In this document: positions 1 to 64,000 of the stretch, in pieces | Numbering within the stretch: the first letter of the stretch is position 1 | How the letters are laid out: every line of letters begins with the position of its first letter | NCBI GenBank assembly: GCA_964498125.1 | Contig: CAZCGE010000134.1 | Coordinates: 88,724 to 152,723 of the forward strand | DNA length: 64,000 nt | Direction of reading: 5' to 3' | Source: an uncultured Devosia sp. | GTDB lineage: Bacteria > Pseudomonadota > Alphaproteobacteria > Rhizobiales > Hyphomicrobiaceae | The notes under the pieces: generated by a model | Database searches by the model: none | Told to the model about the DNA's origin: nothing | What the model saw: only the letters and a program-made list of their open reading frames with translations | Made by a program: the position numbers and the translations under genes

Positions 1-892
1 AGACGTTGATGGCGACGCGTAACCCTGCCGGCCAGTGCATGGCCTCGATGCACCCCTGCTTCAACACCCAGGCGCCGATGGTGCCCATCAGACTGATGTC
101 CTCGGCTACAGCTAAGAAGTCCAGCGGCGAGACCAGCCCCCGCTGCGGGTGCCGCCAGCGCAACAGGGCCTCGAACCCGGTGACCGCGCGTGTGGTGGCA
201 TCGATCACCGGCTGGTAGTGCAATTCGAATTGATCGCGAACAACCGCCTCCTGCAAATCGATCTCCAGACGGCGGCGCGCCTGCATTTTCCTGTCCATGC
301 CCTCTTCGAACAGGCGAAAGGCGCCGCGCCCCTCGGATTTGGCCCGGGATAGGGCAAGGTTGGCATTGCGCAGCAGGACATCCCCGTCCGTTCCGTCAGC
401 CGGCGCCAAGGCAATACCGATACTGGTGCCGACAAGGACCTGGTGGCCATCGACCTCATGCGGCTTGGACAGGTCTTCGATCAGCCGTGCCGCCAGCGCC
501 GTTGCCCCCTCGGGCTGTTTGGCCAAGACCTGAATGACGGCGAATTCGTCGCTGCCCATGCGCGCCACGACATCGGTCTTGCGCAGGCTTCCCTTCAGCC
601 TTTGGCCAACCGCCTGTAGCAGCTTATCGCCAGCCGCCAGACCCAGCGTATCGTTGATTTGGCTGAAGCGATCGATATCGAGGCAAAGCAGCCCGAACTG
701 ATCGCCCCGTTCCACCCGGTTCAAAGCGATGCCCAGTTCCTCGTGAAACCTGTGGCGGTTGGTGAGCCCTGTCAGGAGGTCGTGATGGGCAAGGTGTGCA
801 ATTTGTTGCCGAAGCAACTGCTCATCGATGCCGGCCGCGCGCCGGTCGTGCTTGCCGGCGAAATTTGGCGATTGGCGCGATTGTGTCATGGC
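1..892 (-). CDS. GGDEF-EAL domain signalling protein (c-di-GMP turnover). Partial: the EAL domain runs off the window start.
   Basis: Reverse-strand translation from the ATG at 892 reads MTQSRQSPNF...HDLLTGLTNR...RMGSDEFAV, a GGDEF domain with a degenerate GSDEF motif. It continues into an EAL domain (ELHYQPVIDA...FEALLRWRHP) that runs past position 1. Confidence 0.8.
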
Positions 893-1094
893 CCATGCCT
901 CGAGCTAGCGATGGTTGGAAATGATCGCCGTGGACATGCGCCATTGTGCCAATGGAAGGCTTTCGCCAACCTGTTGGCGCGCCCTCACGCCCGCCTCACG
1001 CCCGGGCCCCACAACCGCCCCATATAACTTTCGTGCGCCGCAAGCCGACCCGGTGTAGAATTTCGGCAAAATTGCCTTTGGGAGAACGACGTAG

Positions 1095-2081
1095 ATGCGC
1101 AAACTGGCGCCTGCTCTTGTGAGCCTTGGTCTGCTGCTGACCACCTGGACTTCGGCGGAGGCACAGACGTTCCCATCCAAGAACGTCCGGCTGATCCTGC
1201 CCTACGGCGCGGGTTCGGCCACCGACATTACCGCCCGCATTCTGGCCGATGCGCTGCGCACCCAATGGGGCCACGGCGTCGTGATCGAGAACAAGCCCGG
1301 CGCGTTCGGCATCCTGGCCATCGAGGAAATGGCCCGCGCCAAGCCCGACGGGCACACACTGATGTTCGGCAACGTCTCGACCAACGCCATCACGCCCAAC
1401 GTCTACCGCAGCAAGATGAAGATCGACTTCGAGAAAGAGGTCGTCACCATCACCAAGGTCTATGACCTGTTCTCGTTCTTCATTATCACGCCGGTTGGCA
1501 ATCTGCCGCCGACGACAATGAAGGAATTTGTGGCCTATGCCAAAGCCAACTCCGGCAAGCTGCGCTTCACCGTGCCGGGCGTTGCGAGCTATCCGCACTA
1601 CGACCAGGAAATGCTGCAGATCAAGGAGGGCTTCGAGGCGCAGCACGTGACTGCCAAGTCCGGCGGCGCGGGTATGCTGCAGGACATCATGTCCGGCGAT
1701 GTGCATTACGGTTTCGTCAATGCGGCCACCGCGGTCGGCGTGATCAGGGCCGGCCAGGTGCGGGCGCTGGCCTACAAGGGGCCGACGCGCCATCCTCAGT
1801 TGCCCGATGTGCCGACCATGGCGGAAGCCGGATATCCCGATTTCGGCAGCTCGAACTGGGCCAGCGTGTTGGCCCCGATGGCGACACCGCGCGAAATACT
1901 GGAGCTGATCCGCAAGTCGTTCGCCGATGCCGCGGCCACGACGCTGGTCAAGGAGGCGTTCGACAAGCAACAGGTCTACATCGATATCTCGCCGTCTCTG
2001 GATGCCGCCAAGGCCTTCCATGACAAGGAAGTCGCGCGCTGGAAAAAAATCGCGGCGGAATCGAAGATCCAGCCGCAATGA
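1095..2081 (+). CDS. tctC: Bug/TctC-family tripartite tricarboxylate transporter substrate-binding protein
   Basis: 328 aa with a signal peptide and the Bug-family motif ...RLILPYGAGSATDITARILAD...IENKPGAFG. It is followed by tctB and tctA. Confidence 0.9.
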   Translation: MRKLAPALVSLGLLLTTWTSAEAQTFPSKNVRLILPYGAGSATDITARILADALRTQWGHGVVIENKPGAFGILAIEEMARAKPDGHTLMFGNVSTNAITPNVYRSKMKIDFEKEVVTITKVYDLFSFFIITPVGNLPPTTMKEFVAYAKANSGKLRFTVPGVASYPHYDQEMLQIKEGFEAQHVTAKSGGAGMLQDIMSGDVHYGFVNAATAVGVIRAGQVRALAYKGPTRHPQLPDVPTMAEAGYPDFGSSNWASVLAPMATPREILELIRKSFADAAATTLVKEAFDKQQVYIDISPSLDAAKAFHDKEVARWKKIAAESKIQPQ

Positions 2082-2118
2082 GCGGCTTGCCGCGCCGCAC
2101 GCGCGCCCAGGAGGAGTG

Positions 2119-2652
2119 ATGGCCGAGGATGGATTGGGCGTTGACGGCGCCCGCGCGCAACCAGCGCGTCGAGCGACGCCGGGCCTGCTAGATATCCTGC
2201 TGCGCGCCGACGTGCTGGCGGGCCTCTTGTTCATGGCCATGGGCGCGTTGGGGCTTTACCTCGCCCGCAATCTCGATATCGGCACGGCCATACACATGGG
2301 TACCGCCTATGTGCCGCGGCTGGTCTGTTTTGCACTGCTCGGGCTCGGCCTGGCGATAACGCTCGGCGGACTGCTGCAAAAGTCAGCCGGGCGGATCGGC
2401 GGCGACGAGGAGCCGATCTCGTGGCGATCGCTGATCCTGGTCCCGACCGCCGTTTTTGTTTTTGGCTTCGCCGTGGAGCGGATCGGACTGGTCCTGGCGA
2501 TCTTGCTGGCAGTCGGCGTCGCCGGCACGGCGGCCAGCGGGCAAAAGCCCCTCGGCGTCGTGGCCGCGGCAGCCTTCCTCGTCCTGCTCTGCGTATCAAT
2601 TTTCGTCTGGGGTCTCGGCCTGCCGTTCTCCATCTGGCTGCCGGATTACTGA
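2119..2652 (+). CDS. tctB: Tripartite tricarboxylate transporter small membrane subunit TctB
   Basis: An AGGAGG ribosome-binding site sits 5 nt before the ATG at 2119. The product is a ~177 aa hydrophobic four-helix protein between tctC and tctA. The six-frame ORF beginning at 1927 is an N-terminal over-extension. Confidence 0.75.
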   Translation: MAEDGLGVDGARAQPARRATPGLLDILLRADVLAGLLFMAMGALGLYLARNLDIGTAIHMGTAYVPRLVCFALLGLGLAITLGGLLQKSAGRIGGDEEPISWRSLILVPTAVFVFGFAVERIGLVLAILLAVGVAGTAASGQKPLGVVAAAAFLVLLCVSIFVWGLGLPFSIWLPDY

Positions 2653-2653
2653 C

Positions 2654-4165
2654 ATGGACCTCATCGGCAATCTCGCCACGGGCTTTGCGGCAGCCCTGTC
2701 GCCGGCCAATCTGTTTTTTGCGCTGATCGGCTGCCTGGTCGGCACCTGCATCGGCGTGCTGCCCGGCATTGGCCCGGTGGCGACAGTGGCGATGCTGCTA
2801 CCGCTGACATTTCATCTCGATCCGCTCGCCGGCCTGATCATGCTGTCGGGCATTTTCTATGGCGCGCAATACGGTGGCTCGACCACGGCGATCCTCGTCA
2901 ACCTGCCCGGCGAGACCTCCTCGGTCGTCACCTGCATCGACGGCTATCAGATGGCGCGGCAGGGTCGGGCCGGCGTGGCGCTGGCGGTGGCCGCACTCGG
3001 CTCGTTCTTTGCCGGCACCCTCGCCACGCTGATCATTGCGCTGGCCGCCCCGCCGCTGTCCTATGTCGGCCGCTCATTCGGTGCGCCGGAGTATTTCGCG
3101 CTGATGCTGTTTGGCTTGATTGCTGCTGTGGCGCTGGCACACGGCTCGGTGCTGAAGGCCATAGCCATGATTTTCCTTGGCCTGCTGCTCGGCCTGGTCG
3201 GCACCGATCCCAGCACCGGCAATGGCCGTTTCTCCTTTGACATTCCCGTATTGGCCGATGGCATCGGCTTCGTGCCGCTGGCGATCGGCGTGTTCGGCAT
3301 CGGCGAGATCATATCCAACCTGAAACGCGGCACATCGACGACAGAGCGCTCGATTCTGGCCGAGAAGATCACCGGACTTTGGCCGACGCCGAGCGATCTT
3401 CGCCGCTGCTGGCCAGCCTGGATCCGAGGTGCGTCGCTGGGTTCCCTGCTCGGCGTACTGCCCGGCGGCGGGGCGACATTATCGGCGTTCGCCAGCTACG
3501 TGCTGGAAAAGCGCATCTCGCGCCACCCCGAGGAGTTCGGCAACGGAGCGATCGAGGGGGTCGCCGGGCCTGAAGCCGCCAACAACGCCGGCGCACAGAC
3601 GTCGTTCATCCCCATGCTGACGCTCGGCATACCAGGCAATGCCGTGATGGCGCTGATGATCGGCGCCTTGACGATCCACGGCATCCAGCCGGGCCCTCTC
3701 GTCATGAAGGAGCGACCAGACCTGTTCTGGGGTCTCATTGTCAGCATGTGGATCGGCAATCTGATGCTGCTGATCATCAATCTTCCGCTGATCGGCATCT
3801 GGGTGCGGCTGCTGCAGGTGCCGTATCACTATCTCTATCTCGCCATCCTGGTGTTCTGCGGTATCGGCGTGTACGCCGTCAACAATTCAGCCTTCGAGGT
3901 GATGCTGGCGGCCGGCTTCGGCGTGCTCGGCTACTGGCTGCGCGTGCTCAAATGCGAAGCAGCCCCCATGCTGTTGGGCTTCATCCTGGGCCCATTGCTG
4001 GAGGAGCATCTGCGCCGCTCCATGCTGATCGCGACCGGTGATCCGCTGATCTTCTTTCAGCGCCCGGTGAGCCTCGGCCTGATGCTGGCCTCCATGGCCC
4101 TGCTGATCATGCTGGCCTTGCCATCGGCACGGCGCACCCGTGCGGCGGCGTTCAAGGCGGAGTAG
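2654..4165 (+). CDS. tctA: Tripartite tricarboxylate transporter permease TctA
   Basis: The ATG at 2654 lies directly after the tctB stop. The ~503 aa polytopic product (MDLIGNLATGFAAALSPANLFFALIGCLVGTCIGVLPGIGP...) has the typical TctA N-terminus. Confidence 0.9.
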   Translation: MDLIGNLATGFAAALSPANLFFALIGCLVGTCIGVLPGIGPVATVAMLLPLTFHLDPLAGLIMLSGIFYGAQYGGSTTAILVNLPGETSSVVTCIDGYQMARQGRAGVALAVAALGSFFAGTLATLIIALAAPPLSYVGRSFGAPEYFALMLFGLIAAVALAHGSVLKAIAMIFLGLLLGLVGTDPSTGNGRFSFDIPVLADGIGFVPLAIGVFGIGEIISNLKRGTSTTERSILAEKITGLWPTPSDLRRCWPAWIRGASLGSLLGVLPGGGATLSAFASYVLEKRISRHPEEFGNGAIEGVAGPEAANNAGAQTSFIPMLTLGIPGNAVMALMIGALTIHGIQPGPLVMKERPDLFWGLIVSMWIGNLMLLIINLPLIGIWVRLLQVPYHYLYLAILVFCGIGVYAVNNSAFEVMLAAGFGVLGYWLRVLKCEAAPMLLGFILGPLLEEHLRRSMLIATGDPLIFFQRPVSLGLMLASMALLIMLALPSARRTRAAAFKAE

Positions 4166-4214
4166 GCGCGGACGAGGTCGGACCCGTCACGGCGAAGCCA
4201 TGCTCCATATGGAC

Positions 4215-4400
4215 GGGTCTGAAACGAAAGAAACGCGCCAAGACCTCGGTGCCGGGCAAACTTCCCAGGTCCGCCTACGCATCTTCCTCTACCTTTTACG
4301 CGTTACGTTATAACATTACATCGCAGTAGGCAGGGGCTGCAATGGCATCGGCGGGCGACGGCTTTCGTCATCGAGGGTCAGCGCAGCTGGTGTTTGGCTG
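4215..4400. repeat. 186-bp non-coding intergenic element, copy A. It has a ~88% identical second copy at 52344-52529.
   Basis: Direct comparison of GGGTCTGAAACGAAAGAAACGCGCCAAGACCTCGGTGCCGGGCAAACT...CGTCATCGAGGGTCAGCGCAGCTGGTGTTTGGCTG with the second locus shows near-identity. No coding frame is conserved between the copies. It is flanked by CCATGCTCC at 4198-4206 and 4404-4412. Confidence 0.8.
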
Positions 4401-4421
4401 ACCCCATGCTCCGCACAATCA

Positions 4422-5834
4422 TTACAGCGGCACCGAGATCACCGCGCGCAGGCCGCCCATGGAGCTGGTGCCCAGCGTGATATCGCCGCCATGGCTCTTG
4501 GCGATGTCGCGGGCAATGGCCAGACCCAGGCCGGTGTTGCCCTTGTCCTGGTTGCGGGCATCGTCGAGGCGGTAGAACGGCCTGAACACGTTGTCGCGCT
4601 CACCGGCCGGGATACCCGGCCCATTGTCGTCCACCTCGACACGAAGCCACGGCCCCTCTGTAGCCGCTCGGATGACCACTCGTTCTCCGAAGCGGCAGGC
4701 GTTGCTGACGAGGTTGGTGACGGCCCTCTTGAATGCATTGCGTTTCAGCGGCAGCACCAGATCGGTCATGCGACGGCGCATCTTGAGTTCAATCTGGGTG
4801 TCATAAATATGCGCCTCGATGTGGACCTCCTCGAGGAGCTGGCGCAAGCTCGCGGGCCGCGCCTCCTCGCCTCCGTCACCCTTGGCGAATGCCAGATAAT
4901 CCTCCAGCATTTGCTGCATCTCACCGATATCGGAGCGCAGCGACTTGACCCCGGGACTGTCGTCGAGCATTTCCAACTCGAGCTTGAAGCGCGTCAAAAC
5001 CGTGCGCAAGTCGTGACTGACGCCGGCCAGCATCGTCGTGCGCTGTTCGACGTGGGTGGTGATGCGATCGCGCATCTCCAAAAACGCCTGCGCCGCCTGC
5101 CGCACCTCGCGCGCCCCACGCGGGCGGAAATCCTCCGGGATCGGACGTCCCTTGCCGAACTCGTCGGCCGCCTCGGCCAGCCGCAGGATCGGCTTGATCT
5201 GATTGCGCAGGAAAAGAATGGCGACGGTCAACAGGATCACCGACGTGCCTACCATCCACAGCAAGAAGATATAGCTGTTGGAGGGATAGGTCTGGCTGCG
5301 CGTGGCCACGAAGCGCAGCACGGCATTATCGACGCGCACGCGAATTTCCACGTGGCGACTTTCTCCGACCGTATCGAGCCAGAACGGCCGATTGACGTGC
5401 CGCTGGATCTCATTTTGCAGGGCCCGGTCGAGAAGGGCGAAGAACGGCCGCGGCAGAGGCGCCGGCAGATCGCCTGCCGGCAGCACCTGCATCGACAAAT
5501 TGAGCCTGTCCCGCGCCATCTCGATCAGGCGATTGTAGTCGGATTTCTCGTTGGCCACATAGAGGTCGACCAGTGCGGCGATGTTGCGCGCGGTCGCCTC
5601 CGACAGCCGGTGCGTCACGCGCTGCCAGTGGCTCTCCATGAAAGAGAAGGCGATGACGCCCTCGAGAACGACGATCGGCGCGATGATGATGATCAGGGCA
5701 CGGGCATAGAGTCCCTTGGGCAGAAGCTCGGCGCCCAGACGAGACAGCCGCTCACGAATCCAGGCAAGCCGATTCTTCAGCGTCGGCCACATGGCCGCGC
5801 GCGGCTCTGCTGTCTCTTGTGGGACCACCGCCAT
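4422..5834 (-). CDS. EnvZ-like sensor histidine kinase with two transmembrane helices, a periplasmic loop, HAMP, HisKA and HATPase_c domains
   Basis: The 470 aa product contains the H-box VSHDLRTVLTR and the G-boxes DDNGPGIP and GLGLAIARDIAKSHGG. It sits downstream of an OmpR-type regulator on the same strand. Confidence 0.9.
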   Translation of the reverse strand: MAVVPQETAEPRAAMWPTLKNRLAWIRERLSRLGAELLPKGLYARALIIIIAPIVVLEGVIAFSFMESHWQRVTHRLSEATARNIAALVDLYVANEKSDYNRLIEMARDRLNLSMQVLPAGDLPAPLPRPFFALLDRALQNEIQRHVNRPFWLDTVGESRHVEIRVRVDNAVLRFVATRSQTYPSNSYIFLLWMVGTSVILLTVAILFLRNQIKPILRLAEAADEFGKGRPIPEDFRPRGAREVRQAAQAFLEMRDRITTHVEQRTTMLAGVSHDLRTVLTRFKLELEMLDDSPGVKSLRSDIGEMQQMLEDYLAFAKGDGGEEARPASLRQLLEEVHIEAHIYDTQIELKMRRRMTDLVLPLKRNAFKRAVTNLVSNACRFGERVVIRAATEGPWLRVEVDDNGPGIPAGERDNVFRPFYRLDDARNQDKGNTGLGLAIARDIAKSHGGDITLGTSSMGGLRAVISVPL

Positions 5835-5887
5835 CTGGTTTCTTCGTGCCTTTCGATCGTCTGCTGTGCCGCCGCCGGCGCCAGACC

Positions 5888-6616
5888 TCAGTCCGTATAT
5901 AGAATATAGCCCTTTCCGCGCACCGTCTGCAGATAGACTGGATTGGATGGATCGGCCTCGATCTTGCGTCGCAGCCGGTTGATCTGCACGTCGATCGCAC
6001 GCTCGCTGCCCGTGGATTCATCGGCCGCCAGATCCTGGCGTGGCACCGGCAGCCCCCGGCGTTGTGCGAACTGGCGCAGCAAATCGCGCTCGCGCTCGGT
6101 CAGCTTGATGCTTTCCTCGCCACGTTTCAATTCGCCACGGCCAATGTGAAACATATAATCGCCCATGCGCACCTCTTCGGGTGGCTCCTGCGAGGCTGCC
6201 AGTCCGCGGCGCATGATATTGCGCAGCCTGAGGAGGAGTTCGCGCGGCTCGAACGGTTTGGCCACGTAGTCCTCGACACCGATCTCGAGTCCGGCGATGC
6301 GCTCCTCCGGTTCCGAACGCGCCGTCAGCATGCAGATCGGGATGGCTGTTTCGGCCTTCAGCTCGCGGGCAAAATCCAGGCCGCTCTGTCCCGGCATCAT
6401 GACGTCGAGCAACACCAAATCGAAGCTCAAACCACGCATGGCCGCTCGCGCCGCCGCCGTATCGCCGGCCGAGGTGACGCGGAACCCTTGCCGCACGAGG
6501 TAACTGGCCAGCAGGTCGCGAATCTTGTGATCGTCATCCACGACGAGGATATGCGGCGCATCATCGGGCAGAGGTTGGAGCACCTGGCGGCCGCTTGGCG
6601 TCATCGACGTGGACAT
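5888..6616 (-). CDS. OmpR-family response regulator (receiver plus winged helix)
   Basis: The ATG at 6616 with an upstream GGAGG yields a 242 aa protein (ILVVDDDHKIRDLL...LDVMMPGQSG...VAKPFEPRELLLRLRNIMRR). The 273 aa six-frame ORF is an N-terminal over-extension. Confidence 0.9.
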   Translation of the reverse strand: MSTSMTPSGRQVLQPLPDDAPHILVVDDDHKIRDLLASYLVRQGFRVTSAGDTAAARAAMRGLSFDLVLLDVMMPGQSGLDFARELKAETAIPICMLTARSEPEERIAGLEIGVEDYVAKPFEPRELLLRLRNIMRRGLAASQEPPEEVRMGDYMFHIGRGELKRGEESIKLTERERDLLRQFAQRRGLPVPRQDLAADESTGSERAIDVQINRLRRKIEADPSNPVYLQTVRGKGYILYTD

Positions 6617-6635
6617 TGTGATCCTCCAATTCGCG

Positions 6636-7193
6636 TCACGTCGCACTGTCGCGCGCCGGCCCGGTCGCACGCAAAAGTTGCAATACTCTGCCCCGTTCCT
6701 CGGGCGCAATCAGGCCGAAGAGAAAGCGCTCGGCCGGGGCCTGGGCGGAAGGTCCGAGAGCGGCCATGGCCTCGGCGACTCGCCCCGTCTGCAGTGCCAT
6801 GAGCTCGCGAGCGAGTTCCGATCCCTTCAGCGTCACGTGCAACTGACGTTCGCGCCGGTCGGAAACGCCCGCAAGTTGCACGATATGATCTTCGTCAACA
6901 AGTTGCTTCAGCACCCGAGCCAGGCTCTGTTTGGTGATCTTCAGGATATCAAGCAAATCGGCCACCCGGATACCCGGATTGCGGCTGACGAAGTGCAGCA
7001 CCCGATGATGCGCGCGGCCGAAGCCAAACTTGGCCAGAACGGCGTCCGCATCGCCGGTGAAATCACGATAGGCAAAGTACAACAGCTCGACCAGTGTCAC
7101 CAGCTGCGGGTCTGGTCCGGCACGACCTTGTGGCGGCTGCGGGCGGCTCTCGCGGGGGCCGGCTTCGGACGCCTCTGGATTTACGTCAGTCAT
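6636..7193 (-). CDS. MarR-family transcriptional regulator
   Basis: The 185 aa product carries a MarR winged helix (...VLHFVSRNPGIRVADLLDILKITKQSLARVLKQLVDEDHI...). Confidence 0.85.
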   Translation of the reverse strand: MTDVNPEASEAGPRESRPQPPQGRAGPDPQLVTLVELLYFAYRDFTGDADAVLAKFGFGRAHHRVLHFVSRNPGIRVADLLDILKITKQSLARVLKQLVDEDHIVQLAGVSDRRERQLHVTLKGSELARELMALQTGRVAEAMAALGPSAQAPAERFLFGLIAPEERGRVLQLLRATGPARDSAT

Positions 7194-7382
7194 GTTGACT
7201 TATTTGGAGCCGATCGCTACTCGTGGCAAGACGTTTCCTGGCGACATTTGCGGTGTCGGCCGGCCTTGGCCTGCACCAGGGGGGTCGCCTTCGGTGGCAG
7301 AAGTGTGGCCGCGCTCGTTTGTATCCGAGCGCCAAGTTTTTTGCAGCATGCCTCGCCACACACCCTTAATGGGAGGATCAAC

Positions 7383-8477
7383 ATGGCTTCTGCCACGCCG
7401 TCTTTCGCGCTCGAGCGCAATGTGCAGCCCGTGGCGGCGGCCGAGCGCGCCAAGCTGCTGGCCGACCCGGGCTTCGGTCGCGTTTTCACCGACCATATGG
7501 CCGTCGTCCGCTACAGCGAGCGACAAGGCTGGCACGACGCCAAGATCACGGCCAGGACGCCGCTGACGCTCGATCCGGCCGCGGCCGTGTTCCACTACGC
7601 GCAGGAAATCTTCGAAGGCCTGAAGGCCTACCGCCTCGCCGACGGCACGATGGCGATGTTCCGCCCCGATGCCAATGCGCGCCGCTTCAACGCGTCGGCC
7701 GAGCGGCTCGCCATGCCGAAGCTGCCCGAGGAAACGTTCCTCGACTCTATCCGCCAGCTGGTCCGCGTCGACCGCGACTGGTTCCCGAGCGTCGAGGGCG
7801 GATCGCTCTACATCCGCCCCTTCATGTTCGCCAACGAGGTGTTCCTGGGGGTCAAGCCGTCGTCGGAGTATCTCTACCTGGTCATCATCTCGCCGGTCGG
7901 GGGCTACTTCAAGAGCGGGGCGCCTGCCGTCTCGCTCTGGGTCTCGCAGAACTACACGCGCGCGGCGCCGGGGGGAACAGGCGCCGCAAAGTGCGGCGGC
8001 AACTATGCTTCGAGCCTCGTCGCCCAAGCCGAGGCCAGCAAGCATGGCTGTGACCAGGTCGTATTCCTGGATGCAGCCGAGCATCGCTGGGTGGAAGAAC
8101 TCGGCGGCATGAATGTGTTTTTCGTGTTCGAGGACGGCTCACTGCAGACGCCGCCGCTGTCGGGAACGATCCTACCGGGCATCACGCGCGACAGCCTGAT
8201 GACACTGGCCCGCGACGAAGGCCTGACCGTGCGCGAGGAGCCCTATTCGTTCGACCAGTGGCGCCAGGACGCCAAGAGCGGCAAGCTCGCCGAAGCCTTC
8301 GCCTGCGGCACGGCCGCCGTCGTCACGCCGATCGGCAGCGTCAAGAGTGCCAACGGGGAGTTCAAGATGGGAGCCGGCGGCCCTGGCCAGACGACGATGC
8401 GCATCAAGCAGAAGCTCGTCGACATCCAGCGCGGCATGGCGCCGGACAAGCACGGCTGGGTGAGTAGCATCGATTGA
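7383..8477 (+). CDS. ilvE: Branched-chain amino acid aminotransferase (PLP fold type IV)
   Basis: A GGGAGG ribosome-binding site precedes the ATG at 7383. The 364 aa product (MASATPSFALERN...YAQEIFEGLKAYR...) matches IlvE. The 622 aa six-frame ORF is an artefactual N-terminal extension. Confidence 0.9.
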   Translation: MASATPSFALERNVQPVAAAERAKLLADPGFGRVFTDHMAVVRYSERQGWHDAKITARTPLTLDPAAAVFHYAQEIFEGLKAYRLADGTMAMFRPDANARRFNASAERLAMPKLPEETFLDSIRQLVRVDRDWFPSVEGGSLYIRPFMFANEVFLGVKPSSEYLYLVIISPVGGYFKSGAPAVSLWVSQNYTRAAPGGTGAAKCGGNYASSLVAQAEASKHGCDQVVFLDAAEHRWVEELGGMNVFFVFEDGSLQTPPLSGTILPGITRDSLMTLARDEGLTVREEPYSFDQWRQDAKSGKLAEAFACGTAAVVTPIGSVKSANGEFKMGAGGPGQTTMRIKQKLVDIQRGMAPDKHGWVSSID

Positions 8478-8753
8478 TGGGCGCGGACGTCCCGCTTGCG
8501 CCAAGCCTCCGGTCTCAACCGCGATCATCTCCAGCTGCACTATGGGCGATTCAATCCACCCCGTACTCTGAGCGATGCCTTTGCATCCGCGGCGACAGCG
8601 TGCCGCCGGCCCGCCGCAAATTGCTGCTTAAACCGCGCGTTCCCTGTCTTTTGGTGGCCACGGCAACCGAAAAAGAAGTAATAACGGGGTTATCATGCGG
8701 TGACGGTCGATAGGCCAGGCCGCGGCGCGTCCCGCGCCTCCAAGGGAGGCAGT

Positions 8754-9338
8754 ATGCTGACGACTGTGTTGCGGGGTCTTTTCGGCTTTCTGGCCGCCTG
8801 CCTCGTTGCCGGGATCATCCAGGCTGGCTTTGCCACGGCGCCGGAACTGCTGGCTCAGCCTGGACAGGGGTTCCTTGACAGCCTGGCCGACGCCGCGAAG
8901 CGGACGATCGTTGCCACGATCTTTTCAGGGCTGTTTGCCGCGCCGTTTGTCGCCGTCGTCGTGCCGGTCTTGGCCTGGCAAAAAATGCGAAGTGTGCGTG
9001 TCGACGCAGCCATGGGACTGACGATCGCCGGCGCCGGCCAAGCGGTGCTCTATGCCTTCGAGGCCGCAAACCAGTCCTCGATCGCCAATTGGTATGCGGC
9101 GGCGGCATTTGGTTGTGCCGGGCTGGCAGGCGGCCTGACCTTCGGGCTATTGGCAATGCCAAGGCCGGACACGCCCCCGGCCGAGGGCGATCGGCCGCCA
9201 CCCGCCGCTGTTGCCCCGCCGCCGGTCATCGTTCGTGCGCCGGCTACCCCGGCACAGCCCGCGAGCGGCTGGCCAGCGCGGCCCGCCATTCCACCCGCGG
9301 CCCCTGTAGCAGCACCCCTGCCGCGCAAGCCGACCTGA
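8754..9338 (+). CDS. Hypothetical membrane protein with ~4 predicted transmembrane helices and a Pro/Ala-rich C-terminal tail
   Basis: A GGGAGG ribosome-binding site precedes the ATG at 8754. The N-terminus is hydrophobic (MLTTVLRGLFGFLAACLVAGIIQ...) and the tail is PPAAVAPPPVIVRAPATPAQP. Confidence 0.5.
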   Translation: MLTTVLRGLFGFLAACLVAGIIQAGFATAPELLAQPGQGFLDSLADAAKRTIVATIFSGLFAAPFVAVVVPVLAWQKMRSVRVDAAMGLTIAGAGQAVLYAFEAANQSSIANWYAAAAFGCAGLAGGLTFGLLAMPRPDTPPAEGDRPPPAAVAPPPVIVRAPATPAQPASGWPARPAIPPAAPVAAPLPRKPT

Positions 9339-9504
9339 GCAACAGTCGCCCTCGGCAACAGCCAGGCGGGCATTCACGGAATTTTATCAGCAATCAGCAT
9401 TTATTGCGGTGCGGAAGCTATTGCTGCACTGCAATATGACTGCTATGATCGAGCTGCCCGGGCTCGATGACCGTTGTCCTGGAAAAAAGAAGGCGTGCCT
9501 GCTG

Positions 9505-10131
9505 ATGTTTGATCCCTTCATGCCACTGCAACTGGCGCAGGCCGCATCCCGACTGATGCTACACAATACCGCGTCCTCAATGGCATTGTGGACGGACGCA
9601 ACCAGGCAATCGACCGCGTACTGGGCCAATGTGGCGAATACCGCGGCAAATGACCTGACGCCGGCCGCACTGCGCCGCAAGACGACGCGGTCCTGGTATC
9701 GCCACCCAGATGCGATCGCGTCGCCGTTCCCCTTTGTCGCGACGGCATGGTCACCGTTTCAACCCTTCGCCGAGCCGATGGCGGCCATGATGCGCGCGGC
9801 GCCCGCCATGCCGTTCATGTCCGCGTTCATGGGCCCAGCGACAGGCATCTTCGCCCCCCAGGTGGCGGCGCCCTTCGACCTGATGGCGCCCTGGCAGGCT
9901 TGGCTGCGCCTGTTTCCTCGCCCCTCCGGCATACCCGCATGGCCCATGGCGGCGGTGCTGATGGCCGCCGGCATGCCGCAACGCGCTGCCTGGCCCACGG
10001 CTGAGGCCAGCGCCCACGTCATCGCCGCAGCGCAGCAGACTGCCAAGGGCGTCGAGGAGATGTTCGCCAGCTACCGGTCCGAAGGCGGCCACGCGCAGGT
10101 CCTGATCGGCCGGTCCGGTCGCGTTCACTAG
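9505..10131 (+). CDS. Hypothetical protein rich in Met/Pro/Ala/Phe. The start is uncertain; an alternative ATG lies at 9409.
   Basis: A long ORF in an otherwise gene-free span with protein-like composition. I recognise no family. Confidence 0.35.
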   Translation: MFDPFMPLQLAQAASRLMLHNTASSMALWTDATRQSTAYWANVANTAANDLTPAALRRKTTRSWYRHPDAIASPFPFVATAWSPFQPFAEPMAAMMRAAPAMPFMSAFMGPATGIFAPQVAAPFDLMAPWQAWLRLFPRPSGIPAWPMAAVLMAAGMPQRAAWPTAEASAHVIAAAQQTAKGVEEMFASYRSEGGHAQVLIGRSGRVH

Positions 10132-10173
10132 AGCATTTTCCATTCGAATCGAATCAGCGGCGGGTCCGAGCCC

Positions 10174-11619
10174 CTATTTCGTCTCTTCCGGCGCGCGATG
10201 ATAGATGTCGTCGGTGCGCACGATGTCATCCTCGCCGAGATAGGAGCCGATCTGCACCTCGATGATTTCCAGTGGCACCATGCCGGGGTTCTCCAAGCGG
10301 TGCCATTGCGTCGCGACAATGTAGACGCTCTCGTTTTCGCGCACGAGCTTGTCGCTGTCGCCGACCGTGACCTTGGCGGTGCCCTGCACCACCACCCAGT
10401 GTTCCGAGCGATGGTGGTGCATCTGCAGCGACAGCTTGCCCCCCGGTTTGACGTGCAGCACCTTCACCTGGAAGCGCGGGCCGATCGACAGTGTCTCGAA
10501 GAACCCCCACGGCCGGTAGCTGCGCAGGTGCTGAGCCTGCTCCTTGCGTCCTGACGTGCGCAGCCGGGCGACGATCGTCGAGACCTCTTGCGCGCGCGAT
10601 TTGTCGGCGACCAGCAAGGCATCGGGCGTGTCGACGATGATCAGGTCCTTGACGCCAATGGTGGCGACCAGCGATTTCTCGGCGTGAATGTAACTGTTGG
10701 AGGTGTCTTCCAGGATCGCATCGCCGTGTACGGCGTTTCCGGCCGCATCGCGTGGCGCGATATCCCACAGCGACGACCAGGAGCCGACGTCATTCCAACC
10801 GACATCGATCGGCAGCATGGCGGCCGCCGCGGTCTTCTCCATGACCGCATAGTCGACGGAGATGTTGGGCGAGGCAGCGAAAGCAGCGCCGTCCAGGCGC
10901 AGGAAGCCAAGGTCGACCGTCGCACCGGCAAGTGCCGCCTGGGCCGCCGCGAGTATGGCTGGCTCGAGCTTTGCCAGCTCGTCGATGAACGTGCGCGCGT
11001 GCAATACGAAGATGCCGCTGTTCCAATAGTAGCGCCCATCGGCCAGATAGCGTTCCGCGGTGGCGCGATCAGGCTTCTCGGTGAACGCCTCGACCGCGTA
11101 GGCGCCACCTGCACCCTTTGCGAGCGGCTGGCCCTGACGGATGTATCCATAGCCGGTGAGGGGTGCATCTGGCTTGATGCCAAACAGCACCAGCCTGCCG
11201 GTGGCGGCGACCGCGCCGGCATGGCGCACCGCGTCGGCAAAGCGGCTCTGCTCGCGGATCGCGTGATCCGAGGGCATCACCGCCAGCACGCCATCGGCAT
11301 CGGTCTCGGCAACGGCTAGAGCCGCCACCGCGATCGCGGCAGCGGTATTGCGGGCGACGGGCTCCAGGATGATCTGCCTGGCGGCCACGCCGGCACGCGC
11401 CAACTCGTCCTGGACGAGGAAGCGGTGATCGTTGTTGCACAGCAGGATCGGCGGATGAAACCCGCCTTCGGCCGCCAGCCGCTGCACTGTCGTGCCGAGC
11501 AAACTCGTGGCTTGGCCATGGAAAAAACGGATGAACTGCTTCGGATACATGGCTCTGGACAGCGGCCACAGTCGCGTCCCCGAGCCGCCCGACAAAATCA
11601 CCGGGTGAATTGCGCGCAT
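10174..11619 (-). CDS. Bifunctional mannose-1-phosphate guanylyltransferase / mannose-6-phosphate isomerase (ManC/XanB/AlgA family)
   Basis: The 481 aa product has an N-terminal nucleotidyltransferase fold (MRAIHPVILSGGSGTRLWPLSR) and a C-terminal cupin (QMHHHRSEHWVVVQGTAKV). Confidence 0.9.
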   Translation of the reverse strand: MRAIHPVILSGGSGTRLWPLSRAMYPKQFIRFFHGQATSLLGTTVQRLAAEGGFHPPILLCNNDHRFLVQDELARAGVAARQIILEPVARNTAAAIAVAALAVAETDADGVLAVMPSDHAIREQSRFADAVRHAGAVAATGRLVLFGIKPDAPLTGYGYIRQGQPLAKGAGGAYAVEAFTEKPDRATAERYLADGRYYWNSGIFVLHARTFIDELAKLEPAILAAAQAALAGATVDLGFLRLDGAAFAASPNISVDYAVMEKTAAAAMLPIDVGWNDVGSWSSLWDIAPRDAAGNAVHGDAILEDTSNSYIHAEKSLVATIGVKDLIIVDTPDALLVADKSRAQEVSTIVARLRTSGRKEQAQHLRSYRPWGFFETLSIGPRFQVKVLHVKPGGKLSLQMHHHRSEHWVVVQGTAKVTVGDSDKLVRENESVYIVATQWHRLENPGMVPLEIIEVQIGSYLGEDDIVRTDDIYHRAPEETK

Positions 11620-11805
11620 CTTGCCTCGTCAGCCAGCCGCCTCGCCATGCCGAGATCCAGTCCCGCACAGCGCTCACGTTTTCGCCGACACCATCACGCG
11701 AGATCAGGTCGAACACAAGACCCGTTAAGGACAGGCTGGCCGCCAAATCTGTCCGCTGCCAACCGGGCATCGACAGCGGCGACATCGCGCAATCCACAAT
11801 AATGG

Positions 11806-13776
11806 CTAGCGATTGGTCAGGCGCTCGCGCAGTGAGCGGAACGCACTGGCGTTCTGCGCCGCGGTGGCAGCGTCGGTCACCGGCACGTGGGCGGGCTCTG
11901 GGCGCGCGGGGACCGGCTTGCGCTGGCCTGTTTGAGCGGGCGACACAATCGGGCGAAGCTGACCATCCGCGGGCCGCCGCGCTGCGCCGGCTGCGGCGAT
12001 ATGCTGGTGCTCCAGCCCCGAGCCGTTGTCCTCCCCGCCTTGCGCCTCCAGATCGCTTGCGCCCTGAATCCCCATCGCTTCCGCGAACATGGCGAGGTTC
12101 TGGTGCTCATGGTTGCCGGCACCCGACGAGCGCCAGCGATCCACGACGGCCTCGAGCAGGCTTTCGTTGCCGACAGAATGCTGCCACTTCTCCGAGAACC
12201 GCGCCGTCGACGACCGCGGTAGGGCCGATTGGGGCAACTCGTCGAACTTGATGCGCACGGGCAGCGCCACGCCGTCACCAAAGGCAATGGCCTCGCGCTG
12301 GCCAAGCGCCCCGAGAAACTCCAGCAGTCCCGAGCCGGTGTCCGACACCGCCGAGGTGACAATCGCCTGGTCGCGATCATTCGACATGCGCAGCGCAAAC
12401 ACCGTATTGCACTGCGACAGGATGGTCGGATCAATCTCGGCGGGACGCTGGGTGACGATGCACAGCGAGGCGCCGTACTTGCGGCCCTCCTTGGCAATCT
12501 TGGCGATGGCGCGCTTGCATGGCTCGAAGCCCAGGTTGGAATTGAGCGGCACGTAGCGATGCGCTTCCTCGCAGATGATCGTCACCGGCACCTGGCCCTC
12601 CGACCACAGTGCGAAATCGAACGTCAGCCGGCAGATGACCGACACGACGACGCTGACGATCTCGGTGGGCAGGCCCGTCAACTCGAGGATGGTGATCGGC
12701 TTGTTGTTGACCGGCACGCGGAAGATGCGACCGAGCACCTGCGCCATGCCGTCATAGACGGTGAGCGAACCGAACATGAAGGCGTAACGGCCGTCCTGGG
12801 TGACGCTATCGATGGCGGACTTGAGGGCGCGATAGGGCTGCAGGTCCCGCTTGTTCTCGAGCCGGCCCATCCGCTCGTCGATCACCGCGGTGAGGTCGGA
12901 GATGCGATAGGGAACCGGTGTGTCGACGGTGAAGCGGCCGTTATCGAGGGGACCACGGCGCACATGCTGTTTGTCATTCTGGCGCCCGGCGCTGTAGCGG
13001 CCCTTGGCTATGGGAATCAGTTCCTGCAACAGCTCGATTTCGGCCTTGCGCGAGGTGTCACCAACCAGCACCTCGACGATCTCCTCGAAGTTGAGGAGCC
13101 AGTAAGGCAGATGCATGTTGCGGGGGCTGATCACCTCGGCCTGATCGCCGAATGCGGTCGCATATTCGTTGTGCGGATCGAGCAAGACCATGTGCGCGGC
13201 CGGATTCTTGCTCAGAATGGCCCGCAGGATCAGCGCGGTGGTGCAGGACTTGCCGGTGCCTGTCGTGCCGAGAATGGCAAAATGCTTGCCGAGCAGCTCA
13301 TCGATCCGGATCATGGCCGGGATCGAAGCATCCTGCTTGATCGTGCCAACGCGCACGGAGGACTTGGCATCGCCATGGAAGGCGCGCTGCAGCTCGGGTT
13401 TGGTGGCGACGCGCACGCGATCGCCCAGGCCGGGATAAATCGTGACGCCACGATTGAAGGCCTCCGGACGCGTATCCAACTGCTTCCAGATCTCGCCGAC
13501 CAGGCCAAGCTCCGCAATCCAGATCTCGGACTCCTTGTCGCCCTGTGAGGGGACGGGTACGGATAGGCCGGTCACGATGGCCAACACGATGGTGGTGTCG
13601 GTATCGATCGCCAACAGCGTGCCCATCTCTGGGCGCGGCAGGGCCTGCCGCGATCGCCCATCAATCACCGCATCGAGCAACACGATGGCCTTGGAACCGG
13701 TAACAGCGACGATTCGGCCAATCGAGCTGTCTGGGATCGTCAGTCCGTCATCACCGGAAAGGATTGCCGACTGCAT
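11806..13776 (-). CDS. HerA-like / DUF87 P-loop ATPase with a predicted N-terminal HAS-barrel
   Basis: Walker A is ILGTTGTGKSCTTALILRAIL. A hhhhDE box follows (TIICEEAHRYVP). The N-terminus is barrel-like (IGRIVAVTGSKAIVLLD). The start was chosen at the ATG at 13776 (M55 of the six-frame ORF) to avoid overlapping the upstream kinase gene. Confidence 0.7.
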   Translation of the reverse strand: MQSAILSGDDGLTIPDSSIGRIVAVTGSKAIVLLDAVIDGRSRQALPRPEMGTLLAIDTDTTIVLAIVTGLSVPVPSQGDKESEIWIAELGLVGEIWKQLDTRPEAFNRGVTIYPGLGDRVRVATKPELQRAFHGDAKSSVRVGTIKQDASIPAMIRIDELLGKHFAILGTTGTGKSCTTALILRAILSKNPAAHMVLLDPHNEYATAFGDQAEVISPRNMHLPYWLLNFEEIVEVLVGDTSRKAEIELLQELIPIAKGRYSAGRQNDKQHVRRGPLDNGRFTVDTPVPYRISDLTAVIDERMGRLENKRDLQPYRALKSAIDSVTQDGRYAFMFGSLTVYDGMAQVLGRIFRVPVNNKPITILELTGLPTEIVSVVVSVICRLTFDFALWSEGQVPVTIICEEAHRYVPLNSNLGFEPCKRAIAKIAKEGRKYGASLCIVTQRPAEIDPTILSQCNTVFALRMSNDRDQAIVTSAVSDTGSGLLEFLGALGQREAIAFGDGVALPVRIKFDELPQSALPRSSTARFSEKWQHSVGNESLLEAVVDRWRSSGAGNHEHQNLAMFAEAMGIQGASDLEAQGGEDNGSGLEHQHIAAAGAARRPADGQLRPIVSPAQTGQRKPVPARPEPAHVPVTDAATAAQNASAFRSLRERLTNR

Positions 13777-13810
13777 GTGCTTCAGGTCCCTTGCTACCGA
13801 GATTTTCGCA

Positions 13811-14707
13811 TCAAAACGTAGAGCCTTGCCCAAATACGGCGTCGCGACCCTCGTGAATGTTGACGAGATGGCGCGGCGGCAATGACACGATGACTGTGGT
13901 GCCCTCGTCCTTGACGCTGCGGATCTCGATCTGACCACCGTGCAGTTCGATCAGTGCCTTGGCGATCGGCAGGCCGAGGCCGGCACCCTCGCGCCAGCGT
14001 GCGCGGCCGCCATCGACCTGTCCGAACGGCGTCAGGGCGATTTTCAACTCTTCTTCGGTCATGCCGACGCCGGCATCATGAATCTGCACGTAAACGCCGC
14101 CTTCCTCGGTCCGCGTCGCCCGCACGGCGACGGCTCCACCGGCGCGCGAGAACTTGATGGCATTGCCAAACAGATTGGTGAAAATCTGCCGCAATTTTAC
14201 CGGGTCGCCGCGGATCGGGCCAAGCGCCGGCGCAATTTCCTTGTCCAAAGTGACATGGGCCTCGTTGGCCTGCTGCTGCAGCGATGCCAGGCAGGACAGC
14301 AGGACTTCGCTGAGCGCCACCTCCCGGCTGTCCAGCGTGTAGCGGCCGCTCTGAATCTTGGAAATGTCGAGGACGTCGTTGATGACCGACAGCAGGTGGC
14401 TTGCGGCGTCGTTCACGAGATTGGCGTACTCGACAATCTCATTATCTGGCAGGTGGCGCCGATCCTGCTCCATCAGGAGCTTGGAAAACCCGATGACGGT
14501 ATTCAACGGCGTCCTGAGTTCATGACTCATGTTCGAGATGAACTCGGACTTGACCTTGCTGGCAAGCTCGGCCTCGATGCGGGCGGCATGCTCGGCCTTG
14601 CGTGTGCGGTTGCGCAGCACAGCATCGGCAAGCAACGTCGAGTACTCGCCCATGAGCGAGTTGCTGTTGCCCTTTGCAGCTTTGGCATGGAACATTGCGA
14701 CACGCAT
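13811..14707 (-). CDS. Soluble sensor histidine kinase (HisKA plus HATPase_c, no transmembrane or obvious sensor domain)
   Basis: The 298 aa product contains the H-box SHELRTPLNTVIGFSKLL, an N-box NLFGNAIKFS and G-boxes DAGVGM and GLGLPIAKALIELHGG. It sits 35 bp upstream of the HerA-like ATPase on the same strand. Confidence 0.85.
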   Translation of the reverse strand: MRVAMFHAKAAKGNSNSLMGEYSTLLADAVLRNRTRKAEHAARIEAELASKVKSEFISNMSHELRTPLNTVIGFSKLLMEQDRRHLPDNEIVEYANLVNDAASHLLSVINDVLDISKIQSGRYTLDSREVALSEVLLSCLASLQQQANEAHVTLDKEIAPALGPIRGDPVKLRQIFTNLFGNAIKFSRAGGAVAVRATRTEEGGVYVQIHDAGVGMTEEELKIALTPFGQVDGGRARWREGAGLGLPIAKALIELHGGQIEIRSVKDEGTTVIVSLPPRHLVNIHEGRDAVFGQGSTF

Positions 14708-14893
14708 CTTCCCGCTACAGATAGATCAAATGTAGGTATCATTTAATAAGGTCCGGTTAAGAGGGGGAGGGCGGCGCCGCAACCCTTGGCCAGAACCTTG
14801 GAAAAGAAGGCTCTGGTGCTGCAACTCGGGCTTCCGGCCACAGCGCTGGGGACCGCTCGCCATGCGATCTGGTACCCCTTCCCGACCTCAGCC

Positions 14894-14920
14894 TTGTCGG
14901 CCCAGCATTGTCGGCCCAGC
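14894..14920. promoter_or_regulatory. Tandem direct repeat TTGTCGGCCCAGC x2 in the promoter region of the maleylacetate reductase operon
   Basis: Two exact 13-mers lie one base apart at 14894-14906 and 14908-14920, about 95 bp upstream of the ATG at 15012. Confidence 0.3.
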
Positions 14921-15011
14921 CTTGCCGGGTTGTGTCTCGACCCAGCCTGCCTGTACGATTGGGATCGCACCGGCGGGTGGGCAAGACCAACCCGTCCGGC
15001 AGGAGGAGCCG

Positions 15012-16079
15012 ATGGTCGAACGTTTCATCTACAATGGCTTGCCATCTCGCGTCATTTTTGGCTCTGGAACGCTGGCCGAGCTGCCGGCCGAGGTCGACCG
15101 GCTCGGCGCCAGGCGAGCGCTCATCCTGACAACGCCGACGCGCACGGGGTGGGGGAACGCGATTGCGACCAGACTTGGCAACCGCGCGGCGGGCGTATTC
15201 TCAGGCGCCGTCATGCACACGCCGTTCGATGTGACCGACAAGGCCATGCAGGTCGTCAAGGACACCCGAGCCGATTGCGTCATTGCCATGGGCGGCGGTT
15301 CGACCATTGGATTGGCCAAGGCCATCGCCTTGAGGACTAGCCTGCCGCAAGTCGCCGTTCCAACGACCTACGCCGGATCGGAAATGACGCCGATCCTGGG
15401 TGAAACGCGGGACGGCGTGAAATCCACCCAGCGCAGTCTCGAGGTTCTGCCCGAGACCGTGATCTATGACGTTGACTTGACGCTGACCATGCCGCCGCAG
15501 TTGTCGGGCATCAGCGGCATCAATGCCATCGCCCACGCGGTCGAGGCCCTATACGCCCAGGACCGCAACCCAATCATCGGTATCATGGCCGAGGAGTCGA
15601 TTTCCGCCTTGGGCCGGGCACTGCCGCGCATCGTCGAGAACCCGAAGGATGCGACGGCGCGTGGCGATGCGCTTTATGGTGCCTGGCTCGCGGGCACCTG
15701 CCTGGGCGTTGTCGGCATGGCGCTGCACCACAAGCTCTGCCATACCCTCGGCGGCACGTTCAACCTGCCGCATGCGGAGACCCATACGATCATGCTGCCG
15801 CATGCCACGGCCTATAATGCGCCTGCCACGCCCGACGCCATGGCCCGCATTGCGCGTGCCCTTGGCGCCAAGGATGCCGCGCCCGGTCTCTATGGGTTGG
15901 CGCAAAAGGTCGGTGCCAAGCTCGCCCTGCGTGACCTCGGCATGCCGGAAGGCGGCATTGACAAGGCGGCCACCTTGCGACCCAAAACCCCTATTGGAAT
16001 CCGCGCCCAATCGAGCGTGGCGCCATTCGTGACCTCATCGCCCGCGCCTGGGCAGGAGAGCCACCGCAGTCGACATGAC
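15012..16079 (+). pseudogene. Maleylacetate reductase (iron-containing alcohol dehydrogenase family) with an apparent -1 frameshift near 15975. This is either a real pseudogene or a single-base sequencing error.
   Basis: The N-terminal ~320 aa (MVERFIYNGLPSRVIFG...GGGSTIGLAKA...HHKLCHTLGG) are in one frame. After ...LGMPEGGIDKAA the conserved C-terminus NPYWNPRPIERGAIRDLIARAWAGEPP* continues in another frame, ending at 16079. The original frame instead gives a low-complexity S/P/R tail that runs into the next gene. Confidence 0.55.
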
Positions 16080-16111
16080 ATCACAGGACCCAACACAACG
16101 AGGAGCCAGCA

Positions 16112-17473
16112 ATGGCCAAAACGCTGATCAAGAACGCCATGATTGTCACGATGGACCGCCAGCTCGGTGATTTACTGCCGGGCGACATCCTGATCGACGG
16201 CGGCAAGATTGCAGCCATTGGCCGCAATCTGGATGCAGGCGGCGCCGAGATCATCGACGGCAGCAACCGCATCATCGCGCCGGGCTTCATCAACGCCCAC
16301 ATGCACACCTGGCAAGCGGCGCTGAAGGCGGTGGCCGCCAACTGGACCCTGCTCGAGTACTTCAAATGGATCCACGCCGGCCTCGCCACCCAGTTCCGGC
16401 CTGACGATATCGGCATCGCCAACCTGTTCGGCGCGCTGACCCAGATCAATGCCGGCACCACCACGCTGGTCGACTGGTGCCACAACAACCCGTCGCCCGA
16501 GCACACTGACGCCGCCATCGCCGGCCTGTTCGACTCTGGCATCCGCGCGGTCTTCCTGCACGGCTCGCCCAAGCCCGACCCCAAACCCGGCCAACCGCAT
16601 TTCTCAGAGGTCAACCACCCCCGCCACGAGATCGAGCGGCTGATGAAGGGCCGCCTAGCCAGCCGCGATCAACTCGTGACGCTCGGGCTCGCCATCCTCG
16701 GGCCGCACTATTCCACGCTCGACGTCTCGCGCCACGACTTCAAGCTGGCGCAGGAGCTCGGCCTGGTCGCCTCGATGCACCAGGCCGGCCCGATGCCGAA
16801 GACGCCCGGCGGCTGGGACATCCTGGAGAAGGACGGCCTGATCGGCCCCTATCTCAACATCGTACACGCCACCGACTTCGATGATCGGCGCTTGAAGCGG
16901 TTCATCGACAAGGGCGTGTCGTTCTCGGTGACGCCGGAGAGCGAGTGCTGCCATGGCCACGGCTGGCCGATCACCGGCCGCCTGCTCGCCCAGGGCGGCA
17001 ACCCGACGCTCGGCAACGACATCGAGACGCTGACCTCTGCTGACATGACGTCATCGATCCGCGTCGCGCTCGGCATCCAGCGCGCGCTCGACAACTCGGC
17101 CTCGCGCGAGCGCACGCAGTCCATCCCGGCGACCAGCACGGTGACGACGCGGCAGGCCTTGTCCTGGATCACCACGGAGCCGGCCAAGGCACTCGGCCTC
17201 GACAGCAAGATCGGCTCACTGACGCCCGGCAAGCAGGCCGACCTCGTCATGGTGCGCGCCGACGACCTCAACATCTGGCCGGCGCACGAGCCGGTGTCCT
17301 CGCTGGTCATGCAGACGAGCTTCGGCAACATCGACTCCGTGATGATCGCAGGACAGTGGAAGAAGCGCGGCGGCAAGCTGACGTACGGCGACATCGACCG
17401 CGCCAAGTCGCGGCTCAAGGCGTCCGGCGATCGCATCCTCGAGGCCATTGGCTACAAGAGGGGAACAGCATGA
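16112..17473 (+). CDS. Amidohydrolase-superfamily protein (chlorohydrolase / aminohydrolase, SsnA/AtzA/TrzA-like)
   Basis: The 453 aa product has the metal-binding HxH (FINAHMHTWQ) and a typical TIM-barrel amidohydrolase layout (...DSVMIAGQWKKRGGKL). Confidence 0.85.
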   Translation: MAKTLIKNAMIVTMDRQLGDLLPGDILIDGGKIAAIGRNLDAGGAEIIDGSNRIIAPGFINAHMHTWQAALKAVAANWTLLEYFKWIHAGLATQFRPDDIGIANLFGALTQINAGTTTLVDWCHNNPSPEHTDAAIAGLFDSGIRAVFLHGSPKPDPKPGQPHFSEVNHPRHEIERLMKGRLASRDQLVTLGLAILGPHYSTLDVSRHDFKLAQELGLVASMHQAGPMPKTPGGWDILEKDGLIGPYLNIVHATDFDDRRLKRFIDKGVSFSVTPESECCHGHGWPITGRLLAQGGNPTLGNDIETLTSADMTSSIRVALGIQRALDNSASRERTQSIPATSTVTTRQALSWITTEPAKALGLDSKIGSLTPGKQADLVMVRADDLNIWPAHEPVSSLVMQTSFGNIDSVMIAGQWKKRGGKLTYGDIDRAKSRLKASGDRILEAIGYKRGTA

Positions 17474-18372
17474 CGGTCAAAGACTTTGGCAGGATTACCT
17501 GGATCGGCACCGGCAAGCTTGGCTTGCCGATGGCCGCCCGCATTGCCGCGGCGGGCTATGATATTGTCGCCTATGACGTCAGCGCGGAGCGCCTCACCGA
17601 GGCCAGGAAGCGCAAGCTGGCGACGGCGAATTTTGTCGCCGACGCGGTGAAGGGGGCGAAAGCGGTGTTCACGTCGCTGCCCGACGACACCGTCATGCTG
17701 GCGGCCGTTGCTGAACCCGGTGGCATCCTCGCCGTCATGCCGGCCGATGCCATCCTGGTCGAAACATCCACTGTCTCGCCGGAGGCCTCCGCCAAGGTCG
17801 CCGAGGCCGCGGCCGCCAGGAAAATCGCCTACGTGCGCTCGCCCGTCTCCGGCAATCCGGTATCGGTCGAGGCCGGCATCGCCAGCGTGCTGTGCTCGGG
17901 GCCAGAAGTTGCCTTCAAGGCCGTGCAGCCCACGCTCGCCGCCTTCTCGAAATCGCAGAAGTGGCTCGGGACCGCGGAGCAGGCACGCTATGCCAAGCTC
18001 GCCATCAACCAGATGGTGGCGGTGACCTCCGGCGTGATCGCCGAAGCCGTTGTCATGGCAGAGAAGGGCGGCATCTCGAGGAAAGACATTCTCGAGGTGC
18101 TGTGCAACTCCGTGATGGGCTCGCCGTTCATGCAGTACAAGGCGCCGCCGCTGGAGAAGGGCGACTACACGCCGACCTTCACCTGCAAGCAGATGATCAA
18201 GGACATCGACCTGATCCTCGGCGCCTGCCAGTCGACCGGCGTGCCGGCGCCGCTCACCGCGCTGATGCGCCAGACCTATTCGGCACTCATCAGCCGCGGC
18301 CATGCGGGAGAGGACTTCATCGCCACCGTCAAGCTGACAGAGGAGTTGGCGGGGGTTGGAAAAAAATCGTAG
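17470..18372 (+). CDS. NAD(P)-dependent oxidoreductase, 3-hydroxyisobutyrate dehydrogenase / 2-hydroxy-3-oxopropionate reductase family
   Basis: The ATG at 17470 overlaps the stop of the upstream gene. The product has a Rossmann motif (WIGTGKLGLPMAARIAAAGYDIVAYD) and a 6PGDH-like C-terminal domain. Confidence 0.85.
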   Translation: MTVKDFGRITWIGTGKLGLPMAARIAAAGYDIVAYDVSAERLTEARKRKLATANFVADAVKGAKAVFTSLPDDTVMLAAVAEPGGILAVMPADAILVETSTVSPEASAKVAEAAAARKIAYVRSPVSGNPVSVEAGIASVLCSGPEVAFKAVQPTLAAFSKSQKWLGTAEQARYAKLAINQMVAVTSGVIAEAVVMAEKGGISRKDILEVLCNSVMGSPFMQYKAPPLEKGDYTPTFTCKQMIKDIDLILGACQSTGVPAPLTALMRQTYSALISRGHAGEDFIATVKLTEELAGVGKKS

Positions 18373-18378
18373 GCGGCA

Positions 18379-18405
18379 GGGGTCAGACCCGCAGGGTCTG
18401 ACCCC
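18379..18405. repeat. REP-like perfect palindrome GGGGTCAGACCC-GCA-GGGTCTGACCCC between two operon genes
   Basis: Perfect 12-bp arms. Related copies of GGGGTCAGACCC occur at 63028-63053 and 35493-35544. Confidence 0.7.
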
Positions 18406-18431
18406 ACACGTTGAGAAAAGAGGAAACACTC

Positions 18432-19439
18432 ATGACCATGAACGTCGCCGTTGCCGGCTTTGGCTGGTGGGGCAAGCAGATCGTCAAGAGCCTGGCGAAG
18501 ACGGACCGCATCAAGGTGGCCACCGTCGTCGATCCGATGCCGCCGGCCGATGCGCCGGAATTGGCCAAGGAGTATGGTTTCAAGCTCGAGTCGAAATTCG
18601 ACACCGTGCTGGCTGACAAGGGCATCGAGGGCTTGATTCTGACCACGCCCAACGCCTTCCACGAGGCGCAGACGATCGCCGGCTTCGCGGCCGGCAAGGC
18701 GGTGTTCTGCGAGAAGCCGCTGACCATGACCGGCGCCGGCGCCAGGCGCATGACCGAGGCTGCCACCAAGGCGGGCAAGGTGCTCGGCATCGGCCACGAG
18801 CGGCGCTATGAGCCCGCCTTCGAGGAGCTGTTCAAGATCGTCAACGATGGCCGCATCGGCCGGCTGCTGAGCATCGAGGCCAACGTCTCGCACAACCAGT
18901 TCCAGGCGCTCGACAAGAGCAATTGGCGCAAGGACCCGAAGATGTCGCCGGCCGGCATGTACACGGCCACCGGCATCCATATGACCGACATCTTCTGCGC
19001 CATGGCCGGCACGCCCGTGGAAGTGCGCGCGGAGACGGATACGCTGGTCTACGACAAGCCGATGGAGGATTACGTTCGGGCAAAAATCCTGTTCAAGTCG
19101 GGCGTCCGCGCCATGTTCTCGGCGCTCAGCTGCACGCCTTTTTACGGCCGCTTCACAGCCTACGGTGAAACCGGCTGGGTCGAAGTACAAAGCGAGGCCA
19201 ATGTCGACTGGAACCGGCCGACGCACTTGGTCGTCTCGACCAGGCCCGGCGAACGCACGACGACGACCAGTACCTTCAAGGTCGAGGACACGGTGACAGC
19301 GAATCTGATCGCCTGGGCCGACGCCAATCAGGGCAAGGGCAAGTACCGTTTCACGACAGACCACCTCGTTGACAACACCCGCATCTTCGAGGCGATCGTC
19401 AGGTCGGCGGGCCAGGGCGGCGCCGTGGTTAAATTGTGA
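18432..19439 (+). CDS. Gfo/Idh/MocA-family NAD(P)-binding oxidoreductase
   Basis: The product begins MTMNVAVAGFGWWGKQIVKSL and includes ...EKPLTMT... and GHERRYEPAFEEL. The ATG at 18432 is preferred over the one at 18411. Confidence 0.85.
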   Translation: MTMNVAVAGFGWWGKQIVKSLAKTDRIKVATVVDPMPPADAPELAKEYGFKLESKFDTVLADKGIEGLILTTPNAFHEAQTIAGFAAGKAVFCEKPLTMTGAGARRMTEAATKAGKVLGIGHERRYEPAFEELFKIVNDGRIGRLLSIEANVSHNQFQALDKSNWRKDPKMSPAGMYTATGIHMTDIFCAMAGTPVEVRAETDTLVYDKPMEDYVRAKILFKSGVRAMFSALSCTPFYGRFTAYGETGWVEVQSEANVDWNRPTHLVVSTRPGERTTTTSTFKVEDTVTANLIAWADANQGKGKYRFTTDHLVDNTRIFEAIVRSAGQGGAVVKL

Positions 19440-19460
19440 GGCGGGCCTTTCCCCGTCCGA

Positions 19461-20471
19461 TCACTTGACCTCCAGCTTCTTGATTCCCGCCAGTCGCGCC
19501 ATCTCGCCCTGATGGGGGATCTGGATGGCGATCTCCTTGCGGAATTCCTCCGGTGTCGTGCCCCAGACTTCGACGCCGAGCTCGGTCAACTGTTTGCGGA
19601 TCTTCTCATCCTTCAGCGCATCGACGATGGCCTTGTGCAAGATGGCGATGACCTCCCTCGGCAGGCCTGCCGGCCCCATGATGCCGTGCCAGACGATCGC
19701 CTCGAAGCCGGGGAAACCTGATTCCGCCACGGTCGGCACGTCCGGCAGCGCGCCCGAGCGCTTCAGCGAGGTCACCGCCAGCGGCCGGATCTGGCCGCCT
19801 TGGATCAGCGGGATCAGTGGTGAGGGCGGATTGAGACCGACCTGAATGTGATTGCCGACCACCGCCTGGATCACCTGGCCGGTGCCGCGATGCGGCACAT
19901 GGATCATCTCGAACTTGGCGTCGCGCTTCAACTGCTCGCCGCCGAAGTGGCTCGACGTGCCGACGCCGCCGGTGCCGTAGCTGAGCTTGCCCGGATTGGC
20001 CTTGGCGTAAGCCACGAACTCGGCCAAATTCTGCACCGGAACCGAGGGATGCACGAACAGCACGTTCGGCTGCTGGCCGACGATGCTGATCGGCTCGAAG
20101 TCCTTCTCGGGGTTGTAGCCGATGTTGTCGTAGATGAATTGGTTGCCGGCCAACATGTTGGTCGTGCCGAGGATCAACGTATAGCCGTCGGCCGGCTGGC
20201 GCGAGACATGCGCCGCGGCGATGCCGCCGCCGGCGCCGGCCTTGTTCTCGATGACGAACGGCTGCTTCAGCGCCTCCTCCAATTTCCTGCACAGAATGCG
20301 CGAGAGCACATCGCTCGGGCCGCCGGGTGCAAAGCCGATGACAAACGTGATCGGTTTCGTCGGGTAGGTCTGTGCGAGTGCCGCGGCTCCCGAACTGCAA
20401 AGCGCACCGATGCCGATGATCAGAGCCGCGGTGCGTCCCAAATGCTGCATCGTTTCTCTCCCTGGTGACAT
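19461..20471 (-). CDS. Bug/TctC-family periplasmic substrate-binding protein
   Basis: The 336 aa product has a signal peptide plus ...FVIGFAPGGPSDVLSRILC...IENKAGAGGGIAAAHV. Confidence 0.9.
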   Translation of the reverse strand: MSPGRETMQHLGRTAALIIGIGALCSSGAAALAQTYPTKPITFVIGFAPGGPSDVLSRILCRKLEEALKQPFVIENKAGAGGGIAAAHVSRQPADGYTLILGTTNMLAGNQFIYDNIGYNPEKDFEPISIVGQQPNVLFVHPSVPVQNLAEFVAYAKANPGKLSYGTGGVGTSSHFGGEQLKRDAKFEMIHVPHRGTGQVIQAVVGNHIQVGLNPPSPLIPLIQGGQIRPLAVTSLKRSGALPDVPTVAESGFPGFEAIVWHGIMGPAGLPREVIAILHKAIVDALKDEKIRKQLTELGVEVWGTTPEEFRKEIAIQIPHQGEMARLAGIKKLEVK

Positions 20472-20590
20472 GCCCGATCTGACGCCTTGCTTGGGCCGAC
20501 CGGAGCAATGCTTGCGGCAACGATGTCACACGCCAGCAAACACCACAAGAGCGTACCGGCTGCCTGTTGGCCCGCCATCGCCCTGCCCTC

Positions 20591-21538
20591 TCACCCCTGC
20601 AAATACCCCTTCTCCAGCATCACGTGCGAGCCGTTGTGGCCGTTGACCATCTGCGTGATGCGCAGATCGGCGGCAAGCGAGCAGAGGATGTAGGCGTCCT
20701 CGCGGTCGATGCCGCGACGGTCCGCAATCAGAGTGATCATGTCGCGCAGGGCGTTCTTGGCGGCCACGTCCAGATCCGGATCGAACGCCATCGTGATCAT
20801 GTGCGTCGGCGTCTCGGCGCGCGGCATCAGGAGCGTCATGTCGGTGCGCAGCGTCACCTTGAATGTGCCGCGCAGCGCCGTCTCGATGGCGGTCAGGCAC
20901 ACCTCGCCGTCGCCCTGCACGCCATGACCGTCGCCGATCGACAGCAGCGCGCCTTCAGTCAGTACGGGGAGATACAGCGTCGTCCCCGGCACCAGTTCCT
21001 TGTTGTCGAGGTTGCCGCCGTGGCGGCGAGGGATCATCGAGGTGATGCGGCCCCAAGACGCCGGTGGGGCTACTCCAATGTTGCCGAAAAACGGTTTCAG
21101 CATGATCTCGCCGCCCCACGGCAGCTTGGCTTTCCTGCCCTTGAGATCGATCGGAATGTGGTGCATGCGCGGTTCGGGGAAATCGCCGGCCAGCGCGCCA
21201 CCCAGCGGATGGATCAGCGCATAGCCCCACTCCTGGCGCGGCTCGACCGACAGGATATCGATCTGCAGCACGTGGCCGGGCTTGGCGCCTGTCACCGCCA
21301 CCGGTCCAGTCATGATGTGCGGGCCGATGCCAGAGCGCGCCACCTTGGCGTGGATGCCGGCATGCTCGGGCAGAATGGCGAGGTTCTTACTGGCCGCGGG
21401 AAGATGCTCGGGCCCGCCGCTGATCGACTCCAGCGTGATCTCATCGCCGCTGGCGATGGTCAGGATGGGTTTTTGCGTGGCGTCGAAATAGCCCCAGTGC
21501 ACCGTCTCCGGGGACGCTTTGAGGTCGTGTCGTGCCAT
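20591..21538 (-). CDS. Acetamidase/formamidase (FmdA_AmdA family)
   Basis: A GAGGATGA ribosome-binding-like site precedes the ATG at 21538. The product reads MARHDLKASPETVHWGYFD...GGNLDNKELVPGTTLYLPV...GDGHGVQGDGEV. The 408 aa six-frame ORF is an N-terminal over-extension. Confidence 0.85.
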   Translation of the reverse strand: MARHDLKASPETVHWGYFDATQKPILTIASGDEITLESISGGPEHLPAASKNLAILPEHAGIHAKVARSGIGPHIMTGPVAVTGAKPGHVLQIDILSVEPRQEWGYALIHPLGGALAGDFPEPRMHHIPIDLKGRKAKLPWGGEIMLKPFFGNIGVAPPASWGRITSMIPRRHGGNLDNKELVPGTTLYLPVLTEGALLSIGDGHGVQGDGEVCLTAIETALRGTFKVTLRTDMTLLMPRAETPTHMITMAFDPDLDVAAKNALRDMITLIADRRGIDREDAYILCSLAADLRITQMVNGHNGSHVMLEKGYLQG

Positions 21539-21581
21539 GCCGTCATCCTCATTGTTGTTGGGGGCAGGCCCCGCTTGCGAC

Positions 21582-24500
21582 CTACTCCGCCGCCATGCGC
21601 CGCAGCGTATATTGCGCCAGCATCGCACGCAGCGCAGCAGCCTTGAGCGGTTTGCGCAGCAGCCCGGCGCCCTGCCGCCGAATATCGCGCTGCACCTCGG
21701 GCGACTGATCGGCGGTGATGACGATGGCTGGGATGTGCCGGCCAGCACTGACCCTCGCCGCGGCGATGACGTCGAGGCCGACGCCCTGATCCAGGTGATA
21801 GTCAGCCAGGATTGCATCCGGCGGCTTGGCTTGCGCCGACAAAATGGCCAGCGCCTCGGCGAGACCGCCTGCCGGCAATACGATGCAGCCCCAGCCGCGC
21901 AGCAGCGTCACCATGCCGTCGAGCACAGCCGGCTCATTGTCGACGCACAACACTGTGATACCGGCGAGATTACCGGACACGGCGGGCGCGGCATGTGCCG
22001 AGGGTTCCCGACGCTCCTGCGCCGCGGCGCGCGGCAAAGCCACTGAGAATGTCGAGCCGCGCCCAGGCGCGGAGACGATGTGCACGGGGGCGCCCAGCAA
22101 ACGGCCGATGCGCTCGACGATGGAAAGGCCAAGCCCCAGCCCGCGGACCAGGTTCGCCGTCTCGTCGAGCCGCTGGAACTCCTTGAAAATAATGCTGTGC
22201 TTGTCCGCGGGAATGCCCGGTCCGGTATCTGCGACCATGATCAGGATTTCGCCGCCGCGCCGGCGCACACCCACCAGCACCCTGCCGGTGCGGGAGTATT
22301 TCACGGCATTCGATACCAGGTTCTGCAGCAGACGGCGCAACAGGCGCCGGTCCGACCGTACCCAGATCTTGGTCTCGACCACCCTCAACTCGAGATTGCG
22401 CTCGCCTGCCATGGGCTCGAATTCGACCTTCAGTTGCTCGAGGATATCGCCGAGGGAGAACTCGCTGATGTCCGGCTCGAGCCGGCCGGCATCCAGCCGC
22501 GAGATATCGATGAGGGTCGAGAAGATCTCTTCGACGGCCTCCAGCGAAGCATCGATGTTGCGCGCCAGCGTCGCCTCGCCCTTATCGAGCTGGCTCTCGG
22601 CCAGGCTCGCCGTATAAAGCCGCGCCGCGTTGAGCGGCTGCAGGATGTCGTGGCTTGCCGCGGCGATGAAACGTGTCTTGTCGAGGTTGGCGGCATCCGC
22701 CTTGGACTTGGCGACGGCGAGGGCCTGGTTCACCTGCAGCAGCTCAGTGGTCCGTTCAATGACGCGCCGCTCCAGCGTCTCGTTGGCCCGCGCCAGCGCC
22801 GTTGCCGCCGAAACGCGATCGGTGATGTCGGAATAGGTCGTGACGAAGCCGCCCTGCGGCATGGCTGCCGTGCGAATTTCCAGTATGCGGCCGCCATGAT
22901 TGATCCGCTCCTGGAATGTCTCCTTGGTGACCGAGAGCCGCATCAGCCGTTCCGCAATCAACGGCTCGACCGGACCATCGCCGAAGTCGCCGCGCTCCGC
23001 GCAGACGCGCAGGATACGTTCGAGTGGCACGCCGACGCGGCCGACATCGGCGGGCAGGTCGAGCAGCTCGCGGAACTGCCGGTTCCAGCAGACCAGCCGC
23101 AATTCCTTGTCGAACACGCTGAGCCCGTGTCGGACCTGATCAAGTGCCGACTGCAGCAAGTCGCGATTGTATTGCAACGCCTCGGAGGCATCGTCGAGCA
23201 GCTTCAGCGCCGACAGACTGCCGACGTTGTTGCGCCTGAGCAGCAGCGACAGAACGAGCCGCGCCGAGGCGGCACCGATGGCGCTGGTGAGCAGGTGCTC
23301 GGTGAAGCGCACGGTTTGGATATCGGCCTCGGCATGCGCCGGCAACTGACTGTTGCGGCTCGCCGCGTGCTCGGCGAACGAGCGCTCGGCGCGCTCATGG
23401 CCAAGATATCGCGCCACCGTGGTCTGCAGATCGTGCACCGTGATCGATGACCGCCAGATGCGGAACGCGGGCGCCGGCATCGGCCCTGGCGGCAGGTCAT
23501 CGTGCACGAACAGGTGTGCCTGAAGCCGCTCGATCGGCTCGGGCGCGCGCAGTAGCGAGACGATGACGAAGGCGGCGATATTGCCGGCCATGGAGAACAG
23601 CACGCCATGGGTCAGCGGCTCGAACTGCAGGAAGAACAAGGCTTGCGGCTTGAGAATGCCCAACGAAAGCGGACCCTCCGAGATCAGCGACGTCGACACC
23701 CAGCCAGCCTTGGCAACCCAGGGCAGCAGCAAGGTGTAGGCCCACAGCGCGAAACCCGTCAGCATGCCCGCTATCGCGCCGCGGGCCGTGCCGCGCCGCC
23801 AGACCAGACCGAGGAAGAACGCCGGCGCCAATTGCGCGATGGCGGCGAAGGCAACGAGGCCGATCGCCACCAGCTCCTGATTCTGGCCGATTGCACGGTA
23901 GACCGTATAGCCCAGCAGCAGAATGATGACGATGGCGACGCGGCGGATGACGAGCAACTTCACCGCCATATCTTCCTGCCGCTCGGTATCGGCCAAGCCG
24001 TTATTGAGCAGCAATGGAATGACAATGCCGTTGCACACCATGATGGCCAGCGCGATCGACTCCACGATCACCATGGCAGTGGCCGCCGACAGGCCGCCGA
24101 TGAAGGCGATCAGCGACAGGGTCGGTGAACCGGCGGCCAGCGGCAGCGAGAGCACATAAAAATCCGGGTCGGCCAGTCCCGAAGGCAGCACCATGATGCC
24201 GGCGGCGGCAATCGGCACCACGAACAGGTTGATCAGCACAAGGTAGGCCGGGAACAGCCAGGCCGCGCGGCGCACCTCCTTCTCGGAGTGGTTTTCGACC
24301 ACCGTGACATGGAACTGGCGTGGCAGCAGAATGATGCAGACGAACGACAGAAACGTCATCGTCAGCCATGTGCCGCCATTGAAACCCTGGCCGAATGTCG
24401 CCTGCACGTGCGGGTTGATGCGGGCGTTGGCGAGAAATTCTCCGACTCCGCCAAACATGGAGAAAACCACGAAAAAGCCGACGGCCAGGAAGGCCGCCAG

Positions 24501-25115
24501 CTTGATCAGCGACTCCGCGGCAATGGCCAGCATCAGTCCGTCCTGATGCTCGGTGGCATCGATGTGCCGCGTGCCGAACAGAATGGCGAAGGCAGCCAGC
24601 ACCAGCGTGATGACGAAGGCCGTGTCGGTGAGGCCGATGTTGGGCAGCGCCATCGGCACCAGCGGACTGCCGCCCAGCAGCGTCTCGACCGCGACGGCAA
24701 TGGCTTTGAGCTGCAGCGCGATGTAGGGCAGCGTGCCGACAACGGCGACAGTCGTGACGACCGCGGCCACCGCCTGGCTCTTGCCATAGCGGGCCGCCAG
24801 GAAATCGGCGATCGAGGTCAGATTCTGCGTCTTGGCCAGCCGCACGATGCGCAGCACCAGCGGCCAGCCCAATGCGAACATGAGAATCGGGCCGATGTAG
24901 ACCGGGATGAAATCGTACCCCGTCGAGGCGGCGCGCCCGACGCTGCCAAAGAACGTCCAGGACGTGCAATAGACGGCCAGCGACAGAGCATAGATCAGCG
25001 GCCTGCCAAGGCCGTCTCGGCCGGGGCTGAGCACCCGGTCGCCAGTCCAGGCCAGCGCGAACAGGGCACTGACGTACCCGAGCGCCACTGCAACGATCAA
25101 CCAACCCTCAAACAT
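21582..25115 (-). CDS. Hybrid sensor histidine kinase fused to an N-terminal sodium:solute symporter (SSF/SLC5) domain, followed by PAS, HisKA, HATPase_c and REC domains (CrbS/CbrA-like)
   Basis: The 1177 aa product has ~13 transmembrane helices N-terminally (MFEGWLIVAVALGYVSALF...), then ASHDILQPLNAARLY, G-boxes, and a C-terminal receiver (VLCVDNEPAVLDGM...ADYHLD). Confidence 0.9.
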   Translation of the reverse strand: MFEGWLIVAVALGYVSALFALAWTGDRVLSPGRDGLGRPLIYALSLAVYCTSWTFFGSVGRAASTGYDFIPVYIGPILMFALGWPLVLRIVRLAKTQNLTSIADFLAARYGKSQAVAAVVTTVAVVGTLPYIALQLKAIAVAVETLLGGSPLVPMALPNIGLTDTAFVITLVLAAFAILFGTRHIDATEHQDGLMLAIAAESLIKLAAFLAVGFFVVFSMFGGVGEFLANARINPHVQATFGQGFNGGTWLTMTFLSFVCIILLPRQFHVTVVENHSEKEVRRAAWLFPAYLVLINLFVVPIAAAGIMVLPSGLADPDFYVLSLPLAAGSPTLSLIAFIGGLSAATAMVIVESIALAIMVCNGIVIPLLLNNGLADTERQEDMAVKLLVIRRVAIVIILLLGYTVYRAIGQNQELVAIGLVAFAAIAQLAPAFFLGLVWRRGTARGAIAGMLTGFALWAYTLLLPWVAKAGWVSTSLISEGPLSLGILKPQALFFLQFEPLTHGVLFSMAGNIAAFVIVSLLRAPEPIERLQAHLFVHDDLPPGPMPAPAFRIWRSSITVHDLQTTVARYLGHERAERSFAEHAASRNSQLPAHAEADIQTVRFTEHLLTSAIGAASARLVLSLLLRRNNVGSLSALKLLDDASEALQYNRDLLQSALDQVRHGLSVFDKELRLVCWNRQFRELLDLPADVGRVGVPLERILRVCAERGDFGDGPVEPLIAERLMRLSVTKETFQERINHGGRILEIRTAAMPQGGFVTTYSDITDRVSAATALARANETLERRVIERTTELLQVNQALAVAKSKADAANLDKTRFIAAASHDILQPLNAARLYTASLAESQLDKGEATLARNIDASLEAVEEIFSTLIDISRLDAGRLEPDISEFSLGDILEQLKVEFEPMAGERNLELRVVETKIWVRSDRRLLRRLLQNLVSNAVKYSRTGRVLVGVRRRGGEILIMVADTGPGIPADKHSIIFKEFQRLDETANLVRGLGLGLSIVERIGRLLGAPVHIVSAPGRGSTFSVALPRAAAQERREPSAHAAPAVSGNLAGITVLCVDNEPAVLDGMVTLLRGWGCIVLPAGGLAEALAILSAQAKPPDAILADYHLDQGVGLDVIAAARVSAGRHIPAIVITADQSPEVQRDIRRQGAGLLRKPLKAAALRAMLAQYTLRRMAAE

Positions 25116-25442
25116 CGCCGACTCGCGATCAGGGAGCGTGTCCCTTGACAGATCCCAACGAAACGCCAGTGCGACTATAAAGCATTGCGGAGCAGATTTG
25201 CGCCGTAATGTCTAAAGATGCCGTTACAAGCCGATCCGGCGCATCGGCGATTGAACTCCATTCTCGACTCTGTACACTGACATTAAGCCTTGGAGGTCAA
25301 CGACGCGACCGCCATGGCCTGCTATGCCCGGCTTCGGGTGGGGTGCATGCGGCAAGGACGAAGGCTGTTGCGTCAAACGTCACCTGCCGTACCCTGAAAG
25401 TGGCGATACGCCAGACTGAAACAGTTCACGGGAGAACAAGCT

Positions 25443-25847
25443 ATGAGCCTTGCACAGGAATTCAAGGAATTCGCGATGAGAGGCAATGTCGTTGATCTCG
25501 CCGTCGGCGTGATCATGGGCGCCGCCTTCGGACCGATCGTGTCGACGCTGGTCGACAACATCATCATGCCGCCGATTGGCTACCTGATGGCCGGCATCGA
25601 CTTCTCCACCCTCGCCGCCGTCCTGCCGACGCCGACCGGCAAGGGCGTGGAAATCAAGTACGGCCTGTTCCTGAATGCCGTCATCAAGTTCCTCATCACC
25701 GCCTTCGCCATCTTCATGCTGGTCAAGGGCATCAACACGATGAAGGCGCGATTCGAGCAGGAAGCCGCCGCTGGCCCACCTCCCGCGCCACCTGCGACCG
25801 AAGTGCTACTGAAAGAGATTCGCGACGCGCTGCTGGCCAGGAAATAG
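25443..25847 (+). CDS. mscL: Large-conductance mechanosensitive channel
   Basis: The product begins [30 protein letters not shown]. Confidence 0.95.
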
Positions 25848-26159
25848 CCGGTTTGTGGCGGCGGGAGCGTCCTGGACGCGGCTCCCGCCAGGCCCGCCGT
25901 AGGATTACCCGGCACGCGCGCTCCGGCTTGACGGGCGCCGGCAGGGCTGCCTGCCCAGTGCCGCACGGCTGCACGCTAAGCGGAGTTCGCAAAAGTGCGC
26001 CTCGCGGTTTTGCGATAAAACTCCTCTAAAACAAAGTCCTAAGTAGATGATTCGTTGGTCTTCCAACGAAAGTCTGCTTAGTGCATTCGGGTCATAGCCG
26101 GATGCGTCCAATTGCAGGCATACTGGCGGCCTCGTTCACCTCGAACTGGAGTTGTCGCC

Positions 26160-26423
26160 ATGATCCGCTTCATTGCCCCCATCGCGCTTGCCGCAGCACT
26201 GGCGTGCGCCCCGATTGCCGGCAGCGCCCAAGATGCCAAGGCTCCGGCCAAGGCCGCCGCCAAATCGTCATCGCCCAAAGCAGGGCCTGGCGAGAAGGTC
26301 TGCCGCTACAAATTTCCCGGCGGCGAGCAACGCGCGTGGGTGTGCAAGAAGGAAGAGCCGTGTTGCGCCTGGGATGCGATCAGCTACGTCAAGTGCGGCT
26401 CGACGATCACCGGCTGCCTGTGA
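26160..26423 (+). CDS. Small secreted Cys-rich protein (~87 aa), hypothetical
   Basis: Signal peptide MIRFIAPIALAAALACAPIAGSAQD, a Lys/Ala-rich linker, then six cysteines (CRYKF...CKKEEPCCAWDAISYVKCGSTITGC). Confidence 0.45.
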   Translation: MIRFIAPIALAAALACAPIAGSAQDAKAPAKAAAKSSSPKAGPGEKVCRYKFPGGEQRAWVCKKEEPCCAWDAISYVKCGSTITGCL

Positions 26424-26879
26424 GGCCACGCGCTGCTTGACGGCATCGCCTGCTTGGTTTCGCCGGAAGACCCTGCGAGCCGCGTCGGGGAGGGAGGTGT
26501 GTGGCGGTGCGGCCGCGCAAAGTCTTCCGGCGAAGTGGTGCGTCCACCGCGGCCTTAACCGGCGGCAGGACGTCGATAAAAGGCGAGCGGCAGAGAAGCG
26601 GGGAACCTCTGCCGCCCGTCCCGGAAAGTCGCACGAGGCGGCTTTCCAGAATCAATTCCGAAACAGCAACCCGTGATCAGGTTGCGCCACGCTCGCGCGG
26701 CATCCAACGGCGTTCGTTCGAATGCGAACGCAAACCTTTTCAATTGGCCCCCCACAGGCCCTAACCCTGGCTGCCGGCGAATCGGGCGTACCTTCCGTCC
26801 TGATCCTCTGCCAGCTTGGCGCCGGTGAGCCGCTGCGGCTGCTTCAAGCACCGCGATGCGGCTCGGCGACGGATGAGTG

Positions 26880-27200
26880 TTTCGCTTTTAACCGTGTTGG
26901 TTTAATGATCGAAATACGCCAACACCATGAACTTGCTTCAAATAAATGAAACAATCCGCAACACATCCGGTCAATTCATGCGCTGCATTGTGCTCATTTG
27001 TGAAAAAATAAACCGGGGCTTTGGTTATTTTAATTGCGAGTTTAATTCCGGGATTTGGCTGCAATTTAAGTACCAGTTCAGTCCAGCGCCAACACTGGTG
27101 ACGACCGCGCCCATCGACAGTCGGCCGGCAGACGAATTGAAAATGTCGTCGCCAAAATTGTTGCACAAAGATTCGATGCGTATGCTGAGAAAACTCCGAA
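26880..27200. other. AT-rich (~42% GC) non-coding island within an ~820-bp gene-free region
   Basis: Composition drops sharply relative to the ~65% GC flanks. There are no convincing ORFs on either strand. Confidence 0.5.
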
Positions 27201-27245
27201 AAAGAAGCGAACCGATGACGCGGCATCGGCGCGGGCCCCGACCGC

Positions 27246-27691
27246 TCACAAGTGCCGCACCTGCAATGCACCGTCCCAGTGCGTGTTCAGATAGTCGCAG
27301 ACGACGCGGCGATGGCAATGATGCGGCTCGGCCTCCGAGCACAGCAGGCAGGCGCCGTCGAGTTGGGCGCGATCGAGCCTGGTCTCGATCCGCCGCTCCT
27401 GCATCAGCTGGCGGAATTGAGCTTCATAGCGGTCCCAGGCCGTCTCGCCTTTGCGATAGCCCTTGAGGATCTCGTCGGTCGGCGCCAACAGCGGCTCGTG
27501 GCGGTAGCCGATCCCGCCGATGCGCTCGAGAAAGAAGGCGAGGTCGTCGGACTTGGCGAAGCCCGCGAGCTGCGACGTGTTGTGCAGGCGCACGTCGACC
27601 ACCTGCCTGACGCCGGCGGCCTGCAGCCGCTCGAAGAAGCTCTTCGCCGTGGTCTGCGTGAAGCCGATGGTGAAGACGCGGCCCTTGCTCA
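27246..27691 (-). CDS. DUF488 (YeaO-like) family protein
   Basis: The product reads MSKGRVFTIGFTQTTAKSFFERLQAAGVRQVVDVRLHNTS...GIGYRHEPLLAP. Its start codon overlaps the stop of the upstream DUF488 paralogue (ATGA). Confidence 0.8.
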
Positions 27692-28327
27692 TGGCGCGCC
27701 ACCAACGTCCACGGCGCCGGCACGTTCCACAGTCTCGCTGAACGCCACCTTGGCGCCCCATTCGCGATAGGCCAGCTCCAGCCGCTCCTCGCGGGTCGCA
27801 AACAGGTCCGAGGCGGCGCGTCCGGTCATTTCCAGCAGGCTCGCCTCGATCGCTTCGTGCGTCGCTTGAGCGCCGTCGCCGAGAATGTGCCGCACGGCGA
27901 TGCCGCGCTGCCACAGGCGCCGGCCGACCAGCAGGCAGCGATGGCAATCCAGCGGGTCCTTCTCCGAGCACAGCATGCAGATGCGATGCCGCCCCGCACC
28001 CTCGATCAGCCGCCCGATGCCGTGCGCAAATACTGGCGCGGCGGCCATGCGCTCGTAGTCGGCGACACCATTCCTGTACATGCCGCGGCCCTCCGGCCTG
28101 CCGCCCAGCTCCTTGCCGAGAAAGACATAAGCGATGCCGGCTTCGCGCAGCGATTTCTCCAGCGTGTCCCTACCGAACTGCGGCAAATACCGGGAATGAG
28201 GCGAGGACCTGACGTCCGCGATCGCTGTGATCCCGGCACCGCGCAGCAGGGCGAGAAACACGTCAAACGTGTGCGCCGAGTGGCCGATGGAAAATACGGT
28301 GGTCGGTTGCTGTGTGGTCATGCCCAT
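27689..28327 (-). CDS. DUF488 family protein (longer paralogue)
   Basis: The 212 aa product reads VFSIGHSAHTFDVFLALLRGAGITAIADVRSSPHSRY...IAYVFLGKELGGRP. Confidence 0.8.
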   Translation of the reverse strand: MGMTTQQPTTVFSIGHSAHTFDVFLALLRGAGITAIADVRSSPHSRYLPQFGRDTLEKSLREAGIAYVFLGKELGGRPEGRGMYRNGVADYERMAAAPVFAHGIGRLIEGAGRHRICMLCSEKDPLDCHRCLLVGRRLWQRGIAVRHILGDGAQATHEAIEASLLEMTGRAASDLFATREERLELAYREWGAKVAFSETVERAGAVDVGGAP

Positions 28328-28342
28328 GCCAAGCTCCGCCTC

Positions 28343-29032
28343 TCACCACAGAATGCCGTTGAGCATGACAAAGCACTTGCCAGGGTGCTCCGAACAGCCG
28401 CGCGACAGGCCGAGCCGTACGTGCATCGCGCCGCGCACGGGCAGTATCTCCCGCACGGCGGCGATGCCGCCGTCGCGGTAGGCGGTGCGCAGCGCCCGGC
28501 TGACCACCGGCAGATCGTAGCGTGCATCGCCGTCGTCCAGAATGGCTCTGAGCCGCTTGTCGCCGTTCCTGTGCGTCACCTCGAACACGTCGACGGCGGA
28601 CCAGGGCAGCCTGAGCGCGGCCAGCGAGCGCGTCGGCGAGCCCTCCGGCACATGGGCGCACCGCCGCGTGCCCTGTTTCACGAATGCGTGCAGCACAAGT
28701 CCATCGAATGCGCGCATCACGTTGTCCGCCACTTCCGGCGCGCCTTCACCCTGCCACGCCGGCCGCGGACCAGGCAGAGTGGCGATGTCGTCCGGCAGCA
28801 CCGACGTGTCCTCCCGCGCATGCGGCAGGCTGGCGTGAGCGGACCGCGCCGCAGGCGTGAACCGCAATCGCCGGCCTTGCGCGATGCCGCGATCACGTAC
28901 CAGCCCGGCCGACCATCGGCCCTCCGCCAGCACCGGACGCACCATGCGCCGATGACTGACATCCCAGCCGGCCAGGCAATAGGCTTCGCCATGCATTTCC
29001 GTAACGTCGGTCAGCAGGATCTCGATACTCAT
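28343..29032 (-). CDS. Hypothetical protein, first gene of the DUF488 operon
   Basis: The ATG at 29032 gives a 229 aa product (MSIEILLTDVTEMHGEAYCLAGWDVS...). It ends 16 bp before the DUF488 gene on the same strand. Confidence 0.5.
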   Translation of the reverse strand: MSIEILLTDVTEMHGEAYCLAGWDVSHRRMVRPVLAEGRWSAGLVRDRGIAQGRRLRFTPAARSAHASLPHAREDTSVLPDDIATLPGPRPAWQGEGAPEVADNVMRAFDGLVLHAFVKQGTRRCAHVPEGSPTRSLAALRLPWSAVDVFEVTHRNGDKRLRAILDDGDARYDLPVVSRALRTAYRDGGIAAVREILPVRGAMHVRLGLSRGCSEHPGKCFVMLNGILW

Positions 29033-29212
29033 GAGACACCCATCGAACGCAATGCTCGTGACGGGTCGTGCTTGTGGCTTGAGGATGCCGCAAGCCCTGG
29101 AACAAATCAAGAACTATTTTGCGCGAGCGACCGCGGCGGCGGCCTTGTGCGACCCGGAGACTGGGCCGTGCGGCGAGCTTGGCAACCCAAGCGGCCGGCA
29201 GCCTCGGCAGCG

Positions 29213-30352
29213 CTAGCTTCCCTTGCCCTCGAAGAAACTGGCCACTTTGGCAAAGAACCCCGCACTTTCGGGGCTGGTATCCTTGTGGCTGTCCTTCTCG
29301 AACTGCTCGAGCAGCTCGCGCTGGCGCTTGGTCAGGTTCTTGGGTGTCTCGACATCGACCTGGATGTACATGTCGCCGGCCGTTTTCGAACGCAGCACCG
29401 GCATCCCCTTGCCCTTGAGGCGGAACTGCTTGCCCGTCTCGGTGCCCTCGGCGATCTTGACGCGCGTCATGCCGCCTTCGACGATCGGCACATCGACATG
29501 ACCGCCGAGCGCCGCAGTCGTCATCGAGATCGGCACACGGCAGAAAATATCAGCGCCGTCGCGCTGGAAAAACTCGTGCGGCTTGATCGACAGGAAGATG
29601 TAGAGATCGCCGGTCGGCCCGCCGCGCAGGCCGGCTTCGCCTTCGTTGGCGAGCCTGATGCGGGTGCCGTCCTCGACGCCGGCCGGTATGTTCACCGAAA
29701 GCGTCCGCTCCTTGGTGACGCGGCCGGAGCCGGCGCAGGGTGTGCAGGGGTCCTCGATGACCTGGCCGCGGCCCTGACACGTGGGGCAGGTACGCTCGAT
29801 GGTGAAGAAGCCCTGTGATGCGCGCACCTTGCCCTGACCCGAGCACATCGAGCAGGTTGCTGGCCGCGTGCCTGGCTTGGCGCCGCTGCCCGAGCAGGTC
29901 TCGCAGGCGACGCTGGTCGGCACGCGGATCTGTGCTGTCTTGCCGCTGAATGCCTCCTTGAGCGTGATCTCCATGTTGTAGCGCAGATCGGCGCCACGCT
30001 CGCGGCCCCCCCCACGGGTGCGCCGGCCGCCCATGAACTCGCCGAACAGGTCATCGAAAATGTCCGACATGGAGCTGGCGAAGTCGGGACCAAAGCCGCC
30101 GGCACCGCCCCTGACACCCGCGCCGCCCGCGAACGCGGCATGCCCGAATTGATCATAGGCCGCCCGCTTCTGTGGGTCCTTCAGAACCTCATAAGCTTCG
30201 CCAAGCTCCTGGAAGCGCTGCTGGGCTTTGGCGTCGCCCGGATTGCGGTCGGGGTGCACGTCCTTGGCCAGCTTGCGGAAAGCCGACTTCAGATCCTGCT
30301 CGTTGGAGCCGCGGGCAACCCCCAGCACTTCGTAATAGTCGCGCTTTGCCAT
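29213..30352 (-). CDS. dnaJ: Molecular chaperone DnaJ
   Basis: J-domain ([12 protein letters not shown]...HPDRNP), a G/F region, and four CxxCxGxG zinc-finger repeats. The ATG at 30352 is preferred over the one at 30442. Confidence 0.95.
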
Positions 30353-30511
30353 GTCCCGGCTGTCCGATTCTTCGTCCCCAGGGGGCACCATCAACGCTGA
30401 CACTGAACATGTCGCGTGCCCCGCACAGTCGTTGACCGGCAAGCTTTGCGGCTCATCGGCTCAACCAACGATGCAAGGGCCTGCATGGGCGCACCCGACC
30501 GCAGTGTGTGA

Positions 30512-32437
30512 TCAGGCAGATTTCTTCTTGTCGTCCTTGACTTCCTCGAAGTCGGCGTCAACCACCTTGTCATCGCCCGGTGCCTTGGCGCCCCCGGCGC
30601 CACCGGCTGCCCCGTCATCTGGTCCGTCCGCGCCCTTCTGGGCGTAAATGGCTTCGCCGATCTTCATGCGCGCCTGCACCAGCGTGTTGAGCTTGCCCGT
30701 GATGGCCTCTTTATCGTCACCGGAGAGCACCTCTTTCAGCGCGGCAACGGCGCCTTCGATCGTCGTCTTGTCGGCCGGCGGGATCTTCTCGCCGTGTTCC
30801 TTCAGGTCCTTCTCGGCCTCGTGGATCATGGCCTCACCCTGATTGCGAGCCTCCACCAACTCGCGCTTCACCTTGTCCTCGGCGGCGTGGGCCTCGGCTT
30901 CCTTGACCATCTTCTGGATGTCGGCATCGGAAAGCCCGCCCGATGCCTGGATGCGGATCGACTGCTCCTTCGAGGTCGCTTTGTCCTTGGCTGAAACGTG
31001 GACGATGCCATTGGCGTCGATGTCGAACGTCACTTCGACCTGCGGCACGCCACGCGGGGCCGGCGGGATGCCGACCAGGTCGAACTGGCCGAGCAGCTTG
31101 TTGTCGGCCGCCATCTCGCGCTCGCCCTGGCTGACGCGGATCGTCACCGCGCTCTGGCCATCCTCGGCGGTGGAGAACACCTGGCCTTTCTTGGTCGGGA
31201 TCGTCGTGTTGCGATCAATCAGACGGGTGAATACGCCACCCAATGTCTCGATGCCGAGCGACAGCGGCGTCACGTCGAGCAGCAGGACGTCCTTGACCTC
31301 ACCCTTGAGTACGCCACCTTGAATGGCGGCGCCGATCGCCACCACCTCGTCGGGGTTGACGCCTTTATGCGGCTCCTTGCCGAACAGCTCCTTGACCAGC
31401 TGCTGCACCTTGGGCATGCGCGTCATGCCGCCGACCAGCACGACTTCGTCGATATCGGCTGCCTTGAGGCCCGCATCCTTGATGGCCTGCAGGCAAGGCG
31501 CCTTGGTTTTCTCGATCAGATCCTCGACCAGGCTCTCGAGCTTGGCGCGAGAGAGCTTGTTCATCAGGTGCTTGGGCCCGTTCTTGTCGGCGGTAATGAA
31601 GGGCAGGTTGACCTCGGTCTGAGCCGAAGACGACAGCTCGATCTTGGCCTTCTCGGCAGCTTCCTTGAGCCGCTGTAGCGCCAGTTTGTCGGATTTGAGA
31701 TCGATCCCGGTCTCTTTCTTGAACTCGTCGGCGAGGTAATGCACCAGCTTCATGTCGAAATCTTCGCCGCCGAGGAACGTGTCGCCATTGGTCGACTTGA
31801 CCTCGAACACGCCGTCGCCGATTTCGAGAACCGAGATGTCGAACGTGCCGCCGCCAAGGTCATAAACGGCGATGACCTGGGACTGTTTCTTCTTGTCGAG
31901 GCCATAGGCCAGCGCCGCGGCGGTCGGCTCGTTGATGATGCGCAGCACCTCGAGGCCAGCAATACGGCCGGCATCCTTGGTCGCCTGGCGCTGGGCGTCA
32001 TTGAAATAGGCCGGCACCGTGATCACGGCTTGGGTCACGGTCTGGCCAAGATGGGCTTCGGCCGTCTCCTTCATCTTCTGCAAGATGAAGGCAGAGATTT
32101 GCTGCGGGGAATACTGCTTGCCACCTGCCTCGACCCAGGCATCGCCGTTCGCCCCCTTGACGATCGAGTACGGCACCATCTTCTTGTCCTTCTCCACCAT
32201 CGGGTCGTCGTAGCGGCGACCGATCAGCCGCTTGATGGCGAAGAACGTCTTGGTCGGATTGGTCACTGCCTGGCGCTTGGCCGGCAGACCCACCAGCACC
32301 TCGTCGTCGGTGGCAGCTACAATCGAGGGCGTCGTATTCATGCCCTCCGCATTGGGGATGACCTTTGGCACCCCACCTTCCATCACAGAAACGCACGAAT
32401 TGGTCGTGCCGAGATCAATACCAATGACTTTCGACAT
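30512..32437 (-). CDS. dnaK: Molecular chaperone DnaK (Hsp70)
   Basis: The product begins [22 protein letters not shown] and continues ...DLGGGTFD.... Confidence 0.97.
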
Positions 32438-32562
32438 GTTCGCTTCGATCCTCTTCTTTTGCGGCGGACCGTCAGGACCCGCGGAGCGGCATCCTGCTTC
32501 CTTGATGTCTCTAACGAGATACGAGGAGCCCGGTCCCCAGAGTTGGCCGGCTGGTTCCGGCG

Positions 32563-32593
32563 ATATATAGGGGCCGCCCCGCCGTGGTGCAAC
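32563..32593 (-). promoter_or_regulatory. Candidate sigma-32 (RpoH) heat-shock promoter for dnaK
   Basis: The minus strand reads gTTGcAc-N13-CCCCTATATAT, resembling CTTGAAA-N13-15-CCCCATNT. It lies ~115 nt upstream of the dnaK ATG. Confidence 0.35.
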
Positions 32594-32755
32594 GGGCCTG
32601 CTTCACGCACCTGTGATCAATTCTCCTCACCCCGTGTTTCAGGACCGGGGGGCCGAGCCGGCAACCGCCGTCGATACATGACACCTGCCGTTGGAATTGA
32701 CCATGGCACGTGCAGCTGCGAGGCTGCCAGATCGAGAGATCATCCTGGCCTCGAT

Positions 32756-33379
32756 ATGGACGCAACGGCTGTGCTGCCCGAAGGGTTTCGCCAGTATCCT
32801 GGCTACTTCGACAGGGCCTCGCAAGCGGCGCTGCTCGGCGCGATTCGCGATGTGCTGGCTGCCGCACCCCTGTTCGTCCCGCGCATGCCGCGGTCCGGCA
32901 AGCCCATGTCCGTGCGCATGTGCAATTGTGGGCCCCTGGGCTGGGTCACCGACCAGAGCGGCGGTTACCGCTACCAGTCGACGCACCCCGAGACGGCGCA
33001 ACCTTGGCCACCCATGCCGGCGATGCTGCTGGAGCTGTGGCGGGACGTGGCCAGCGGCTTCCCGCCACCCCAGGCTTGCTTGATCAACTATTACGCCGGC
33101 GCCGCCCGCATGGGCAGCCACGTTGACGCCGACGAGGCGGACACGACCGCTCCCGTCGTCTCAGTCTCGCTCGGCGACGATGCTGTCTTTCACGTCGGAG
33201 GCCCGAAACGGGGCGACCCCAAGGCGCGCCTGACGCTGAGGTCCGGCGACGTCGCGGTGCTGGGGGGCGCCAGCCGGCGCGCCTACCACGGCATCGACCG
33301 GATCGTGCCTGGAACCAGCGATTTGCTCGCCGAGGGGGGCCGCATCAACCTGACCCTGCGGCGGGTGACGCTGGGGTAG
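32756..33379 (+). CDS. alkB: Alpha-ketoglutarate-dependent dioxygenase AlkB (alkylated DNA repair)
   Basis: A 2OG-Fe(II) oxygenase fold with ...LINYYAGAARMGSHVDADE...RINLTLRRV. The ATG at 32756 was chosen. The 546 aa six-frame ORF is antisense-dnaK read-through. Confidence 0.85.
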   Translation: MDATAVLPEGFRQYPGYFDRASQAALLGAIRDVLAAAPLFVPRMPRSGKPMSVRMCNCGPLGWVTDQSGGYRYQSTHPETAQPWPPMPAMLLELWRDVASGFPPPQACLINYYAGAARMGSHVDADEADTTAPVVSVSLGDDAVFHVGGPKRGDPKARLTLRSGDVAVLGGASRRAYHGIDRIVPGTSDLLAEGGRINLTLRRVTLG

Positions 33380-33640
33380 GATTTCCAATCCAATTTTTTG
33401 AAGAGCAGCGCTGGTACCACATCGGCCCGGCTTCGCATATGCCGAACTCCGCGGGGAGAGATTGGACGCTCGCGGAACCAGGGACGGTGGCTTACCTTGC
33501 ACCCTCGCTGAACGAAACGTGCGGCCGAGGCGGCTGCCTCATTGATCTATAACAATACAATAATTCATTGAGTTGTTAGTATTTGTTAATCTATTTATAC
33601 AGAATAACCCTCTAGAGATCTGATTCTTTGAGAGGCTCCC

Positions 33641-35470
33641 ATGCTTTACGTGGTCCTGGGTTTTCTTGCCTTCGTGGCTGGCCTGCTGTCGGTGCTGCGG
33701 GCGCGCGGCGGGACCACGACGCTACCGGTCCCGGTCGGCACGGGACGAATCGGCGGCAATTTGCCTGCGCTGCTCGGCTGGATGCTGCAAAGCCGGCTCG
33801 GTGGCGTCCTGTTGATGCTGGCCGGTCTGATGATGCTGGCCTCGACGTCATTCGTGCAGATCAAGGCCAACAGTGTCGGCCATCTGAAGCGGATCTACGC
33901 CATGCAGGAGCTGCCGCCCGGCCGCATCGTCGCGCTGGCCGGCCAGAAGGGGCCGCAAGCCCGCATTCTTGGCCCCGGTTTCCATATGATCCCGCTGGTG
34001 CAGGTGCTCTATACCGTCGAGGAGCTGCCCGTCATCCAGGTCCCCGAGGGCTCCTATGGCGAAATCGTCGCCATCGACGGCCGGCCGATGCCCGACGGCA
34101 TGTATATAGCGCCACAAATCCCCGATGACCGTGTCGCCGGCATGCTCGAGGCCGAGACGTTCCTGACACAGGGGGGGCATCGCGGTCCGCAGGAGACGGT
34201 GCTCAAGCCCGGCGACTACCGCCTCAACCGTTATCTGTTCAACGTTCGCATCGGTGAAAACACCAAAGCGACGATCATCCCGGCGGGCCACGTCGGCGTG
34301 GTCAAGAGCAACGTCTCCAAGCCGGGCACGCAGTGTGTCGAGCAGGAGGTCAAGGCCACCGACGCAATCGAGGGCGCGCTGTCCGTGCCGCTGGTGCCGA
34401 TCGGCTGTGTCGGCATCTGGAAGGATCCGCTGTTTCCCGGCGCCTATTATCTCAACCGCAAGGCCTACGAAATCACGCTGGTCGATACCCGCGTCAAGAC
34501 CTGGGAATATAAGGGCGGCTACACCAAGCGCCTCATCGATCTGTCGGTCGACCAGCAGGGCAACATCCGCCAGACCGAACGCAGCGAAGTGCAGCCGGTG
34601 CTGCCGGACGCAGCCGACCGCGCGGTGTTCGTCAAGGTCGAGGGCTGGGATATCCCGCAGGAGCTGCGCGTTCTCGTGCAGGTGTCGCCGCGCAACGCCC
34701 CGATCGTGGTCGGCGCCGTCGGTGGTCTCACCGAGATCGAGGACCGCATCCTGACGCCCGCCATCCGCTCGATCGTGCGCAACGTCGCGGGCTCGGAGAT
34801 CGAGCTGCCCGATCCTGCCAATCCCTCCCGCCGTATCCGCCGCAAGACGCAGGTGCTCGACCTGATCGAGAACCGCGAGTCGCTTGAACAAACCATCGAG
34901 ACCCTGGTCAAGCGCGAGGGCCGCAAGGCCGGCGTCGATGTGCAGGAAATCCGCCTCGGCGAGCCATCCCTGCCGCCGGAGCTTCTGGTCTCGCGCCTGC
35001 GCGAGCAGCTCGCCGACCAGCTGTCGAAGGCCTACGAGCGCGAGACGGCGGCGCAGGCCAAGCGCATCGAGACCGAGCAGGCGCGCGCCACCGCCAACCA
35101 GCAACCCAAGCTGGTGGAATCCCAGATCGCGGTGCAGATGGCCATGCAGCGCGAGTCCGAGCGCGCCGCGTTGGGCCGCGCCGAGCGCGTCTTCCTGGAA
35201 GAGACCGCGCGCGGCCAGCGGGCGCAGGCCGACGTGCTGGGCCAAGACCGGGTCGCGTTGCTTCAGGGATTGGAAAAATTGCTATCGACACTGGAACGGA
35301 AGCCTGAACTCGCCCAGCTCGTCGGTCGCCTCGTGCCGCATACCGTCGTCGGCTCGGGCGGTGGCGATGGCTTCGCAGGCGCCGCCGCGATCCTGTCGGG
35401 CGTGATGGGGCAGCAACAGGCACCGGCTTTGCCGTCGCCCACACCACGCGCCGTACCCGCATCGCGGTGA
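33641..35470 (+). CDS. Flotillin / SPFH (band-7) family membrane protein
   Basis: An N-terminal transmembrane segment, an SPFH domain (ILGPGFHMIPLVQVLYTVEELPVIQVPEG...) and a long EA-rich coiled coil (...RETAAQAKRIETEQARA...). Confidence 0.85.
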   Translation: MLYVVLGFLAFVAGLLSVLRARGGTTTLPVPVGTGRIGGNLPALLGWMLQSRLGGVLLMLAGLMMLASTSFVQIKANSVGHLKRIYAMQELPPGRIVALAGQKGPQARILGPGFHMIPLVQVLYTVEELPVIQVPEGSYGEIVAIDGRPMPDGMYIAPQIPDDRVAGMLEAETFLTQGGHRGPQETVLKPGDYRLNRYLFNVRIGENTKATIIPAGHVGVVKSNVSKPGTQCVEQEVKATDAIEGALSVPLVPIGCVGIWKDPLFPGAYYLNRKAYEITLVDTRVKTWEYKGGYTKRLIDLSVDQQGNIRQTERSEVQPVLPDAADRAVFVKVEGWDIPQELRVLVQVSPRNAPIVVGAVGGLTEIEDRILTPAIRSIVRNVAGSEIELPDPANPSRRIRRKTQVLDLIENRESLEQTIETLVKREGRKAGVDVQEIRLGEPSLPPELLVSRLREQLADQLSKAYERETAAQAKRIETEQARATANQQPKLVESQIAVQMAMQRESERAALGRAERVFLEETARGQRAQADVLGQDRVALLQGLEKLLSTLERKPELAQLVGRLVPHTVVGSGGGDGFAGAAAILSGVMGQQQAPALPSPTPRAVPASR

Positions 35471-35654
35471 GTACGATGTCGGCGGATCGGTCGGGGTCAG
35501 ACGCGTCCCGCCGGAGGCGGGTGCAAGAAAGGAGGGTCAGACCCAGTGTGCGCATGTAGGTTGGGTCAAGCAAGCGCGAAGCGCGGTAGTGTCTCAGTTT
35601 GAAATCTAGCCAGGTTGCCAGGGGTGTCGCCCGCTGCCGCGAAGCACTATATGC

Positions 35655-35876
35655 TTGGCGACAAGCAGCGAGGTTTCCATGCAAGAAAATCGATACCCGA
35701 TTTGGGTTCTTGAGGCCACGAATGGCGCGAGTAAACCATTCGTGGGCGTTGTCCTATCGCCAGATGGCTCGGTCTACTCAAAGTCGTTTGCTCGCAAGGA
35801 GGACGCCCAAGCATTCACCGAAGAAACCGTGCGCGACTTGATGATGGCACCCGGAGAGAGGCGAAAAGATGCCTAA
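35655..35876 (+). CDS. Small hypothetical protein (73 aa), possibly YegP/DUF1508-like
   Basis: The product includes IWVLEATNGASKPFVGVVLSPDGSVYSKSFARKEDAQAF. It lies in a lower-GC islet and overlaps the next small ORF by 8 bp. Confidence 0.35.
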   Translation: MATSSEVSMQENRYPIWVLEATNGASKPFVGVVLSPDGSVYSKSFARKEDAQAFTEETVRDLMMAPGERRKDA

Positions 35877-36117
35877 AGGCCCCAAGGGCGAGAAGCGCCC
35901 CGCCGACGTGATCGGCAACGCCGTCAAGGTGATGAAGATCGCCACCGGCGAGGAGTCCGAGGTGCTGACCGACGACGGCAAGGACGAGGCCGCGCAGTCG
36001 CTCGGAAGGCGAGGTGGGGAAGCCCGTGCCAAGGTGCTAAGCCCAAAGCGCAGGGTTGAGATCGCGCGTAGAGCAGCTAAGTCCCGCTGGAAGACCGAAA
36101 CCGAGAAGGCAGATTAG
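35869..36117 (+). CDS. Small hypothetical basic protein (82 aa)
   Basis: The C-terminus reads GRRGGEARAKVLSPKRRVEIARRAAKSRW. It overlaps the preceding small ORF. Confidence 0.35.
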   Translation: MPKGPKGEKRPADVIGNAVKVMKIATGEESEVLTDDGKDEAAQSLGRRGGEARAKVLSPKRRVEIARRAAKSRWKTETEKAD

Positions 36118-37333
36118 CCTCCTTCTCCGTTTGCCTTCTGATGAAACCGGAAAGCATCGGGACAGCGAATTGGTATCGACCAAATCGGTTCCTGTAGATC
36201 AAGCCCTTGTCTTCGAGACGGCTTAGGTACTGCGCGACGCTGCTGCTGGAGTACTTTTTGTCGAGTACGTCCTTGGAAATGCGGATGATTTCTTGAGCTG
36301 TAAATTCCGCCTCGCAGTTTGGAAGCTGTGCTACGACTTTCAGAAAGACTCGCTGTGGATCAGAGACGAGATCCCAACGCTTAGAGAAGAAGTTCTGATC
36401 CAACTTCTGAAGCACCTGTGCGACAGGGATGACGAGTGGTTCATTTGATATGAGCTTCGCCATATATACATCAAAAGCCTCTCTACAAATATATTGGATG
36501 AAGAACGGGTATCCGCCTGAATGGTTCACGATGGCCTCAACGGACTCTGGCGTGAATTTTACGGGGCATTTTTCCTGCTGAAGGGGTACCGTGATAGCGT
36601 CACGAGATTCCTCCTCGCTGAGTCTGTCCAGCATCAGCGTATGGAACATGCGCTCGGAGTAAGTTCTCGCCTTTGTGAGCCGAGAGAACAGAGTCGGAAG
36701 GCCAGTTAGAACTAGCATGAATGGATATCCCCCCGGATGCTTCTGCACCGACTGGAACACGTCTAAAAGCAGCGAAAGCGGGTACTGATCCTTTTGTGCG
36801 TGGTCAGCCAAGTTTTGTGCCTCGTCGTAGGCAAAAATAATACCCTTGACCCCGGTCGAAGAAATCATTTTGCCAACGTGCCTGAGGACACTTTTGAGCT
36901 TGTCGGCCACAACACCTGGTGTGCCGTCGTAGATCTTTTGAAGATCGGCATACTCAAGCGGGCGCTGTTTCGTCGTCTTTTTACCGATGAATCCTATCGG
37001 CATCTCAACTTGGGTTTTTAGAAAAATAGAGCCAAGTAAAAGGGTGAGATCAGTAATTATGCGGACGACAATGCGTTCCTCGTTCAAGGTAGTTTGTTCG
37101 CTGAACTCATCCCCCGTCCAGAGCCAGCCTGCCTGTTGAGCAATGGGCTTAATGTGCCCAAGGAGCGCCGTTTTACCTACTCCGCGCAATCCCGAAAGAA
37201 TCAGATTCTGGGTGATTATGGGTTGACGGAGGAGCCGTCTAAACTCGTCCTGCTCAAGGGTTCGGCCGGCGAGATACGGAGGCGCGTGCCCAGAGCCAGG
37301 CACGAATGGGTTGGCGAAGAGATCAGGCTGCAT
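36077..37333 (-). CDS. AAA ATPase of the Arch_ATPase (PF01637-like) family with a C-terminal DUF234-type winged helix
   Basis: Walker A is LILSGLRGVGKTALLGHI and Walker B is GIIFAYDEAQNL. The product also contains GGYPFFIQYICREAFD and ends ...KGLIYRNRFGRYQFAVPMLSGFIRRQ. The gene has lower GC than its surroundings. Confidence 0.75.
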   Translation of the reverse strand: MQPDLFANPFVPGSGHAPPYLAGRTLEQDEFRRLLRQPIITQNLILSGLRGVGKTALLGHIKPIAQQAGWLWTGDEFSEQTTLNEERIVVRIITDLTLLLGSIFLKTQVEMPIGFIGKKTTKQRPLEYADLQKIYDGTPGVVADKLKSVLRHVGKMISSTGVKGIIFAYDEAQNLADHAQKDQYPLSLLLDVFQSVQKHPGGYPFMLVLTGLPTLFSRLTKARTYSERMFHTLMLDRLSEEESRDAITVPLQQEKCPVKFTPESVEAIVNHSGGYPFFIQYICREAFDVYMAKLISNEPLVIPVAQVLQKLDQNFFSKRWDLVSDPQRVFLKVVAQLPNCEAEFTAQEIIRISKDVLDKKYSSSSVAQYLSRLEDKGLIYRNRFGRYQFAVPMLSGFIRRQTEKEANLPSRFRSSSGT

Positions 37334-37355
37334 TCTTACGCTCCCTTACGATGTT

Positions 37356-37386
37356 GCGTAAGTTTACGACATGGCGTAAGTTTACG
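37356..37386. promoter_or_regulatory. Two direct copies of the palindromic 13-mer GCGTAAGTTTACG (putative operator) in the ATPase promoter
   Basis: Copies lie at 37356-37368 and 37375-37386, 23-55 bp upstream of the ATPase start codon at 37333. Each contains the inverted half-sites CGTAA/TTACG. Extra TTACG half-sites occur at 37335-37350. Confidence 0.45.
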
Positions 37387-37399
37387 CAAGTGGATATAA

Positions 37400-38400
37400 G
37401 ATCGTAAAAATGACTTTTATACTTGACGCTAGGCAAAAATATCATATATTATGGGCATGAACAAGCTGCCCATACAGAAGCGCGTCCAAATCCTCGCCAT
37501 GTTCTGCGAGGGATCGTCCATGCGGTCGATCTCGCGGGTCTGCGACGTGTCGATCAATACCATCGCGAAGATGTTGGAAGATGCCGGCAAGGTCTGCATG
37601 GCGTTCCATGACGCCAACGTGCGGAACGTCAAGGCCAAGCGGGTGCAAGTCGATGAAATCTGGTCGTTTTGCGCCGCCAAGCAGAAGAATGTGCCGACCA
37701 TGAAGAAGCCCGTTGATCGCGCTGGCGACGTGTGGACGTGGACGGCGTTGGAGGCGGACACCAAGTTGATCGTACAGTGGTACGTCGGCGACCGCGACGG
37801 CGACACTGCCAAGTATTTCATCAACGATCTGGCCAGCCGTCTCGCGACGCGCGTGCAACTGACCAGCGACGGCCTCAAGGCCTATCTCGAAGCGGTCGAG
37901 GGCGCCTTCGGCGCCGACGTGGACTATGCTCAGCTCGTGAAATTGTACGGCGAAAGCCCGGAAGTCGAGAAGCGCTACTCGCCGGCCGAATGTGTCGGCG
38001 CCCGCAAAACACGGATCGAGGGTGATCCCGATCCGGCGCACATTTCGACTTCCTATGCCGAGAGGCAGAACCTGACGATGCGCATGCACATGCGGCGCTT
38101 CACGAGGCTGACGAATGCATTCAGCAAAAAGTTCGAGAGCTACGTCAACATGGTCGCTCTCTATGCCGTCTGGTACAACTTCATCCGTATTCACAAGACG
38201 CTGTGGGTGACGCCTGCAATGGCCGCTGGCCTCACCGGCAAGCTGATGAGTATGGAAGACGTTGTTGCGTTGATGGATGCCGTCGCGCCGAAGCCGGGAC
38301 GGCCCAAGACTTACAAAAAGCGCGGCGAAGAAATTTCAAACTGAGACACCACCCGAAGCGCGGCGCGACCCGACAGAGAATTGCGCGCGAAGCGCTCGCA
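37400..38400 (+). mobile_element. IS1-family insertion sequence (single-ORF type). Terminal inverted repeats not resolved.
   Basis: Contains the transposase CDS at 37451-38344 within an AT-richer patch. Boundaries are approximate. Confidence 0.55.
37451..38344 (+). CDS. IS1-family transposase (fused InsA-like helix-turn-helix plus InsB-like DDE domain)
   Basis: The N-terminal helix-turn-helix reads SSMRSISRVCDVSINTIAKMLE. The product also has RVQVDEIWSFCAAKQKN (compare InsB DEMWSF) and the C-terminus ...YAERQNLTMRMHMRRFTRLTNAFSKKFESYVNMVALYAVWYNFIRIH, characteristic of InsB. Confidence 0.8.
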   Translation: MGMNKLPIQKRVQILAMFCEGSSMRSISRVCDVSINTIAKMLEDAGKVCMAFHDANVRNVKAKRVQVDEIWSFCAAKQKNVPTMKKPVDRAGDVWTWTALEADTKLIVQWYVGDRDGDTAKYFINDLASRLATRVQLTSDGLKAYLEAVEGAFGADVDYAQLVKLYGESPEVEKRYSPAECVGARKTRIEGDPDPAHISTSYAERQNLTMRMHMRRFTRLTNAFSKKFESYVNMVALYAVWYNFIRIHKTLWVTPAMAAGLTGKLMSMEDVVALMDAVAPKPGRPKTYKKRGEEISN

Positions 38401-38451
38401 TTCGGCCACTCTGCGCACTATGTAACGGCACGCTTCGACGAGGTGTCGCCC

Positions 38452-39606
38452 ATGCCGATATGGCTTTACGTCCTCCTGGCCGCCGGACCCATGCTGGTCA
38501 GTCCCATGCTGGCCGGCCCGGCGCATGCCGAAATGACCAACGCGCCGCGGCCCACGCACAGCGTCGCGGCGAAGGTCGAGACTGTCGCCAAGGGGCTGGA
38601 GCATCCCTGGGCACTGGCATTCCTGCCGGACGGGCGCATGCTGGTCACCGAGCGGCCGGGGCGGCTCAGGATCGTCAGCAAGGACGGCAAGTTGTCGCCA
38701 GCCGTTGCCGGCGTCCCGGTTGTCGCCGCGCGCGGCCAGGGCGGCCTGCTCGACGTGGCTCTCGACCCGCGCTTTGCCGACTCTGGCAGCATCTATCTGA
38801 CTTACGCCGAACCGCGTGGCGGCAACACCAATGCCACCGCGCTGGCGCGCGCTCGCTTCGTTCTGGCCGGCGATAGCGGCCGCCTCGAGGAATTCCGCGT
38901 CCTCTTTCGCCAGCAGCCCGCCTGGGACTCAGGCCATCATTTCGGCTCGCGCATCGCTTTTTCCCGCGACGGCGCGCTGTTTGTCACGTTGGGCGAGCGC
39001 AGCGCCGCGCGCGACGAGGCACAGAACCCAGCCAACCACATCGGCAAGGTGGTGCACCTGAACGCGGACGGCACCGCGCATGCCAGCAATCCGAAGCTGC
39101 CGGGCTGGGCGCCAGAGAACTGGTCGATTGGCCACCGCAATGTGCAGGCGGCGGCCATTCATCCCGCAACCGGCAAGCTGTGGACCGCCGAGCACGGCGC
39201 CCGCGGCGGCGACGAGGTCAACATCCCGGAGGCCGGACGAAACTACGGCTGGCCGGTGATCAGCTATGGCCGGGAATACTCCGGCGGCAGGATCGGCGTC
39301 GGCGCGGCCAAGGACGGCATGCAGCAGCCGGTCTACTACTTCGACCCCTCGATTGCACCGTCCGGCATGGCCTTCTACACGTCTGATGTCGTGCCGGAAT
39401 GGAAGGGCAGCCTGTTCGTCGGCGCACTGGCGCAGATGCACTTGAACCGGTTGGTGCTCGACGGCGACAAGGTGGTCGGCGAGGAACGGCTGCTCACAGA
39501 GTTGCGCGCGCGCATCCGCGACGTGCGTCAGGGCCCGGACGGAGCGCTGTGGTTGCTGACCGACAGCGCGGATGGCAAGGTGCTGCGGGTGACGGGCGCA
39601 AGATAA
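38452..39606 (+). CDS. PQQ-dependent sugar dehydrogenase (soluble aldose/sorbosone dehydrogenase, YliI/Asd family)
   Basis: Signal peptide MPIWLYVLLAAGPMLVSPMLAGPAHA, then ...LEHPWALAFLPDGRMLVTERPGRLRIV...GRNYGWPVISYG. Confidence 0.85.
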   Translation: MPIWLYVLLAAGPMLVSPMLAGPAHAEMTNAPRPTHSVAAKVETVAKGLEHPWALAFLPDGRMLVTERPGRLRIVSKDGKLSPAVAGVPVVAARGQGGLLDVALDPRFADSGSIYLTYAEPRGGNTNATALARARFVLAGDSGRLEEFRVLFRQQPAWDSGHHFGSRIAFSRDGALFVTLGERSAARDEAQNPANHIGKVVHLNADGTAHASNPKLPGWAPENWSIGHRNVQAAAIHPATGKLWTAEHGARGGDEVNIPEAGRNYGWPVISYGREYSGGRIGVGAAKDGMQQPVYYFDPSIAPSGMAFYTSDVVPEWKGSLFVGALAQMHLNRLVLDGDKVVGEERLLTELRARIRDVRQGPDGALWLLTDSADGKVLRVTGAR

Positions 39607-39620
39607 ACGGAGCAACGACA

Positions 39621-40139
39621 ATGCCAAATGACGCATCTGCTGGGCAGCGGGCATCCAACGCCATCCACCCCTCCGTCCGCATCGGCCACGTGCACCTGAG
39701 GGTCGCCAACCTGGAGCGATCGCTGATATTCTATCGCGACGTGCTCGGCTTCGAGGTCACCTTTCGCCGCCAGGGCGCGGTGTTCATGTCGGCCGGCGGC
39801 TATCACCATCACCTGGCGATCAACACCTGGGAGAGCGCTGGCGGCACGCCGCCACCCCCCGGCAGCACGGGGCTGTATCACACCGCCATCCTCTACCCGA
39901 CGCGGCCGCTGCTGGCCGATGGGCTGCGGCGGCTGATCGCCGCCGATATCCAGCTCGACGGCGCCAGCGATCACGGTGTCAGCGAGGCGCTGTACCTGCA
40001 CGACCCCGACGAGAATGGCGTCGAGTTGTATTGGGACCGGCCAAAGGAGCTGTGGCCCAAGGACGCCAATGGCGGCCTCGCCATGTACACGCGTCGCCTG
40101 GATCTGCAGGCGCTGCTGGCCGAGCCGCAGGCGGCCTGA
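39621..40139 (+). CDS. VOC-family (glyoxalase/bleomycin-resistance/extradiol dioxygenase fold) protein
   Basis: The 172 aa product contains IGHVHLRVANLERSLIFYRDVLGFEV...HHHLAINTW. Confidence 0.8.
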   Translation: MPNDASAGQRASNAIHPSVRIGHVHLRVANLERSLIFYRDVLGFEVTFRRQGAVFMSAGGYHHHLAINTWESAGGTPPPPGSTGLYHTAILYPTRPLLADGLRRLIAADIQLDGASDHGVSEALYLHDPDENGVELYWDRPKELWPKDANGGLAMYTRRLDLQALLAEPQAA

Positions 40140-40149
40140 GGCGAACGCA

Positions 40150-41304
40150 TCAGCCAGCGAACCGGATCTGTGCCAGATATCGCACAGCCCAGGCTTCGCC
40201 CTTGCCCTTAGCCTCCGTCTTGACGCCGGTGGGCGGCACGATGCTGCCGATCACAACGGGGGCCTCTCCGGCAGCACGCAATGCGGACAGCACCGCGTCG
40301 GCGCGCGCCTTGTCGGCCACCACCACCATGCCGATGCCGCAGTTGAAGGTGCGCAGCATTTCCGTGTCACCGAGGCGACCAGCCTTGGCGAGCCAGCCAA
40401 ATACGGCCGGTGCGGACCAGGCCGCCAGGTCGATCTCGGCGGCGACGCCGGCCGGTAGCACCCGCGGCAGGTTTTCGCTCGGGCCACCGCCGGTGATGTG
40501 CGACAGCGCCTTGATCGCCCCCTTGGCGCCGCCCGTGGCCGTCAGAGCCGCGAGCAACGGTTTGACGTAGATGCGGGTGGGGGTGAGGAGGGACTCGGCG
40601 AGGGTGGAAACGGTGTCTGACCGGAGGTCAGACACCAAGACACCAAACGGCGCCGGCGCGTCCCAGTCGAGCCCGGCTTCCGCCACCAACCGGCGCACCA
40701 GCGAATAGCCGTTGGAATGCACACCCGAGGACGGCAGGCCGATCAACACGTCGCCCACGACGATATCGTCACGCGGCAGCAACTCGCCGCGTTCGGCCGC
40801 GCCCACCGCGAAACCGGCGAGGTCGTAGTCCTTGCCGTGGTACATGCCGGGCATCTCGGCCGTCTCGCCACCAATCAAGGCCGCGCCGGCCTGCCGGCAG
40901 CCCTCGGCGATGCCGGCAATGACATCCTTCGCCACGCCCACATCGAGCCGGCCGCAAGCGAAATAATCCAGGAAAAACAACGGCTCGGCACCCTGCACGA
41001 CCAGATCGTTGACGCACATCGCGACCAGATCGATGCCGATCGTCGCGTGCCGCCCGGTGTCGATGGCAATCTTCAGCTTGGTGCCGACACCGTCATTGGC
41101 CGCCACCAGGATCGGGTCCTTGAAGCCTGCCCGCTTCAGATCGAACAGCCCGCCGAAGCCGCCCAGGTCGCCATCCGCGCCGGGTCGCCGCGTCGCGCGC
41201 GCCAAGGGCTTGATCGCCCGCACCAGCGCGTTGCCGACATCGATATCGACGCCGGCCTCGGCATAGGTGATCGGCCTGTTGCGCTCGTCGGGGGATTGGG
41301 CCAT
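40150..41304 (-). CDS. purM: Phosphoribosylformylglycinamidine cyclo-ligase (AIR synthase)
   Basis: The product reads [28 protein letters not shown]...GGFGGLFDL...[10 protein letters not shown].... The ATG at 41304 was chosen. Confidence 0.9.
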
Positions 41305-41481
41305 GAAACCTCTTGGTTTGCTTCGGATCGGCGTGCGGATCGGACTTCGCGGCTGTCGCGGTTCGCACGTGGGGATCATGCGAGCGTGGACACGGACGAA
41401 GGTATCCCAACTTCCGCCCTATTAATCGCAGGATATGTGGCGTCCTAGCAAACCAGCGAGCGGTTCAGCAACCTGCTATAT

Positions 41482-42678
41482 GTGCCGCGGCTCGGTCGGC
41501 GTGGAGCAAGCCGCGCGAATAGTCGAGCCATTTCTGCAGGAGGGCACGTGGGCACTCATCCGCGCATGATTGGCCGATGCATGATTGCCGTGCTCGTGTT
41601 CGGGCTGTCCGGCGCCGGCCTCGCGCCGGGCGAAGCCAGCGCCCAGCCGCGCGCCGACAAGGCCTATACCATCGCTAATTACCCGGTCGAGGCCCAGGCC
41701 GAAGATGCCGTCACCGCCAAGGACCGCGCACTGGCCGAGGGCCAGCAGGCCGCATTCCGGTCCCTGTTGAAACGCCTGGTGCCAGTCACCGCCTACAACC
41801 GGCTGAAGTCGCTGCGCAAGGTCAAGGCAGCCGACCTCGTCGAAGGCGTCTCGGTTCGCTCCGAGCGCAATTCGACCACCCAGTACATCGCCAGCCTCGA
41901 TTTCGCCTTCAGTCCGCAGGCTGTGCGCACGCTATTGCGCCGTGAGGGCATCGCATTCATCGATCAGCAGGCCGCGCAGACCGTCGTCGTGCCGATCGTC
42001 ATGGCCGCTCAGGCCGCCGAACCCGAAAGCGCGGCAAATTCCAAGCTTTGGCTGGACACCTGGTCGGGCCTCGACCTGGAGCATGCGCTGACACCCGTCC
42101 GGCTCGGCTCTCCAAAGGCTGCGCCGCCCGCGAACACGATGCAGCGGCTGATCGCTGGCGACCAGGCCGGTATTGCACCGCTGGCCGCCGAATTCCGCTC
42201 GGATTTCACCGTTGCCGTCATTGCCGAGCCAGATTTGCCGAACAATCGCTTGCATATCTGGCTATCGGGCGAGGACGCCTCCGGACCCATCCTGTTGAAG
42301 CGCAGCTATCGCCTGTCCGGCGGCGACCTCACCTACACCATGGAGTTGGCGGCCGTGGTCGGGCTCGGCATCCTGGAGGGGCGCTGGAAGGCGCAAGCAC
42401 TGCGTAATCGTGGTGGCAATGCCTCGTTGTCGCAGACTGCGGCGGCCTTCGAGTTGACAGTGGAGTTTCGCAGCCGCGTGCAATGGGAGGAAATGCGCAA
42501 CCGGCTTGAACGGATCCAGGGCGTCGAGGAAGTCGACGTGGTGTCCTTGACCACCCGCAGCGCCACTTTGGCCCTGCGCTTCCCCGGCGGCCCCGAGCAA
42601 CTGGTTGACGCCGTGGAGGCGCAGGGCATGGACTTGAGCCGGGCCGGCGGCATGTGGACATTGCGCCCTGCCCCTTGA
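41482..42678 (+). CDS. DUF2066-like secreted protein conserved next to purM in alphaproteobacteria. The start is uncertain; a likely internal ATG lies near 41566.
   Basis: A signal-peptide-like stretch (MIAVLVFGLSGAGLAPGEASAQ) follows the internal start. The gene sits in the conserved purM-pgsA-hdaA neighbourhood. Confidence 0.55.
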   Translation: MPRLGRRGASRANSRAISAGGHVGTHPRMIGRCMIAVLVFGLSGAGLAPGEASAQPRADKAYTIANYPVEAQAEDAVTAKDRALAEGQQAAFRSLLKRLVPVTAYNRLKSLRKVKAADLVEGVSVRSERNSTTQYIASLDFAFSPQAVRTLLRREGIAFIDQQAAQTVVVPIVMAAQAAEPESAANSKLWLDTWSGLDLEHALTPVRLGSPKAAPPANTMQRLIAGDQAGIAPLAAEFRSDFTVAVIAEPDLPNNRLHIWLSGEDASGPILLKRSYRLSGGDLTYTMELAAVVGLGILEGRWKAQALRNRGGNASLSQTAAAFELTVEFRSRVQWEEMRNRLERIQGVEEVDVVSLTTRSATLALRFPGGPEQLVDAVEAQGMDLSRAGGMWTLRPAP

Positions 42679-42760
42679 TCGCGAGCGCGACCATTGCACC
42701 CGCTCCAGGCCGGCACTCCAGGCCTGCGAGAAATCCTCGCCAAACCGCTTTGCCCCGTAA

Positions 42761-43471
42761 TTGCCACTCGACGGCGCCAAGGCGAGGAGGATAGGCTTTA
42801 TTCGATCATATTGCGCCAGCGCCACAAGAGCGCGTCGTGGCGGCACGCCGTTGGTTCGGTGTGCCCGATCGAGCGCAAATAGCCAAAGGGAGACTTCGAT
42901 CACGCGTGCTGTCAGCTTGCCTAACCTGATCACATTGGGCCGGGTAATCCTGGTGCCGGTGGTGTTCTGGCTGGTCGTCACACACCAGATTCAAGCGGCA
43001 TTTTTCTTGTTCGTGCTGGCGGGCGTCAGCGATGCCGTCGATGGCTTCCTGGCCAAGCGTTTCGGCTGGCAAACGGTGCTCGGCGCCTACCTCGACCCGA
43101 TGGCGGACAAGCTGCTCATCGTCTCGATCTTCGTCGCCATGGGTGTTCTGGGTGAATTGCCGTCCTGGATCGTCATTGCGGTCGTGTCGCGCGACATCCT
43201 GATCGTGCTGGGTATTGTCTTGTCCTGGCTGCTGGGCCATCCGGTCGGCATCCAGCCGTCCGCCGTCAGCAAGGCCAATACGGCCTCGCAGATCGTGCTG
43301 GCTGCCACAGTCCTGGCTGACGAGGGGTTTAACCTCGGCCTGGATGGCACGCGCTTGGTCCTGGTGTGGCTGACCGCGATCTTGACCGTGGCCTCGCTTG
43401 CGCTTTACGCGCGAACATGGCTGAAGCACATGGCGCTTTTCGCGTCGACGGGAAGCGATCGCCAACCCTGA
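42761..43471 (+). CDS. pgsA: CDP-alcohol phosphatidyltransferase (PgsA-like). N-terminus probably over-extended.
   Basis: The product contains ...LPNLITLGRVILVPVVFWL...GVSDAVDGFLAKRFGWQTVLGAYLDPMADKLL. The true start is probably a non-ATG codon near 42900, after an AAAGGGAGA ribosome-binding site. Confidence 0.75.
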   Translation: MPLDGAKARRIGFIRSYCASATRARRGGTPLVRCARSSANSQRETSITRAVSLPNLITLGRVILVPVVFWLVVTHQIQAAFFLFVLAGVSDAVDGFLAKRFGWQTVLGAYLDPMADKLLIVSIFVAMGVLGELPSWIVIAVVSRDILIVLGIVLSWLLGHPVGIQPSAVSKANTASQIVLAATVLADEGFNLGLDGTRLVLVWLTAILTVASLALYARTWLKHMALFASTGSDRQP

Positions 43472-43545
43472 ACGGGAAGGCTATTTTTTGCAACTCGGCG
43501 GCAGCGGGTAGCTGCCACTGACGCACGACGGGGGAAGGGGGAAGG

Positions 43546-44643
43546 GTGATGCGGGCTGAAAAGCAGATTCTGTTTTGGCTGTCGGCGGCGATGCTGGCGC
43601 TGTTCGCGATCCTGTTGCTCAAAGACGTCCTGCTGCCGTTCGTCGTCGGCATGGTGATTGCCTACTTCCTCAATCCCCTCGCGGACCGCCTGGAGCGAAT
43701 AGGCCTCAGTCGGGCCCTGGCCTCCGCCATCATCGTCGCCAGCGCCGGGCTGATCCTGGTCACTACGCTGGTTTTGCTGGTGCCCGTCATCGCCTCGCAG
43801 GTGCAGCAGCTCGCCCTGACGCTGCCCGACGAGATCCTGCGGCTCAAGCAGATCGTCGAGACCTGGGCCCGTGAACAGCTCGGCATGCACTTTGCCCAGG
43901 TCGAAGCCGGCCTCGACAACGCCGCCGCCGAACTGGCCAAGAACTGGTCGGCCTGGGCCGGAGTATTGGCACGCTCGATCTGGAGCCAGAGCCTGGCGGT
44001 GTTCAATTTCATCTCGCTGCTGCTGGTCACGCCGCTGGTCGTGTTCTATCTGCTGGTCGACTGGCACCCGATGCTGGACAAGGTCGATGGCTGGCTGCCG
44101 CGTGCGCAGGCGCCCGCCATTCGCAGGCTCGCTGGCGAGATCAACGATGCCGTGTCCGCTTTCATCCGCGGGCAAGGCACCGTCTGCCTGATCCTCGGCA
44201 TCTTCTATGCGGTGCTGCTGAGCTGGGTCGGCTTGAAGTACGGCCTGGTGATCGGGCTGGCCACGGGGCTTTTCACATTCATTCCATTCGTCGGCTGGGC
44301 CCTCGGCATGATCACGGCCACAGGGCTTGCCGCCGTGCAGTTCTGGCCTGAAATGCTGCCGCTCGCCTTGGTGGTCGGCATTTTCCTGGTCGGGCAGGCC
44401 GTGGACGCCGGTTTCCTGTCGCCCAAGGTCGTCGGCTCAAAAATCGGCCTGCACCCGGTGTGGCTGATCTTCGCCCTGTTCGTCTTCAGCTACCTGTTCG
44501 GTTTCGTCGGTATGCTGGTCGCCGTGCCGGTCGCCGCGGCGATTGGTGTGGTGGTTCGATTTGCCCTGCAGGTCTACACGCACAGCGAGATGTTCCACGG
44601 TCCCGGCGGCGGGTCTGGTCCCCCGGCAGATCGCACTCCATGA
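43546..44643 (+). CDS. AI-2E family transporter (PerM/YhhT-like)
   Basis: The 365 aa polytopic membrane protein reads MMRAEKQILFWLSAAMLALFAILLLKDVLLPFVVGMVIAYFLNPL. Confidence 0.85.
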   Translation: MMRAEKQILFWLSAAMLALFAILLLKDVLLPFVVGMVIAYFLNPLADRLERIGLSRALASAIIVASAGLILVTTLVLLVPVIASQVQQLALTLPDEILRLKQIVETWAREQLGMHFAQVEAGLDNAAAELAKNWSAWAGVLARSIWSQSLAVFNFISLLLVTPLVVFYLLVDWHPMLDKVDGWLPRAQAPAIRRLAGEINDAVSAFIRGQGTVCLILGIFYAVLLSWVGLKYGLVIGLATGLFTFIPFVGWALGMITATGLAAVQFWPEMLPLALVVGIFLVGQAVDAGFLSPKVVGSKIGLHPVWLIFALFVFSYLFGFVGMLVAVPVAAAIGVVVRFALQVYTHSEMFHGPGGGSGPPADRTP

Positions 44644-45332
44644 CCGCGCGGCATCGACAGTTGGCGTTCGATCTGTCCCATCGCGCCGCACTGGGAGCCG
44701 AGGATTTCCTGGTCTCCGAGTCCAACGCAACAGCTGTCGATCTCATCGACCGCTGGCCGCGGTGGCCCTTGTGGGCCGCCATTGTCACCGGCCCATCCGA
44801 CAGCGGCAAGAGCCACCTCGCCCATGTCTGGCAATTCAAATCCGCAGCCGCATTGGAGCTGGCCAGCGCTTTGTCCGAAGCGACGCTCCTAGGCCTTGCA
44901 GCCAAGCGAGCCCTCGTCGTCGAAAACATCGACCGCGGTATCGCCAGCGAACGTGCGTTGTTCCACCTGCTGAACCTTGCCCGCGAGCACAAGCTGTCGA
45001 TCCTGCTCACCTCGCGCGCGGCACCCGGCGCGCTGAGCATCAGCCTGCCTGACCTGCGATCGCGACTGCGCGCCCTGCCAATGGTTGCCATCTCGCCGCC
45101 CGATGCGGCGCTGATCAAAGCCGTTGCCGTGAAACTTTTTGCCGACCGGCAGATCGCGGTCGATCCGCGCGTCGTCAACTACATCGGCCGCCATGTCGAG
45201 CAGTCCCTGGCCGCGGTCGCCCGCGTCGTCGCCGCAGCCGATCAACTGGCACTCGCCCGCCGAGCCACGGTGTCAATTCCGATCGTCAAGGAGGTCCTTG
45301 GCGTCATGGGCGGCGGTGATTTGCCGGAGTGA
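44640..45332 (+). CDS. hdaA: DnaA-related regulatory protein HdaA
   Basis: The ATG at 44640 overlaps the AI-2E stop (ATGA). The 230 aa product carries a P-loop (IVTGPSDSGKSHLAHV) and a DnaA-like AAA+ domain (...LLTSRAAPGALSISLPDLRSRL). Confidence 0.8.
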   Translation: MTARHRQLAFDLSHRAALGAEDFLVSESNATAVDLIDRWPRWPLWAAIVTGPSDSGKSHLAHVWQFKSAAALELASALSEATLLGLAAKRALVVENIDRGIASERALFHLLNLAREHKLSILLTSRAAPGALSISLPDLRSRLRALPMVAISPPDAALIKAVAVKLFADRQIAVDPRVVNYIGRHVEQSLAAVARVVAAADQLALARRATVSIPIVKEVLGVMGGGDLPE

Positions 45333-45517
45333 CCGGCGTCTCATTACCGCGGACTCGAACGGCTTGATCCACTCGCCGTCCGTGCGCAAATCTAATGTTG
45401 CGACTCATTCATATGGTACCTGGATCGAGGCCGAGCATTCGCTACGCGAGAAGGGCTGCCGCCCACATATTTACTTGCGTGCCTCCGGCACGACCCCGCT
45501 TGGGGGACGTCCAAACC

Positions 45518-45777
45518 CCCTCTTTATTATGGATAAAGAGGGGCGGGTCTGGGAGTGCTTCCCTCCCAGCGGGGTCTGGGACCGGCTCCAGTCGTGAAGC
45601 CAATAGCGCCGGGAATCATATGAACGGGCCAGAACACTAATACCAACCTGCGCAGACTCTGACTCTCAGTTATGCCGTGCGCAGGTTGGTATTCTCTTTT
45701 GTTTGCGCGCAGCCGCCACGCCAACCCTGCGCGCGTATACCAATCTGCATGGGTCAATACCCATGCAGATTGGTATA
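45518..45777. repeat. Cluster of five stem-loops (REP-like) in the convergent gap between hdaA and the GH25 gene
   Basis: The five hairpins are: CCCTCTTTAT/ATAAAGAGGG at 45518-45542; CTGGGAG/CTCCCAG at 45549-45569; AATACCAACCTGCGCA/TGCGCAGGTTGGTATT at 45639-45693; CGCGCAG/CTGCGCG at 45706-45734; and a perfect 19-bp stem TATACCAATCTGCATGGGT/ACCCATGCAGATTGGTATA at 45736-45777. Confidence 0.75.
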
Positions 45778-45784
45778 AGTTGGT

Positions 45785-46843
45785 TCAGTGGAGTTCACGC
45801 TCGAGTATTGCACGCGACCGCCGCCCGTTTTCAGCGATGTCGACAAGCAGCAGCAGTGCGCCAAATGCCAATATCGCGACAATGAAGCCGGCAACCAAAC
45901 CGGCAGCGCCACCCCACTCCGGCGCAAAGCCATCGGTCCAAGTTCGCGCCGCCCAAAATCCGAGTGCTGCTCCGCCAAGACTGCAGGCCATAAATCCCAG
46001 GATGGCAATGACCCGCAGTGCCGCAAACGCGAATCTGGCGAACTTCGAGCTGCCTGCGTCCGCCACCGCCCCTCCACCACGCGGTGCTCGGGTCGATGCC
46101 GGGGAGGGCCTGATGGGTCGCGTGGTCACGACAACCGGTGGCTCGACTGGCTCATCGGCTGCCTCCGGCAGGGGATCATTGCCCGGTAGGGTTGCTTCCG
46201 CAGCACTGGCAACTGCCATCGGTGGACCCTCGACCCACTCGGCCGCCAGCTGCTCCGGGGTTCCCGCGTAGATATTCAGGTCGACCTGTCCCCTGATCCC
46301 GGCTATTGCATGCGGCAACGGGCCAATGCCATCGCCTGTGTATTGCCACAACCAGTATTTCTTCCAGGTTGGCGGCAACTTCGCCCTGGGACCATATTGC
46401 GCCAGCCACAGGCGGTGCATCGCAAAAAACGGATCGAACGTGCGGCCCAATTCCTCCTTGATCAGATTTCCGCTGTAGAGGATGGGCCGCCGACCGGTCT
46501 TCTCAAAGATCGCCTGCATGAATTCGCGGGCCTGGTCGAGCGACATGGTATTGTTGCGATTGGGCTCGAAATCCAGGGCGAGAAGCGTATCGTCATCAGG
46601 GCTGGCCACCTTCAGGAAGTGCTCGACCTGGGCGTCAACGTCCTCGTCATTGGCAAAGTGATAGGCGCCCCACAGCAGACCGTGCTTGCGCGCGATCTCG
46701 CGGCGCTCGCCGTACGTGCGATCGACAATACGGGTGCCTTGGGTGGCTTTGTGAATGATCCCTTTGATTCCAGCCGCCGCGGTCGCCTTCAGGTCGACGA
46801 CGACGTCGCCGTGATAAATATCGGCAACCATTGGTTTGAACAT
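45785..46843 (-). CDS. Glycoside hydrolase family 25 lysozyme (muramidase) with a Pro-rich linker and a C-terminal transmembrane anchor
   Basis: A GGAGGG ribosome-binding site precedes the ATG at 46843. The product reads MFKPMVADIYHGDVVVDLKATAAAGIKGIIHKATQGTRIVDRTY...GAYHF, typical of GH25. The C-terminus is a hydrophobic helix. Confidence 0.8.
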   Translation of the reverse strand: MFKPMVADIYHGDVVVDLKATAAAGIKGIIHKATQGTRIVDRTYGERREIARKHGLLWGAYHFANDEDVDAQVEHFLKVASPDDDTLLALDFEPNRNNTMSLDQAREFMQAIFEKTGRRPILYSGNLIKEELGRTFDPFFAMHRLWLAQYGPRAKLPPTWKKYWLWQYTGDGIGPLPHAIAGIRGQVDLNIYAGTPEQLAAEWVEGPPMAVASAAEATLPGNDPLPEAADEPVEPPVVVTTRPIRPSPASTRAPRGGGAVADAGSSKFARFAFAALRVIAILGFMACSLGGAALGFWAARTWTDGFAPEWGGAAGLVAGFIVAILAFGALLLLVDIAENGRRSRAILERELH

Positions 46844-46892
46844 GGACCGCTCCCTCCGATGAATGGCTTCAACGACCATAAAAGTCTCGCAA

Positions 46893-47256
46893 TCAATGCG
46901 CCGGACACGGGTAGGCACTGACAGTGTAGCTCCAGTTTCCGCCTCCGCCCTCGATCCTGAGTCTGCGCAAGTAGCCGCTACTCCACTTTGCGAATTTGTC
47001 GCCATGGAGACCGAGCGCCTGCTCCTGCCAGGCGGCTACGGCTCGCTTGCGGCCGACCTGCCGAGCGACGCAGGATCTGCTGCTCGACGCCGGACACGCA
47101 AAGTTGGCGCTGCCTTCGATACGCGGTTTGCAGCCTCGCGCTTCGGCGGTGTCGTGCGGCATGGCTGCCAGCGGGCTGGTCACGGCGAGCGCAACGATCG
47201 TCACAGTACCGAGCACCGCACCGATTCTCCCCGCGGTCTGCAACCGTTGCACGCTC
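46893..47256 (-). CDS. Possible small secreted protein upstream of the GH25 gene (low confidence)
   Basis: Minus-strand ORF MSVQRLQTAGRIGAVLGTVTIVALAVTSPLAA... with a signal-peptide-like N-terminus. No homology recognised. Confidence 0.25.
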
Positions 47257-47585
47257 ATGGCGATGCTCACCATCTCCCGGGTCGATGCCCGAACCCTGTC
47301 CAGCCGAAATGCGCTGAGCATTCTCATAGCAGGAATGATCCCGGCGGTTACACTCGATCGCAGGCGTGGCCACCGGGCAGATGCGCATTTCCCCTGCTCG
47401 GATTTGACCTGGCAGCCTTGCTCGGACCACGCCCTGCTCTGTCCTTCAGCTTCCGGGGTCGAACTGCCGCGGGCATCGAGCCACGGTTGATGAATCGCCG
47501 CAACCTTGCTTGGCCGGCTTGCCCGGCGGCCCGTGTCATGGTCCTGTAGCAGGCCCGCTGCCTGATCCGGCCTGGCAACTGGGCA

Positions 47586-49778
47586 ATGGAGCAGCAGATG
47601 GCCAGCGCACGCAGCAGATCGACGGACAAGGCACAGACCACCAAGGCCGATCCGCCACAGGGCCCGGCACGATATTACAATCGCGAGTTGTCCTGGCTGC
47701 AATTCAACCGGCGCGTTTTGCAAGAGGCGCAAAACCCCAGCCACCCGGTGCTCGAGCGGCTGCGCTTCCTGTCGATTTCAGCCACCAATCTCGATGAATT
47801 CTACATGGTGCGCGCGGCCGGCATCTATGGCCAGATCGCAGCAGGCGTGACGACGCCGAGCATGGACGGTCTGACGCCGGCCCAACAGCTGGCGCAGATC
47901 AACGAATTCGTCGCCGGCCTGGTGGACGAGAAGCAGGCCTGCTGGAGGGTGCTCAAGTCGGAGTTGGCGAACGCGGATATGCATATTGTCGAGGCCGCGG
48001 ACCTGCGCGCCGGGGAGATCGCCTGGCTGGACAGCTACAAGAATCAGATCTTTCCGATCCTGACACCGATTGCCGTCGATCCCGCCCATCCATTCCCGTT
48101 CATTCTCAACAAGGGCCTGACGCTGGCCGTCGAGATGACACGGGCGCGAGACGGCAGGGCAATGAACGCGCTGATCCCAATTCCGGCACAGCTCGATCGC
48201 TTCGTGCGCCTGCCACCGTCGGGACCAAATCCCACCGAACGGCGCTTCATCCGCCTCGAATCACTGATCGGGCAGTTCATCGCGGAGCTGTTCTCGGGCT
48301 TCAAGATCAAGAGCCACGGTGCCTTCCGTGTGCTCCGCGACAGTGACATCGAGATGCAGGAGGAGGCCGAAGATCTGGTCCGTACGTTCGAAACGCTGTT
48401 GAAGCGCCGGCGGCGCGGCAACGTCATCCGGCTCGAAATCGAAGCGGACATGCCCAAACGCTTGCGGAAATTCGTCATCGACGAACTCGAAGTCAGCGCG
48501 CACTCGGTGTTCGTCAAGGACGGCCTGCTGGGCCTGACCGACACGCAGCAGATCATCGTTTCAGACCGGCCCGAGCTTGTTTTTCGACCCTACGACAGCC
48601 GCTTTCCCGAGCGCATCCGCGACTTCGGCGGCGATTGTTTCGCGGCGATCCGCGCCAAGGATATTATCGTCCACCACCCATACGAGTCCTTCGACGTGGT
48701 TGTGCAATTCCTGCGCCAGGCTGCCGCCGACCCCAACGTCATGGCGATCAAATGGACGCTGTATCGCACGTCGAAAGACAGTCCGATCATCCAACTGCTG
48801 AAGGAGGCCGTCGAGGCCGGCAAGTCGGTCACGGCCGTGGTCGAGTTGAAGGCGCGTTTCGACGAGGCCGCCAACATCCGCTGGGCACGTGATCTGGAAA
48901 GCGTCGGCGTGCACGTCGTCTATGGCTTCATCGAGCTCAAGACGCATGCCAAGCTCGGGCTGGTGGTGCGCCGCGATGGCCACGAGATCACCACCTATTG
49001 CCACATCGGCACCGGCAACTACCACCCGCAGACGGCGCGCATTTACACGGATCTGTCCTTGTTCACGACGGACCCGGCGATTGCGCGCGACGTCACCAAG
49101 GTTCTCAATTTCGTGACGGGCTACGGCCAACCGGGCGAGCTCGAAGTGATGGCGGCAAGTCCCAATGGCATCCGCCAGTTGATACTCAAGCACATCGATG
49201 AGGAAATCACCCACGCCAAGTCCGGCCGGCCGGCGGCCGTCTGGATGAAGCTCAACGCGCTTGTCGATACGCAGATCATCGAGAAACTCTACGCAGCGAG
49301 CCAAGCTGGCGTTGAAATCGACATCGTTGTGCGTGGCATTTGTTGCCTCAGGCCGGGTGTGCCAGGCATGTCGGACAATATCCGCGCCAAAAGCATCATT
49401 GGCCGATTTCTCGAGCACGCGCGCATCTATTGTTTCGGCGGCGGCGAAGACCTTCCTTCGCCCAAGGCCGCCATCTACATCAGCTCGGCCGATATGATGC
49501 AGCGCAACCTGGATCGGCGAGTCGAGGCCATGGTGCCGATCAGCAACGCCACGGTTCACGAACAGGTGCTGAATCAGATAATGGTGGCAAACCTCAAGGA
49601 CAACCAGCAGAGCTGGCGTATCAAGGCGGACGGCTCATCGGTGCGAATCGAGCCTAAAGCCGGCGAGGAGCCCTTCAATGCCCACAGATATTTCATGACC
49701 AATCCCAGCCTTTCGGGCCGGGGGCAGGCGCTGAAGGAAAGCCCGCCGCCCAGTTTCAGCCTGCCGCACACGGATTGA
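47586..49778 (+). CDS. ppk: Polyphosphate kinase 1
   Basis: The 730 aa product contains ...[21 protein letters not shown]...[17 protein letters not shown]... and a C-terminal PLD-like domain. Confidence 0.95.
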
Positions 49779-49788
49779 GTGAGGCCCC

Positions 49789-51330
49789 GTGAACGACACC
49801 GTAAAGCGCGACGAAACCCGCGGCTCGCAAACCGAGCTTGCGCCGATCGCCGTCATCGATATTGGCTCGAACTCCGTTCGCCTGGTGATTTACGAGGGCG
49901 CCATTCGCGCCTCCGCACCACTCTTCAACGAGAAAGTCCTGTGCGGACTTGGCCGGTCGGTGGCATCCACGGGCCGGCTCGGCGCGGACGGCATCGGCCA
50001 CGCGCTGGCGACGCTCAAGCGGTTCAAGGCCATCATCACGTTGTTGGGCGTCGGCAGCACGCGCATTCTGGCCACCGCCGCTGTGCGGGACGCCGAGGAT
50101 GGGCAGACATTCATCGCACTTGCCGAACAGATCTGCGGCACCCCGATTGAAGTGCTGTCGGGCGAGCGCGAGGCCGAACTGGCCGCCAAGGGCGTAATGA
50201 TGGGCTTCCACAATGCCGATGGCTTGGTCGGCGATCTCGGCGGCGGTAGCCTCGAATTGATCGATGTCGGCAACGAGAGTTTTAGGCAGGCCGCCACGCT
50301 GGCGCTCGGAGGGTTGCGACTGATCGATGAGACGGGCGACCGCATCGATCGGGCCATCGACATCGTCGATGAGCGCTTGAGCCGGATCAATTGGATTGCC
50401 AAGGGCCGTGGCCGCACCTTCTTCGCCGTCGGCGGTGCCTGGCGGGCGCTGGCGCGGATGCATATGGAGCAGACGCGGTATCCGCTGCGGGTGATGCAGG
50501 GTTATGCCATCACCACGCGGGGGGCCATCGAGTGCTGTGAAATGGTTCGGCGCGCGCGCAAGTTGTCGTCGCTGGCCGGCATCGAGGACATCGCCAAACC
50601 GCGACGCGAGGTGCTGCCGTACGGCGCGCTCGTCTTGGAGCGCCTGTTGCGGCGCATCGAGCCCAAGCAGGTTGTCTTTTCCGTATTCGGCATCCGCGAA
50701 GGCTTGCTGATGGAGCTGCTGCCGCCTGCCGAGCGCGACAAAGATCCGCTGCTGTCATTCTGCGAATTTTATGCACAGCAGCGCTCGCGCAGCCCCGGCC
50801 ACGGCCTCGAGCTGGCACAGTGGACGGATGCGCTGTTTGCCGCGCCCGGCCCCACGGAAACGGCCGATGAGCGACGGCTGCGTCACGCGGCCTGCATCAT
50901 CGCCGACATCGGCTGGCGGGCGCATCCGGATTATCGCGGCGAGCAAAGCCTCAACGTGGTGGCCCACGCAGGTCTCACCGGCATCGACCACCCTGGCCGC
51001 GTTTTCCTCGCCTTGACGGTCTACTTCCGGCACGCTGGCGCCGGCGAGGACAAGGGCGAGGAACTGTCCGTGCGCATGAAGGAGATGGTCTCCCGCCACA
51101 GCCTGAAGCGGGCGCGGATCGTGGGCGCGGCCATCCGCGCCGCCCACATGCTGTCGATTGGCCGCAGCGGCGTCATTCTCAACGCGCCACTGAGCTACCA
51201 GCCCGGCCGCCTGGTCCTGACCATCCCCGCGAGCCTTGCTGCGCTCGAAGGCGAGCGGTTGCGGCGCCGTTTCGAGGCGCTGGCCCGGCTGCTCGACCGC
51301 ACCCCCGACATCAAGATTGCGCGGCGTTAG
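49789..51330 (+). CDS. ppx: Exopolyphosphatase / guanosine pentaphosphate phosphohydrolase (Ppx/GppA)
   Basis: The product contains IAVIDIGSNSVRLVIYEG, then ...DLGGGSLELIDV.... It lies 10 bp after ppk. Confidence 0.9.
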   Translation: MNDTVKRDETRGSQTELAPIAVIDIGSNSVRLVIYEGAIRASAPLFNEKVLCGLGRSVASTGRLGADGIGHALATLKRFKAIITLLGVGSTRILATAAVRDAEDGQTFIALAEQICGTPIEVLSGEREAELAAKGVMMGFHNADGLVGDLGGGSLELIDVGNESFRQAATLALGGLRLIDETGDRIDRAIDIVDERLSRINWIAKGRGRTFFAVGGAWRALARMHMEQTRYPLRVMQGYAITTRGAIECCEMVRRARKLSSLAGIEDIAKPRREVLPYGALVLERLLRRIEPKQVVFSVFGIREGLLMELLPPAERDKDPLLSFCEFYAQQRSRSPGHGLELAQWTDALFAAPGPTETADERRLRHAACIIADIGWRAHPDYRGEQSLNVVAHAGLTGIDHPGRVFLALTVYFRHAGAGEDKGEELSVRMKEMVSRHSLKRARIVGAAIRAAHMLSIGRSGVILNAPLSYQPGRLVLTIPASLAALEGERLRRRFEALARLLDRTPDIKIARR

Positions 51331-51416
51331 CCCCGAACTGTGAAATCCAACCCACCGCCGCCACAATTTGGGTACAATGAGGCCCGAACGACCGCCGGTC
51401 TCACAGGATCCCACCG

Positions 51417-52322
51417 ATGGCCGAAGACCCTTATGCCGTACTGGGCGTAGCGCGAAACGCCTCGGACGAGGATATTCGCCGCGCTTTTCGCAGACTCGCC
51501 AAGGAATGCCACCCCGACCTGCATCCCGCTAACGCGACGGCTGCCGACCGGTTCAAGCGCCTGACCGGGGCCAACGACGTCGTCGGCGACCCTGTCAAGC
51601 GCCGCCAGTACGACCGGGGCGAGATCGATGCCTCCGGCGAGCCGCGCCGTGCCTATACGCATGCCTATTCCGGCCCGCGCGGCGGCCCACGCACCGCCCG
51701 GCCGGGCTCTCCGGAAGACGTCGACTTTGGCGACATCTTTTCGGATTTTTTCAGCAGCCAACGCGCCGGCCGCGCCGGTGCCTTTGCCGCCCGTGGCCAG
51801 GACGTGCGCTATACCCTCGAAGTGGAATTCACCGAGGCTGTCATTGGCGCCAAGAAACGGGTCACCATGCCCGACGGCGGAACGCTGGACCTCACGGTGC
51901 CCGAGGGCGTCATCGATGGCCAGGTTCTGCGCCTTAAGGGCAAGGGCGCCCTGGGCCTGCGCGGCGGCGAGGCAGGCGATGCGCTGGTCGAGATCAAGGT
52001 GCGGCTGCACCCGCAGTTCAAGCGCGTCGACAATGACATCGCTATCGAAGTGCCGATTACGATCGACGAGGCTGTTCTCGGCGGCAAGATCGAAGTGCCG
52101 ACCATATCTGGTCGGGTCCAACTGACGCTACCCAAGGGTACGAGCTCAGGCAAAGTCTTCCGCTTGCGCGGCAAGGGCGTGCGCAACGTTGCAGCGGGGA
52201 CGACAGGTGATCAACTCGTCAGTGTCCGCATCTCAATGCCGGAAACGATCGACGATTCGCTGTCTTACTTCTTTTCCGAATGGCGCCAGAAGCACCGCTA
52301 CGATCCGGGGCGCGGCGAGTAA
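51417..52322 (+). CDS. cbpA: DnaJ-class chaperone / curved-DNA-binding protein CbpA-like (J-domain plus two C-terminal beta domains, no zinc finger)
   Basis: The product begins MAEDPYAVLGVARNASDEDIRRAFRRLAKECHPDLHP. Confidence 0.85.
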   Translation: MAEDPYAVLGVARNASDEDIRRAFRRLAKECHPDLHPANATAADRFKRLTGANDVVGDPVKRRQYDRGEIDASGEPRRAYTHAYSGPRGGPRTARPGSPEDVDFGDIFSDFFSSQRAGRAGAFAARGQDVRYTLEVEFTEAVIGAKKRVTMPDGGTLDLTVPEGVIDGQVLRLKGKGALGLRGGEAGDALVEIKVRLHPQFKRVDNDIAIEVPITIDEAVLGGKIEVPTISGRVQLTLPKGTSSGKVFRLRGKGVRNVAAGTTGDQLVSVRISMPETIDDSLSYFFSEWRQKHRYDPGRGE

Positions 52323-52343
52323 ACATCGCGCACTGTGTGATCG

Positions 52344-52529
52344 GGGTCTGAAACGAAAGAAACGCGCCAAGACCTCGGTGCCGGGCAAACTCCCCAGGTC
52401 CACCTATGCACATTCCCCTGCTTTTGGAATGTTACGTTATAACGTTGCATATCTGAAGGCAGGGGTTGCAATTGCATCGGCGGGCGACTGCTTTCGTCAT
52501 CGAGGGTCAGCACAGCTGGTGTTTGGCTG
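52344..52529. repeat. 186-bp non-coding intergenic element, copy B (paralogue of 4215-4400)
   Basis: Same length and orientation as copy A. Contains the palindrome ACGTTATAACGT. Lies between the cbpA stop and the convergent benzoate-CoA ligase stop. Short CATCGC repeats flank it. Confidence 0.8.
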
Positions 52530-52549
52530 GCATCGCTCAGCCGGCAACT

Positions 52550-54121
52550 TCACCCCTCCTCCCTGAGTTTGAAACGCTGGATCTTGCCGGTTGCTGTCTT
52601 CGGCAGCTCGCTGCGGATCTCGACCCAGCGCGGGTATTTCCATGCACCTGCCGCGGATTTGACATGCTCCTTGAGCTCCTCGATCAGCGCATCGTCGCCC
52701 GCGGCGCCCGCTTTCAGCACGATGAAGGCCTTGGGCTTGAGCAGGCCATCGGTGTCGGCCTTGCCGATCACGGCCGCCTCCTGCACCGCTGCATGCGTCA
52801 GCAGCGCCGACTCGACCTCGAAGGGCGAGACCCAGATGCCGCTGACCTTGAACATGTCGTCGGTGCGGCCGCAGTAGACGTAGTTGCCGGCCTCGTCGCA
52901 GCGGTATTTGTCGCCGGTGTGGGTCCATTCGCCGGCGAACGTGGCGCGGCTCTTGTCGCGCTGGTTCCAGTAGCCTTCAGCCGCGGACGGCCCGCGAACC
53001 AGCAACTCGCCGATCTCGCCGTCGGGCGCGGGGCTGCCGTCGTCGAGCACGATGCGCGCATCATAGCCGGGCACGGGTTTACCGGACGTGCCATAGGCCA
53101 CCTTGCCAGACCGGTTCGAAACAAAAATGTGCAGCATTTCGGTGGAGCCGATGCCATCGATCACTTCGGTGCCAACCTTGTGCTGCCAGCGCTGGCCGAT
53201 ATCGGCGGGCAGCGCCTCGCCGGCCGAGGTCGTCAGCCGGAGCCGCGATGAACCTGCGCCCTTGCCGAGCGCCGGGCTGGCCAGCATGGCGCCGAGCAGG
53301 GTTGGAACGCCGCAGAAGATGGTCGGGTTGGTGGCCTGCATGCGCGCCATGACGCTGTCGGGCGTCGGGCGATCCGGCAGCAGAACGGCAGTGGCGCCGA
53401 CCGCCATGGGAAACGACATGGCATTGCCAAGACCGTAGGCGAAGAACAGCTTGGCGGCGGAGAAGACGACATCGTCGCTCATGAAGCCAAGCACGCCCAC
53501 CCCGAACAGGCGCGCGGTCGCCATCGGGCTCGAATGCACATGGCGGGCGCCCTTGGGGCTCCCCGTCGAGCCCGAGGAATAGAGCCAGAATGCCACTTCG
53601 TCGGCATGTGTAGCGGCGGCTTTGGCCAGCGGTGGACTGCCGGCCAGCAGCGCATCGAGGCCAAGCGCCACATCACTGCCTGGTCCGCCAACGATGATCA
53701 CGTGCAGGTGCCGGATCTTGGCGATGTCGGCGAGCGCCGGCGCCGCCTTTTCGTAGAGTTGGGCCGACACAATGACCGCTTCGGCGCGGCTGTCCTCGAT
53801 CAGAAAACGCCACTGCTCGGCAGCCATCAGCGTGTTGATGGGAACGGGAATGACACCGGCCTTGATCGCGCCCCAGAAGACGACGGGGAAATCGACGGTA
53901 TCCAGCATGATCTGCACGATGCGCCGCTCACGGCTGATACCCAGACGGGGAAGCGCGTTGGCGAAACGGTCACAGCGCTCCTGCAGCTCGCCATAGGTGA
54001 GCGTGCGCACGGGATCGATGAAAGCGGGCTTGCCCCCCCGGCCCTCTGCGACGTTGCGATCGACGAAATCGACGGCGGCGTTATAAGGCCCGGTCGGGCG
54101 CGTCCACGTGATCTGGCCCAT
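52550..54121 (-). CDS. Aromatic acid-CoA ligase (benzoate / 4-hydroxybenzoate-CoA ligase family, AMP-forming)
   Basis: AMP-binding motifs LYSSGSTGSPKGARH, ...YGTSG... and ...TGDKYRCDEAGNYVYCGRTDDMFKVSG. It lies downstream of the liv-type ABC transporter and box genes. Confidence 0.9.
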   Translation of the reverse strand: MGQITWTRPTGPYNAAVDFVDRNVAEGRGGKPAFIDPVRTLTYGELQERCDRFANALPRLGISRERRIVQIMLDTVDFPVVFWGAIKAGVIPVPINTLMAAEQWRFLIEDSRAEAVIVSAQLYEKAAPALADIAKIRHLHVIIVGGPGSDVALGLDALLAGSPPLAKAAATHADEVAFWLYSSGSTGSPKGARHVHSSPMATARLFGVGVLGFMSDDVVFSAAKLFFAYGLGNAMSFPMAVGATAVLLPDRPTPDSVMARMQATNPTIFCGVPTLLGAMLASPALGKGAGSSRLRLTTSAGEALPADIGQRWQHKVGTEVIDGIGSTEMLHIFVSNRSGKVAYGTSGKPVPGYDARIVLDDGSPAPDGEIGELLVRGPSAAEGYWNQRDKSRATFAGEWTHTGDKYRCDEAGNYVYCGRTDDMFKVSGIWVSPFEVESALLTHAAVQEAAVIGKADTDGLLKPKAFIVLKAGAAGDDALIEELKEHVKSAAGAWKYPRWVEIRSELPKTATGKIQRFKLREEG

Positions 54122-54185
54122 GTCTGTCGTCCTCCCGTTCCATCTCTTGGCGATGGCATTGTCGGGTCTCCTTCGTCGACCCGAC

Positions 54186-54920
54186 CTACACCCCCAACAG
54201 CCGGTGCATCAGGTCGGGCTCGGCCCGCAAGGTCGCCGGCGTGCCGGCGAAGGCGACCTCGCCTTTGACCAGGACAATGACTCGATTGGCAAGGCCGGCC
54301 AAGGCCTCGACATTCTTGTCGACGATCAATGTGGCGATGCCCGAAGCGCGAATCAGGCCGATTGTCCGCCAGATTTCGTTGCGAACGATGGGCGCCAGGC
54401 CTTCCGTGGCCTCGTCCAGGATCAGCAGTCCCGGATTGGTGAGCAGTGCCCGGCCTATGGCGAGCATCTGCTGCTCGCCTCCCGACAGCTGATCGCCGCC
54501 GTTATCGAGGCGCTCGGCCAAGCGCGGAAACAGCTCCAGCACGCGCGCAATCGTCCACTCGCGGCGTCCACCCTCTGGCACGCGCTCGGCAATCTCCAGG
54601 TTTTCACGCACGCTGAGCGTGGCGAAGATCCCGCGCCCCTCGGGCACATAGGCCAACCCGCGCCCGGCGATGCGGTAAGTCGCCTCGTTGGTCACATCCC
54701 TGCCTCTGATCCGCACCTCACCCTGGCGCGGTCGAACCAAGCCCATGACAGTGCGAATGAGCGTGGTCTTGCCCATGCCGTTGCGACCCATCAGGGCCAC
54801 CGTCTCCCCGGCGCCGATTTCGATCGTCACGCCGCGCAGGATGTGGCTCCGGCCGTAGTAGGTGTGCAGATCGCGAACAGCGACCAGAGGTGGCGCGCTG
54901 GGGTCTGTTGCCGCCGTCAT
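54186..54920 (-). CDS. livF: ABC transporter ATP-binding protein, LivF family
   Basis: The ATG at 54920 gives a 244 aa product with Walker A GRNGMGKTT and signature LSGGEQQMLAIGRAL. The 590 aa six-frame ORF is read-through into livG antisense. Confidence 0.9.
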   Translation of the reverse strand: MTAATDPSAPPLVAVRDLHTYYGRSHILRGVTIEIGAGETVALMGRNGMGKTTLIRTVMGLVRPRQGEVRIRGRDVTNEATYRIAGRGLAYVPEGRGIFATLSVRENLEIAERVPEGGRREWTIARVLELFPRLAERLDNGGDQLSGGEQQMLAIGRALLTNPGLLILDEATEGLAPIVRNEIWRTIGLIRASGIATLIVDKNVEALAGLANRVIVLVKGEVAFAGTPATLRAEPDLMHRLLGV

Positions 54921-55675
54921 GCCCGCCCCCCGAGGTAGGCACGCTGCACCTGCGCGTTGGCGCGGATCGCGGCCGGGGCACCGCTGGCCAGCACCGCGCC
55001 GTCGACCATCACCGTCATGGTATCGGCGACGCGGAACACGGCATCCATGTCGTGCTCGATCAGCAGCACGGCGTGATCGGCGGCGAGCTTGCGAATGAGC
55101 GTCGCCATCTCGATGCTTTCTTCGCTGCCCATGCCGGCCAGCGGCTCGTCCAGCAACAGCACCTTCGGCTGCGTGGCCAGCGCCATGGCGATCTCGAGCT
55201 GGCGCTGGGCGCCGTGCGACAGCGCCTCGGCGGGTCGCTCGTGCAGCCATTGCAGGCCAACCCTGTGCAGCGCGGCTTTGGCGTGCTCGACCAAATCGAG
55301 CCTGCTGTCGGCACGCGCCATCAAACCACCCGCTGCCTTGCGCGCCTGGGCCGCCAGGCGGGCGTTTTCCAGCACAGTCAGGCTCGGAAAGATATTGGTG
55401 CGCTGGTACGAGCGGCCAATGCCGAGCGCCGCGCGCCGCCACACCGGCTCGTGCGTCACGTCGCGGCCATCGAGCAGGATGCTGCCCGCACTCGGCGCCA
55501 GATCGCCCGACAGCAGATTGATCAATGTCGACTTGCCGGCGCCATTCGGGCCAATGACGCAATGCAGCTCGCCGACCCTCAGCGCCATCGACACGTCGCG
55601 CACGGCGTGCAGGCCGCCGAAGCGACGGCCAAGACCGCGGGTTTCGAGGACGGGGGGCGTGGCGGAGGCGGTCAT
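54917..55675 (-). CDS. livG: ABC transporter ATP-binding protein, LivG family
   Basis: The ATG at 55675 gives a product with Walker A GPNGAGKSTLINLL, signature LSHGAQRQLEIAMAL and Walker B LLLDEP. Confidence 0.9.
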   Translation of the reverse strand: MTASATPPVLETRGLGRRFGGLHAVRDVSMALRVGELHCVIGPNGAGKSTLINLLSGDLAPSAGSILLDGRDVTHEPVWRRAALGIGRSYQRTNIFPSLTVLENARLAAQARKAAGGLMARADSRLDLVEHAKAALHRVGLQWLHERPAEALSHGAQRQLEIAMALATQPKVLLLDEPLAGMGSEESIEMATLIRKLAADHAVLLIEHDMDAVFRVADTMTVMVDGAVLASGAPAAIRANAQVQRAYLGGRA

Positions 55676-55954
55676 GACCTCCTCCCATGGCGCCCGGCAT
55701 TGGCTGCGCTCTCGCGACAATTAGCCATCGCGGCAACACGTGCTGCCAACGTCGGGACCATGCCGCGTCCCCAATTTCCATCATGGCCGCGGAGGCGGCC
55801 ACCCAGGACAAGCCTCGAAAAGTGCGGTGGCGCGGGCTGAACAACGAGGTTGAGACGGAACACCAGGATTTCGTCAGCAGTATCCCTGCCGCATGGCTGG
55901 GTGGCCGCCTCCGCGGCCATGACGACGAGGAGGAAGTTGTGGCTCTTGGCGGCC

Positions 55955-56989
55955 TCAATCACCGGAGGCCTCCCCTTGGGATCGAGGGGCATCCGCATTA
56001 TCAGAACCGAATCCGACACCCTCTTTCGGCTCGGCCAGCCCCATCCAGCGCGGCAACCTCAACCCGGCCAGCCCTTTCGGCATGACCAGCACCACGACGA
56101 GAATGACCACCCCCTCGACCAGCAGCTTGCGCTCGGTGATGAGCTGGCTGGCCTCGCCCAGACCGACGAAAGCGAGCGCGCCCAGAATGGGCCCATGCAG
56201 ACTACCGAGACCGCCAAGCAGAATCATCAGCAGCGCCTCGGCCGAGCGGTGCCAGGAGACCAGCTCGGGGTTCACAAAGCCGCGGTGCATCGCCCACATG
56301 TGGCCGGCAACACCTGCCAGCGCGCCGGCGATGACGAAGGCGGCAAGCTTGTAGCGCGTCGTGTTGTAGCCGAGCGCGCGCATGCGGTGCTCGTTGACGC
56401 AGATGCCCTGCAGGACATGCCCGAACAGCGAACGCATCAGGCCCACCAAGACCAAATACATCGCTGCCAGTAGCGCGAGATTCACATAGAACACGGCAAC
56501 GGGAATCTGCCGCCGCGTCAGCGGCAGGCTCCAACCGAATGCCGCGAGCTGCGGGCGCGCCAGATAGGCCCCGTCCGTGCCACCACCAAGCTTGGTGTCG
56601 TGAAACAGGAAGAACACCATCTGGCCGAAGGCGAGCGTCACCATCAGGAAGAAAAAACCGCGCGTCCTGAGTGACAGTGCACCGACGATCAGCGCGGCGA
56701 TGGCCGCCGCCACCACGGCGGCCGGCAAGGTGATCAGAACGGACAGGCCGCTGTCGGCCGGCGTGATGGAATAAACCGTGTAGGCGGCAATCCCGTAGAA
56801 GGCGGCATGGCCGAGACTGACGAGCCCCGTGCAACCGACCAACAGTTGCAGGCTCAAGGCCAGCATTGCCGCGATCAGGGCCGTGCTGCCAAGCTCGACG
56901 TAATAGGGACGCGCGAAGACAGGCACGAGCCCGAGCAGGAGCGCGCCGGCCGCGAGAAGACCCCAGTGCATCTTTGATGCCGGCAGCAT
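55955..56989 (-). CDS. livM: Branched-chain-type ABC transporter permease, LivM family
   Basis: The 344 aa polytopic protein reads ...GHAAFYGIAAYTV.... Confidence 0.85.
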   Translation of the reverse strand: MLPASKMHWGLLAAGALLLGLVPVFARPYYVELGSTALIAAMLALSLQLLVGCTGLVSLGHAAFYGIAAYTVYSITPADSGLSVLITLPAAVVAAAIAALIVGALSLRTRGFFFLMVTLAFGQMVFFLFHDTKLGGGTDGAYLARPQLAAFGWSLPLTRRQIPVAVFYVNLALLAAMYLVLVGLMRSLFGHVLQGICVNEHRMRALGYNTTRYKLAAFVIAGALAGVAGHMWAMHRGFVNPELVSWHRSAEALLMILLGGLGSLHGPILGALAFVGLGEASQLITERKLLVEGVVILVVVLVMPKGLAGLRLPRWMGLAEPKEGVGFGSDNADAPRSQGEASGD

Positions 56990-57008
56990 GGGGCCTCAAG
57001 TCCTCGCC

Positions 57009-57881
57009 TCAGTTTGTCCGCCGGCCAAACAACCCGGCAGGCCGCCACAGCAAGACGGCTGCCATCAGCACATAGACCGCCAATCCCGCGCCCTTTGGTA
57101 CCAGCACCTTGCCCAGCGTGTCGACGACGCCGATCAGCAGTGCCGCCCAGAACGCGCCGGCGATCGAGCCCAGCCCGCCGATGACGACGACGACGAAGGA
57201 AATGATCAGGAAGCCGTCGCCCATGTTCGGATAGACCGAGTAGAGCGGGGCCGCCAGCACGCCGGCCATCATGGCCAGCGCCGTGCCGATGGCGAAGACA
57301 ACGAGGTAGATGCGGCGCGCGTCGATGCCGAGGATGTCGACCATCTCCGGCTTCTCGGATGCCGCCCGAATGACGGCGCCGAGCTTGGTGCGCTCGATCC
57401 ACAAGAACAGCCCCGCCGCCAACGCCAGACAAAAACCGATGACGAAGAAGCGATAGGCCGAATAGCTGAATCCCGCCGTGACCGGCACCGAGAAATCGAG
57501 CGCCGCCGGCACCGGCACGGAGTGGAAATCGTTGCCGACCAGGAACGATCGCGTTTCCTCGAACAGCAAGATCAGCGCGAACGTCAGCAGCACTTGGTCG
57601 AGATGCTCGCGCTTGTAGAACTGGCGGAACAGGAAACGCTCCAGAACCAGGCCAAGGGCGATGCCGGCGATGATGCCAACCGGCAAGGCCAGCCAGATGC
57701 TGCCGAAATGTTTGGTCACGAGAAACGCCGCATAGGCGCCGATCATGAACAGGCTGCCATGCGCCAGATTGATGATCCCCAGCACGCCGAAGATGAGCGT
57801 CAGCCCACTGGCGATCAGGAACAGCAGCAGGCCGTACTGCACGCCGTTGAGCAACTGTGTGGCGAAGCCGGCGAGGGTCAT
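57009..57881 (-). CDS. livH: Branched-chain-type ABC transporter permease, LivH family
   Basis: The 290 aa product begins MTLAGFATQLLNGVQYGLLLFLIASGLTLIFGVLGIINLAHG. Confidence 0.9.
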   Translation of the reverse strand: MTLAGFATQLLNGVQYGLLLFLIASGLTLIFGVLGIINLAHGSLFMIGAYAAFLVTKHFGSIWLALPVGIIAGIALGLVLERFLFRQFYKREHLDQVLLTFALILLFEETRSFLVGNDFHSVPVPAALDFSVPVTAGFSYSAYRFFVIGFCLALAAGLFLWIERTKLGAVIRAASEKPEMVDILGIDARRIYLVVFAIGTALAMMAGVLAAPLYSVYPNMGDGFLIISFVVVVIGGLGSIAGAFWAALLIGVVDTLGKVLVPKGAGLAVYVLMAAVLLWRPAGLFGRRTN

Positions 57882-57916
57882 GGTGCCAGGAAGCGTGAGT
57901 GGTGAGTGGTGGAAGT

Positions 57917-58008
57917 GCAGTGGGATGTCGGAAATCGGAATTCAGAAGTCGGAAACCATACGGTACTCGAATTTCCGATTTCCGACTTCCGATTTCCCAC
58001 TGCACTGC
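57917..58008. promoter_or_regulatory. ~92-bp imperfect palindrome with heptamer repeats (TCGGAAA / TTTCCGA) between livK and livH
   Basis: Left arm GCAGTGGGATGTCGGAAATCGGAATTCAGAAGTCGGAAACC. Right arm TCGAATTTCCGATTTCCGACTTCCGATTTCCCACTGCACTGC. It lies inside the operon, directly downstream of the binding-protein gene. Confidence 0.55.
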
Positions 58009-58023
58009 ACGTCACGCCTGCAC

Positions 58024-59217
58024 TTACGCCAGCTTACACCCCGTCCCCGGATCGGCGAGGTTCGGCGCGGCGATGCCGATCACCTTGTTCTCGCCGTTGG
58101 TGACCTTGCGCAGGTACATGTTCTGCACCACGTTTTGCGATGCCGAGAACGAGATCGGCCCGCGCGGGCTGTCGATCTTGGCGGCGCGCAGGGCCTTGTA
58201 GAGGTTGGCCTCGTCCTCGATCTTGCCCTTGACCGCCTCGAGGCCCACGGCGAGCAACTGGCCCGCGTCATAGCCCTGCACGGCGTAGACGTCGGCATCG
58301 CGGCCGGCCTTGTCCTTGAAGGCCTTGCGGAACGCCGTGTTCTTGGCGTTGTCGATGCCGTCGCCGTAGTGCAGCGTGGTCTCGATGCCCTCGGCCGCGG
58401 CGCCCTGCGCGCCGAGCGTGCCCTCGGTCAGGAAGCCGGCGCCGCACAGCGGCACCTTGATGCCGGCCGCCGCGTACTCCTTGACGAACTGCACGGCGGC
58501 GCCACCGGCGAAGAACGCTCCGACGACCTCGACACCGAGGCCCTGGATCTGCGCTAAGAGCGGCTGGAAGTTGGTCTGTGGGAACGGCAGTTTCAATTCC
58601 TGCACGACCTGGCCGCCCGTGCTCTCGAGCCCCTGTTTGAAGCCGGCGCCCATGTCGTTGCCAGCCGCGTAGTCCCAGGTGATCCAGGCCGCTTTCTTGA
58701 TGCCCTTCTTGCCGAGCGTGAGCCCCATGCCGTAGGTCGTCTGCCAGTTCGAGAACGACGTGCGGAACACGTTCTTGGCACACTCGGCGCGGGTAATGAC
58801 GTCATTGCCCGCATTGGGAATGATGGTCAGCGTGCCGCTTTCCTTGACCACCTTGTGGATGCCCATCTGCACGCCGGAATGCACGGTGCCGATCAGCACG
58901 TCGACGGCATCGCGCTTGACCATGCGGTCGGCGTTCTGCGGCGCGTTCTCGGGCTTGGACTCGTCATCGAGCTTGATGATCTGCACCTCGCGACCGCCGA
59001 GCTTGCCGCCCTTTTCCGCGATCAGCAGCTCGACGGCGAACGTGATGTTCTCGCCAAGCTTGGCGAAGGTACCCGAGTAAGGCAGCATCAGCCCGACCTT
59101 CAACGGCTTGGCCTGGGCGATGGCCCAACCGGTCGGCACTGCACTGGCGACGGCGGCGGCGCCGGCGCCTTGCAGCAGGCCACGGCGCGACGGCACGATT
59201 CTCGTTCTTGAAGACAT
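58024..59217 (-). CDS. ABC transporter periplasmic substrate-binding protein (LivK / type-I PBP family), probably for aromatic acids
   Basis: An AGGGAGG ribosome-binding site precedes the ATG at 59217. The product has a Tat-like signal (MSSRTRIVPSRRGLLQGAGAAAVASAV). It is the first gene of the transporter set next to the box genes. Confidence 0.85.
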   Translation of the reverse strand: MSSRTRIVPSRRGLLQGAGAAAVASAVPTGWAIAQAKPLKVGLMLPYSGTFAKLGENITFAVELLIAEKGGKLGGREVQIIKLDDESKPENAPQNADRMVKRDAVDVLIGTVHSGVQMGIHKVVKESGTLTIIPNAGNDVITRAECAKNVFRTSFSNWQTTYGMGLTLGKKGIKKAAWITWDYAAGNDMGAGFKQGLESTGGQVVQELKLPFPQTNFQPLLAQIQGLGVEVVGAFFAGGAAVQFVKEYAAAGIKVPLCGAGFLTEGTLGAQGAAAEGIETTLHYGDGIDNAKNTAFRKAFKDKAGRDADVYAVQGYDAGQLLAVGLEAVKGKIEDEANLYKALRAAKIDSPRGPISFSASQNVVQNMYLRKVTNGENKVIGIAAPNLADPGTGCKLA

Positions 59218-59304
59218 TGATCTTCCTCCCTTTGATTTCCAACGGTTTCTTGTGCGGCCGTGGCACACTATGGCCTTTTGCAGAGCCAAGATGCGAGCCC
59301 GAAC

Positions 59305-60534
59305 TCAATACGTTTCGACATGATAGCGCCCCTCGGCGCGCATGTGCGGTTTGATCGCGGCCCAGTCGAGGCCGGCGCCGCGGCAGATATCGGCGAGCGC
59401 CTCGTCGACGCCGGCTTCCATCCCTTTCAGGCCACAGATGTAAATGTGGGTCTTGGCCTTGCGCAAGAGGGCAGTCAGGCGCCCGACCTCGACACGCATG
59501 CGGTCCTGCACGTATTCCTTGGGCCTGTCCTTGACGCGTGAGAAGACGAGATGCTGCTCGAGCAGGCTCGTCGGAACCTTCTGCAGCGGGCCGAAGTAGG
59601 GCAGCTCCTCGGGCGTGCGGGCGCCAAAATACAGCACCAGTCGGCCCGCGGCATCGGTCGGGCCTCGACGGCGGCGCTCGGTGAAGGCGCGAAACGGCGC
59701 CGAACCGGTGCCAGTGCAGATCATGACAATGTCGGCGTCGGGATCATTCGGCATCAGGAAGGTGGCGCCGAACGGCCCGGTCACGTGCACCTCGTCACCG
59801 ACCTTCAGGTCACGCATGTAGGTCGAGCCAACGCCGCCTGGCACGTGCTTGATGGTGAGGCTGACGTTGTTGGCGCCGCGTTTCTCCCCGTCGCGCGCCG
59901 AGGCAATCGAGTAGAGGCGGATGTCGTGCGGCCGGCCGTCGGCGCGCGTGCCCGGCGGGACGATGCCGATCGACTGGCCCTCCAGCACCGGCACCACGGC
60001 ATTGCCAAATGACAGCACGATGTGGCGCACGTCGCTCTCCGCGCTCGCCGCCGTGATGCGGAAGTTGCCTTGCACCGTGGCGATGGCGGGGGCGGCGCGG
60101 GTGAAAAGGTTGACCGCGGGCTTAGAGGCGGAGGCCGGCGCCACGGCCTTGCCGCCGGCCCCCTTGTGCGCCTCGGCCAGCAGCGCCTCGATCTCGGCTT
60201 CGATGGCATCGCTGCCAGCCGTTGCCGCGTCGGCCAGCTCCTCCTGCTTCGGCAGCTCGGCCCAGCCCAGCTGTTCGTCGAGCGAGAAGGCAGCCCGCAC
60301 GATGCGCCAGTTGTCGATCGAGCCGGTGGGGCAGGGTGAAATGCAGTCCATGCAGTAGTTACACTTTTCCGCGTCGACGACGTAATTGACGTCGTCGTGC
60401 GTCACCGCGCCGACCGGGCAGGTCGCTTCGCAGGTGTTGCAGCGGATGCAGATCTCGGGATCGATGAGATGCTGCTTGCGGAGGGCGGTGGGGGATGGCT
60501 CTAAGGCCTCAGTCGCAAGCATCACCGGTCTCAC
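59305..60534 (-). CDS. boxA: Benzoyl-CoA oxygenase/epoxidase reductase component BoxA (two [4Fe-4S] ferredoxin motifs plus FNR-like FAD/NADPH domain)
   Basis: The product contains ...KQHLIDPEICIRCNTCEATCPVGAVTH...KCNYCMDCISPCPTGSIDNW.... It also carries the FNR-like motifs RLYSIAS and ...MICTGTGSAPFRAF. Confidence 0.85.
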   Translation of the reverse strand: MRPVMLATEALEPSPTALRKQHLIDPEICIRCNTCEATCPVGAVTHDDVNYVVDAEKCNYCMDCISPCPTGSIDNWRIVRAAFSLDEQLGWAELPKQEELADAATAGSDAIEAEIEALLAEAHKGAGGKAVAPASASKPAVNLFTRAAPAIATVQGNFRITAASAESDVRHIVLSFGNAVVPVLEGQSIGIVPPGTRADGRPHDIRLYSIASARDGEKRGANNVSLTIKHVPGGVGSTYMRDLKVGDEVHVTGPFGATFLMPNDPDADIVMICTGTGSAPFRAFTERRRRGPTDAAGRLVLYFGARTPEELPYFGPLQKVPTSLLEQHLVFSRVKDRPKEYVQDRMRVEVGRLTALLRKAKTHIYICGLKGMEAGVDEALADICRGAGLDWAAIKPHMRAEGRYHVETY

Positions 60535-61345
60535 CGATCCGGACGAGGAAGGGAAGCTGCAGACTGGCCAGCGTTGGACGTTTGTCCATGAAGATAGAGG
60601 TCAGCTGCGGTTGTGCGTCAATAGGCTCTAATATCGCCGTTATCAGATCATTCAAGAAGCGACCCAAGTCATGCGAAGCCCCTACGATAAGGTCGTGAAA
60701 TCGCAAATGCTGCCAGTTTCTGTAGGCGCCAAAATTATCCTTGCGCCACTCTTCGTAATCCCGGCCAAACAATGAGTAGGGGTACACCAGATCCAACAAG
60801 CCAAACACTCGAGAAGCTTCGCTTGAAATATAAAGTGTGTTCCCGGTGACATGGCCCAACAACATTGAAAAATCGTCGCTCTGGACGCCCTTAACCTGCT
60901 TGCTCAGCAGCTTCTCGGTGTTGTAATGAAAGCTGAAATTGTTTCGAATCAACGACATAGGCGATCGACTTGACCTGAAATGTTTGCGTAGCCTCAGGAA
61001 GGACTTTAGCGCTTGGCGCGGAGCCTCACCACAACGCCATCGCGGATCAACAGCTCTCGGAAGAATACGATTGCATGCATCCCAGCCTTCCCAAACTTTG
61101 CCCGCAAGCAGGAGCAATGCGCAATGCCACATGACGTTTTGGGCATTTCGTTCGTGTAAGTCACCGGAGCTTTTCTCGAACCCCTGCTCGCTCACAAGTG
61201 CAAGGCGCTCAAGTAGAACAATGTCGTTGGCAATCTGAGTGGCAATCATCAATATCTTTAGATGGCTCTCCGACATACTCTGAAGGGCAGAGCCAGGATA
61301 GATCACGCTATACGCTTCGTCTTTTGGTTGCTGATTCCAGACCAT
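60509..61345 (-). CDS. Hypothetical protein of low GC (~50%) inserted between boxB and boxA (cassette 3)
   Basis: The 278 aa ORF has protein-like composition and atypical GC. No recognised family. Confidence 0.5.
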   Translation of the reverse strand: MVWNQQPKDEAYSVIYPGSALQSMSESHLKILMIATQIANDIVLLERLALVSEQGFEKSSGDLHERNAQNVMWHCALLLLAGKVWEGWDACNRILPRAVDPRWRCGEAPRQALKSFLRLRKHFRSSRSPMSLIRNNFSFHYNTEKLLSKQVKGVQSDDFSMLLGHVTGNTLYISSEASRVFGLLDLVYPYSLFGRDYEEWRKDNFGAYRNWQHLRFHDLIVGASHDLGRFLNDLITAILEPIDAQPQLTSIFMDKRPTLASLQLPFLVRIGETGDACD

Positions 61346-61451
61346 GCGAACCGATTAATCCTCCAACCCTTGCTGAGGGAGCAGACTTCCGCCCCTCACC
61401 CTAACCCTCTCACCATCGCGCGTACAGGGCGATGGTGAGAGGGGATGTCTC

Positions 61452-61490
61452 GCCCCTTCGCCACCTTCACGCAATCGAAGTCGCCCCCAA
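61452..61490 (-). repeat. Diverged copy (R3) of the boxB 3-prime terminus
   Basis: CCCCTTCGCCACCTTCACGCAATCGAAGTCGCCCCC against the authentic CCCCTTCGCCACTTTCACATACTCGAAATCGCCGCC at 63059-63095. It encodes ...GGDFDCVKVAKG with the stop lost. A perfect 15-bp-stem hairpin (CCCTCTCACCATCGC...GCGATGGTGAGAGGG) lies at 61408-61440. Confidence 0.7.
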
Positions 61491-61934
61491 TTATTGTTGT
61501 TCGATCTCGACGGTGCCGGCACCGAAGTCGAGCAGGATGAGATGAGGATAGAGCAGGCCGGTGCCGGCGAGCGCGACAGGATCGCCATCGTGAGGCGGCC
61601 TGGACCGCTCGGTGTCCGGAGCGACGAAGACGTCGACGGTCCGAGACGCGCCCATCCACGCGATCTGCGCGCGACTGGTCCAGACGTTGGTCTGACGACC
61701 GCCAGCCAATTCTACGTCTGCCTTACCATCGGAAATATCCAAGTGAAGCGCCGCGGCAACGCTTTCAGTCATGTAAAGGTCGCCATTGAATCCGGTGTCG
61801 AGCAGGGCCAAGAAGCTTTCCCTGGCAGTCACCGAGATCCGAATAAGCGGTCGCCGCCGTTCACCTATGCTTCCGAATTCAACGCCCAAAGGCCGCCTCC
61901 GAGCGTGATCGGCACGCCATGCTCGAAGGACCAA
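61491..61934 (-). CDS. Retropepsin-like (clan AA) aspartic protease domain protein (cassette 2)
   Basis: The product has the LLDTGFNGDLYMTESVAAALHLD active-site motif and a C-terminal ...GTGLLYPHLILLDFGAGTVEIE segment. Confidence 0.7.
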   Translation of the reverse strand: MVLRAWRADHARRRPLGVEFGSIGERRRPLIRISVTARESFLALLDTGFNGDLYMTESVAAALHLDISDGKADVELAGGRQTNVWTSRAQIAWMGASRTVDVFVAPDTERSRPPHDGDPVALAGTGLLYPHLILLDFGAGTVEIEQQ

Positions 61935-62308
61935 GCTGATCGACGTGCCCCGAACAAATCACCTAGTCGGTCACTCGCTGCCCAACGCTTGTTGGCAATC
62001 ACATATAGCCCGCTCGCGAAATCGACCTGCACAGCGGTGCCGTGCGCAAACTCGCGGAACCGTACCTGATGCCGCGTTCGCCACAGCTCAGCGAAGATGT
62101 GCAGGCGTGACGCGGATACGGCATCAATGGGAACGATCGGCAATCGCAAAGCCTCTGCCAAACGCGGATCGCTGCGATCAGTCACGGGCGCCCCATCGAG
62201 CAGCCCCGCACGCAGGCGGTCCCGCTCCGCCTGCACGAAGTCGCTGCCTGCGGTCGCTTCGTATGCCGTAGCGGTTTCGGCGAACCCTCCTGGGTGCGAG
62301 GTGCTCAT
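61865..62308 (-). CDS. Hypothetical protein (147 aa), partner of the retropepsin-like gene (cassette 2)
   Basis: An ORF with protein-like composition that overlaps the downstream gene by 70 bp. No recognised family. Confidence 0.45.
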   Translation of the reverse strand: MSTSHPGGFAETATAYEATAGSDFVQAERDRLRAGLLDGAPVTDRSDPRLAEALRLPIVPIDAVSASRLHIFAELWRTRHQVRFREFAHGTAVQVDFASGLYVIANKRWAASDRLGDLFGARRSAWSFEHGVPITLGGGLWALNSEA

Positions 62309-62357
62309 CGATCGCCTCCAATGCCTGTGTCGGCGTGGTCATGGGCCTCCAACCTAT

Positions 62358-62425
62358 CACCCCTTCGCCACCTTCACGTACTCGAAATCGCCGCCCTTGT
62401 TGGTGATGCAATCTTTGGTGGCGCG
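62358..62425 (-). repeat. Near-exact copy (R2) of the boxB 3-prime terminus, including the stop codon
   Basis: It encodes ...PKDCITNKGGDFEYVKVAKG* against the authentic ...PPKVGIDNKGGDFEYVKVAKG*. About 90% nucleotide identity over ~66 bp. Confidence 0.8.
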
Positions 62426-62468
62426 ATTCGATCGGACCTCACGGCGTTGACCGACCCTATTTCCCCCC

Positions 62469-62732
62469 TTATTCCGCAGCAGTGGCCTCCGCCTTTGCCT
62501 CGAGCTGTTCATGAAGCCATTGCGGTGAAAAATCGGCACCGTTGGGCCAGACGATCGTGTCGAGATCGCCATCAACGCGAAGTTTAGCGAACAGCTCGAT
62601 GCTCTTCAGTGGCTCGAACACCGTCCCCCACAGCTCATCGGCCAGATCGATCTCGCCGCTGAGGCCGTCGGCAAAGCGAAGCCAGACATTGTAGTCGCCG
62701 GCATGTCGCGCATCGATCACTTTGGGTAGCAT
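62469..62732 (-). CDS. DUF2442 family protein (cassette 1)
   Basis: The product reads MLPKVIDARHAGDYNVWLRFADGLSGEIDLADELWGTVFEPLKSIELFAKLRVDGDLDTIVWPNGADFSP, the canonical DUF2442 signature. Confidence 0.85.
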   Translation of the reverse strand: MLPKVIDARHAGDYNVWLRFADGLSGEIDLADELWGTVFEPLKSIELFAKLRVDGDLDTIVWPNGADFSPQWLHEQLEAKAEATAAE

Positions 62733-62735
62733 GTC

Positions 62736-63002
62736 TCACTCCAGCGGTGCGATTTTCTCGAAAGGCTCGCGTGCACGAATCTTCGCCCAAGCATCCTCGA
62801 GATCAGCGGTATGCAGCGGTCTCCACTCCTCGACCAGCGCCAGAACTCGCCTTGGCAGCCGTCCTTCGAGCACTCGACCGGTCGCCACATCAATCTTGGC
62901 TTTGTGCTCTCCATACTTGGCGTGAAAGTGCGACGGTGGATGGTCATTGAAATATATTGCGATGACGATACCGAAGAACCTGATGATTTCAGGCATCATC
63001 AT
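62736..63002 (-). CDS. DUF4160 family protein (cassette 1)
   Basis: The product reads MMMPEIIRFFGIVIAIYFNDHPPSHFHAKYGEHKAKIDVATGRVLEGRLPRRVLALVEEW, the canonical DUF4160 signature. It lies immediately upstream of its DUF2442 partner. Confidence 0.85.
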   Translation of the reverse strand: MMMPEIIRFFGIVIAIYFNDHPPSHFHAKYGEHKAKIDVATGRVLEGRLPRRVLALVEEWRPLHTADLEDAWAKIRAREPFEKIAPLE

Positions 63003-63057
63003 CAGCCTTGGTTGAGGCGTGGCGGAATTTGGGGTCAGACCCGCAGGACCCCGACCA

Positions 63058-64000
63058 TCACCCCTTCGCCACTTTCACATACTCGAAATCGCCGCCCTTG
63101 TTGTCGATGCCGACCTTTGGGGGCGCGATCCAGTTGGCATATTGCGCCTTCTCCCAGCACGGCTGCATCAGGCTTTCGATGAAGGCGCCGTCGTCCTTGG
63201 AGGGCAACCAGCCGTCCTTCTTCTTGTCCCACTCGATTGCCGCCATCAGTCGGCCATCAGGCGCCGACTTGACGCTCCTGAACTCGCCGATGTGGCGATG
63301 GAAGGCGACGTTGGGCAGTTTGATCTCGAATTTCACGCCCATCTTCTCGATGATCTTGTTCCAGCGGTTGATGCCGCCCTGACAGTCCCGGATGTAATCG
63401 TCGCGCAGCCGCATATTGATGGCCGACAAGGCCGGCTCGTCGACCAGCCTGGGGACGCCGCCGATCAGTTTCAGGACCGGATAGGTCGAGCTGGTCAGGA
63501 GATGGTCGTCCTCGATCTTGGTTTCCTGGAAGCGGCCCTTGAGCCCGGCGTTGTAGAAGTTCGCCGCGTTGGTCGAGACCTCCGAGCCGAACAGGTCGAG
63601 CGACAGCGCGTAATGCAAGTTGGCCTTCTTCTGCAGGGTGGGCAGGTCGACGACGCCGAGCTTGCGCACGCGCTCGATGTCGTTGGGATCCTCGATGCCG
63701 GCCTTCTTCATCGCCTCGCAGGTGCGCTCGATGACGCGGCCGACGCCGGTCTCGCCGACGAAGAGGTGATGCGCCTCCTCGGTCAGCATGAACTGGGTCG
63801 AGCGCGCGAGCGGGTCGAAGGCCGACTCGGCCAGCGCGGCGAGCTGGTACTTGCCGTCGCGGTCCGTGAACATCGTGAAGCAGAAGAACGCGAGCCAGTC
63901 CGGGCAGGGCTTGTTGAAGGCGCCGAGGATGCGCGGATGGTCCTTGTGGCCCGAGCGGCGCGTGAGCATGTCCTCCGCCTCCTCGCGCCCGTCCCTGCCG
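63058..64000 (-). CDS. boxB: Benzoyl-CoA oxygenase component B (diiron BoxB). Partial: the C-terminal ~303 aa; the N-terminus lies beyond the window end.
   Basis: The C-terminus reads ...WIAPPKVGIDNKGGDFEYVKVAKG*. It lies upstream of boxA in the operon. Confidence 0.8.
   Translation of the reverse strand, partial: GRDGREEAEDMLTRRSGHKDHPRILGAFNKPCPDWLAFFCFTMFTDRDGKYQLAALAESAFDPLARSTQFMLTEEAHHLFVGETGVGRVIERTCEAMKKAGIEDPNDIERVRKLGVVDLPTLQKKANLHYALSLDLFGSEVSTNAANFYNAGLKGRFQETKIEDDHLLTSSTYPVLKLIGGVPRLVDEPALSAINMRLRDDYIRDCQGGINRWNKIIEKMGVKFEIKLPNVAFHRHIGEFRSVKSAPDGRLMAAIEWDKKKDGWLPSKDDGAFIESLMQPCWEKAQYANWIAPPKVGIDNKGGDFEYVKVAKG

Follow-up and report, generated by a model that had tools for sequence, protein, structure and literature searches.

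A dispersed palindromic repeat, probably nested in REP-like palindromes, in convergent intergenic gaps of an uncultured alphaproteobacterium

A 186-bp stretch of DNA occurs twice in the 64,000 nucleotides from an uncultured Devosia sp. that were analysed here (hereafter the window). A preliminary description, made from the sequence of the window, had put forward three candidates for it: a small-RNA family, a MITE-like element and a bidirectional terminator module. Which of these, if any, are the two copies? As set out below, we consider that they are probably dispersed, non-coding, non-autonomous palindromic repeats of the REP/BIME/REPIN/MITE class, nested in REP palindromes.

Two copies of a 186-bp non-coding element

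The two copies, both on the plus strand, are located at positions 4215-4400 (copy A) and 52344-52529 (copy B). Their MAFFT alignment is ungapped and 163 of the 186 positions are identical (87.6%; BLASTN E=1e-63), which agrees with the ~88% identity over exactly 186 bp in the same orientation that had been given for them. By low-stringency BLASTN and an nhmmer profile of the right end, which matched the two copies with E=6e-16 and 1.5e-14, no third copy was detected in the 64-kb window, and these two are the only known copies of the window-type subfamily. A weak nhmmer match inside ppk was considered as a third copy and judged to be a chance match.

When the two regions were compared in the same register, identity was 0.88 in the core but only 0.20-0.25 in each 60-nt block of the flanks; therefore, the element has sharp boundaries and the copies did not arise by segmental duplication. 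Duplication of one intergenic region would account for the two copies visible in the window, but with flanks that are 20-25% identical, unrelated neighbour genes and about 33 related loci in metagenomes (see below) it is hardly conceivable. A segmental duplication including the flanking genes, which the preliminary description had named as the outcome that would speak against a repeat, is thus not what the flanks and neighbours display.

The 23 differences between the copies are mostly central: positions 1-48 are 100% identical, positions 49-125 74% and positions 126-186 95%. That the divergence is concentrated in the middle and the ends are conserved had been suggested from the two copies, and it was borne out across lineages. 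The left module, 48 nt in length and identical in A and B, extends from 4215 to 4262 in copy A and from 52344 to 52391 in copy B on the plus strand. The right-end module CTTTCGTCATCGAGGGTCAGCGCAGCTGGTGTTTGGCTGACCCC (4362-4405 in copy A and 52491-52534 in copy B, plus strand) is kept in about 33 metagenome copies, and an inverted-repeat search located the hairpin GGGTCAGC/GCTGACCC within it. The same kind of search revealed a central AT-rich palindrome, ATGTTACGTTA/TAACGTTGCAT, at 52429-52450 in copy B, where it forms the apex of a long hairpin, and a degraded equivalent at 4302-4319 in copy A. All six reading frames were checked; each has a stop codon in at least one copy and none is open in both, as the earlier statement that no reading frame is conserved had it. 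The 186-bp element is non-coding.

Both copies lie in convergent intergenic gaps, and the neighbours named previously were verified by Pfam. Copy A is situated between a TctA gene (2456-4165, plus strand), whose stop codon is 49 nt before the copy, and a HAMP/HisKA/HATPase kinase gene (4422-5834, minus strand), whose stop codon is 21 nt after it. Copy B is situated between a DnaJ/CbpA gene (51417-52322, plus strand; stop codon 21 nt before the copy) and an AMP-binding CoA ligase gene (52550-54121, minus strand; stop codon 20 nt after the copy). REPs are found mostly downstream of genes, between convergent or co-directional genes (PMC3733652), and the location of the element matches this described placement. 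Two explanations of this placement are available: the REP targets may themselves be located there, or harmful insertions may have been selected against.

Related copies in metagenome contigs

When metagenomes were scanned with a right-end 20-mer of the element, 39 loci were returned; about 33 of them are true copies, which contain its final ~44 nt, and 6 are chance matches inside coding sequence. Almost all of the true copies are at contig ends, the position expected when a repeat is present in many copies and interrupts assembly. The Logan contig carrying the window's own cbpA stops 29 nt into copy B. At a ppa locus, three independent contigs also break at the repeat, and the element is present in all three samples; for the gene at the left flank of locus L008, there are five contigs, each of which ends before or at the REP. 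More generally, Logan, JGI and ENA contigs with the neighbouring genes terminate inside the repeat.

Metagenome contigs span a complete copy at two loci, L008 and L023, where the element is about 305 bp in length. It has only two parts in common with the window element: GGGTCTGAAACGAAA on the left (~20 nt) and TTTCGTCATCGAGGGTCAGCGCAGCTGGTGTT..CTGAC on the right (~44 nt), while the interiors are unrelated. Judged from the left ends of L008 and L023, the portion of the left module that is common to the metagenome family is its first ~15-20 nt, GGGTCTGAAACGAAA(S)AAA. The termini of the metagenome element form a perfect 8-nt inverted repeat, GGTGTCAG...CTGACACC, which is the REP itself. Ends that are kept while the interior is replaced between lineages would be expected if the element is non-autonomous and is recognised via its ends; for an RNA gene, the reverse pattern of conservation would be anticipated.

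By a heuristic ORF call, a convergent gene has its stop codon no more than ~60 nt from the right end of the metagenome copy at about 20 of 32 loci. At the remaining loci, about a third, the right end faces gene starts or longer gaps.

As to the hosts, the closest non-self relative of the window's CbpA is 78% identical and the named matches are MAGs labelled 'Hyphomicrobiaceae bacterium'; the Ppa of a metagenome host is 81% identical to a protein from a MAG of the same type. By these protein similarities, the hosts of both the window and the metagenome copies appear to be poorly sampled Hyphomicrobiales. In a CbpA relative with 76% identity, synteny stops right after cbpA and neither the element nor a REP is there. 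No empty/occupied polymorphism was recovered among the CbpA relatives, at the ppa locus or in the contigs of the L008 left flank; the element is presumed to be mobile.

The element had no BLASTN match among the PLSDB plasmids and INPHARED phages and no match among the IMG/VR viral contigs. In 185,579 representative genomes, the left 20-mer gave a single chance match, in a coding region, and searching the full text of the literature for the motif strings retrieved unrelated primers only. Since there is no match in Rfam, PLSDB, INPHARED, IMG/VR or, for the left 20-mer, the representative genomes, the repeat family seems to be undescribed.

Insertion into the arm of REP-like palindromes

The window harbours an unoccupied 27-nt REP-like palindrome, GGGGTCAGACCC-GCA-GGGTCTGACCCC, at 18379-18405, 7 nt after the stop codon of a gene. 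Two partial REP arms, GGGGTCAGACGC and GGGTCAGACCC, are located at 35493 and 35533 (region 35493-35544) just after an SPFH-domain gene, and another partial REP, GGGGTCAGACCCGCAGGACCCC, at 63031-63050 adjoins the stop codon of a minus-strand gene (63058-63969). The right arm of the unoccupied palindrome, which can be divided into GGGTCTGA and CCCC, consists of both junction halves of copy A. At the left of copy A (4174-4222) there is a remnant of a REP hairpin, TCGGACCCGTC followed after 23 nt by GACGGGTCTGA, an 11-nt inverted repeat that is 91% complementary. The left junction of copy A reads GACGGGTCTGA followed directly by AACGAAAG, so that the left edge of the insert begins with AACG, and the right junction reads TTTGGCTGA followed by CCCCATG. 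When the insert is removed from copy A, GGGTCTGACCCC is restored, which agrees with the solo palindrome's right arm in all 12 of its 12 positions.

The metagenome lineage has its own version of the REP, GGTGTCAGACCC-TSA-GGGTCTGACACC, which is present as solo copies, and in these solo palindromes the corresponding arm reads GGGTCTGA followed by CACC. The full metagenome copies (L008 and L023) have GGTGTCAGACCCTSAGGGTCTGA joined to AACGAAAC on the left and GTTCGACTGA joined to CACC on the right; across the family, the left end is GGGTCTGA followed by AACGAAAS. The insertion position is therefore identical in the two lineages, each time inside the 3' arm of the lineage's own REP: GGGGTCAGACCC-GCA-GGGTCTGA^CCCC in the window and GGTGTCAGACCC-TSA-GGGTCTGA^CACC in the metagenomes. 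The 4 nt after the right CTGA track the REP type of the lineage (CCCC vs CACC). CTGA is found at both junctions in both lineages, with the exception of the right junction of copy B, which is CTGG; TCTGA stands directly 5' of the left end in copies A and B, L008 and L023, and CTGA terminates the right end in copy A and nearly all metagenome copies.

The right module, too, has the form of a REP-like hairpin, GGGTCAG-loop-CTGAC. The metagenome copies carry a REP at their left end and a REP-variant hairpin at their right end; in a variant at locus L040, a complete REP stands at the right end of the element. Solo REPs with both arms number five in 220 kb of metagenome loci, including the one at the right end of the L040 element. 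In the window, the left REP arm of copy A is set apart by the 23-nt loop and copy B is without a left REP arm. The conserved ends recognised in the preliminary description were correct, but it had missed that they are pieces of a REP-type hairpin, which also occurs unoccupied in the window. The solo REPs could also be deletion remnants of elements, that is, the opposite direction of events.

A 4-nt core shared by both junctions, no terminal inverted repeats or target duplication at the junction, and a REP-specific target in two lineages are features of a derivative of an IS110/IS1111-type element or another site-specific recombinase, which would integrate into REPs at the CTGA core, possibly with a bridge-like guide RNA. 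IS110/IS1111 elements target REPs, and this habit also favours such an origin. We nevertheless regard it as improbable, because no DEDD or other recombinase gene was found by Pfam among the window ORFs, no promoter was seen by inspection across the hypothetical right-left junction or by scanning the copies, and there is no Rfam match; in addition, only ~20 nt of the left end is kept between the subfamilies, which is short for a guide-RNA gene.

Direct repeats flanking the copies

Short direct repeats around both copies had been noted before, and they proved to be real and more regular than stated. Around copy A, CCATGCTCC is present at 4198-4206 and, as an exact repeat, at 4404-4412 (plus strand, spacing 206). 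Around copy B, the CATCGC reported earlier extends to 9 nt, with CATCGCGCA at 52324-52332 and CATCGCTCA, which matches it at 8 of 9 positions, at 52531-52539 (plus strand, spacing 207). At random sites in the window, the probability of an exact 9-mer repeat is 0.027 and that of a repeat with at most one mismatch at spacing 205-207 is 0.018; the joint chance is ~5e-4, a figure calculated post hoc. Neither a site-specific nor an HUH mechanism would lead one to expect 9-nt repeats that are almost equally spaced in the two copies.

These repeats are what a classic IS-derived MITE mobilised by a DDE transposase would leave as a 9-bp target duplication; the unit would then be ~197-198 bp (4207-4403 and 52333-52530) and its REP-like ends its own degenerate terminal repeats. 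The size (a core of 186 bp in the window and ~305 bp in the metagenomes), the non-coding nature and the perfect 8-nt inverted repeat at the ends of the metagenome element are consistent with such an origin. The bases between repeat and core, however, are non-homologous between the copies and differ in length, being 8 nt (A) and 11 nt (B) on the left and 3 and 1 nt on the right, and the outermost bases of the window copies form no inverted repeat, either at the homology boundary or beside the direct repeats. Unequal and non-homologous offsets with no inverted repeat argue against a simple target-site duplication. In L023, the sole complete metagenome copy with both flanks, no convincing duplication abuts the ends, and the window, the loci, the plasmids and the phages yielded no parent IS.

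A feature that may be related is that in many metagenome copies and solo REPs the sequence continues with 2-5 tandem units of GACACC plus 2-9 flanking bases. The flanking repeats together with these tandems keep the DDE-type MITE alive as an explanation, although an unlikely one.

Predicted folds and signals of expression

Each copy is a long imperfect palindrome with the AT-rich palindrome at its centre. The z-scores of the predicted folds were +0.4 for the plus strand and -2.2 for the minus strand of copy A, and -4.3 (-88.9 kcal/mol) and -1.4, respectively, for copy B, in which the palindrome is better preserved. The pattern of these predictions fits a DNA palindrome that is better kept in B and decaying in A, and not an RNA structure conserved on one strand. 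Readings of the central palindrome as an attC site, an IHF site or a LexA box were rejected on inspection.

If the copies were genes for small regulatory RNAs and contained a promoter and a terminator of their own within the 186 bp, their conserved ends would be explained, and so would the T-rich stretch at the minus-strand 3' end and the 10 pairs of the minus-strand consensus fold that are altered between A and B and remain unbroken (9 one-sided and 1 compensatory). These pairs come from two sequences that were also the source of the structure, and have no power to demonstrate covariation. The small-RNA family proposed earlier is not supported by the other results. Rfam gave no match for the whole window at the gathering threshold or for copy A at E<=10, and for the metagenome element it gave only sub-threshold miRNA-precursor hairpins, which denote a generic long hairpin. 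A consensus scan detected no sigma-70-type promoter in either copy on either strand and no terminator, and the z-scores of the four strands disagree with one another. The metagenome relatives keep the ends only and have the whole interior replaced. On the whole, we consider small-RNA genes quite improbable.

The idea of a bidirectional intrinsic terminator module selected in convergent gaps draws on the position of both copies between convergent genes, the nearby stop codon that the right end of the metagenome copies usually faces, and the GC-rich hairpins. In the consensus scan, no hairpin followed by a T-run was found in either copy on either strand, and the sole T-rich tract, which is on the minus strand, is preceded by a stem of 5 bp that contains an A.C mismatch. 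About a third of the metagenome copies face gene starts or long gaps. The terminator module suggested previously is thus very improbable.

Possible mechanism

We return to the explanation that we prefer, namely that the copies are probably non-autonomous, non-coding palindromic repeats of the REP/BIME/REPIN/MITE class that are dispersed and nested in REPs. Among the candidates of the preliminary description, the MITE-like element comes closest: the multiple copies, the conserved ends, the variable interior and the contig breaks agree with it, but clean terminal inverted repeats abutting a duplication were not seen and no parent IS was found.

As a REP-nested repeat, the element would be placed by sequence- or structure-specific joining at CTGA in the REP arm, with the enzyme supplied in trans. 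In E. coli, TnpA_REP binds single-stranded REP hairpins and cuts at C^T, with the consensus CC^TGAT at one iREP site, and it recombines REPs together with their linkers, giving rise to variable linkers and copy numbers; pairs of REPs are separated by variable linkers (PMC3333891). Some REP families are nested in target palindromes; the REPs of alphaproteobacteria are situated downstream of genes and have no known dedicated transposase (PMC3733652). The leading guess for the enzyme, on weak evidence, would be a Y1/HUH single-strand transposase of the RAYT or IS200/IS605 type; next would come an IS110-type recombinase, whose products likewise have a short shared core without inverted repeats.

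No transposase, whether Y1, IS110 or other, was detected by Pfam among the 49 tested ORFs of the window, and a crude, exploratory tblastn search with RayT and IS200 TnpA sequences yielded no match in ~350 kb of sequence. A gene between two right ends at locus L004 was examined as a candidate RAYT and is a carbonic anhydrase by its motifs. When the orientation of the element was compared with the local GC skew, which is a weak proxy, 11 of 25 oriented loci were positive. This indicates no bias, and the lagging-strand signature of IS200/IS605 elements is thus absent.

Given its position 10-60 nt past stop codons, the element is likely to be co-transcribed and to form a hairpin in the 3' UTR. Any effect on RNA 3' ends would then be a by-product and not a dedicated terminator or sRNA function.

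A bolder version is rather unlikely: that the family is an undescribed REP-targeting, hairpin-bounded non-autonomous transposon of uncultured Hyphomicrobiales, in which C^TGA would be cut and joined in the 3' arm of the REP by a Y1/HUH enzyme or a guide-RNA-dependent recombinase, the interior would be swapped while the 44-nt right module is kept, and the repeats of 9-13 nt and the GACACC tandems would be footprints of the joining. If this were true, alphaproteobacterial REPs would gain a traceable mobilisation system.

On present evidence, we see in the element a bacterial repeat of an ordinary kind rather than a novel regulatory system. Assemblies from several independent data sets are interrupted by the family, which could be mis-annotated as an sRNA or a terminator. 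Its main point of interest is the identical insertion position in the lineage-specific REP arm of two poorly sampled Hyphomicrobiales lineages, and the enzyme behind it. With copy counts and the partner enzyme from a complete genome, the family would offer a tractable case for the spread of REP-type repeats in alphaproteobacteria.

Comparison with known systems

In size, non-coding nature, conserved ends, intergenic location and the imperfect palindrome formed by the whole unit, the element resembles the MITEs of the Correia/ERIC type, which are non-coding intergenic elements of ~130-350 bp with conserved ends and an imperfect palindrome and are co-transcribed with their neighbours. Unlike bacterial MITEs, it has no clean terminal inverted repeats abutting a duplication of fixed length and no known parent IS. 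With the PATEs of IS200/IS605 elements it shares the lack of terminal inverted repeats and of a duplication at the junction, a hairpin near the right end, and a fixed TCTGA that directly precedes the left end of each copy; it differs from them in that the hairpin at the left end is not kept between the subfamilies, the orientation has no GC-skew bias and no TnpA was found.

Copy B starts with GGGGTCTGA, which corresponds to the opening 9 nt of the Tn3 inverted repeat, and this start and the similar size recall the Tn3-derived TIMEs. Past these 9 nt the likeness to the 38-bp repeat ends; moreover, the element lacks a 5-bp duplication and its two termini are not 38-bp inverted repeats. The match was judged to be coincidental.

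The CGTC-tagged and palindrome-nested REPs of alphaproteobacteria (Di Nocera et al. 2013, PMC3733652) are similar to the element in their hosts, in their position downstream of and between convergent genes, in having no dedicated transposase known, in that some families lie regularly within small palindromic targets, and in having intragenic copies, with which a palindrome in purM may be compared here. The CGTC REPs consist of an unpaired CGTC/TGTC head, a stem of 8-9 bp starting with A/T, a loop of 4-5 nt and a CCA tail (PMC3733652). In contrast, the palindrome here has 12-bp arms and a 3-nt loop, and fits neither the CGTC-family geometry nor the stem and loop of the described REP superfamilies.

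Like the REP/BIME/REPIN units, the repeats described here are short GC-rich extragenic palindromes that occur singly and apparently as pairs separated by linkers, are non-coding, lie mostly downstream of genes and have variable linkers; a long hairpin may be formed by the unit as a whole, with a fold strength that varies here. REPINs are described as two REPs plus a spacer (PMC3337134). The junctions here are C-TGA, which may be compared with the C^T cleavage site of TnpA_REP, as in CC^TGAT (PMC3333891). Differences are that the linker here is 150-260 nt in length and itself palindromic, that the two end hairpins differ by indels, and that no RAYT was found among the window ORFs by Pfam or in the loci by crude tblastn. 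A GTAG tag abutting the REP palindrome is absent as well; at 18379, GTAG stands 7 nt upstream. Although it carries no GTAG or CGTC tag and differs in stem/loop geometry, the element is, in the way it works, most like the REP/BIME/REPIN units.

Host REP family in the window and tandem units at metagenome loci

The palindrome GGGGTCAGACCC-GCA-GGGTCTGACCCC is present once in full in the window and several times in part (18379-18405, 35493-35544 and 63031-63050), and every one of these copies lies shortly 3' of genes. This palindrome is the host REP family, and copy A of the non-coding element (4215-4400) is nested within it.

At metagenome loci, 2 to 5 tandem copies of a unit consisting of GACACC plus 2-9 flanking bases, as exemplified by GACACCAGATCTCC GACACCAGACCTCC, were observed immediately after the end of a REP or an element. 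Such units occupy the right flank of the element at L007, L010, L011, L015, L018, L024 and L030-L033 and follow solo REPs, i.e. copies unoccupied by the element, at L025 and L033; at L023 the pattern is mirrored and lies on the left side of the REP. Tandem repeats of other kinds were seen 5' of the pyrophosphatase gene ppa (L049, 1-100), where six ACTCCCT heptamers stand in tandem and CACGACC(C/T) units are repeated.

Right-end modules apart from the complete element

At positions ~620-700 of the metagenome locus L013, the right-end module (43 nt), which closes the element, was found without the rest of the element, and the same site is present in L027 and L034. This solo module is nested between the inverted arms ATTCCCCTG and CAGGGGAAT. 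The gene directly adjoining it was read, from translated ORFs, as a putative ISAs1-family transposase gene, which is seemingly truncated in L027 and L034. At another locus (L004, 1-1064), two inward-facing element right ends, accompanied by a solo REP, enclose a beta-carbonic-anhydrase-like gene; this REPtron-like layout includes no transposase.

In the window, the ppk coding sequence at 48471-48515 is weakly similar to the right-end module (TTCGTCATCGA..GTCAGCGC..GGTGTTCG; nhmmer E=0.018), and 12 nt matching the left end of the element are found on the opposite strand at a distance of 90 nt. The resemblance of ppk to the element ends is probably due to chance.

Gene content of the window

The CoA ligase gene adjoining copy B, labelled benzoate-CoA ligase in the preliminary description, heads a minus-strand cluster (52550-60534). 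The cluster also carries an ABC transporter of the branched-chain type and a BoxA-like reductase with Fer4/FAD/NAD-binding domains; this content is consistent with the label.

ORFs with low third-position GC were observed at 36077-37333 (minus strand) and 60509-63058, the rest of the window being high in GC3. The former encodes an AAA_16 ATPase-like protein and adjoins the partial REPs at 35.5 kb, and the latter is a gene-poor stretch of 2.5 kb whose ORFs have weak or zero Pfam matches. Both regions may be foreign DNA.

A palindrome within purM

A further REP-like palindrome, GGTGTCTGACCGGAGGTCAGACACC followed by AAGACACC, is located at 40613-40650 within purM (40150-41379, minus strand), the AIR-synthase gene, where it is in frame. 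In purM, the match to AIRS_C extends over 179 residues but only 150 positions of the profile, suggestive of an insertion. On this analysis, the palindrome looks like an intragenic REP, similar to those described in other bacteria.

Follow-up and report, generated by a model that had tools for sequence, protein, structure and literature searches.

We asked what a histidine kinase that has no sensor could be doing beside a HerA-type ATPase. The two genes lie together, kinase upstream and ATPase downstream, both on the minus strand of the 64-kb stretch of DNA analysed here (the window; Table 1). To our knowledge, little is understood of how cytoplasmic histidine kinases without a sensor obtain their signals, and the HerA partnerships that we know of (NurA, SIR2, DUF4297) all join the ring to a destructive enzyme. 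The first-pass annotation had called the pair an undescribed module, and indeed no description of a kinase-HerA pairing was found in the literature searched. The conservation of the pair suggests a signalling module, so far undescribed, in which HerA stands in for the sensor that the kinase lacks.

Table 1. Features of the kinase-HerA locus, in window positions
Feature	Position	Strand	Details and basis
HerA/DUF87 P-loop ATPase gene	11806..13776	-	656 aa; ORF and Pfam
HerA C-terminal basic amphipathic motif FRSLRERLTNR	11809..11844	-	alignment
HerA residues 72-89, loop S-V-P74-V-P and E89	13510..13563	-	predicted beta-barrel; alignment
Kinase-HerA junction	13777..13810	-	34 nt, kinase stop to HerA ATG
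Kinase gene	13811..14707	-	298 aa, possibly 294 aa from ATG 14695
Kinase N-terminal helical stub, residues 18-50	14558..14656	-	AF2 helix 18-79 and conservation
TACATT, -10-like TAnnnT hexamer	14729..14734	-	fixed spacing from TTAAC
TTAACCGGACCTTAT, TTAAC-N6-TT[A/G] element	14746..14760	-	conserved, resembles CtrA box

The two proteins and their operon

The upstream gene encodes a minimal soluble class I (HisKA) histidine kinase that is sensor-less. Its Pfam content is HisKA (PF00512, aa 53-121, 67.2 bits) and HATPase_c (PF02518, aa 167-279, 90.6 bits) and nothing else, and neither Pfam nor the AF2 model (pLDDT 70) contains a TM, PAS or GAF domain. In the model, a disordered segment (residues 1-16) leads into one long helix (18-79) that bears His62, followed by another helix (88-120) and then by the catalytic domain. 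Residues 18-50 thus form a stub that extends DHp helix 1, with L18, Y22, L25, A29, R36, K37 and E39 among its conserved positions. Translation perhaps starts at Met5, which is nearly invariant, residues 1-4 being gapped in relatives. His62, within the H-box SHELRTPLN of the DHp domain, is conserved in kinase relatives together with N182, DAGVGM and GAGLGL, and the alignment preserves the H, N, G1 and G2 boxes as well as the HExxT phosphatase motif; judged by these boxes, the kinase is catalytically competent. All 38 kinases fall into one cluster of short ORFs (median 294 aa, 283-313 aa except one over-extended ORF) that leave no room for a sensor domain. Among profiles, the LuxQ, TorS and BarA cores score above DivJ and PdhS, and the closest solved core is that of GacS (PMC12148439). 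In the JGI annotation, relatives of the kinase are labelled 'PleC'.

By its sequence, the downstream product is a HerA/DUF87 member of the FtsK-HerA superfamily. The DUF87 central domain (PF01935, aa 141-384) scores 144.7 bits against a cut-off of 23.2 (E = 5.7e-42), and the Walker A (GTTGTGKS, aa 170-177) and Walker B (IICEEAH, aa 400-406) motifs are invariant in the alignments. The open reading frame extends to a GTG start at 13938, and the product from ATG 13776 aligns with relatives from residue 1. In the AF2 model, beta-strands 18-123 are barrel-like with a local pLDDT of about 58-77; the overall value is only 47, from a shallow alignment, and the model was left out of the fold search and surface mapping. 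Among solved structures, the nearest homologue is HerA from the Paenibacillus SIR2-HerA system (PDB 8wiv, E = 5.7e-65), to which residues 1-104 give no sequence alignment. The best profile matches are likewise models of defence-type HerAs (PADLOC HerA, 1.3e-112; NCBIfam HerA_antiphage_2, 3e-70). The first-pass annotation had left room for membership of a characterised family, and all the cut-offs of characterised HerA families are missed by far: HerA_antiphage_2 at 237.6 against 850 bits, HerA_antiphage at 151.9 against 800, helicase_HerA at 124.5 against 970 and HerA_Thermprot at 104.1 against 800.

The tail of HerA is disordered and rich in P, Q and A. The motif FRSLRERLTNR, at the end of a long variable linker, is invariant within Hyphomicrobiaceae and was considered as an anchor for the kinase. 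This idea was rejected: the tail is missing in the kinase-linked Stellaceae and Parvibaculum, and the motif is not kinase-specific, because analogous motifs occur in kinase-less clades such as Bradyrhizobiaceae.

The genes that flank HerA are the kinase and manC. No terminator-like site was found in the kinase-HerA junction. Among 36 related loci, the mechanically measured ORF gap exceeds 63 nt only once (136 nt, in locus L025), and in several it is negative, the ORFs overlapping. The GC content of the locus is without anomaly, and an Rfam search of the whole window found no RNA families. With four receiver-domain queries (CheY, PhoB, Spo0F, NtrC; E <= 0.01), tblastn detected a single REC gene in the window, an OmpR-type regulator (5888..6709). 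It was discarded as the partner of our kinase since it is adjoined by a HAMP kinase of its own (4422..5834). Pfam added a second REC domain, internal, at the C-terminus of a hybrid kinase (21582..25115). The kinase-HerA operon itself holds no REC gene; a REC of any kind lies within 6 kb in only 1 of 38 kinase-linked loci, and none is conserved nearby.

The first-pass description of the locus therefore holds in its essentials. Both reading frames are where it had placed them, and its estimates of about 657 aa for HerA and about 35 bp for the gap become 656 aa and 34 nt on measurement. A kinase made of HisKA and HATPase domains only, free of TM, PAS and GAF segments, is borne out by Pfam and by the structural model, and the REC searches (tblastn, Pfam) found no response regulator beside the pair. 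The single transcription unit that it had assumed is also plausible, the pairing being real and, from the short gap and the lack of a terminator-like site in it, operon-like.

Conservation of the pair and a candidate contact surface

We then considered whether the pairing persists beyond this genome. Of 80 genome loci, 25 have a HerA of 51% identity or more and could be assessed, and in 24 of these the kinase is located immediately upstream in the same orientation; it is placed likewise in 13 further loci with HerA at 44-49% identity, so that adjacency persists down to 44% identity for HerA and 34% for the kinase. The same gene order is seen at two further places and in the two nearest relatives. 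Kinase-linked loci are found in Hyphomicrobiaceae, Methyloligellaceae, Rhodobiaceae, Anderseniella, Aestuariivirga, Parvibaculum, Stellaceae, Kiloniellaceae and Micropepsaceae; they come mostly from metagenome-assembled genomes with labels such as Hyphomicrobium or Parvibaculum, and some taxon labels are wrong. The kinase is the only neighbour cluster common to several families, the other neighbours having changed, and the pairwise identities of kinase and HerA co-vary (r = 0.92). Across a whole family both proteins stay 65-75% identical and synteny with manC is kept; neighbours of the locus are housekeeping genes, e.g. ppx, rlmE and tonB, and the tree broadly tracks taxonomy. From these comparisons, the pair is a conserved chromosomal module that is vertically inherited. 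Gene-neighbourhood analysis, the check proposed in the first-pass annotation, thus found the two genes co-conserved across several alphaproteobacterial families.

No kinase-HerA fusion was present in the ten long HerA representatives checked, whose N-terminal extensions (100-390 aa) are devoid of a kinase domain and probably reflect mis-called starts. Orthologues of HerA also occur without the kinase, among others in Bradyrhizobium, Nitrobacter, Rhodoplanes, Sinorhizobium and Sphingomonas. HerA thus works without an adjacent kinase in many lineages, and the kinase is therefore not essential to its function. Where the kinase is missing, HerA repeatedly has EAL or GGDEF-EAL enzymes beside it, which points to a wider tie with signalling; there are 9 such loci, spread over at least 5 lineages and differing in orientation. 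A SIR2 or DUF4297 partner gene was found in none of 81 related loci.

Within the predicted HerA barrel, two residues follow the kinase. Every one of the 37 kinase-linked HerAs has P74 and E89; of the 9 kinase-less HerAs nested in the same clade, 2 keep both and the other 7 have lost one or both, and none of the 31 HerAs in the outer clade without the kinase keeps both. When the comparison is made with the nested lineages, the association with kinase presence gives a Fisher p of 7e-7, to be read with a neighbour-joining tree without bootstrap, MAG-derived loci and some wrong taxon labels. The P74/E89 region is, on this pattern, a likely contact surface for the kinase. In the SIR2-HerA complex, the N-terminal helix alpha1 of SIR2 is bracketed by two HerA beta-barrels (PMC11472057). 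By analogy, we propose the stub 18-50 of the kinase as its putative HerA-docking element.

The upstream region

The region upstream of the kinase contains a conserved TTAAC-N6-TT[A/G] element, TTAACCGGACCTTAT, located 53 nt upstream of ATG 14707 (65 nt from ATG 14695). This is its single copy in the window, and of the 36 exact TTAAC-N6-TT[AG] matches across 1.87 Mb of loci, 23 fall no more than 130 nt upstream of the kinase start. The first half-site, [A/G]TTAAC[C/T], hardly varies. The reference motif for a full CtrA box is TTAA-N7-TTAA(C) (PMC7200025, PMC4083442). Our element is not a canonical full box, because its second half-site, 11 bp on, reads TTAT, TTAG or TTGA and never TTAA; locus L001 has TTAACCAT, which corresponds to a half-box or SciP-type motif (PMC4083442).

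Judged from its spacing, the TTAAC element would lie over the -35 region of the operon. Taken as a plain sigma-70 -35 hexamer, TTAAC would stand 20 nt from the TAnnnT hexamer, and we rejected that assignment; a sigma-70 scan found no promoter matching the TTAAC site. Nor does the element fit the sigma-EcfG or RpoH promoter, the alphaproteobacterial LexA box or the IHF site, as we take these consensus sequences to be. CtrA is the putative binder that the sequence points to, but a different regulator of the OmpR family, perhaps the very partner of this kinase, could take its place. Since a CtrA-box-like element appears to occupy the -35 region, operon expression may be tied to the cell cycle. 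The conserved element thereby lends some tentative support to a cell-cycle-linked function, one of the ideas in the first-pass annotation.

The tandem 13-mer pointed out in the same annotation is real, with exact copies at 14894 and 14908 that belong to three to four 14-nt units (14889-14948). Its relevance to the pair did not stand. The repeat precedes the divergently oriented Fe-ADH gene by 57-118 nt, and conservation on this side does not reach beyond the nearest relatives, tonB/exbBD or ppx/rlmE being found there in other loci; we therefore discarded the repeat as a part of the module.

What the pair may do, and known systems that resemble it

We propose that the orphan kinase has its input or scaffold in HerA, acting in trans, the two genes forming one signalling module, and we give this reading roughly even odds (about 0.5). 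According to this scenario, the operon would be transcribed from an activator-type promoter, and a HerA hexamer, as predicted, would supply the input to the kinase. The kinase, as a dimer, would attach to the beta-barrel face of HerA by its conserved N-terminal helical stub, and the nucleotide or substrate state of the ATPase ring, the substrate probably being DNA, would switch the kinase between its kinase and phosphatase modes. The recipient of the signal would then be a response regulator whose gene lies at another place in the genome. Here it is the physical contact between the two proteins, the direction in which information flows and DNA as the substrate of HerA that we infer. A bolder version, possible but doubtful, makes the translocase ring a sensory input proper: DNA or nucleotide engagement would be read by the docked sensor-less kinase and relayed to the cell-cycle circuitry that controls the operon through the CtrA-like box.

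The reverse direction would also account for the co-conservation and for the barrel residues. In that case the kinase would regulate HerA, by binding or by unconventional phosphorylation, and whatever controls the kinase would gate the translocase or ATPase activity; known HerA pairs do show a mutual influence of the partners (PMC11472057). However, Pfam finds no receiver domain in HerA, the kinase has no sensor domain for an independent signal, and HerA orthologues work without it in many lineages. The normal phosphorylation targets of histidine kinases are receiver aspartates. We consider such a phospho-regulated translocase unlikely, and rank it below control of the kinase by HerA because HerA lacks a receiver. 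It is still less probable that the two genes are co-transcribed but mechanistically independent, sharing only promoter and regulon, with the kinase signalling to an unlinked regulator from a cytoplasmic cue and HerA acting separately. The conserved promoter element could keep such genes together, and the lack of fusions among the ten long representatives and the many genomes in which HerA stands alone agree with this. Yet the junctions are tight or overlapping, adjacency survives to 34% kinase and 44% HerA identity while all other neighbours changed, and the barrel residues track kinase presence across independent losses.

A conflict or defence role, also raised in the first-pass annotation, would make the pair an anti-phage system of the SIR2-HerA or DUF4297-HerA type with the kinase as effector or signalling arm. 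Its appeal lies in the profile matches to defence-type models (PADLOC, NCBIfam) and in the closest solved structures, which are anti-phage HerAs. Against it, the family cut-offs are far from reached (237.6 against 850 bits) and a PADLOC search with the kinase gave no meaningful match. Identity of 65-75% across a family, manC synteny, housekeeping neighbours (ppx, rlmE, tonB), a tree that broadly follows taxonomy and an unremarkable GC content also speak against it. No orthologue-level copy was found in the phage and viral collections searched: the 46 relatives on viral contigs are all at most 41% identical, with the kinase nearby in none, and the phage collection gave only a terminase-level match. 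Plasmid matches are 38-45% identical, and the records that carry them are non-mobilizable megaplasmids, chromids or mislabelled chromosomes. With vertical inheritance and a housekeeping context, we regard this role as very improbable.

If HerA does feed the kinase, a kinase driven by a hexameric motor ATPase would represent a new input logic for two-component systems, and a kinase partner in a core locus would extend the use of HerA as a scaffold from defence and repair to housekeeping signalling. In the bolder version, the pair would directly link chromosome or DNA status to a phosphorelay in budding and asymmetrically dividing alphaproteobacteria, and HerA would also serve c-di-GMP signalling, as its EAL or GGDEF-EAL neighbours in lineages without the kinase would then imply. 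The module has clear limits (two genes, the candidate contact elements P74/E89 of HerA and helix 18-50 of the kinase, and a promoter box) and occurs in cultivable genera, e.g. Hyphomicrobium and Parvibaculum, as labels of loci that are mostly MAGs.

Several known systems share parts of this arrangement. The SIR2-HerA and DUF4297-HerA systems are, as here, two-gene units of a partner enzyme and a HerA, and the SIR2 partner binds the beta-barrel layer of HerA through an N-terminal helix, which matches the kinase stub and the kinase-linked barrel residues. In those systems, however, the partner is an NADase or a nuclease instead of a histidine kinase and the genes are mobile, whereas our locus is core, syntenic and vertically inherited, and its HerA does not reach their curated cut-offs. 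In HerA-NurA, the DNA-end resection machinery of archaea and Deinococcus-Thermus, a HerA hexamer cooperates with a dimeric partner that sits on its N-terminal layer (PMC11472057), a likeness to the arrangement proposed here; in our locus, no NurA gene is adjacent to HerA, and helicase_HerA is matched at 124.5 against 970 bits. On the kinase side, PleC, DivJ and PdhS share the HisKA-type core, the HExxT motif, the alphaproteobacterial host and possibly CtrA-linked expression, but they have N-terminal sensor or localisation domains that our kinase lacks, and the equivalog cut-offs are missed (DivJ 163.7 against 1000, PdhS 170.2 against 2000). The cyanobacterial clock output, KaiC-SasA/CikA, differs in its parts: KaiC lies outside the HerA family, SasA uses for docking an N-terminal KaiB-like domain that is missing from our kinase, and homology to the pair is limited to the kinase core. 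There, a hexameric ATPase of the RecA superfamily is the input of a histidine kinase devoid of a ligand-binding sensor, whose regulator is encoded elsewhere, and the kinase-HerA pair may work similarly.

The gene pair and its surroundings

The first-pass annotation had placed a histidine kinase without sensor domains directly upstream of a HerA-like ATPase, and both ORFs, their domain content and their junction, a gap of 34 nt with no terminator-like site found within it, were borne out. Its remark that no response regulator is adjacent also held: a receiver-domain tblastn over the window recovered a single REC gene, and this has a HAMP kinase of its own beside it. According to Pfam, a further REC domain forms the C-terminal part of a hybrid kinase with a CbrA-like architecture, about 7 kb from the locus.

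Positions of the features discussed, in window coordinates
Feature	Position	Strand	Remarks
REC gene	5888..6709		
manC	10174..11619		downstream of HerA
HerA/DUF87 ATPase, 656 aa	11806..13776	-	ATG at 13776; ORF itself extends to 13938
HerA end motif	11809-11844	-	residues 645-656
Histidine kinase, 298 aa	13811..14707	-	ORF and Pfam: HisKA (aa 53-121), HATPase_c (aa 167-279)
TTAAC-N6-TT[AG] match	14747-14760		
Tandem repeat	14889-14948	+	three to four 14-nt units (CAGCCTTGTCGGCC); contains both exact 13-mers
Fe-ADH gene	start near 15012		divergent, upstream of kinase; heads Fe-ADH / amidohydrolase / dehydrogenase operon
Hybrid kinase	21582-25115	-	SSF transporter-like, PAS_7, HisKA, HATPase_c, REC
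Low-GC region	36001-38000		GC 0.53 vs about 0.64 elsewhere
AAA_16 ATPase ORF	36077..37333	-	in low-GC region
IS1-like transposase fragment	37451..38344	+	in low-GC region
ARAGORN tRNA-His	45494-45576	+	anticodon ATG

The two Pfam domains are the only ones in the kinase, and its boxes are intact and conserved (H-box SHELRTPLN with His62, N box, G1 DAGVGM, G2 GAGLGL). In the AF2 model (pLDDT 70), residues 1-16 are disordered and are followed by a continuous helix (18-79), a second helix (88-120) and the catalytic domain. Domains and layout together thus describe a bare DHp-CA core with a helical stub of about 30 residues. This N-terminal helix, the sole element beyond the core, is conserved: L18, Y22, L25, A29, R36, A38 and E39 are invariant within the close family, and K37 in 39/39 sequences. 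The true start may be Met5 (ATG at 14695). The LuxQ, TorS and BarA hybrid-kinase cores score slightly above DivJ or PdhS, none of the curated family profiles reaching its equivalog cut-off, and the nearest solved structure is the GacS core (7z8n).

HerA matches PF01935 (5.7e-42) and carries Walker A (GTTGTGKS) and Walker B (IICEEAH) motifs, modelled N-terminal beta-strands at 18-123 (AF2) and a low-complexity C-terminal tail of about 100 residues. The tail ends, after a long P/Q/A-rich linker, in a short basic amphipathic motif that reads LRSLRERLMR in Hyphomicrobiaceae, SLASLIKQFRS in the Rhodobiaceae group and DPDRFSLLKKPLR in Bradyrhizobiaceae; among the HerA tails compared (L001-L081), it is missing from Stellaceae and Parvibaculum. 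A likeness to MinD/FtsA-type membrane-targeting helices is speculative.

The tandem 13-mer reported upstream of the pair is real, its two exact copies lying within a larger array of 14-nt repeats. The array precedes the divergent Fe-ADH gene by 57-118 nt, and this neighbour is not conserved outside the nearest relatives; the repeats are most probably an operator of the catabolic operon rather than part of the kinase-HerA module.

Elsewhere in the window, the low-GC region is probably a small acquired island. The usual anticodon of tRNA-His is GTG, ATG being unusual, and the ARAGORN prediction may be a mis-call; Rfam at the gathering threshold returned zero tRNAs and zero other RNA families over the whole window.

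Conservation of the pair and of its upstream element

Assemblies of Hyphomicrobium and Hyphomicrobiaceae contain numerous relatives of both proteins, 61-84% identical, and several of the HerA and kinase matches come from contigs of equal length. A HerA alignment (A1) scanned against one genome per species gave 80 loci, which were then searched with the window kinase by tblastn. The co-conservation on which the first-pass annotation had made its proposal depend was found: the kinase lies immediately upstream on the same strand in 24 of the 25 assessable loci whose HerA is at least 51% identical, and in that same position in 13 more at 44-49% HerA identity, where kinase identity falls to 34-45%. 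These distant loci are labelled Stellaceae, Parvibaculum, Kiloniellaceae and Micropepsaceae, with two MAGs labelled Thiohalocapsa and Rhizobium. When flanking ORFs were clustered, the kinase, with 38 loci, was the sole neighbour common to several families; shadow ORFs aside, no other cluster exceeds 12 members, and those that come next are lineage-specific. The two nearest relatives and additional contigs share the order kinase, HerA, manC. The median kinase ORF is 294 aa long (283-313 aa except one over-extended ORF) and, with starts called mechanically, just one locus has a gap to HerA of more than 63 nt; in several the gap is negative. Pairwise identities of the two proteins correlate (r = 0.92), which fits co-inheritance, as it would fit any two vertically inherited genes.

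Most of these loci come from MAGs, and some taxon labels, Leptospira, Frankia and Janthinobacterium among them, are wrong. Alphaproteobacterial kinase-HerA or HerA loci occur in a Leptospira interrogans assembly (L003; HerA 70% identical to that of the window, manC downstream), in Frankia sp. RB7 (L051) and in Janthinobacterium (L081) and Thiohalocapsa (L033) MAGs, probably through contamination or mis-binning.

Alignment of the upstream regions revealed an element, [A/G]TTAAC[C/T]-N5-TT[A/G], which most Hyphomicrobiales-type loci carry 40-73 nt before the kinase start. A constant distance separates it from a downstream TAnnnT hexamer, placing the element over the −35 region. The exact form TTAAC-N6-TT[AG] occurs 36 times in 1.87 Mb of loci, with 23 of these occurrences no more than 130 nt ahead of the kinase, and once in the 64-kb window (0.31 expected). 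The half-sites of the element are spaced by 11 bp, as in the CtrA box, TTAA-N7-TTAA(C) (PMC7200025; PMC4083442), but its second half-site is never TTAA; it also resembles the half-box motif (G/A)TTAACCAT(A/G), and TTAACCAT is present in the Hyphomicrobiaceae locus L001. The element could be bound by CtrA or by a different regulator of the OmpR family, the kinase's own partner included, and the operon's expression may be linked to the cell cycle. In the L001 genome, a second TTAAC-N6-TTA match (11841-11858, +) precedes an outer-membrane beta-barrel gene by about 100 nt, a site that the same regulator may also target.

HerA lineages without the kinase

The HerA tree, built by NJ without bootstrap, contains a clade wholly without kinase (Bradyrhizobium, Nitrobacter, Rhodoplanes, Xanthobacteraceae), from which the TTAAC element is also missing, and a mainly kinase-linked clade with nine scattered kinase-less tips. 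No kinase was found at the loci of the Sinorhizobium, Nitratireductor and Sphingomonas orthologues (38-45% identity). Comparison of alignment columns identified five positions specific to kinase-linked HerAs. The N-terminal beta-barrel contains two of these, P74 (within an S-x-P-x-P loop) and E89, which are invariant in 37/37 kinase-linked proteins; one or the other is gone in seven of the nine nested kinase-less HerAs (Fisher p = 7e-7), probably through independent events, and both are kept in 0/31 members of the outer kinase-less clade.

Where the kinase is absent, the immediate neighbour of HerA in about nine loci (L032, L034, L049, L054, L057, L074, L078, L081, L083, L089) is an EAL or GGDEF-EAL protein, in tandem, divergent or convergent orientation; in Nitratireductor the GGDEF-EAL gene begins 4 nt past the HerA stop. 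These neighbours share just 23-32% identity with the L034 query protein. Their recurrence makes the tie of this clade of HerA proteins to enzymes of signalling firmer. A gene for a ParC-like topoisomerase IV / gyrase subunit A adjoins HerA in kinase-less L035 (10-2103, +) and L027 (4912-7179, -), reminiscent of the link between FtsK and ParC in E. coli.

Candidate functions of the pair

A conflict or defence role had been suggested for the pair. The top profiles for HerA are indeed of defence type (PADLOC PDLC04105, 1.3e-112), all curated cut-offs being far out of reach: HerA_antiphage_2 of NCBIfam scores 237.6 bits with its cut-off set at 850, and the repair-type helicase_HerA profile 124.5 with its cut-off at 970. 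Among solved structures, HerA from the SIR2-HerA system of Paenibacillus is nearest (8wiv, E = 5.7e-65). However, the locus has the GC content of its flanks and housekeeping neighbours (manC, tonB/exbBD, ppx, rlmE, parC), and the HerA tree broadly agrees with taxonomy. All 46 HerA relatives in viral contigs are at most 41% identical, with a kinase within 3 kb in none, and the phage collection gave nothing above a terminase-level match. Plasmid-collection matches at 38-45% lie on non-mobilizable megaplasmid, chromid or mislabelled chromosome records; those below this range adjoin SIR2 or DUF4297 genes. We therefore consider a defence system very improbable.

The best-supported reading, to which we give a probability of about 0.5, sees the pair as a conserved module for signalling: HerA would serve, in trans, as input or scaffold for an orphan, predicted bifunctional kinase, whose response regulator would be encoded at an unlinked site. 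[quoted passage not shown] Together with the P74/E89 pattern and the conserved kinase helix, this precedent supports the inference that the helix docks on the HerA barrel. That the kinase instead regulates HerA is unlikely, and mere co-transcription without any contact between the two proteins a little more so.

No account of a kinase-HerA pairing was found in the literature searched. The pair fits the known architecture of HerA plus a partner enzyme, but with a signalling partner and a housekeeping context as the new part.

Follow-up and report, generated by a model that had tools for sequence, protein, structure and literature searches.

Small exchangeable modules and putative displaced boxB 3' ends at an insertion hot spot between boxB and boxA

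The T6SS effector-immunity arrays of V. cholerae, in which an effector 3' end has been found shifted back (Kirchberger et al. 2017, PMC5361080), provide a published precedent for the mechanism preferred here. In these arrays, a conserved upstream gene acts as a homologous anchor, new modules enter beside it, and the old ones are kept and shifted downstream, with the possibility of the 3' end of the upstream gene shifting back along with them. [quoted passage not shown] The “orphan” arrays of Rhs and CdiA, which arise by C-terminal displacement (Jackson et al. 2009, PMC2935791; Poole et al. 2011, PMC3150448), are strings of displaced modules, each following a short 3' fragment of the conserved gene; this fragment belongs to a polymorphic toxin fusion, the tip of which is swapped by recombination, and it can provide homology for later recombination. 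CIMEs (PMC5704250) are decayed ICEs or IMEs of several kilobases; their attL and attR sites are defined, and a neighbouring element supplies the cognate integrase. They accrete in tandem at the 3' end of protein or tRNA genes, the target gene being reconstituted after insertion. Finally, chromosomal integrons contain compact, promoterless cassettes in one orientation, often encoding toxin-antitoxin systems and separated by repeats. We describe here an array that lies between boxB and boxA in a stretch of 64,000 nt (hereafter referred to as the window).

Organization of the boxB-boxA interval

All the genes considered here lie on the minus strand. The boxB gene (benzoyl-CoA 2,3-epoxidase subunit B; 63058-64000; TIGR03225, 3e-145) is represented by its 3' 303 codons and runs off the end of the window, and boxA (subunit A; 59305-60522; TIGR03224, 1e-169) lies upstream of ABC-transporter genes and a gene of the benzoate-CoA ligase type. 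Both are members of a benzoate-degradation operon. The first module after boxB (hereafter referred to as M1) contains the DUF4160/DUF2442 pair named in the original prediction, with matches for both genes. It is predicted to be a DhiT/DhiA-like toxin-antitoxin pair, dhiTA being a validated toxin-first type II system in Dickeya (PMC8198452). The toxin candidate (62736-63002, 88 aa; PF13711, 1.3e-19) matches toxin_DhiT of NCBIfam at 6e-20, below the equivalog cutoff, and its homologues begin at the third ATG (MPEI...). The antitoxin candidate (62469-62732, 87 aa; PF10387, 3e-10) starts 3 nt after the toxin gene.

The second module (M2) begins with a gene for a 147-aa protein (61865-62308; hereafter referred to as the partner) that matched no family in Pfam or NCBIfam profile searches, occurs as long and short variants among relatives and overlaps the next gene. 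The latter (61491-61934) encodes a candidate retropepsin-like aspartic protease of clan AA, for which 22 homologues were found; its true start is likely to be near 61889, giving 132 aa, as called in two other contigs (L081 and L162). The protease predicted for this position has the expected D-T-G motif, but its family matches (Asp_protease_2, 2.4e-4; TIGR03698, 5e-7) are both below the cutoff. The third module (M3) is a single gene (60509-61345), the stop codon of which overlaps the start of boxA. The 278-aa all-alpha product matched no known family in Pfam or NCBIfam profiles, but has about 190 remote relatives of about 250 aa, with invariant N40, R134 and H140 residues (IRNxxxFH). Its GC content (0.507) agrees with the value of about 50% first reported for this orphan; that of the other genes increases from 0.543 (DUF4160) and 0.58 (DUF2442) to 0.61 (retropepsin), 0.628 (partner) and 0.668 (boxA), for a value of 0.636 over the window.

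A search for repeats in the whole window identified a family of three copies (63057-63110, 62356-62409 and 61449-61502), with 93% identity between the first two (over 54 nt) and a value of 74% for the third. The source of this family is the functional boxB tail, consisting of the last 72 nt and the stop codon (R1, 63058-63132). Local alignment of this tail with the insert extended the second copy (R2, 62349-62427) from boxB position −72 to +7, with the stop codon kept; 65 of 73 positions (89%) are identical to R1, there is one 1-nt deletion, and the score is far above that of shuffled sequences (z=40). The third copy (R3, 61450-61490) runs from −41 to the stop codon, which has changed from TGA to CGA, and is about 79% identical to the boxB tail. 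Its alignment covers 61511-61450 (z=13.6), but the genuinely boxB-derived part corresponds to about 61490-61450: beyond 61490 the alignment runs into the retropepsin gene's own 3' end, the chance resemblance of which to boxB allows it to be stretched. No fourth copy was found in or after M3 by the same alignment. The three modules are set apart by these copies, with R2 ahead of M2 and R3 ahead of M3. The predicted repeats of the boxB end are thus present at the identities claimed, with the copy nearer boxA more decayed, and, judged from their sequences, R2 and R3 appear to be relics of earlier boxB 3' ends, R3 being the older; this supports the view that the additional tails mark successive events. 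A 41-nt spacer (62428-62468, minus strand) separates the DUF2442 stop codon from R2, and a hairpin with perfect 15-nt arms, followed by GGGTTAGGGTGAGGGGCG (61405-61443), unique in the window, lies beyond R3. A REP-type palindrome (GGGTCWGACCC; 63028-63053) lies between the boxB stop codon and the DUF4160 start, as had been noted; the palindrome GGGGTCAGACCC (63031-63042) is over-represented, with five matches for 0.37 expected.

An origin of the repeats in misassembly, or in a chimera of co-assembled strains, might be suspected, as the source is probably a MAG and short-read contigs break at R2. One such contig, the independent Logan contig L081 (SRR9952630), starts inside R2 but is 100% identical to the window from 62402 to 60428, thereby reproducing M2, R3 and M3, together with the right-hand portion of R2 and the beginning of boxA. 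Moreover, R2 and R3 have diverged and contain indels, unlike joins at identical k-mers, and homologous architectures were found in three contigs from unrelated samples (L018, L163 and L173). We therefore consider an artefact highly improbable.

A variable site in one clade

All the comparators were MAG or metagenome contigs. Among the related loci in which boxA follows boxB (about 95), the gap between the two genes was shorter than 290 nt in about 75, and in many it was 5-40 nt, as expected from the original prediction that these genes are normally adjacent. The closest BoxB relative (P0179; 81% identical, with the last 24 residues, ...VKVAKG, common to both) comes from such an empty site, with the order boxC-boxB-138 nt-boxA. 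Given the near-adjacency in most loci and the 138-nt spacer of the closest relative, the boxB-boxA spacer is a hot spot for insertions, restricted to a single clade of Hyphomicrobiales: with one exception, gaps of 0.3-1.8 kb were limited to the clade closest to the window. The cargo of these gaps comprises DUF4160/DUF2442, partner and retropepsin, EF-Tu-domain-3-like, DUF305, isochorismatase and membrane proteins. The module content differs between relatives, as had been anticipated, and, together with the empty sites, this identifies the insert as accessory DNA subject to gain and loss rather than a fixed ancient feature.

The order boxB-M1-tail-M2-boxA recurs in L018 and L163, and M2 lies between boxB and boxA in five of the six contexts examined, a restriction that would be expected if its movement were driven by homology. 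L173 contains a shuffled array with two tails (hereafter referred to as Ra and Rb) and a module, M1b, with a DUF4160 gene about 90% identical to that of the window (estimated by eye). This array is known from a single 3.6-kb Logan contig, for which a chimera is possible in principle, but its junctions are not in sequence common to the putative parents. The REP palindrome recurs in L173, where it lies between Ra and M1b, and is absent from the corresponding position in L018, L163 and L003, in which the DUF4160 gene starts 8-10 nt past the boxB stop codon.

Junctions, allele exchange and the origin of the tails

We infer, with moderate confidence, that the hot spot gains, loses and swaps small integrase-less modules of the selfish or defence type by sequential displacement, through homology-facilitated illegitimate recombination. 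An incoming allele, consisting of boxB and its own downstream module, would recombine homologously on the boxB side, and at its other end a microhomology would allow an illegitimate join within the final 40-100 nt of the resident boxB, such that the resident tail and modules would be pushed downstream rather than replaced. The old modules would be kept, plausibly by selection, because the loss of a toxin-antitoxin module may be lethal or costly. In the window, M3 would have been the resident, joined by M2 (leaving R3) and then by M1 (leaving R2). The tails could then act as portable homology: recombination or gene conversion between them would homogenize them with the live boxB end, and recombination could precisely delete, insert or exchange a module without a dedicated recombinase. 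The stacking direction is read from one feature, the relative decay of R2 and R3. The module with the most deviant GC content, M3, is the oldest according to this model, which counts against the model.

The position in boxB at which the tails start is variable: about −74 at the M1-R2 junction (and in L018 and L163), −41 at the M2-R3 junction and −100 for Ra. The M2-R3 junction sits on a GGGnGCGA microhomology common to boxB and the native downstream flank of M2, as seen in L162. In this contig, the real boxB end directly adjoins M2, and the R2 and M2 of the window (62409-61481) are collinear with the boxB end and M2 of L162 (85.5% identity over 929 nt); L162 therefore appears to retain the ancestral state. 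No displaced tail was found with M2 in L162, L013, L019, L165 or L174, or with M1 in L003. In L002, a probable decayed tail after M2a starts near −42 (weak, p~0.004), an observation that we count, weakly, against sequential displacement.

The Ra tail (VKVAKA*) is identical to R1 of the window at 68 of 75 positions (91%), versus 59 of 75 (79%) for the boxB end of its own contig, the BoxB of which shares 83% identity with the L162 type and 67% with that of the window. This mismatch between a tail of the window type and the resident boxB fits allele replacement by homologous recombination. Rb is collinear on its left with R2 and the 41-nt spacer of the window and on its right with R3 and its flank, the first arm of the hairpin being homologous to the flank after Rb; M2 is thus present in the window and absent from L173 exactly between tail copies. 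Horizontal exchange of M2 within the locus is also apparent from the retropepsin, which is 83% identical in amino-acid sequence (87% in nucleotides) between the window and L162 for 73% identity in BoxB, and 45% identical between L018 and L163 for 91% identity in BoxB.

L018 and L163, with boxB 87% and M1 81-83% identical at the nucleotide level, probably share M1 and its tail by descent. Nevertheless, each tail carries the boxB substitutions of its own genome (GTCAAG/CGCGGG versus GTGAAG/CGGGGG) and is identical to its own boxB tail at 68 of 69 or about 63 of 64 positions, a co-variation indicative of gene conversion. In the window, L018 and L163, which are distant genomes, the tail after M1 starts at −66 to −74 and is followed by TGA-TAGG. 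We attribute this similarity to the common descent of an M1-tail unit and gene conversion, but a fixed att boundary is an equally good explanation.

A purely homology-driven history, in which a module-tail unit arose once and has since moved only by RecA recombination between tails (Campbell-type or double crossover), with no more illegitimate events, would account for the apparent inheritance of the M1-spacer-tail junction as a unit, the gene conversion, the presence or absence of M2 between tails and the limitation of the modules to this locus. However, at least three junction positions were observed, each requiring a non-homologous event, and 40-75 nt at 80-90% identity is a poor substrate between lineages. 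We consider this history distinctly unlikely; it overlaps the second half of the sequential displacement model rather than replacing it.

The original prediction favoured a site-specific att/integrase system, either CIME-like or an unconventional cassette platform. M1 and M2 would then be miniature integrative cassettes, inserted by a tyrosine or serine recombinase encoded elsewhere at an att site within the final ~40 nt of boxB; each would bring a replacement tail and leave the displaced one to decay. Direct repeats of the target 3' end do flank M1 (R1/R2) and M2 (R2/R3), three tails for three modules with M3 resident and R3 more decayed than R2 fit a serial order, the boundaries of the M1-associated tails are similar in the window, L018, L163 and L173, the presence or absence of M2 is bounded exactly by tails, and both modules are almost always found at the boxB-boxA locus. 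Among islands targeting tRNA genes, different elements carry target homology of different lengths, which also favours this reading. Nevertheless, the search for a recombinase, covering the window and short flanks of relatives, revealed none over 20 kb on the downstream side in the window, consistent with the initial report of no integrase there, and none in the 5-6 kb to each side of the L162, L163, L165, L174 and GCA_041443025.1 loci. The modules consist of two ORFs and 10-40 nt, so that recombinase-binding arms could be accommodated only in the boxB-derived sequence. The tail-less M1 and M2 loci, the variable boundaries, one of them on microhomology with non-boxB sequence, the foreign allele of Ra and the homogenization, rather than decay, of the tails in L018 and L163 all argue against such a system, which we regard as unlikely. 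Instead, ordinary and illegitimate recombination is probably the driver.

The small, promoterless, co-oriented modules, rich in toxin-antitoxin genes, recall an integron-like array with the repeat as its attC site. However, the repeat consists of coding sequence from the 3' end of boxB, its copies differ in extent, neither strand of the tails has an attC-like, imperfectly palindromic fold (z between −0.7 and +0.1), and neither intI nor attI occurs over 20 kb on the downstream side in the window or at the locus in the closest BoxB relative. An integron-like array is thus effectively refuted.

Comparison with known systems

The toxin-antitoxin candidate M1 shares its pair of domains, its tight spacing and the position of the toxin gene first with DhiT/DhiA of Dickeya dadantii (PMC8198452), but the sequences are distant (72 and 30 bits, for NCBIfam equivalog cutoffs of 100 and 200) and the antitoxin candidate is half as long. 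The array resembles chromosomal integrons in its compact, repeat-separated cassettes, but has no IntI or attI, and its repeat is a gene tail without attC structure. Like CIMEs, the modules form a tandem array at a gene 3' end that is reconstituted, but they are only 0.6-0.9 kb long, have variable boundaries and lack any remnant of integrase or transfer genes, and no repeat flanks many copies of these modules. As in the Rhs/CdiA arrays, each displaced module follows a short 3' fragment of the conserved gene, but the boxB tail encodes nothing used by the modules, which are separate ORFs. The V. cholerae T6SS arrays resemble the locus in their anchor, direction of entry, shifted 3' end, proposed recombination and retention of old modules. 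Here, by contrast, the anchor is a catabolic enzyme gene rather than a toxin or delivery gene, the cargo consists of self-contained toxin-antitoxin-like pairs and single genes rather than effector/immunity pairs, retention would come through addiction rather than kin immunity, and the relic tails are also homogenized by gene conversion.

Organization and cargo of the boxB–boxA insert

The terminal part of boxB is the only repeat present in three copies in the 64-kb window, and its copies alternate with the modules separating boxB (63058 to beyond 64000; TIGR03225, 3e-145) from boxA (59305-60522; TIGR03224, 1e-169). All the genes and tail copies of this insert lie on the minus strand. The functional boxB tail (hereafter referred to as R1) is followed by a REP palindrome (63028-63053) and by module M1, composed of a DUF4160 gene (62736-63002; Pfam, 70.6 bits) and a DUF2442 gene (62469-62732; Pfam, 40.6 bits). 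A 41-nt spacer on the same strand then leads to the first relic tail, R2 (62349-62427), which covers boxB positions -72 to +7. Module M2 contains a partner gene (61865-62308) overlapping a retropepsin-like gene (61491-61934), and is followed by the second relic tail, R3 (61450-61490), a hairpin with perfect 15-nt arms (61405-61443) and M3, a 278-aa orphan gene (60509-61345), the stop codon of which overlaps the boxA start. M1 is thus flanked by R1 and R2, and M2 by R2 and R3, as direct repeats including the 3' end of the target gene. R2 matches the boxB tail at 65 of 73 positions, has a single 1-nt deletion and retains its stop codon (z=40), whereas R3 (z=13.6) has a CGA in place of the TGA stop codon. 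R1, R2 and R3 all belong to the VAKG type. No fourth copy of the boxB tail was found, and none separates M3 from boxA. The coordinates, gene identities and GC differences of the original prediction were essentially correct, and an independently assembled Logan contig, L081, matches window positions 62402-60428 at 100% identity, so the part extending from R2 through M2, R3 and M3 to boxA is not an assembly artefact. A promoter and terminator scan of the insert revealed neither on the coding strand; read-through from the box operon would fit this result but is not proven by it.

Several other repeated or palindromic elements were observed. The palindrome GGGTCWGACCC is over-represented (5 hits versus 0.37 expected; 18379-18405, 35493-35544 and 63031-63042), with a similar copy downstream of boxB in the related locus L016. 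The ABC transporter downstream of boxA has a large near-perfect palindrome with arms of roughly 40 nt (GTGCAGTGGGATGTCGGAAATCGGAA ... TTCCGATTTCCCACTGCAC; 57915-58010) in the spacer that separates its periplasmic-binding-protein gene from its first permease gene; the palindrome had no match in Rfam, a search of which gave zero matches across the whole window. The longest repeat in the window is a 186-nt direct repeat (88% identical; 4215-4400 and 52344-52529), the copies of which are 48 kb apart.

In M1, the DUF4160 gene directly precedes the DUF2442 gene, with the toxin first and a gap of 3 nt, and both proteins score above the Pfam gathering cut-offs. The best NCBIfam matches are DhiT and DhiA, yet they fall below the equivalog cut-offs. 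On the basis of its domain pair and gene order, M1 is predicted to be a DhiT/DhiA-type toxin-antitoxin pair. The dhiTA system of Dickeya is a type II toxin-antitoxin system, and toxicity and neutralisation have been shown for this Dickeya system alone (PMC8198452). The second protein of M2 has a DTG motif (ALLDTGFNG) and sub-threshold matches to PF13650 (22.2 bits, cut-off 24.3) and TIGR03698 (30 bits, cut-off 57), making it a candidate clan AA aspartic protease; its partner matched no family. For M3, one close homologue was found along with about 190 remote ones, which measure about 250 aa, with no Pfam, NCBIfam, PADLOC or PDB sequence match, and fold searches also failed to place the family. 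Residues N40, R134 and H140 are invariant, and the IRNxxxFH motif has the R-x5-H spacing of HEPN nucleases, which may hint at a HEPN relationship. A search of all modules against the PADLOC families gave no significant match. Apart from 10-40 nt, the modules contain nothing but a toxin-antitoxin-like pair or one ORF, and no remnants of ICE/IME transfer or mobilisation genes were found in them.

Variation of the boxB–boxA interval in related loci

Among approximately 95 related loci with boxA after boxB, about 75 have a boxB–boxA gap shorter than 290 nt, often of only 5-40 nt. Gaps of 0.3-1.8 kb are restricted, with one exception, to the Hyphomicrobiaceae-type clade closest to the window. BoxB identities did not exceed 75% in either collection scan, and a protein search yielded a single closer relative, known from gene calls (P0179, GCA_041443025.1; 81% identity, with the last 24 residues identical and ending in VKVAKG). 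The order in this locus is boxC-boxB-138 nt-boxA-transporter, with thyA, folA and Band_7 genes upstream, so the empty site anticipated by the original prediction does exist in the closest BoxB relative found.

In the occupied loci, boxB is a conserved anchor and the modules downstream differ between relatives. The gap contains M1 and an EF-Tu-domain-3-like ORF in L003, a DUF2442 remnant in L001, M2 in L013 and L019, two M2 copies (M2a and M2b) with an EF-Tu-domain-3-like gene in L002, M2 with such a gene in L165-168, M2 with an isochorismatase gene in L174, and M2 with a membrane-protein gene in L162; small partner-like proteins, DUF305 and other genes occupy it elsewhere. The EF-Tu-like cargo, recurrent just upstream of boxA in several relatives, encodes stand-alone proteins of about 100-114 aa whose sole match is to domain 3, the C-terminal one, of EF-Tu (PF03143). 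These ORFs lie at 10625-10951 in L002 and 1536-1880 in L165, the two scanned (2.4e-7 and 6.9e-5), and at about 9470-9790 in L003 and 9290-9583 in L016, both assigned by eye. Five of the six M2 contexts examined are between boxB and boxA. In the exception, the partner-retropepsin pair lies outside the box operon (L169 4022-4797, and likewise in L170-L172), where no repeat flanks it; its neighbours are a divergent FAA_hydrolase gene on one side and a zf-ChsH2/Rieske (LigXa-type) aromatic-catabolism cluster on the other. The interval from boxC to boxB is a second insertion point for small genes in this operon, with a 124-aa 23S_rRNA_IVP/bAvd-like gene in L162 (1446-1820) and a 97-aa ORF in L163 (1581-1874).

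Displaced boxB tails recur in some of these relatives. L018 and L163 share the order boxB-M1-tail-M2-boxA, with a 69-nt copy identical to the genome's own boxB end at 68 of 69 positions in the former and a 73-nt copy in the latter. In both, the relic tail lies within a short open frame beginning right at the DUF2442 stop and ending at the retained TGA (L163 4340-4435, ATG, 31 codons; L018 ~9454-9531, TTG, about 25 codons). A longer array was found in L173, in the order boxB-M1a-(truncated tail)-M2'-Ra-REP-M1b-spacer-Rb-M3'-boxA, where Ra and Rb are relic tails; only a 10-nt tail match follows M1a, and a copy related to GGGTCWGACCC lies between Ra and M1b, the place equivalent to that in the window. 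The sequence behind M2a in L002 is suggestive of a decayed copy (p~0.004) and is probably a relic boxB tail. A displaced tail is absent from all the other M1 and M2 loci (M2 in L162, L013, L019, L165 and L174; M1 in L003), and a search for additional decayed tails in L162, L003 and L165 found none.

Proposed recombination at the boxB terminus

The original prediction interpreted the array as serial site-specific integration at an att site overlapping the boxB 3' end. The empty site and the varying module content of relatives support part of this interpretation, whereas its att and integrase components are not supported, in view of variable boundaries, the lack of a recombinase in the neighbourhoods inspected and an allele mismatch in L173. 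The left boundaries of the tail copies lie at position -74 relative to the boxB end for R2 after M1 (and in L018 and L163), at -41 for R3 after M2, and at -100 for Ra. The native sequence downstream of M2 in L162 is TAATTGGGAGCGAAGTG, and its counterpart in the window is TAATTGGGGGCGA, followed directly by CTTCGA...; M2 and R3 are joined on a GGGnGCGA patch also present in boxB (AAGGGCGGCGATTTCGAG), and the join thus reads as a microhomology junction. No tyrosine, serine or DDE recombinase was detected in the 20 kb downstream in the window (Pfam, ten downstream genes), and Pfam revealed no integrase in the 5-6 kb to each side of the locus in L162, L163, L165, L174 and GCA_041443025.1. Inspection of the boxB tail by eye for a dif/Xer-like site showed a resemblance to dif in the XerD-arm half only. 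DNA folding of both strands gave no attC-like fold for R1 or R2 (z from -0.73 to +0.13 relative to shuffled sequences), ruling out attC-like repeats.

Site-specific integration by a recombinase encoded elsewhere would be compatible with these searches, which covered the window and short flanks of relatives. In the window and in L018 and L163, the tail associated with M1 begins on the left at nearly the same position and shares a TGA-TAGG right edge, as a fixed att site would, but we read this likeness as common descent of the M1-tail unit together with conversion, and consider a recombinase acting in trans unlikely. The boxB genes of L018 and L163 are 87% identical and their M1 modules 81-83% identical, indicating that the M1-tail unit has been inherited vertically; each tail copy bears the substitutions of its own genome's boxB, suggestive of concerted evolution. 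It seems very unlikely that the boxB terminus is the target of a mobilisation system devoid of a cis-encoded integrase, in which sub-kilobase toxin-antitoxin cassettes would home to this site and rebuild boxB, using a recombinase that could act in trans or an activity that could be encoded by the modules themselves. If true, such homing would make the locus a miniature cassette platform of a new kind, distinct from integrons.

Exchange at this locus extends to the anchor. R2 and M2 of the window are collinear with the real boxB end and M2 of L162 (85.5% identity over 929 nt), and R2 therefore holds the place of a former boxB end. Ra of L173 (VKVAKA*) matches the window R1 at 68 of 75 positions (91%) and the L173 boxB tail at only 59 of 75 (79%), and the L173 BoxB is of the L162 type (83% amino-acid identity, versus 67% to the window). 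The boxB allele has therefore been exchanged along with its modules in L173; the mismatch between relic and anchor alleles is seen in this locus, whereas the tails of the window are all of one type. Window positions 63132-62363 align with L173 1826-2616 over the tail, REP, M1, spacer and second tail (84% over 792 nt), and positions 61485-61428 align with L173 2587-2644. Rb thus consists of the left part of R2 and the right part of R3, with M2 present or absent exactly between the tails. The retropepsin-like proteins of the window and L162 are 83% identical (BoxB, 73%), and those of L018 and L163 are 45% identical (BoxB, 91%), suggesting that modules are exchanged within the locus. In-situ tandem duplication was rejected as the sole origin of the array, because the modules between the tails are mutually unrelated and M2 is closer to that of L162 than boxB is. 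A model driven purely by homology is, in our estimation, distinctly improbable.

We propose sequential displacement, in which an incoming allele (boxB with its own module) would recombine homologously within or upstream of boxB, and its far end would join illegitimately within the last 40-100 nt of the resident boxB, pushing the resident tail and modules towards boxA. We infer this direction of stacking, and the comparators are metagenomic contigs. In the window, M3 would have arrived first, followed by M2 (leaving R3) and then M1 (leaving R2), an order that agrees with the greater decay of R3 than of R2. The tails would subsequently provide portable homology at which gene conversion could act and modules could be precisely deleted, inserted or exchanged, which may explain the near-confinement of M1 and M2 to the boxB–boxA locus. 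Addiction plausibly keeps the old modules in place; it would penalise replacement, which suggests a reason for stacks to grow rather than turn over.

This reading would provide a nucleotide-level view of tiny selfish modules piling up in a working catabolic operon without mobile-element machinery, with displaced gene tails recording the order of events and then supplying the homology for shuffling, deletion and re-acquisition. Relic 3' ends of core genes between small ORF pairs could serve as a practical signature of integrase-free hot spots in metagenomes.

Comparison with known accretion and displacement systems

On present evidence, the boxB array is not a new class of mobile element. As in CIME accretion (PMC5704250), direct repeats containing the 3' end of the target gene flank the modules. 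However, there is no fixed att core, the boundaries being variable and modules occurring without a displaced tail in relatives; no cognate integrase was found in the neighbourhoods searched; and the modules show no derivation from ICEs or IMEs. Of the four defining features of CIME-type accretion in that review that could be tested, the array therefore lacks three. It also lacks both defining features of integron cassette arrays: the boxB tails are not attC sites and, in place of intI and attI, the array is headed by boxB, with boxC, thyA and folA upstream in the closest relative.

The closest parallels are with polymorphic-toxin loci. In type VI secretion (T6SS) loci, homology-facilitated illegitimate recombination displaces effector-immunity modules and can shift an effector 3' end back with them (PMC5361080), and Rhs and CdiA orphan arrays arise by C-terminal displacement (PMC2935791, PMC3150448). 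The boxB locus shares with T6SS effector-immunity and Rhs-orphan arrays a conserved anchor with variable downstream modules, relic 3' fragments of the anchor with variable junctions and microhomology (R2, R3, Ra, Rb and the L018 and L163 tails), and, in L173, a relic of an allele other than that of the current anchor. Those arrays displace a toxic tip and its immunity gene, whereas here the anchor encodes a whole, conserved enzyme and the modules have ORFs of their own, which places the boxB array outside the polymorphic-toxin families. It appears to work like these displacement arrays while belonging to neither family, extending the sequential-displacement logic known from T6SS, Rhs and CDI loci to toxin-antitoxin modules beside a metabolic gene.
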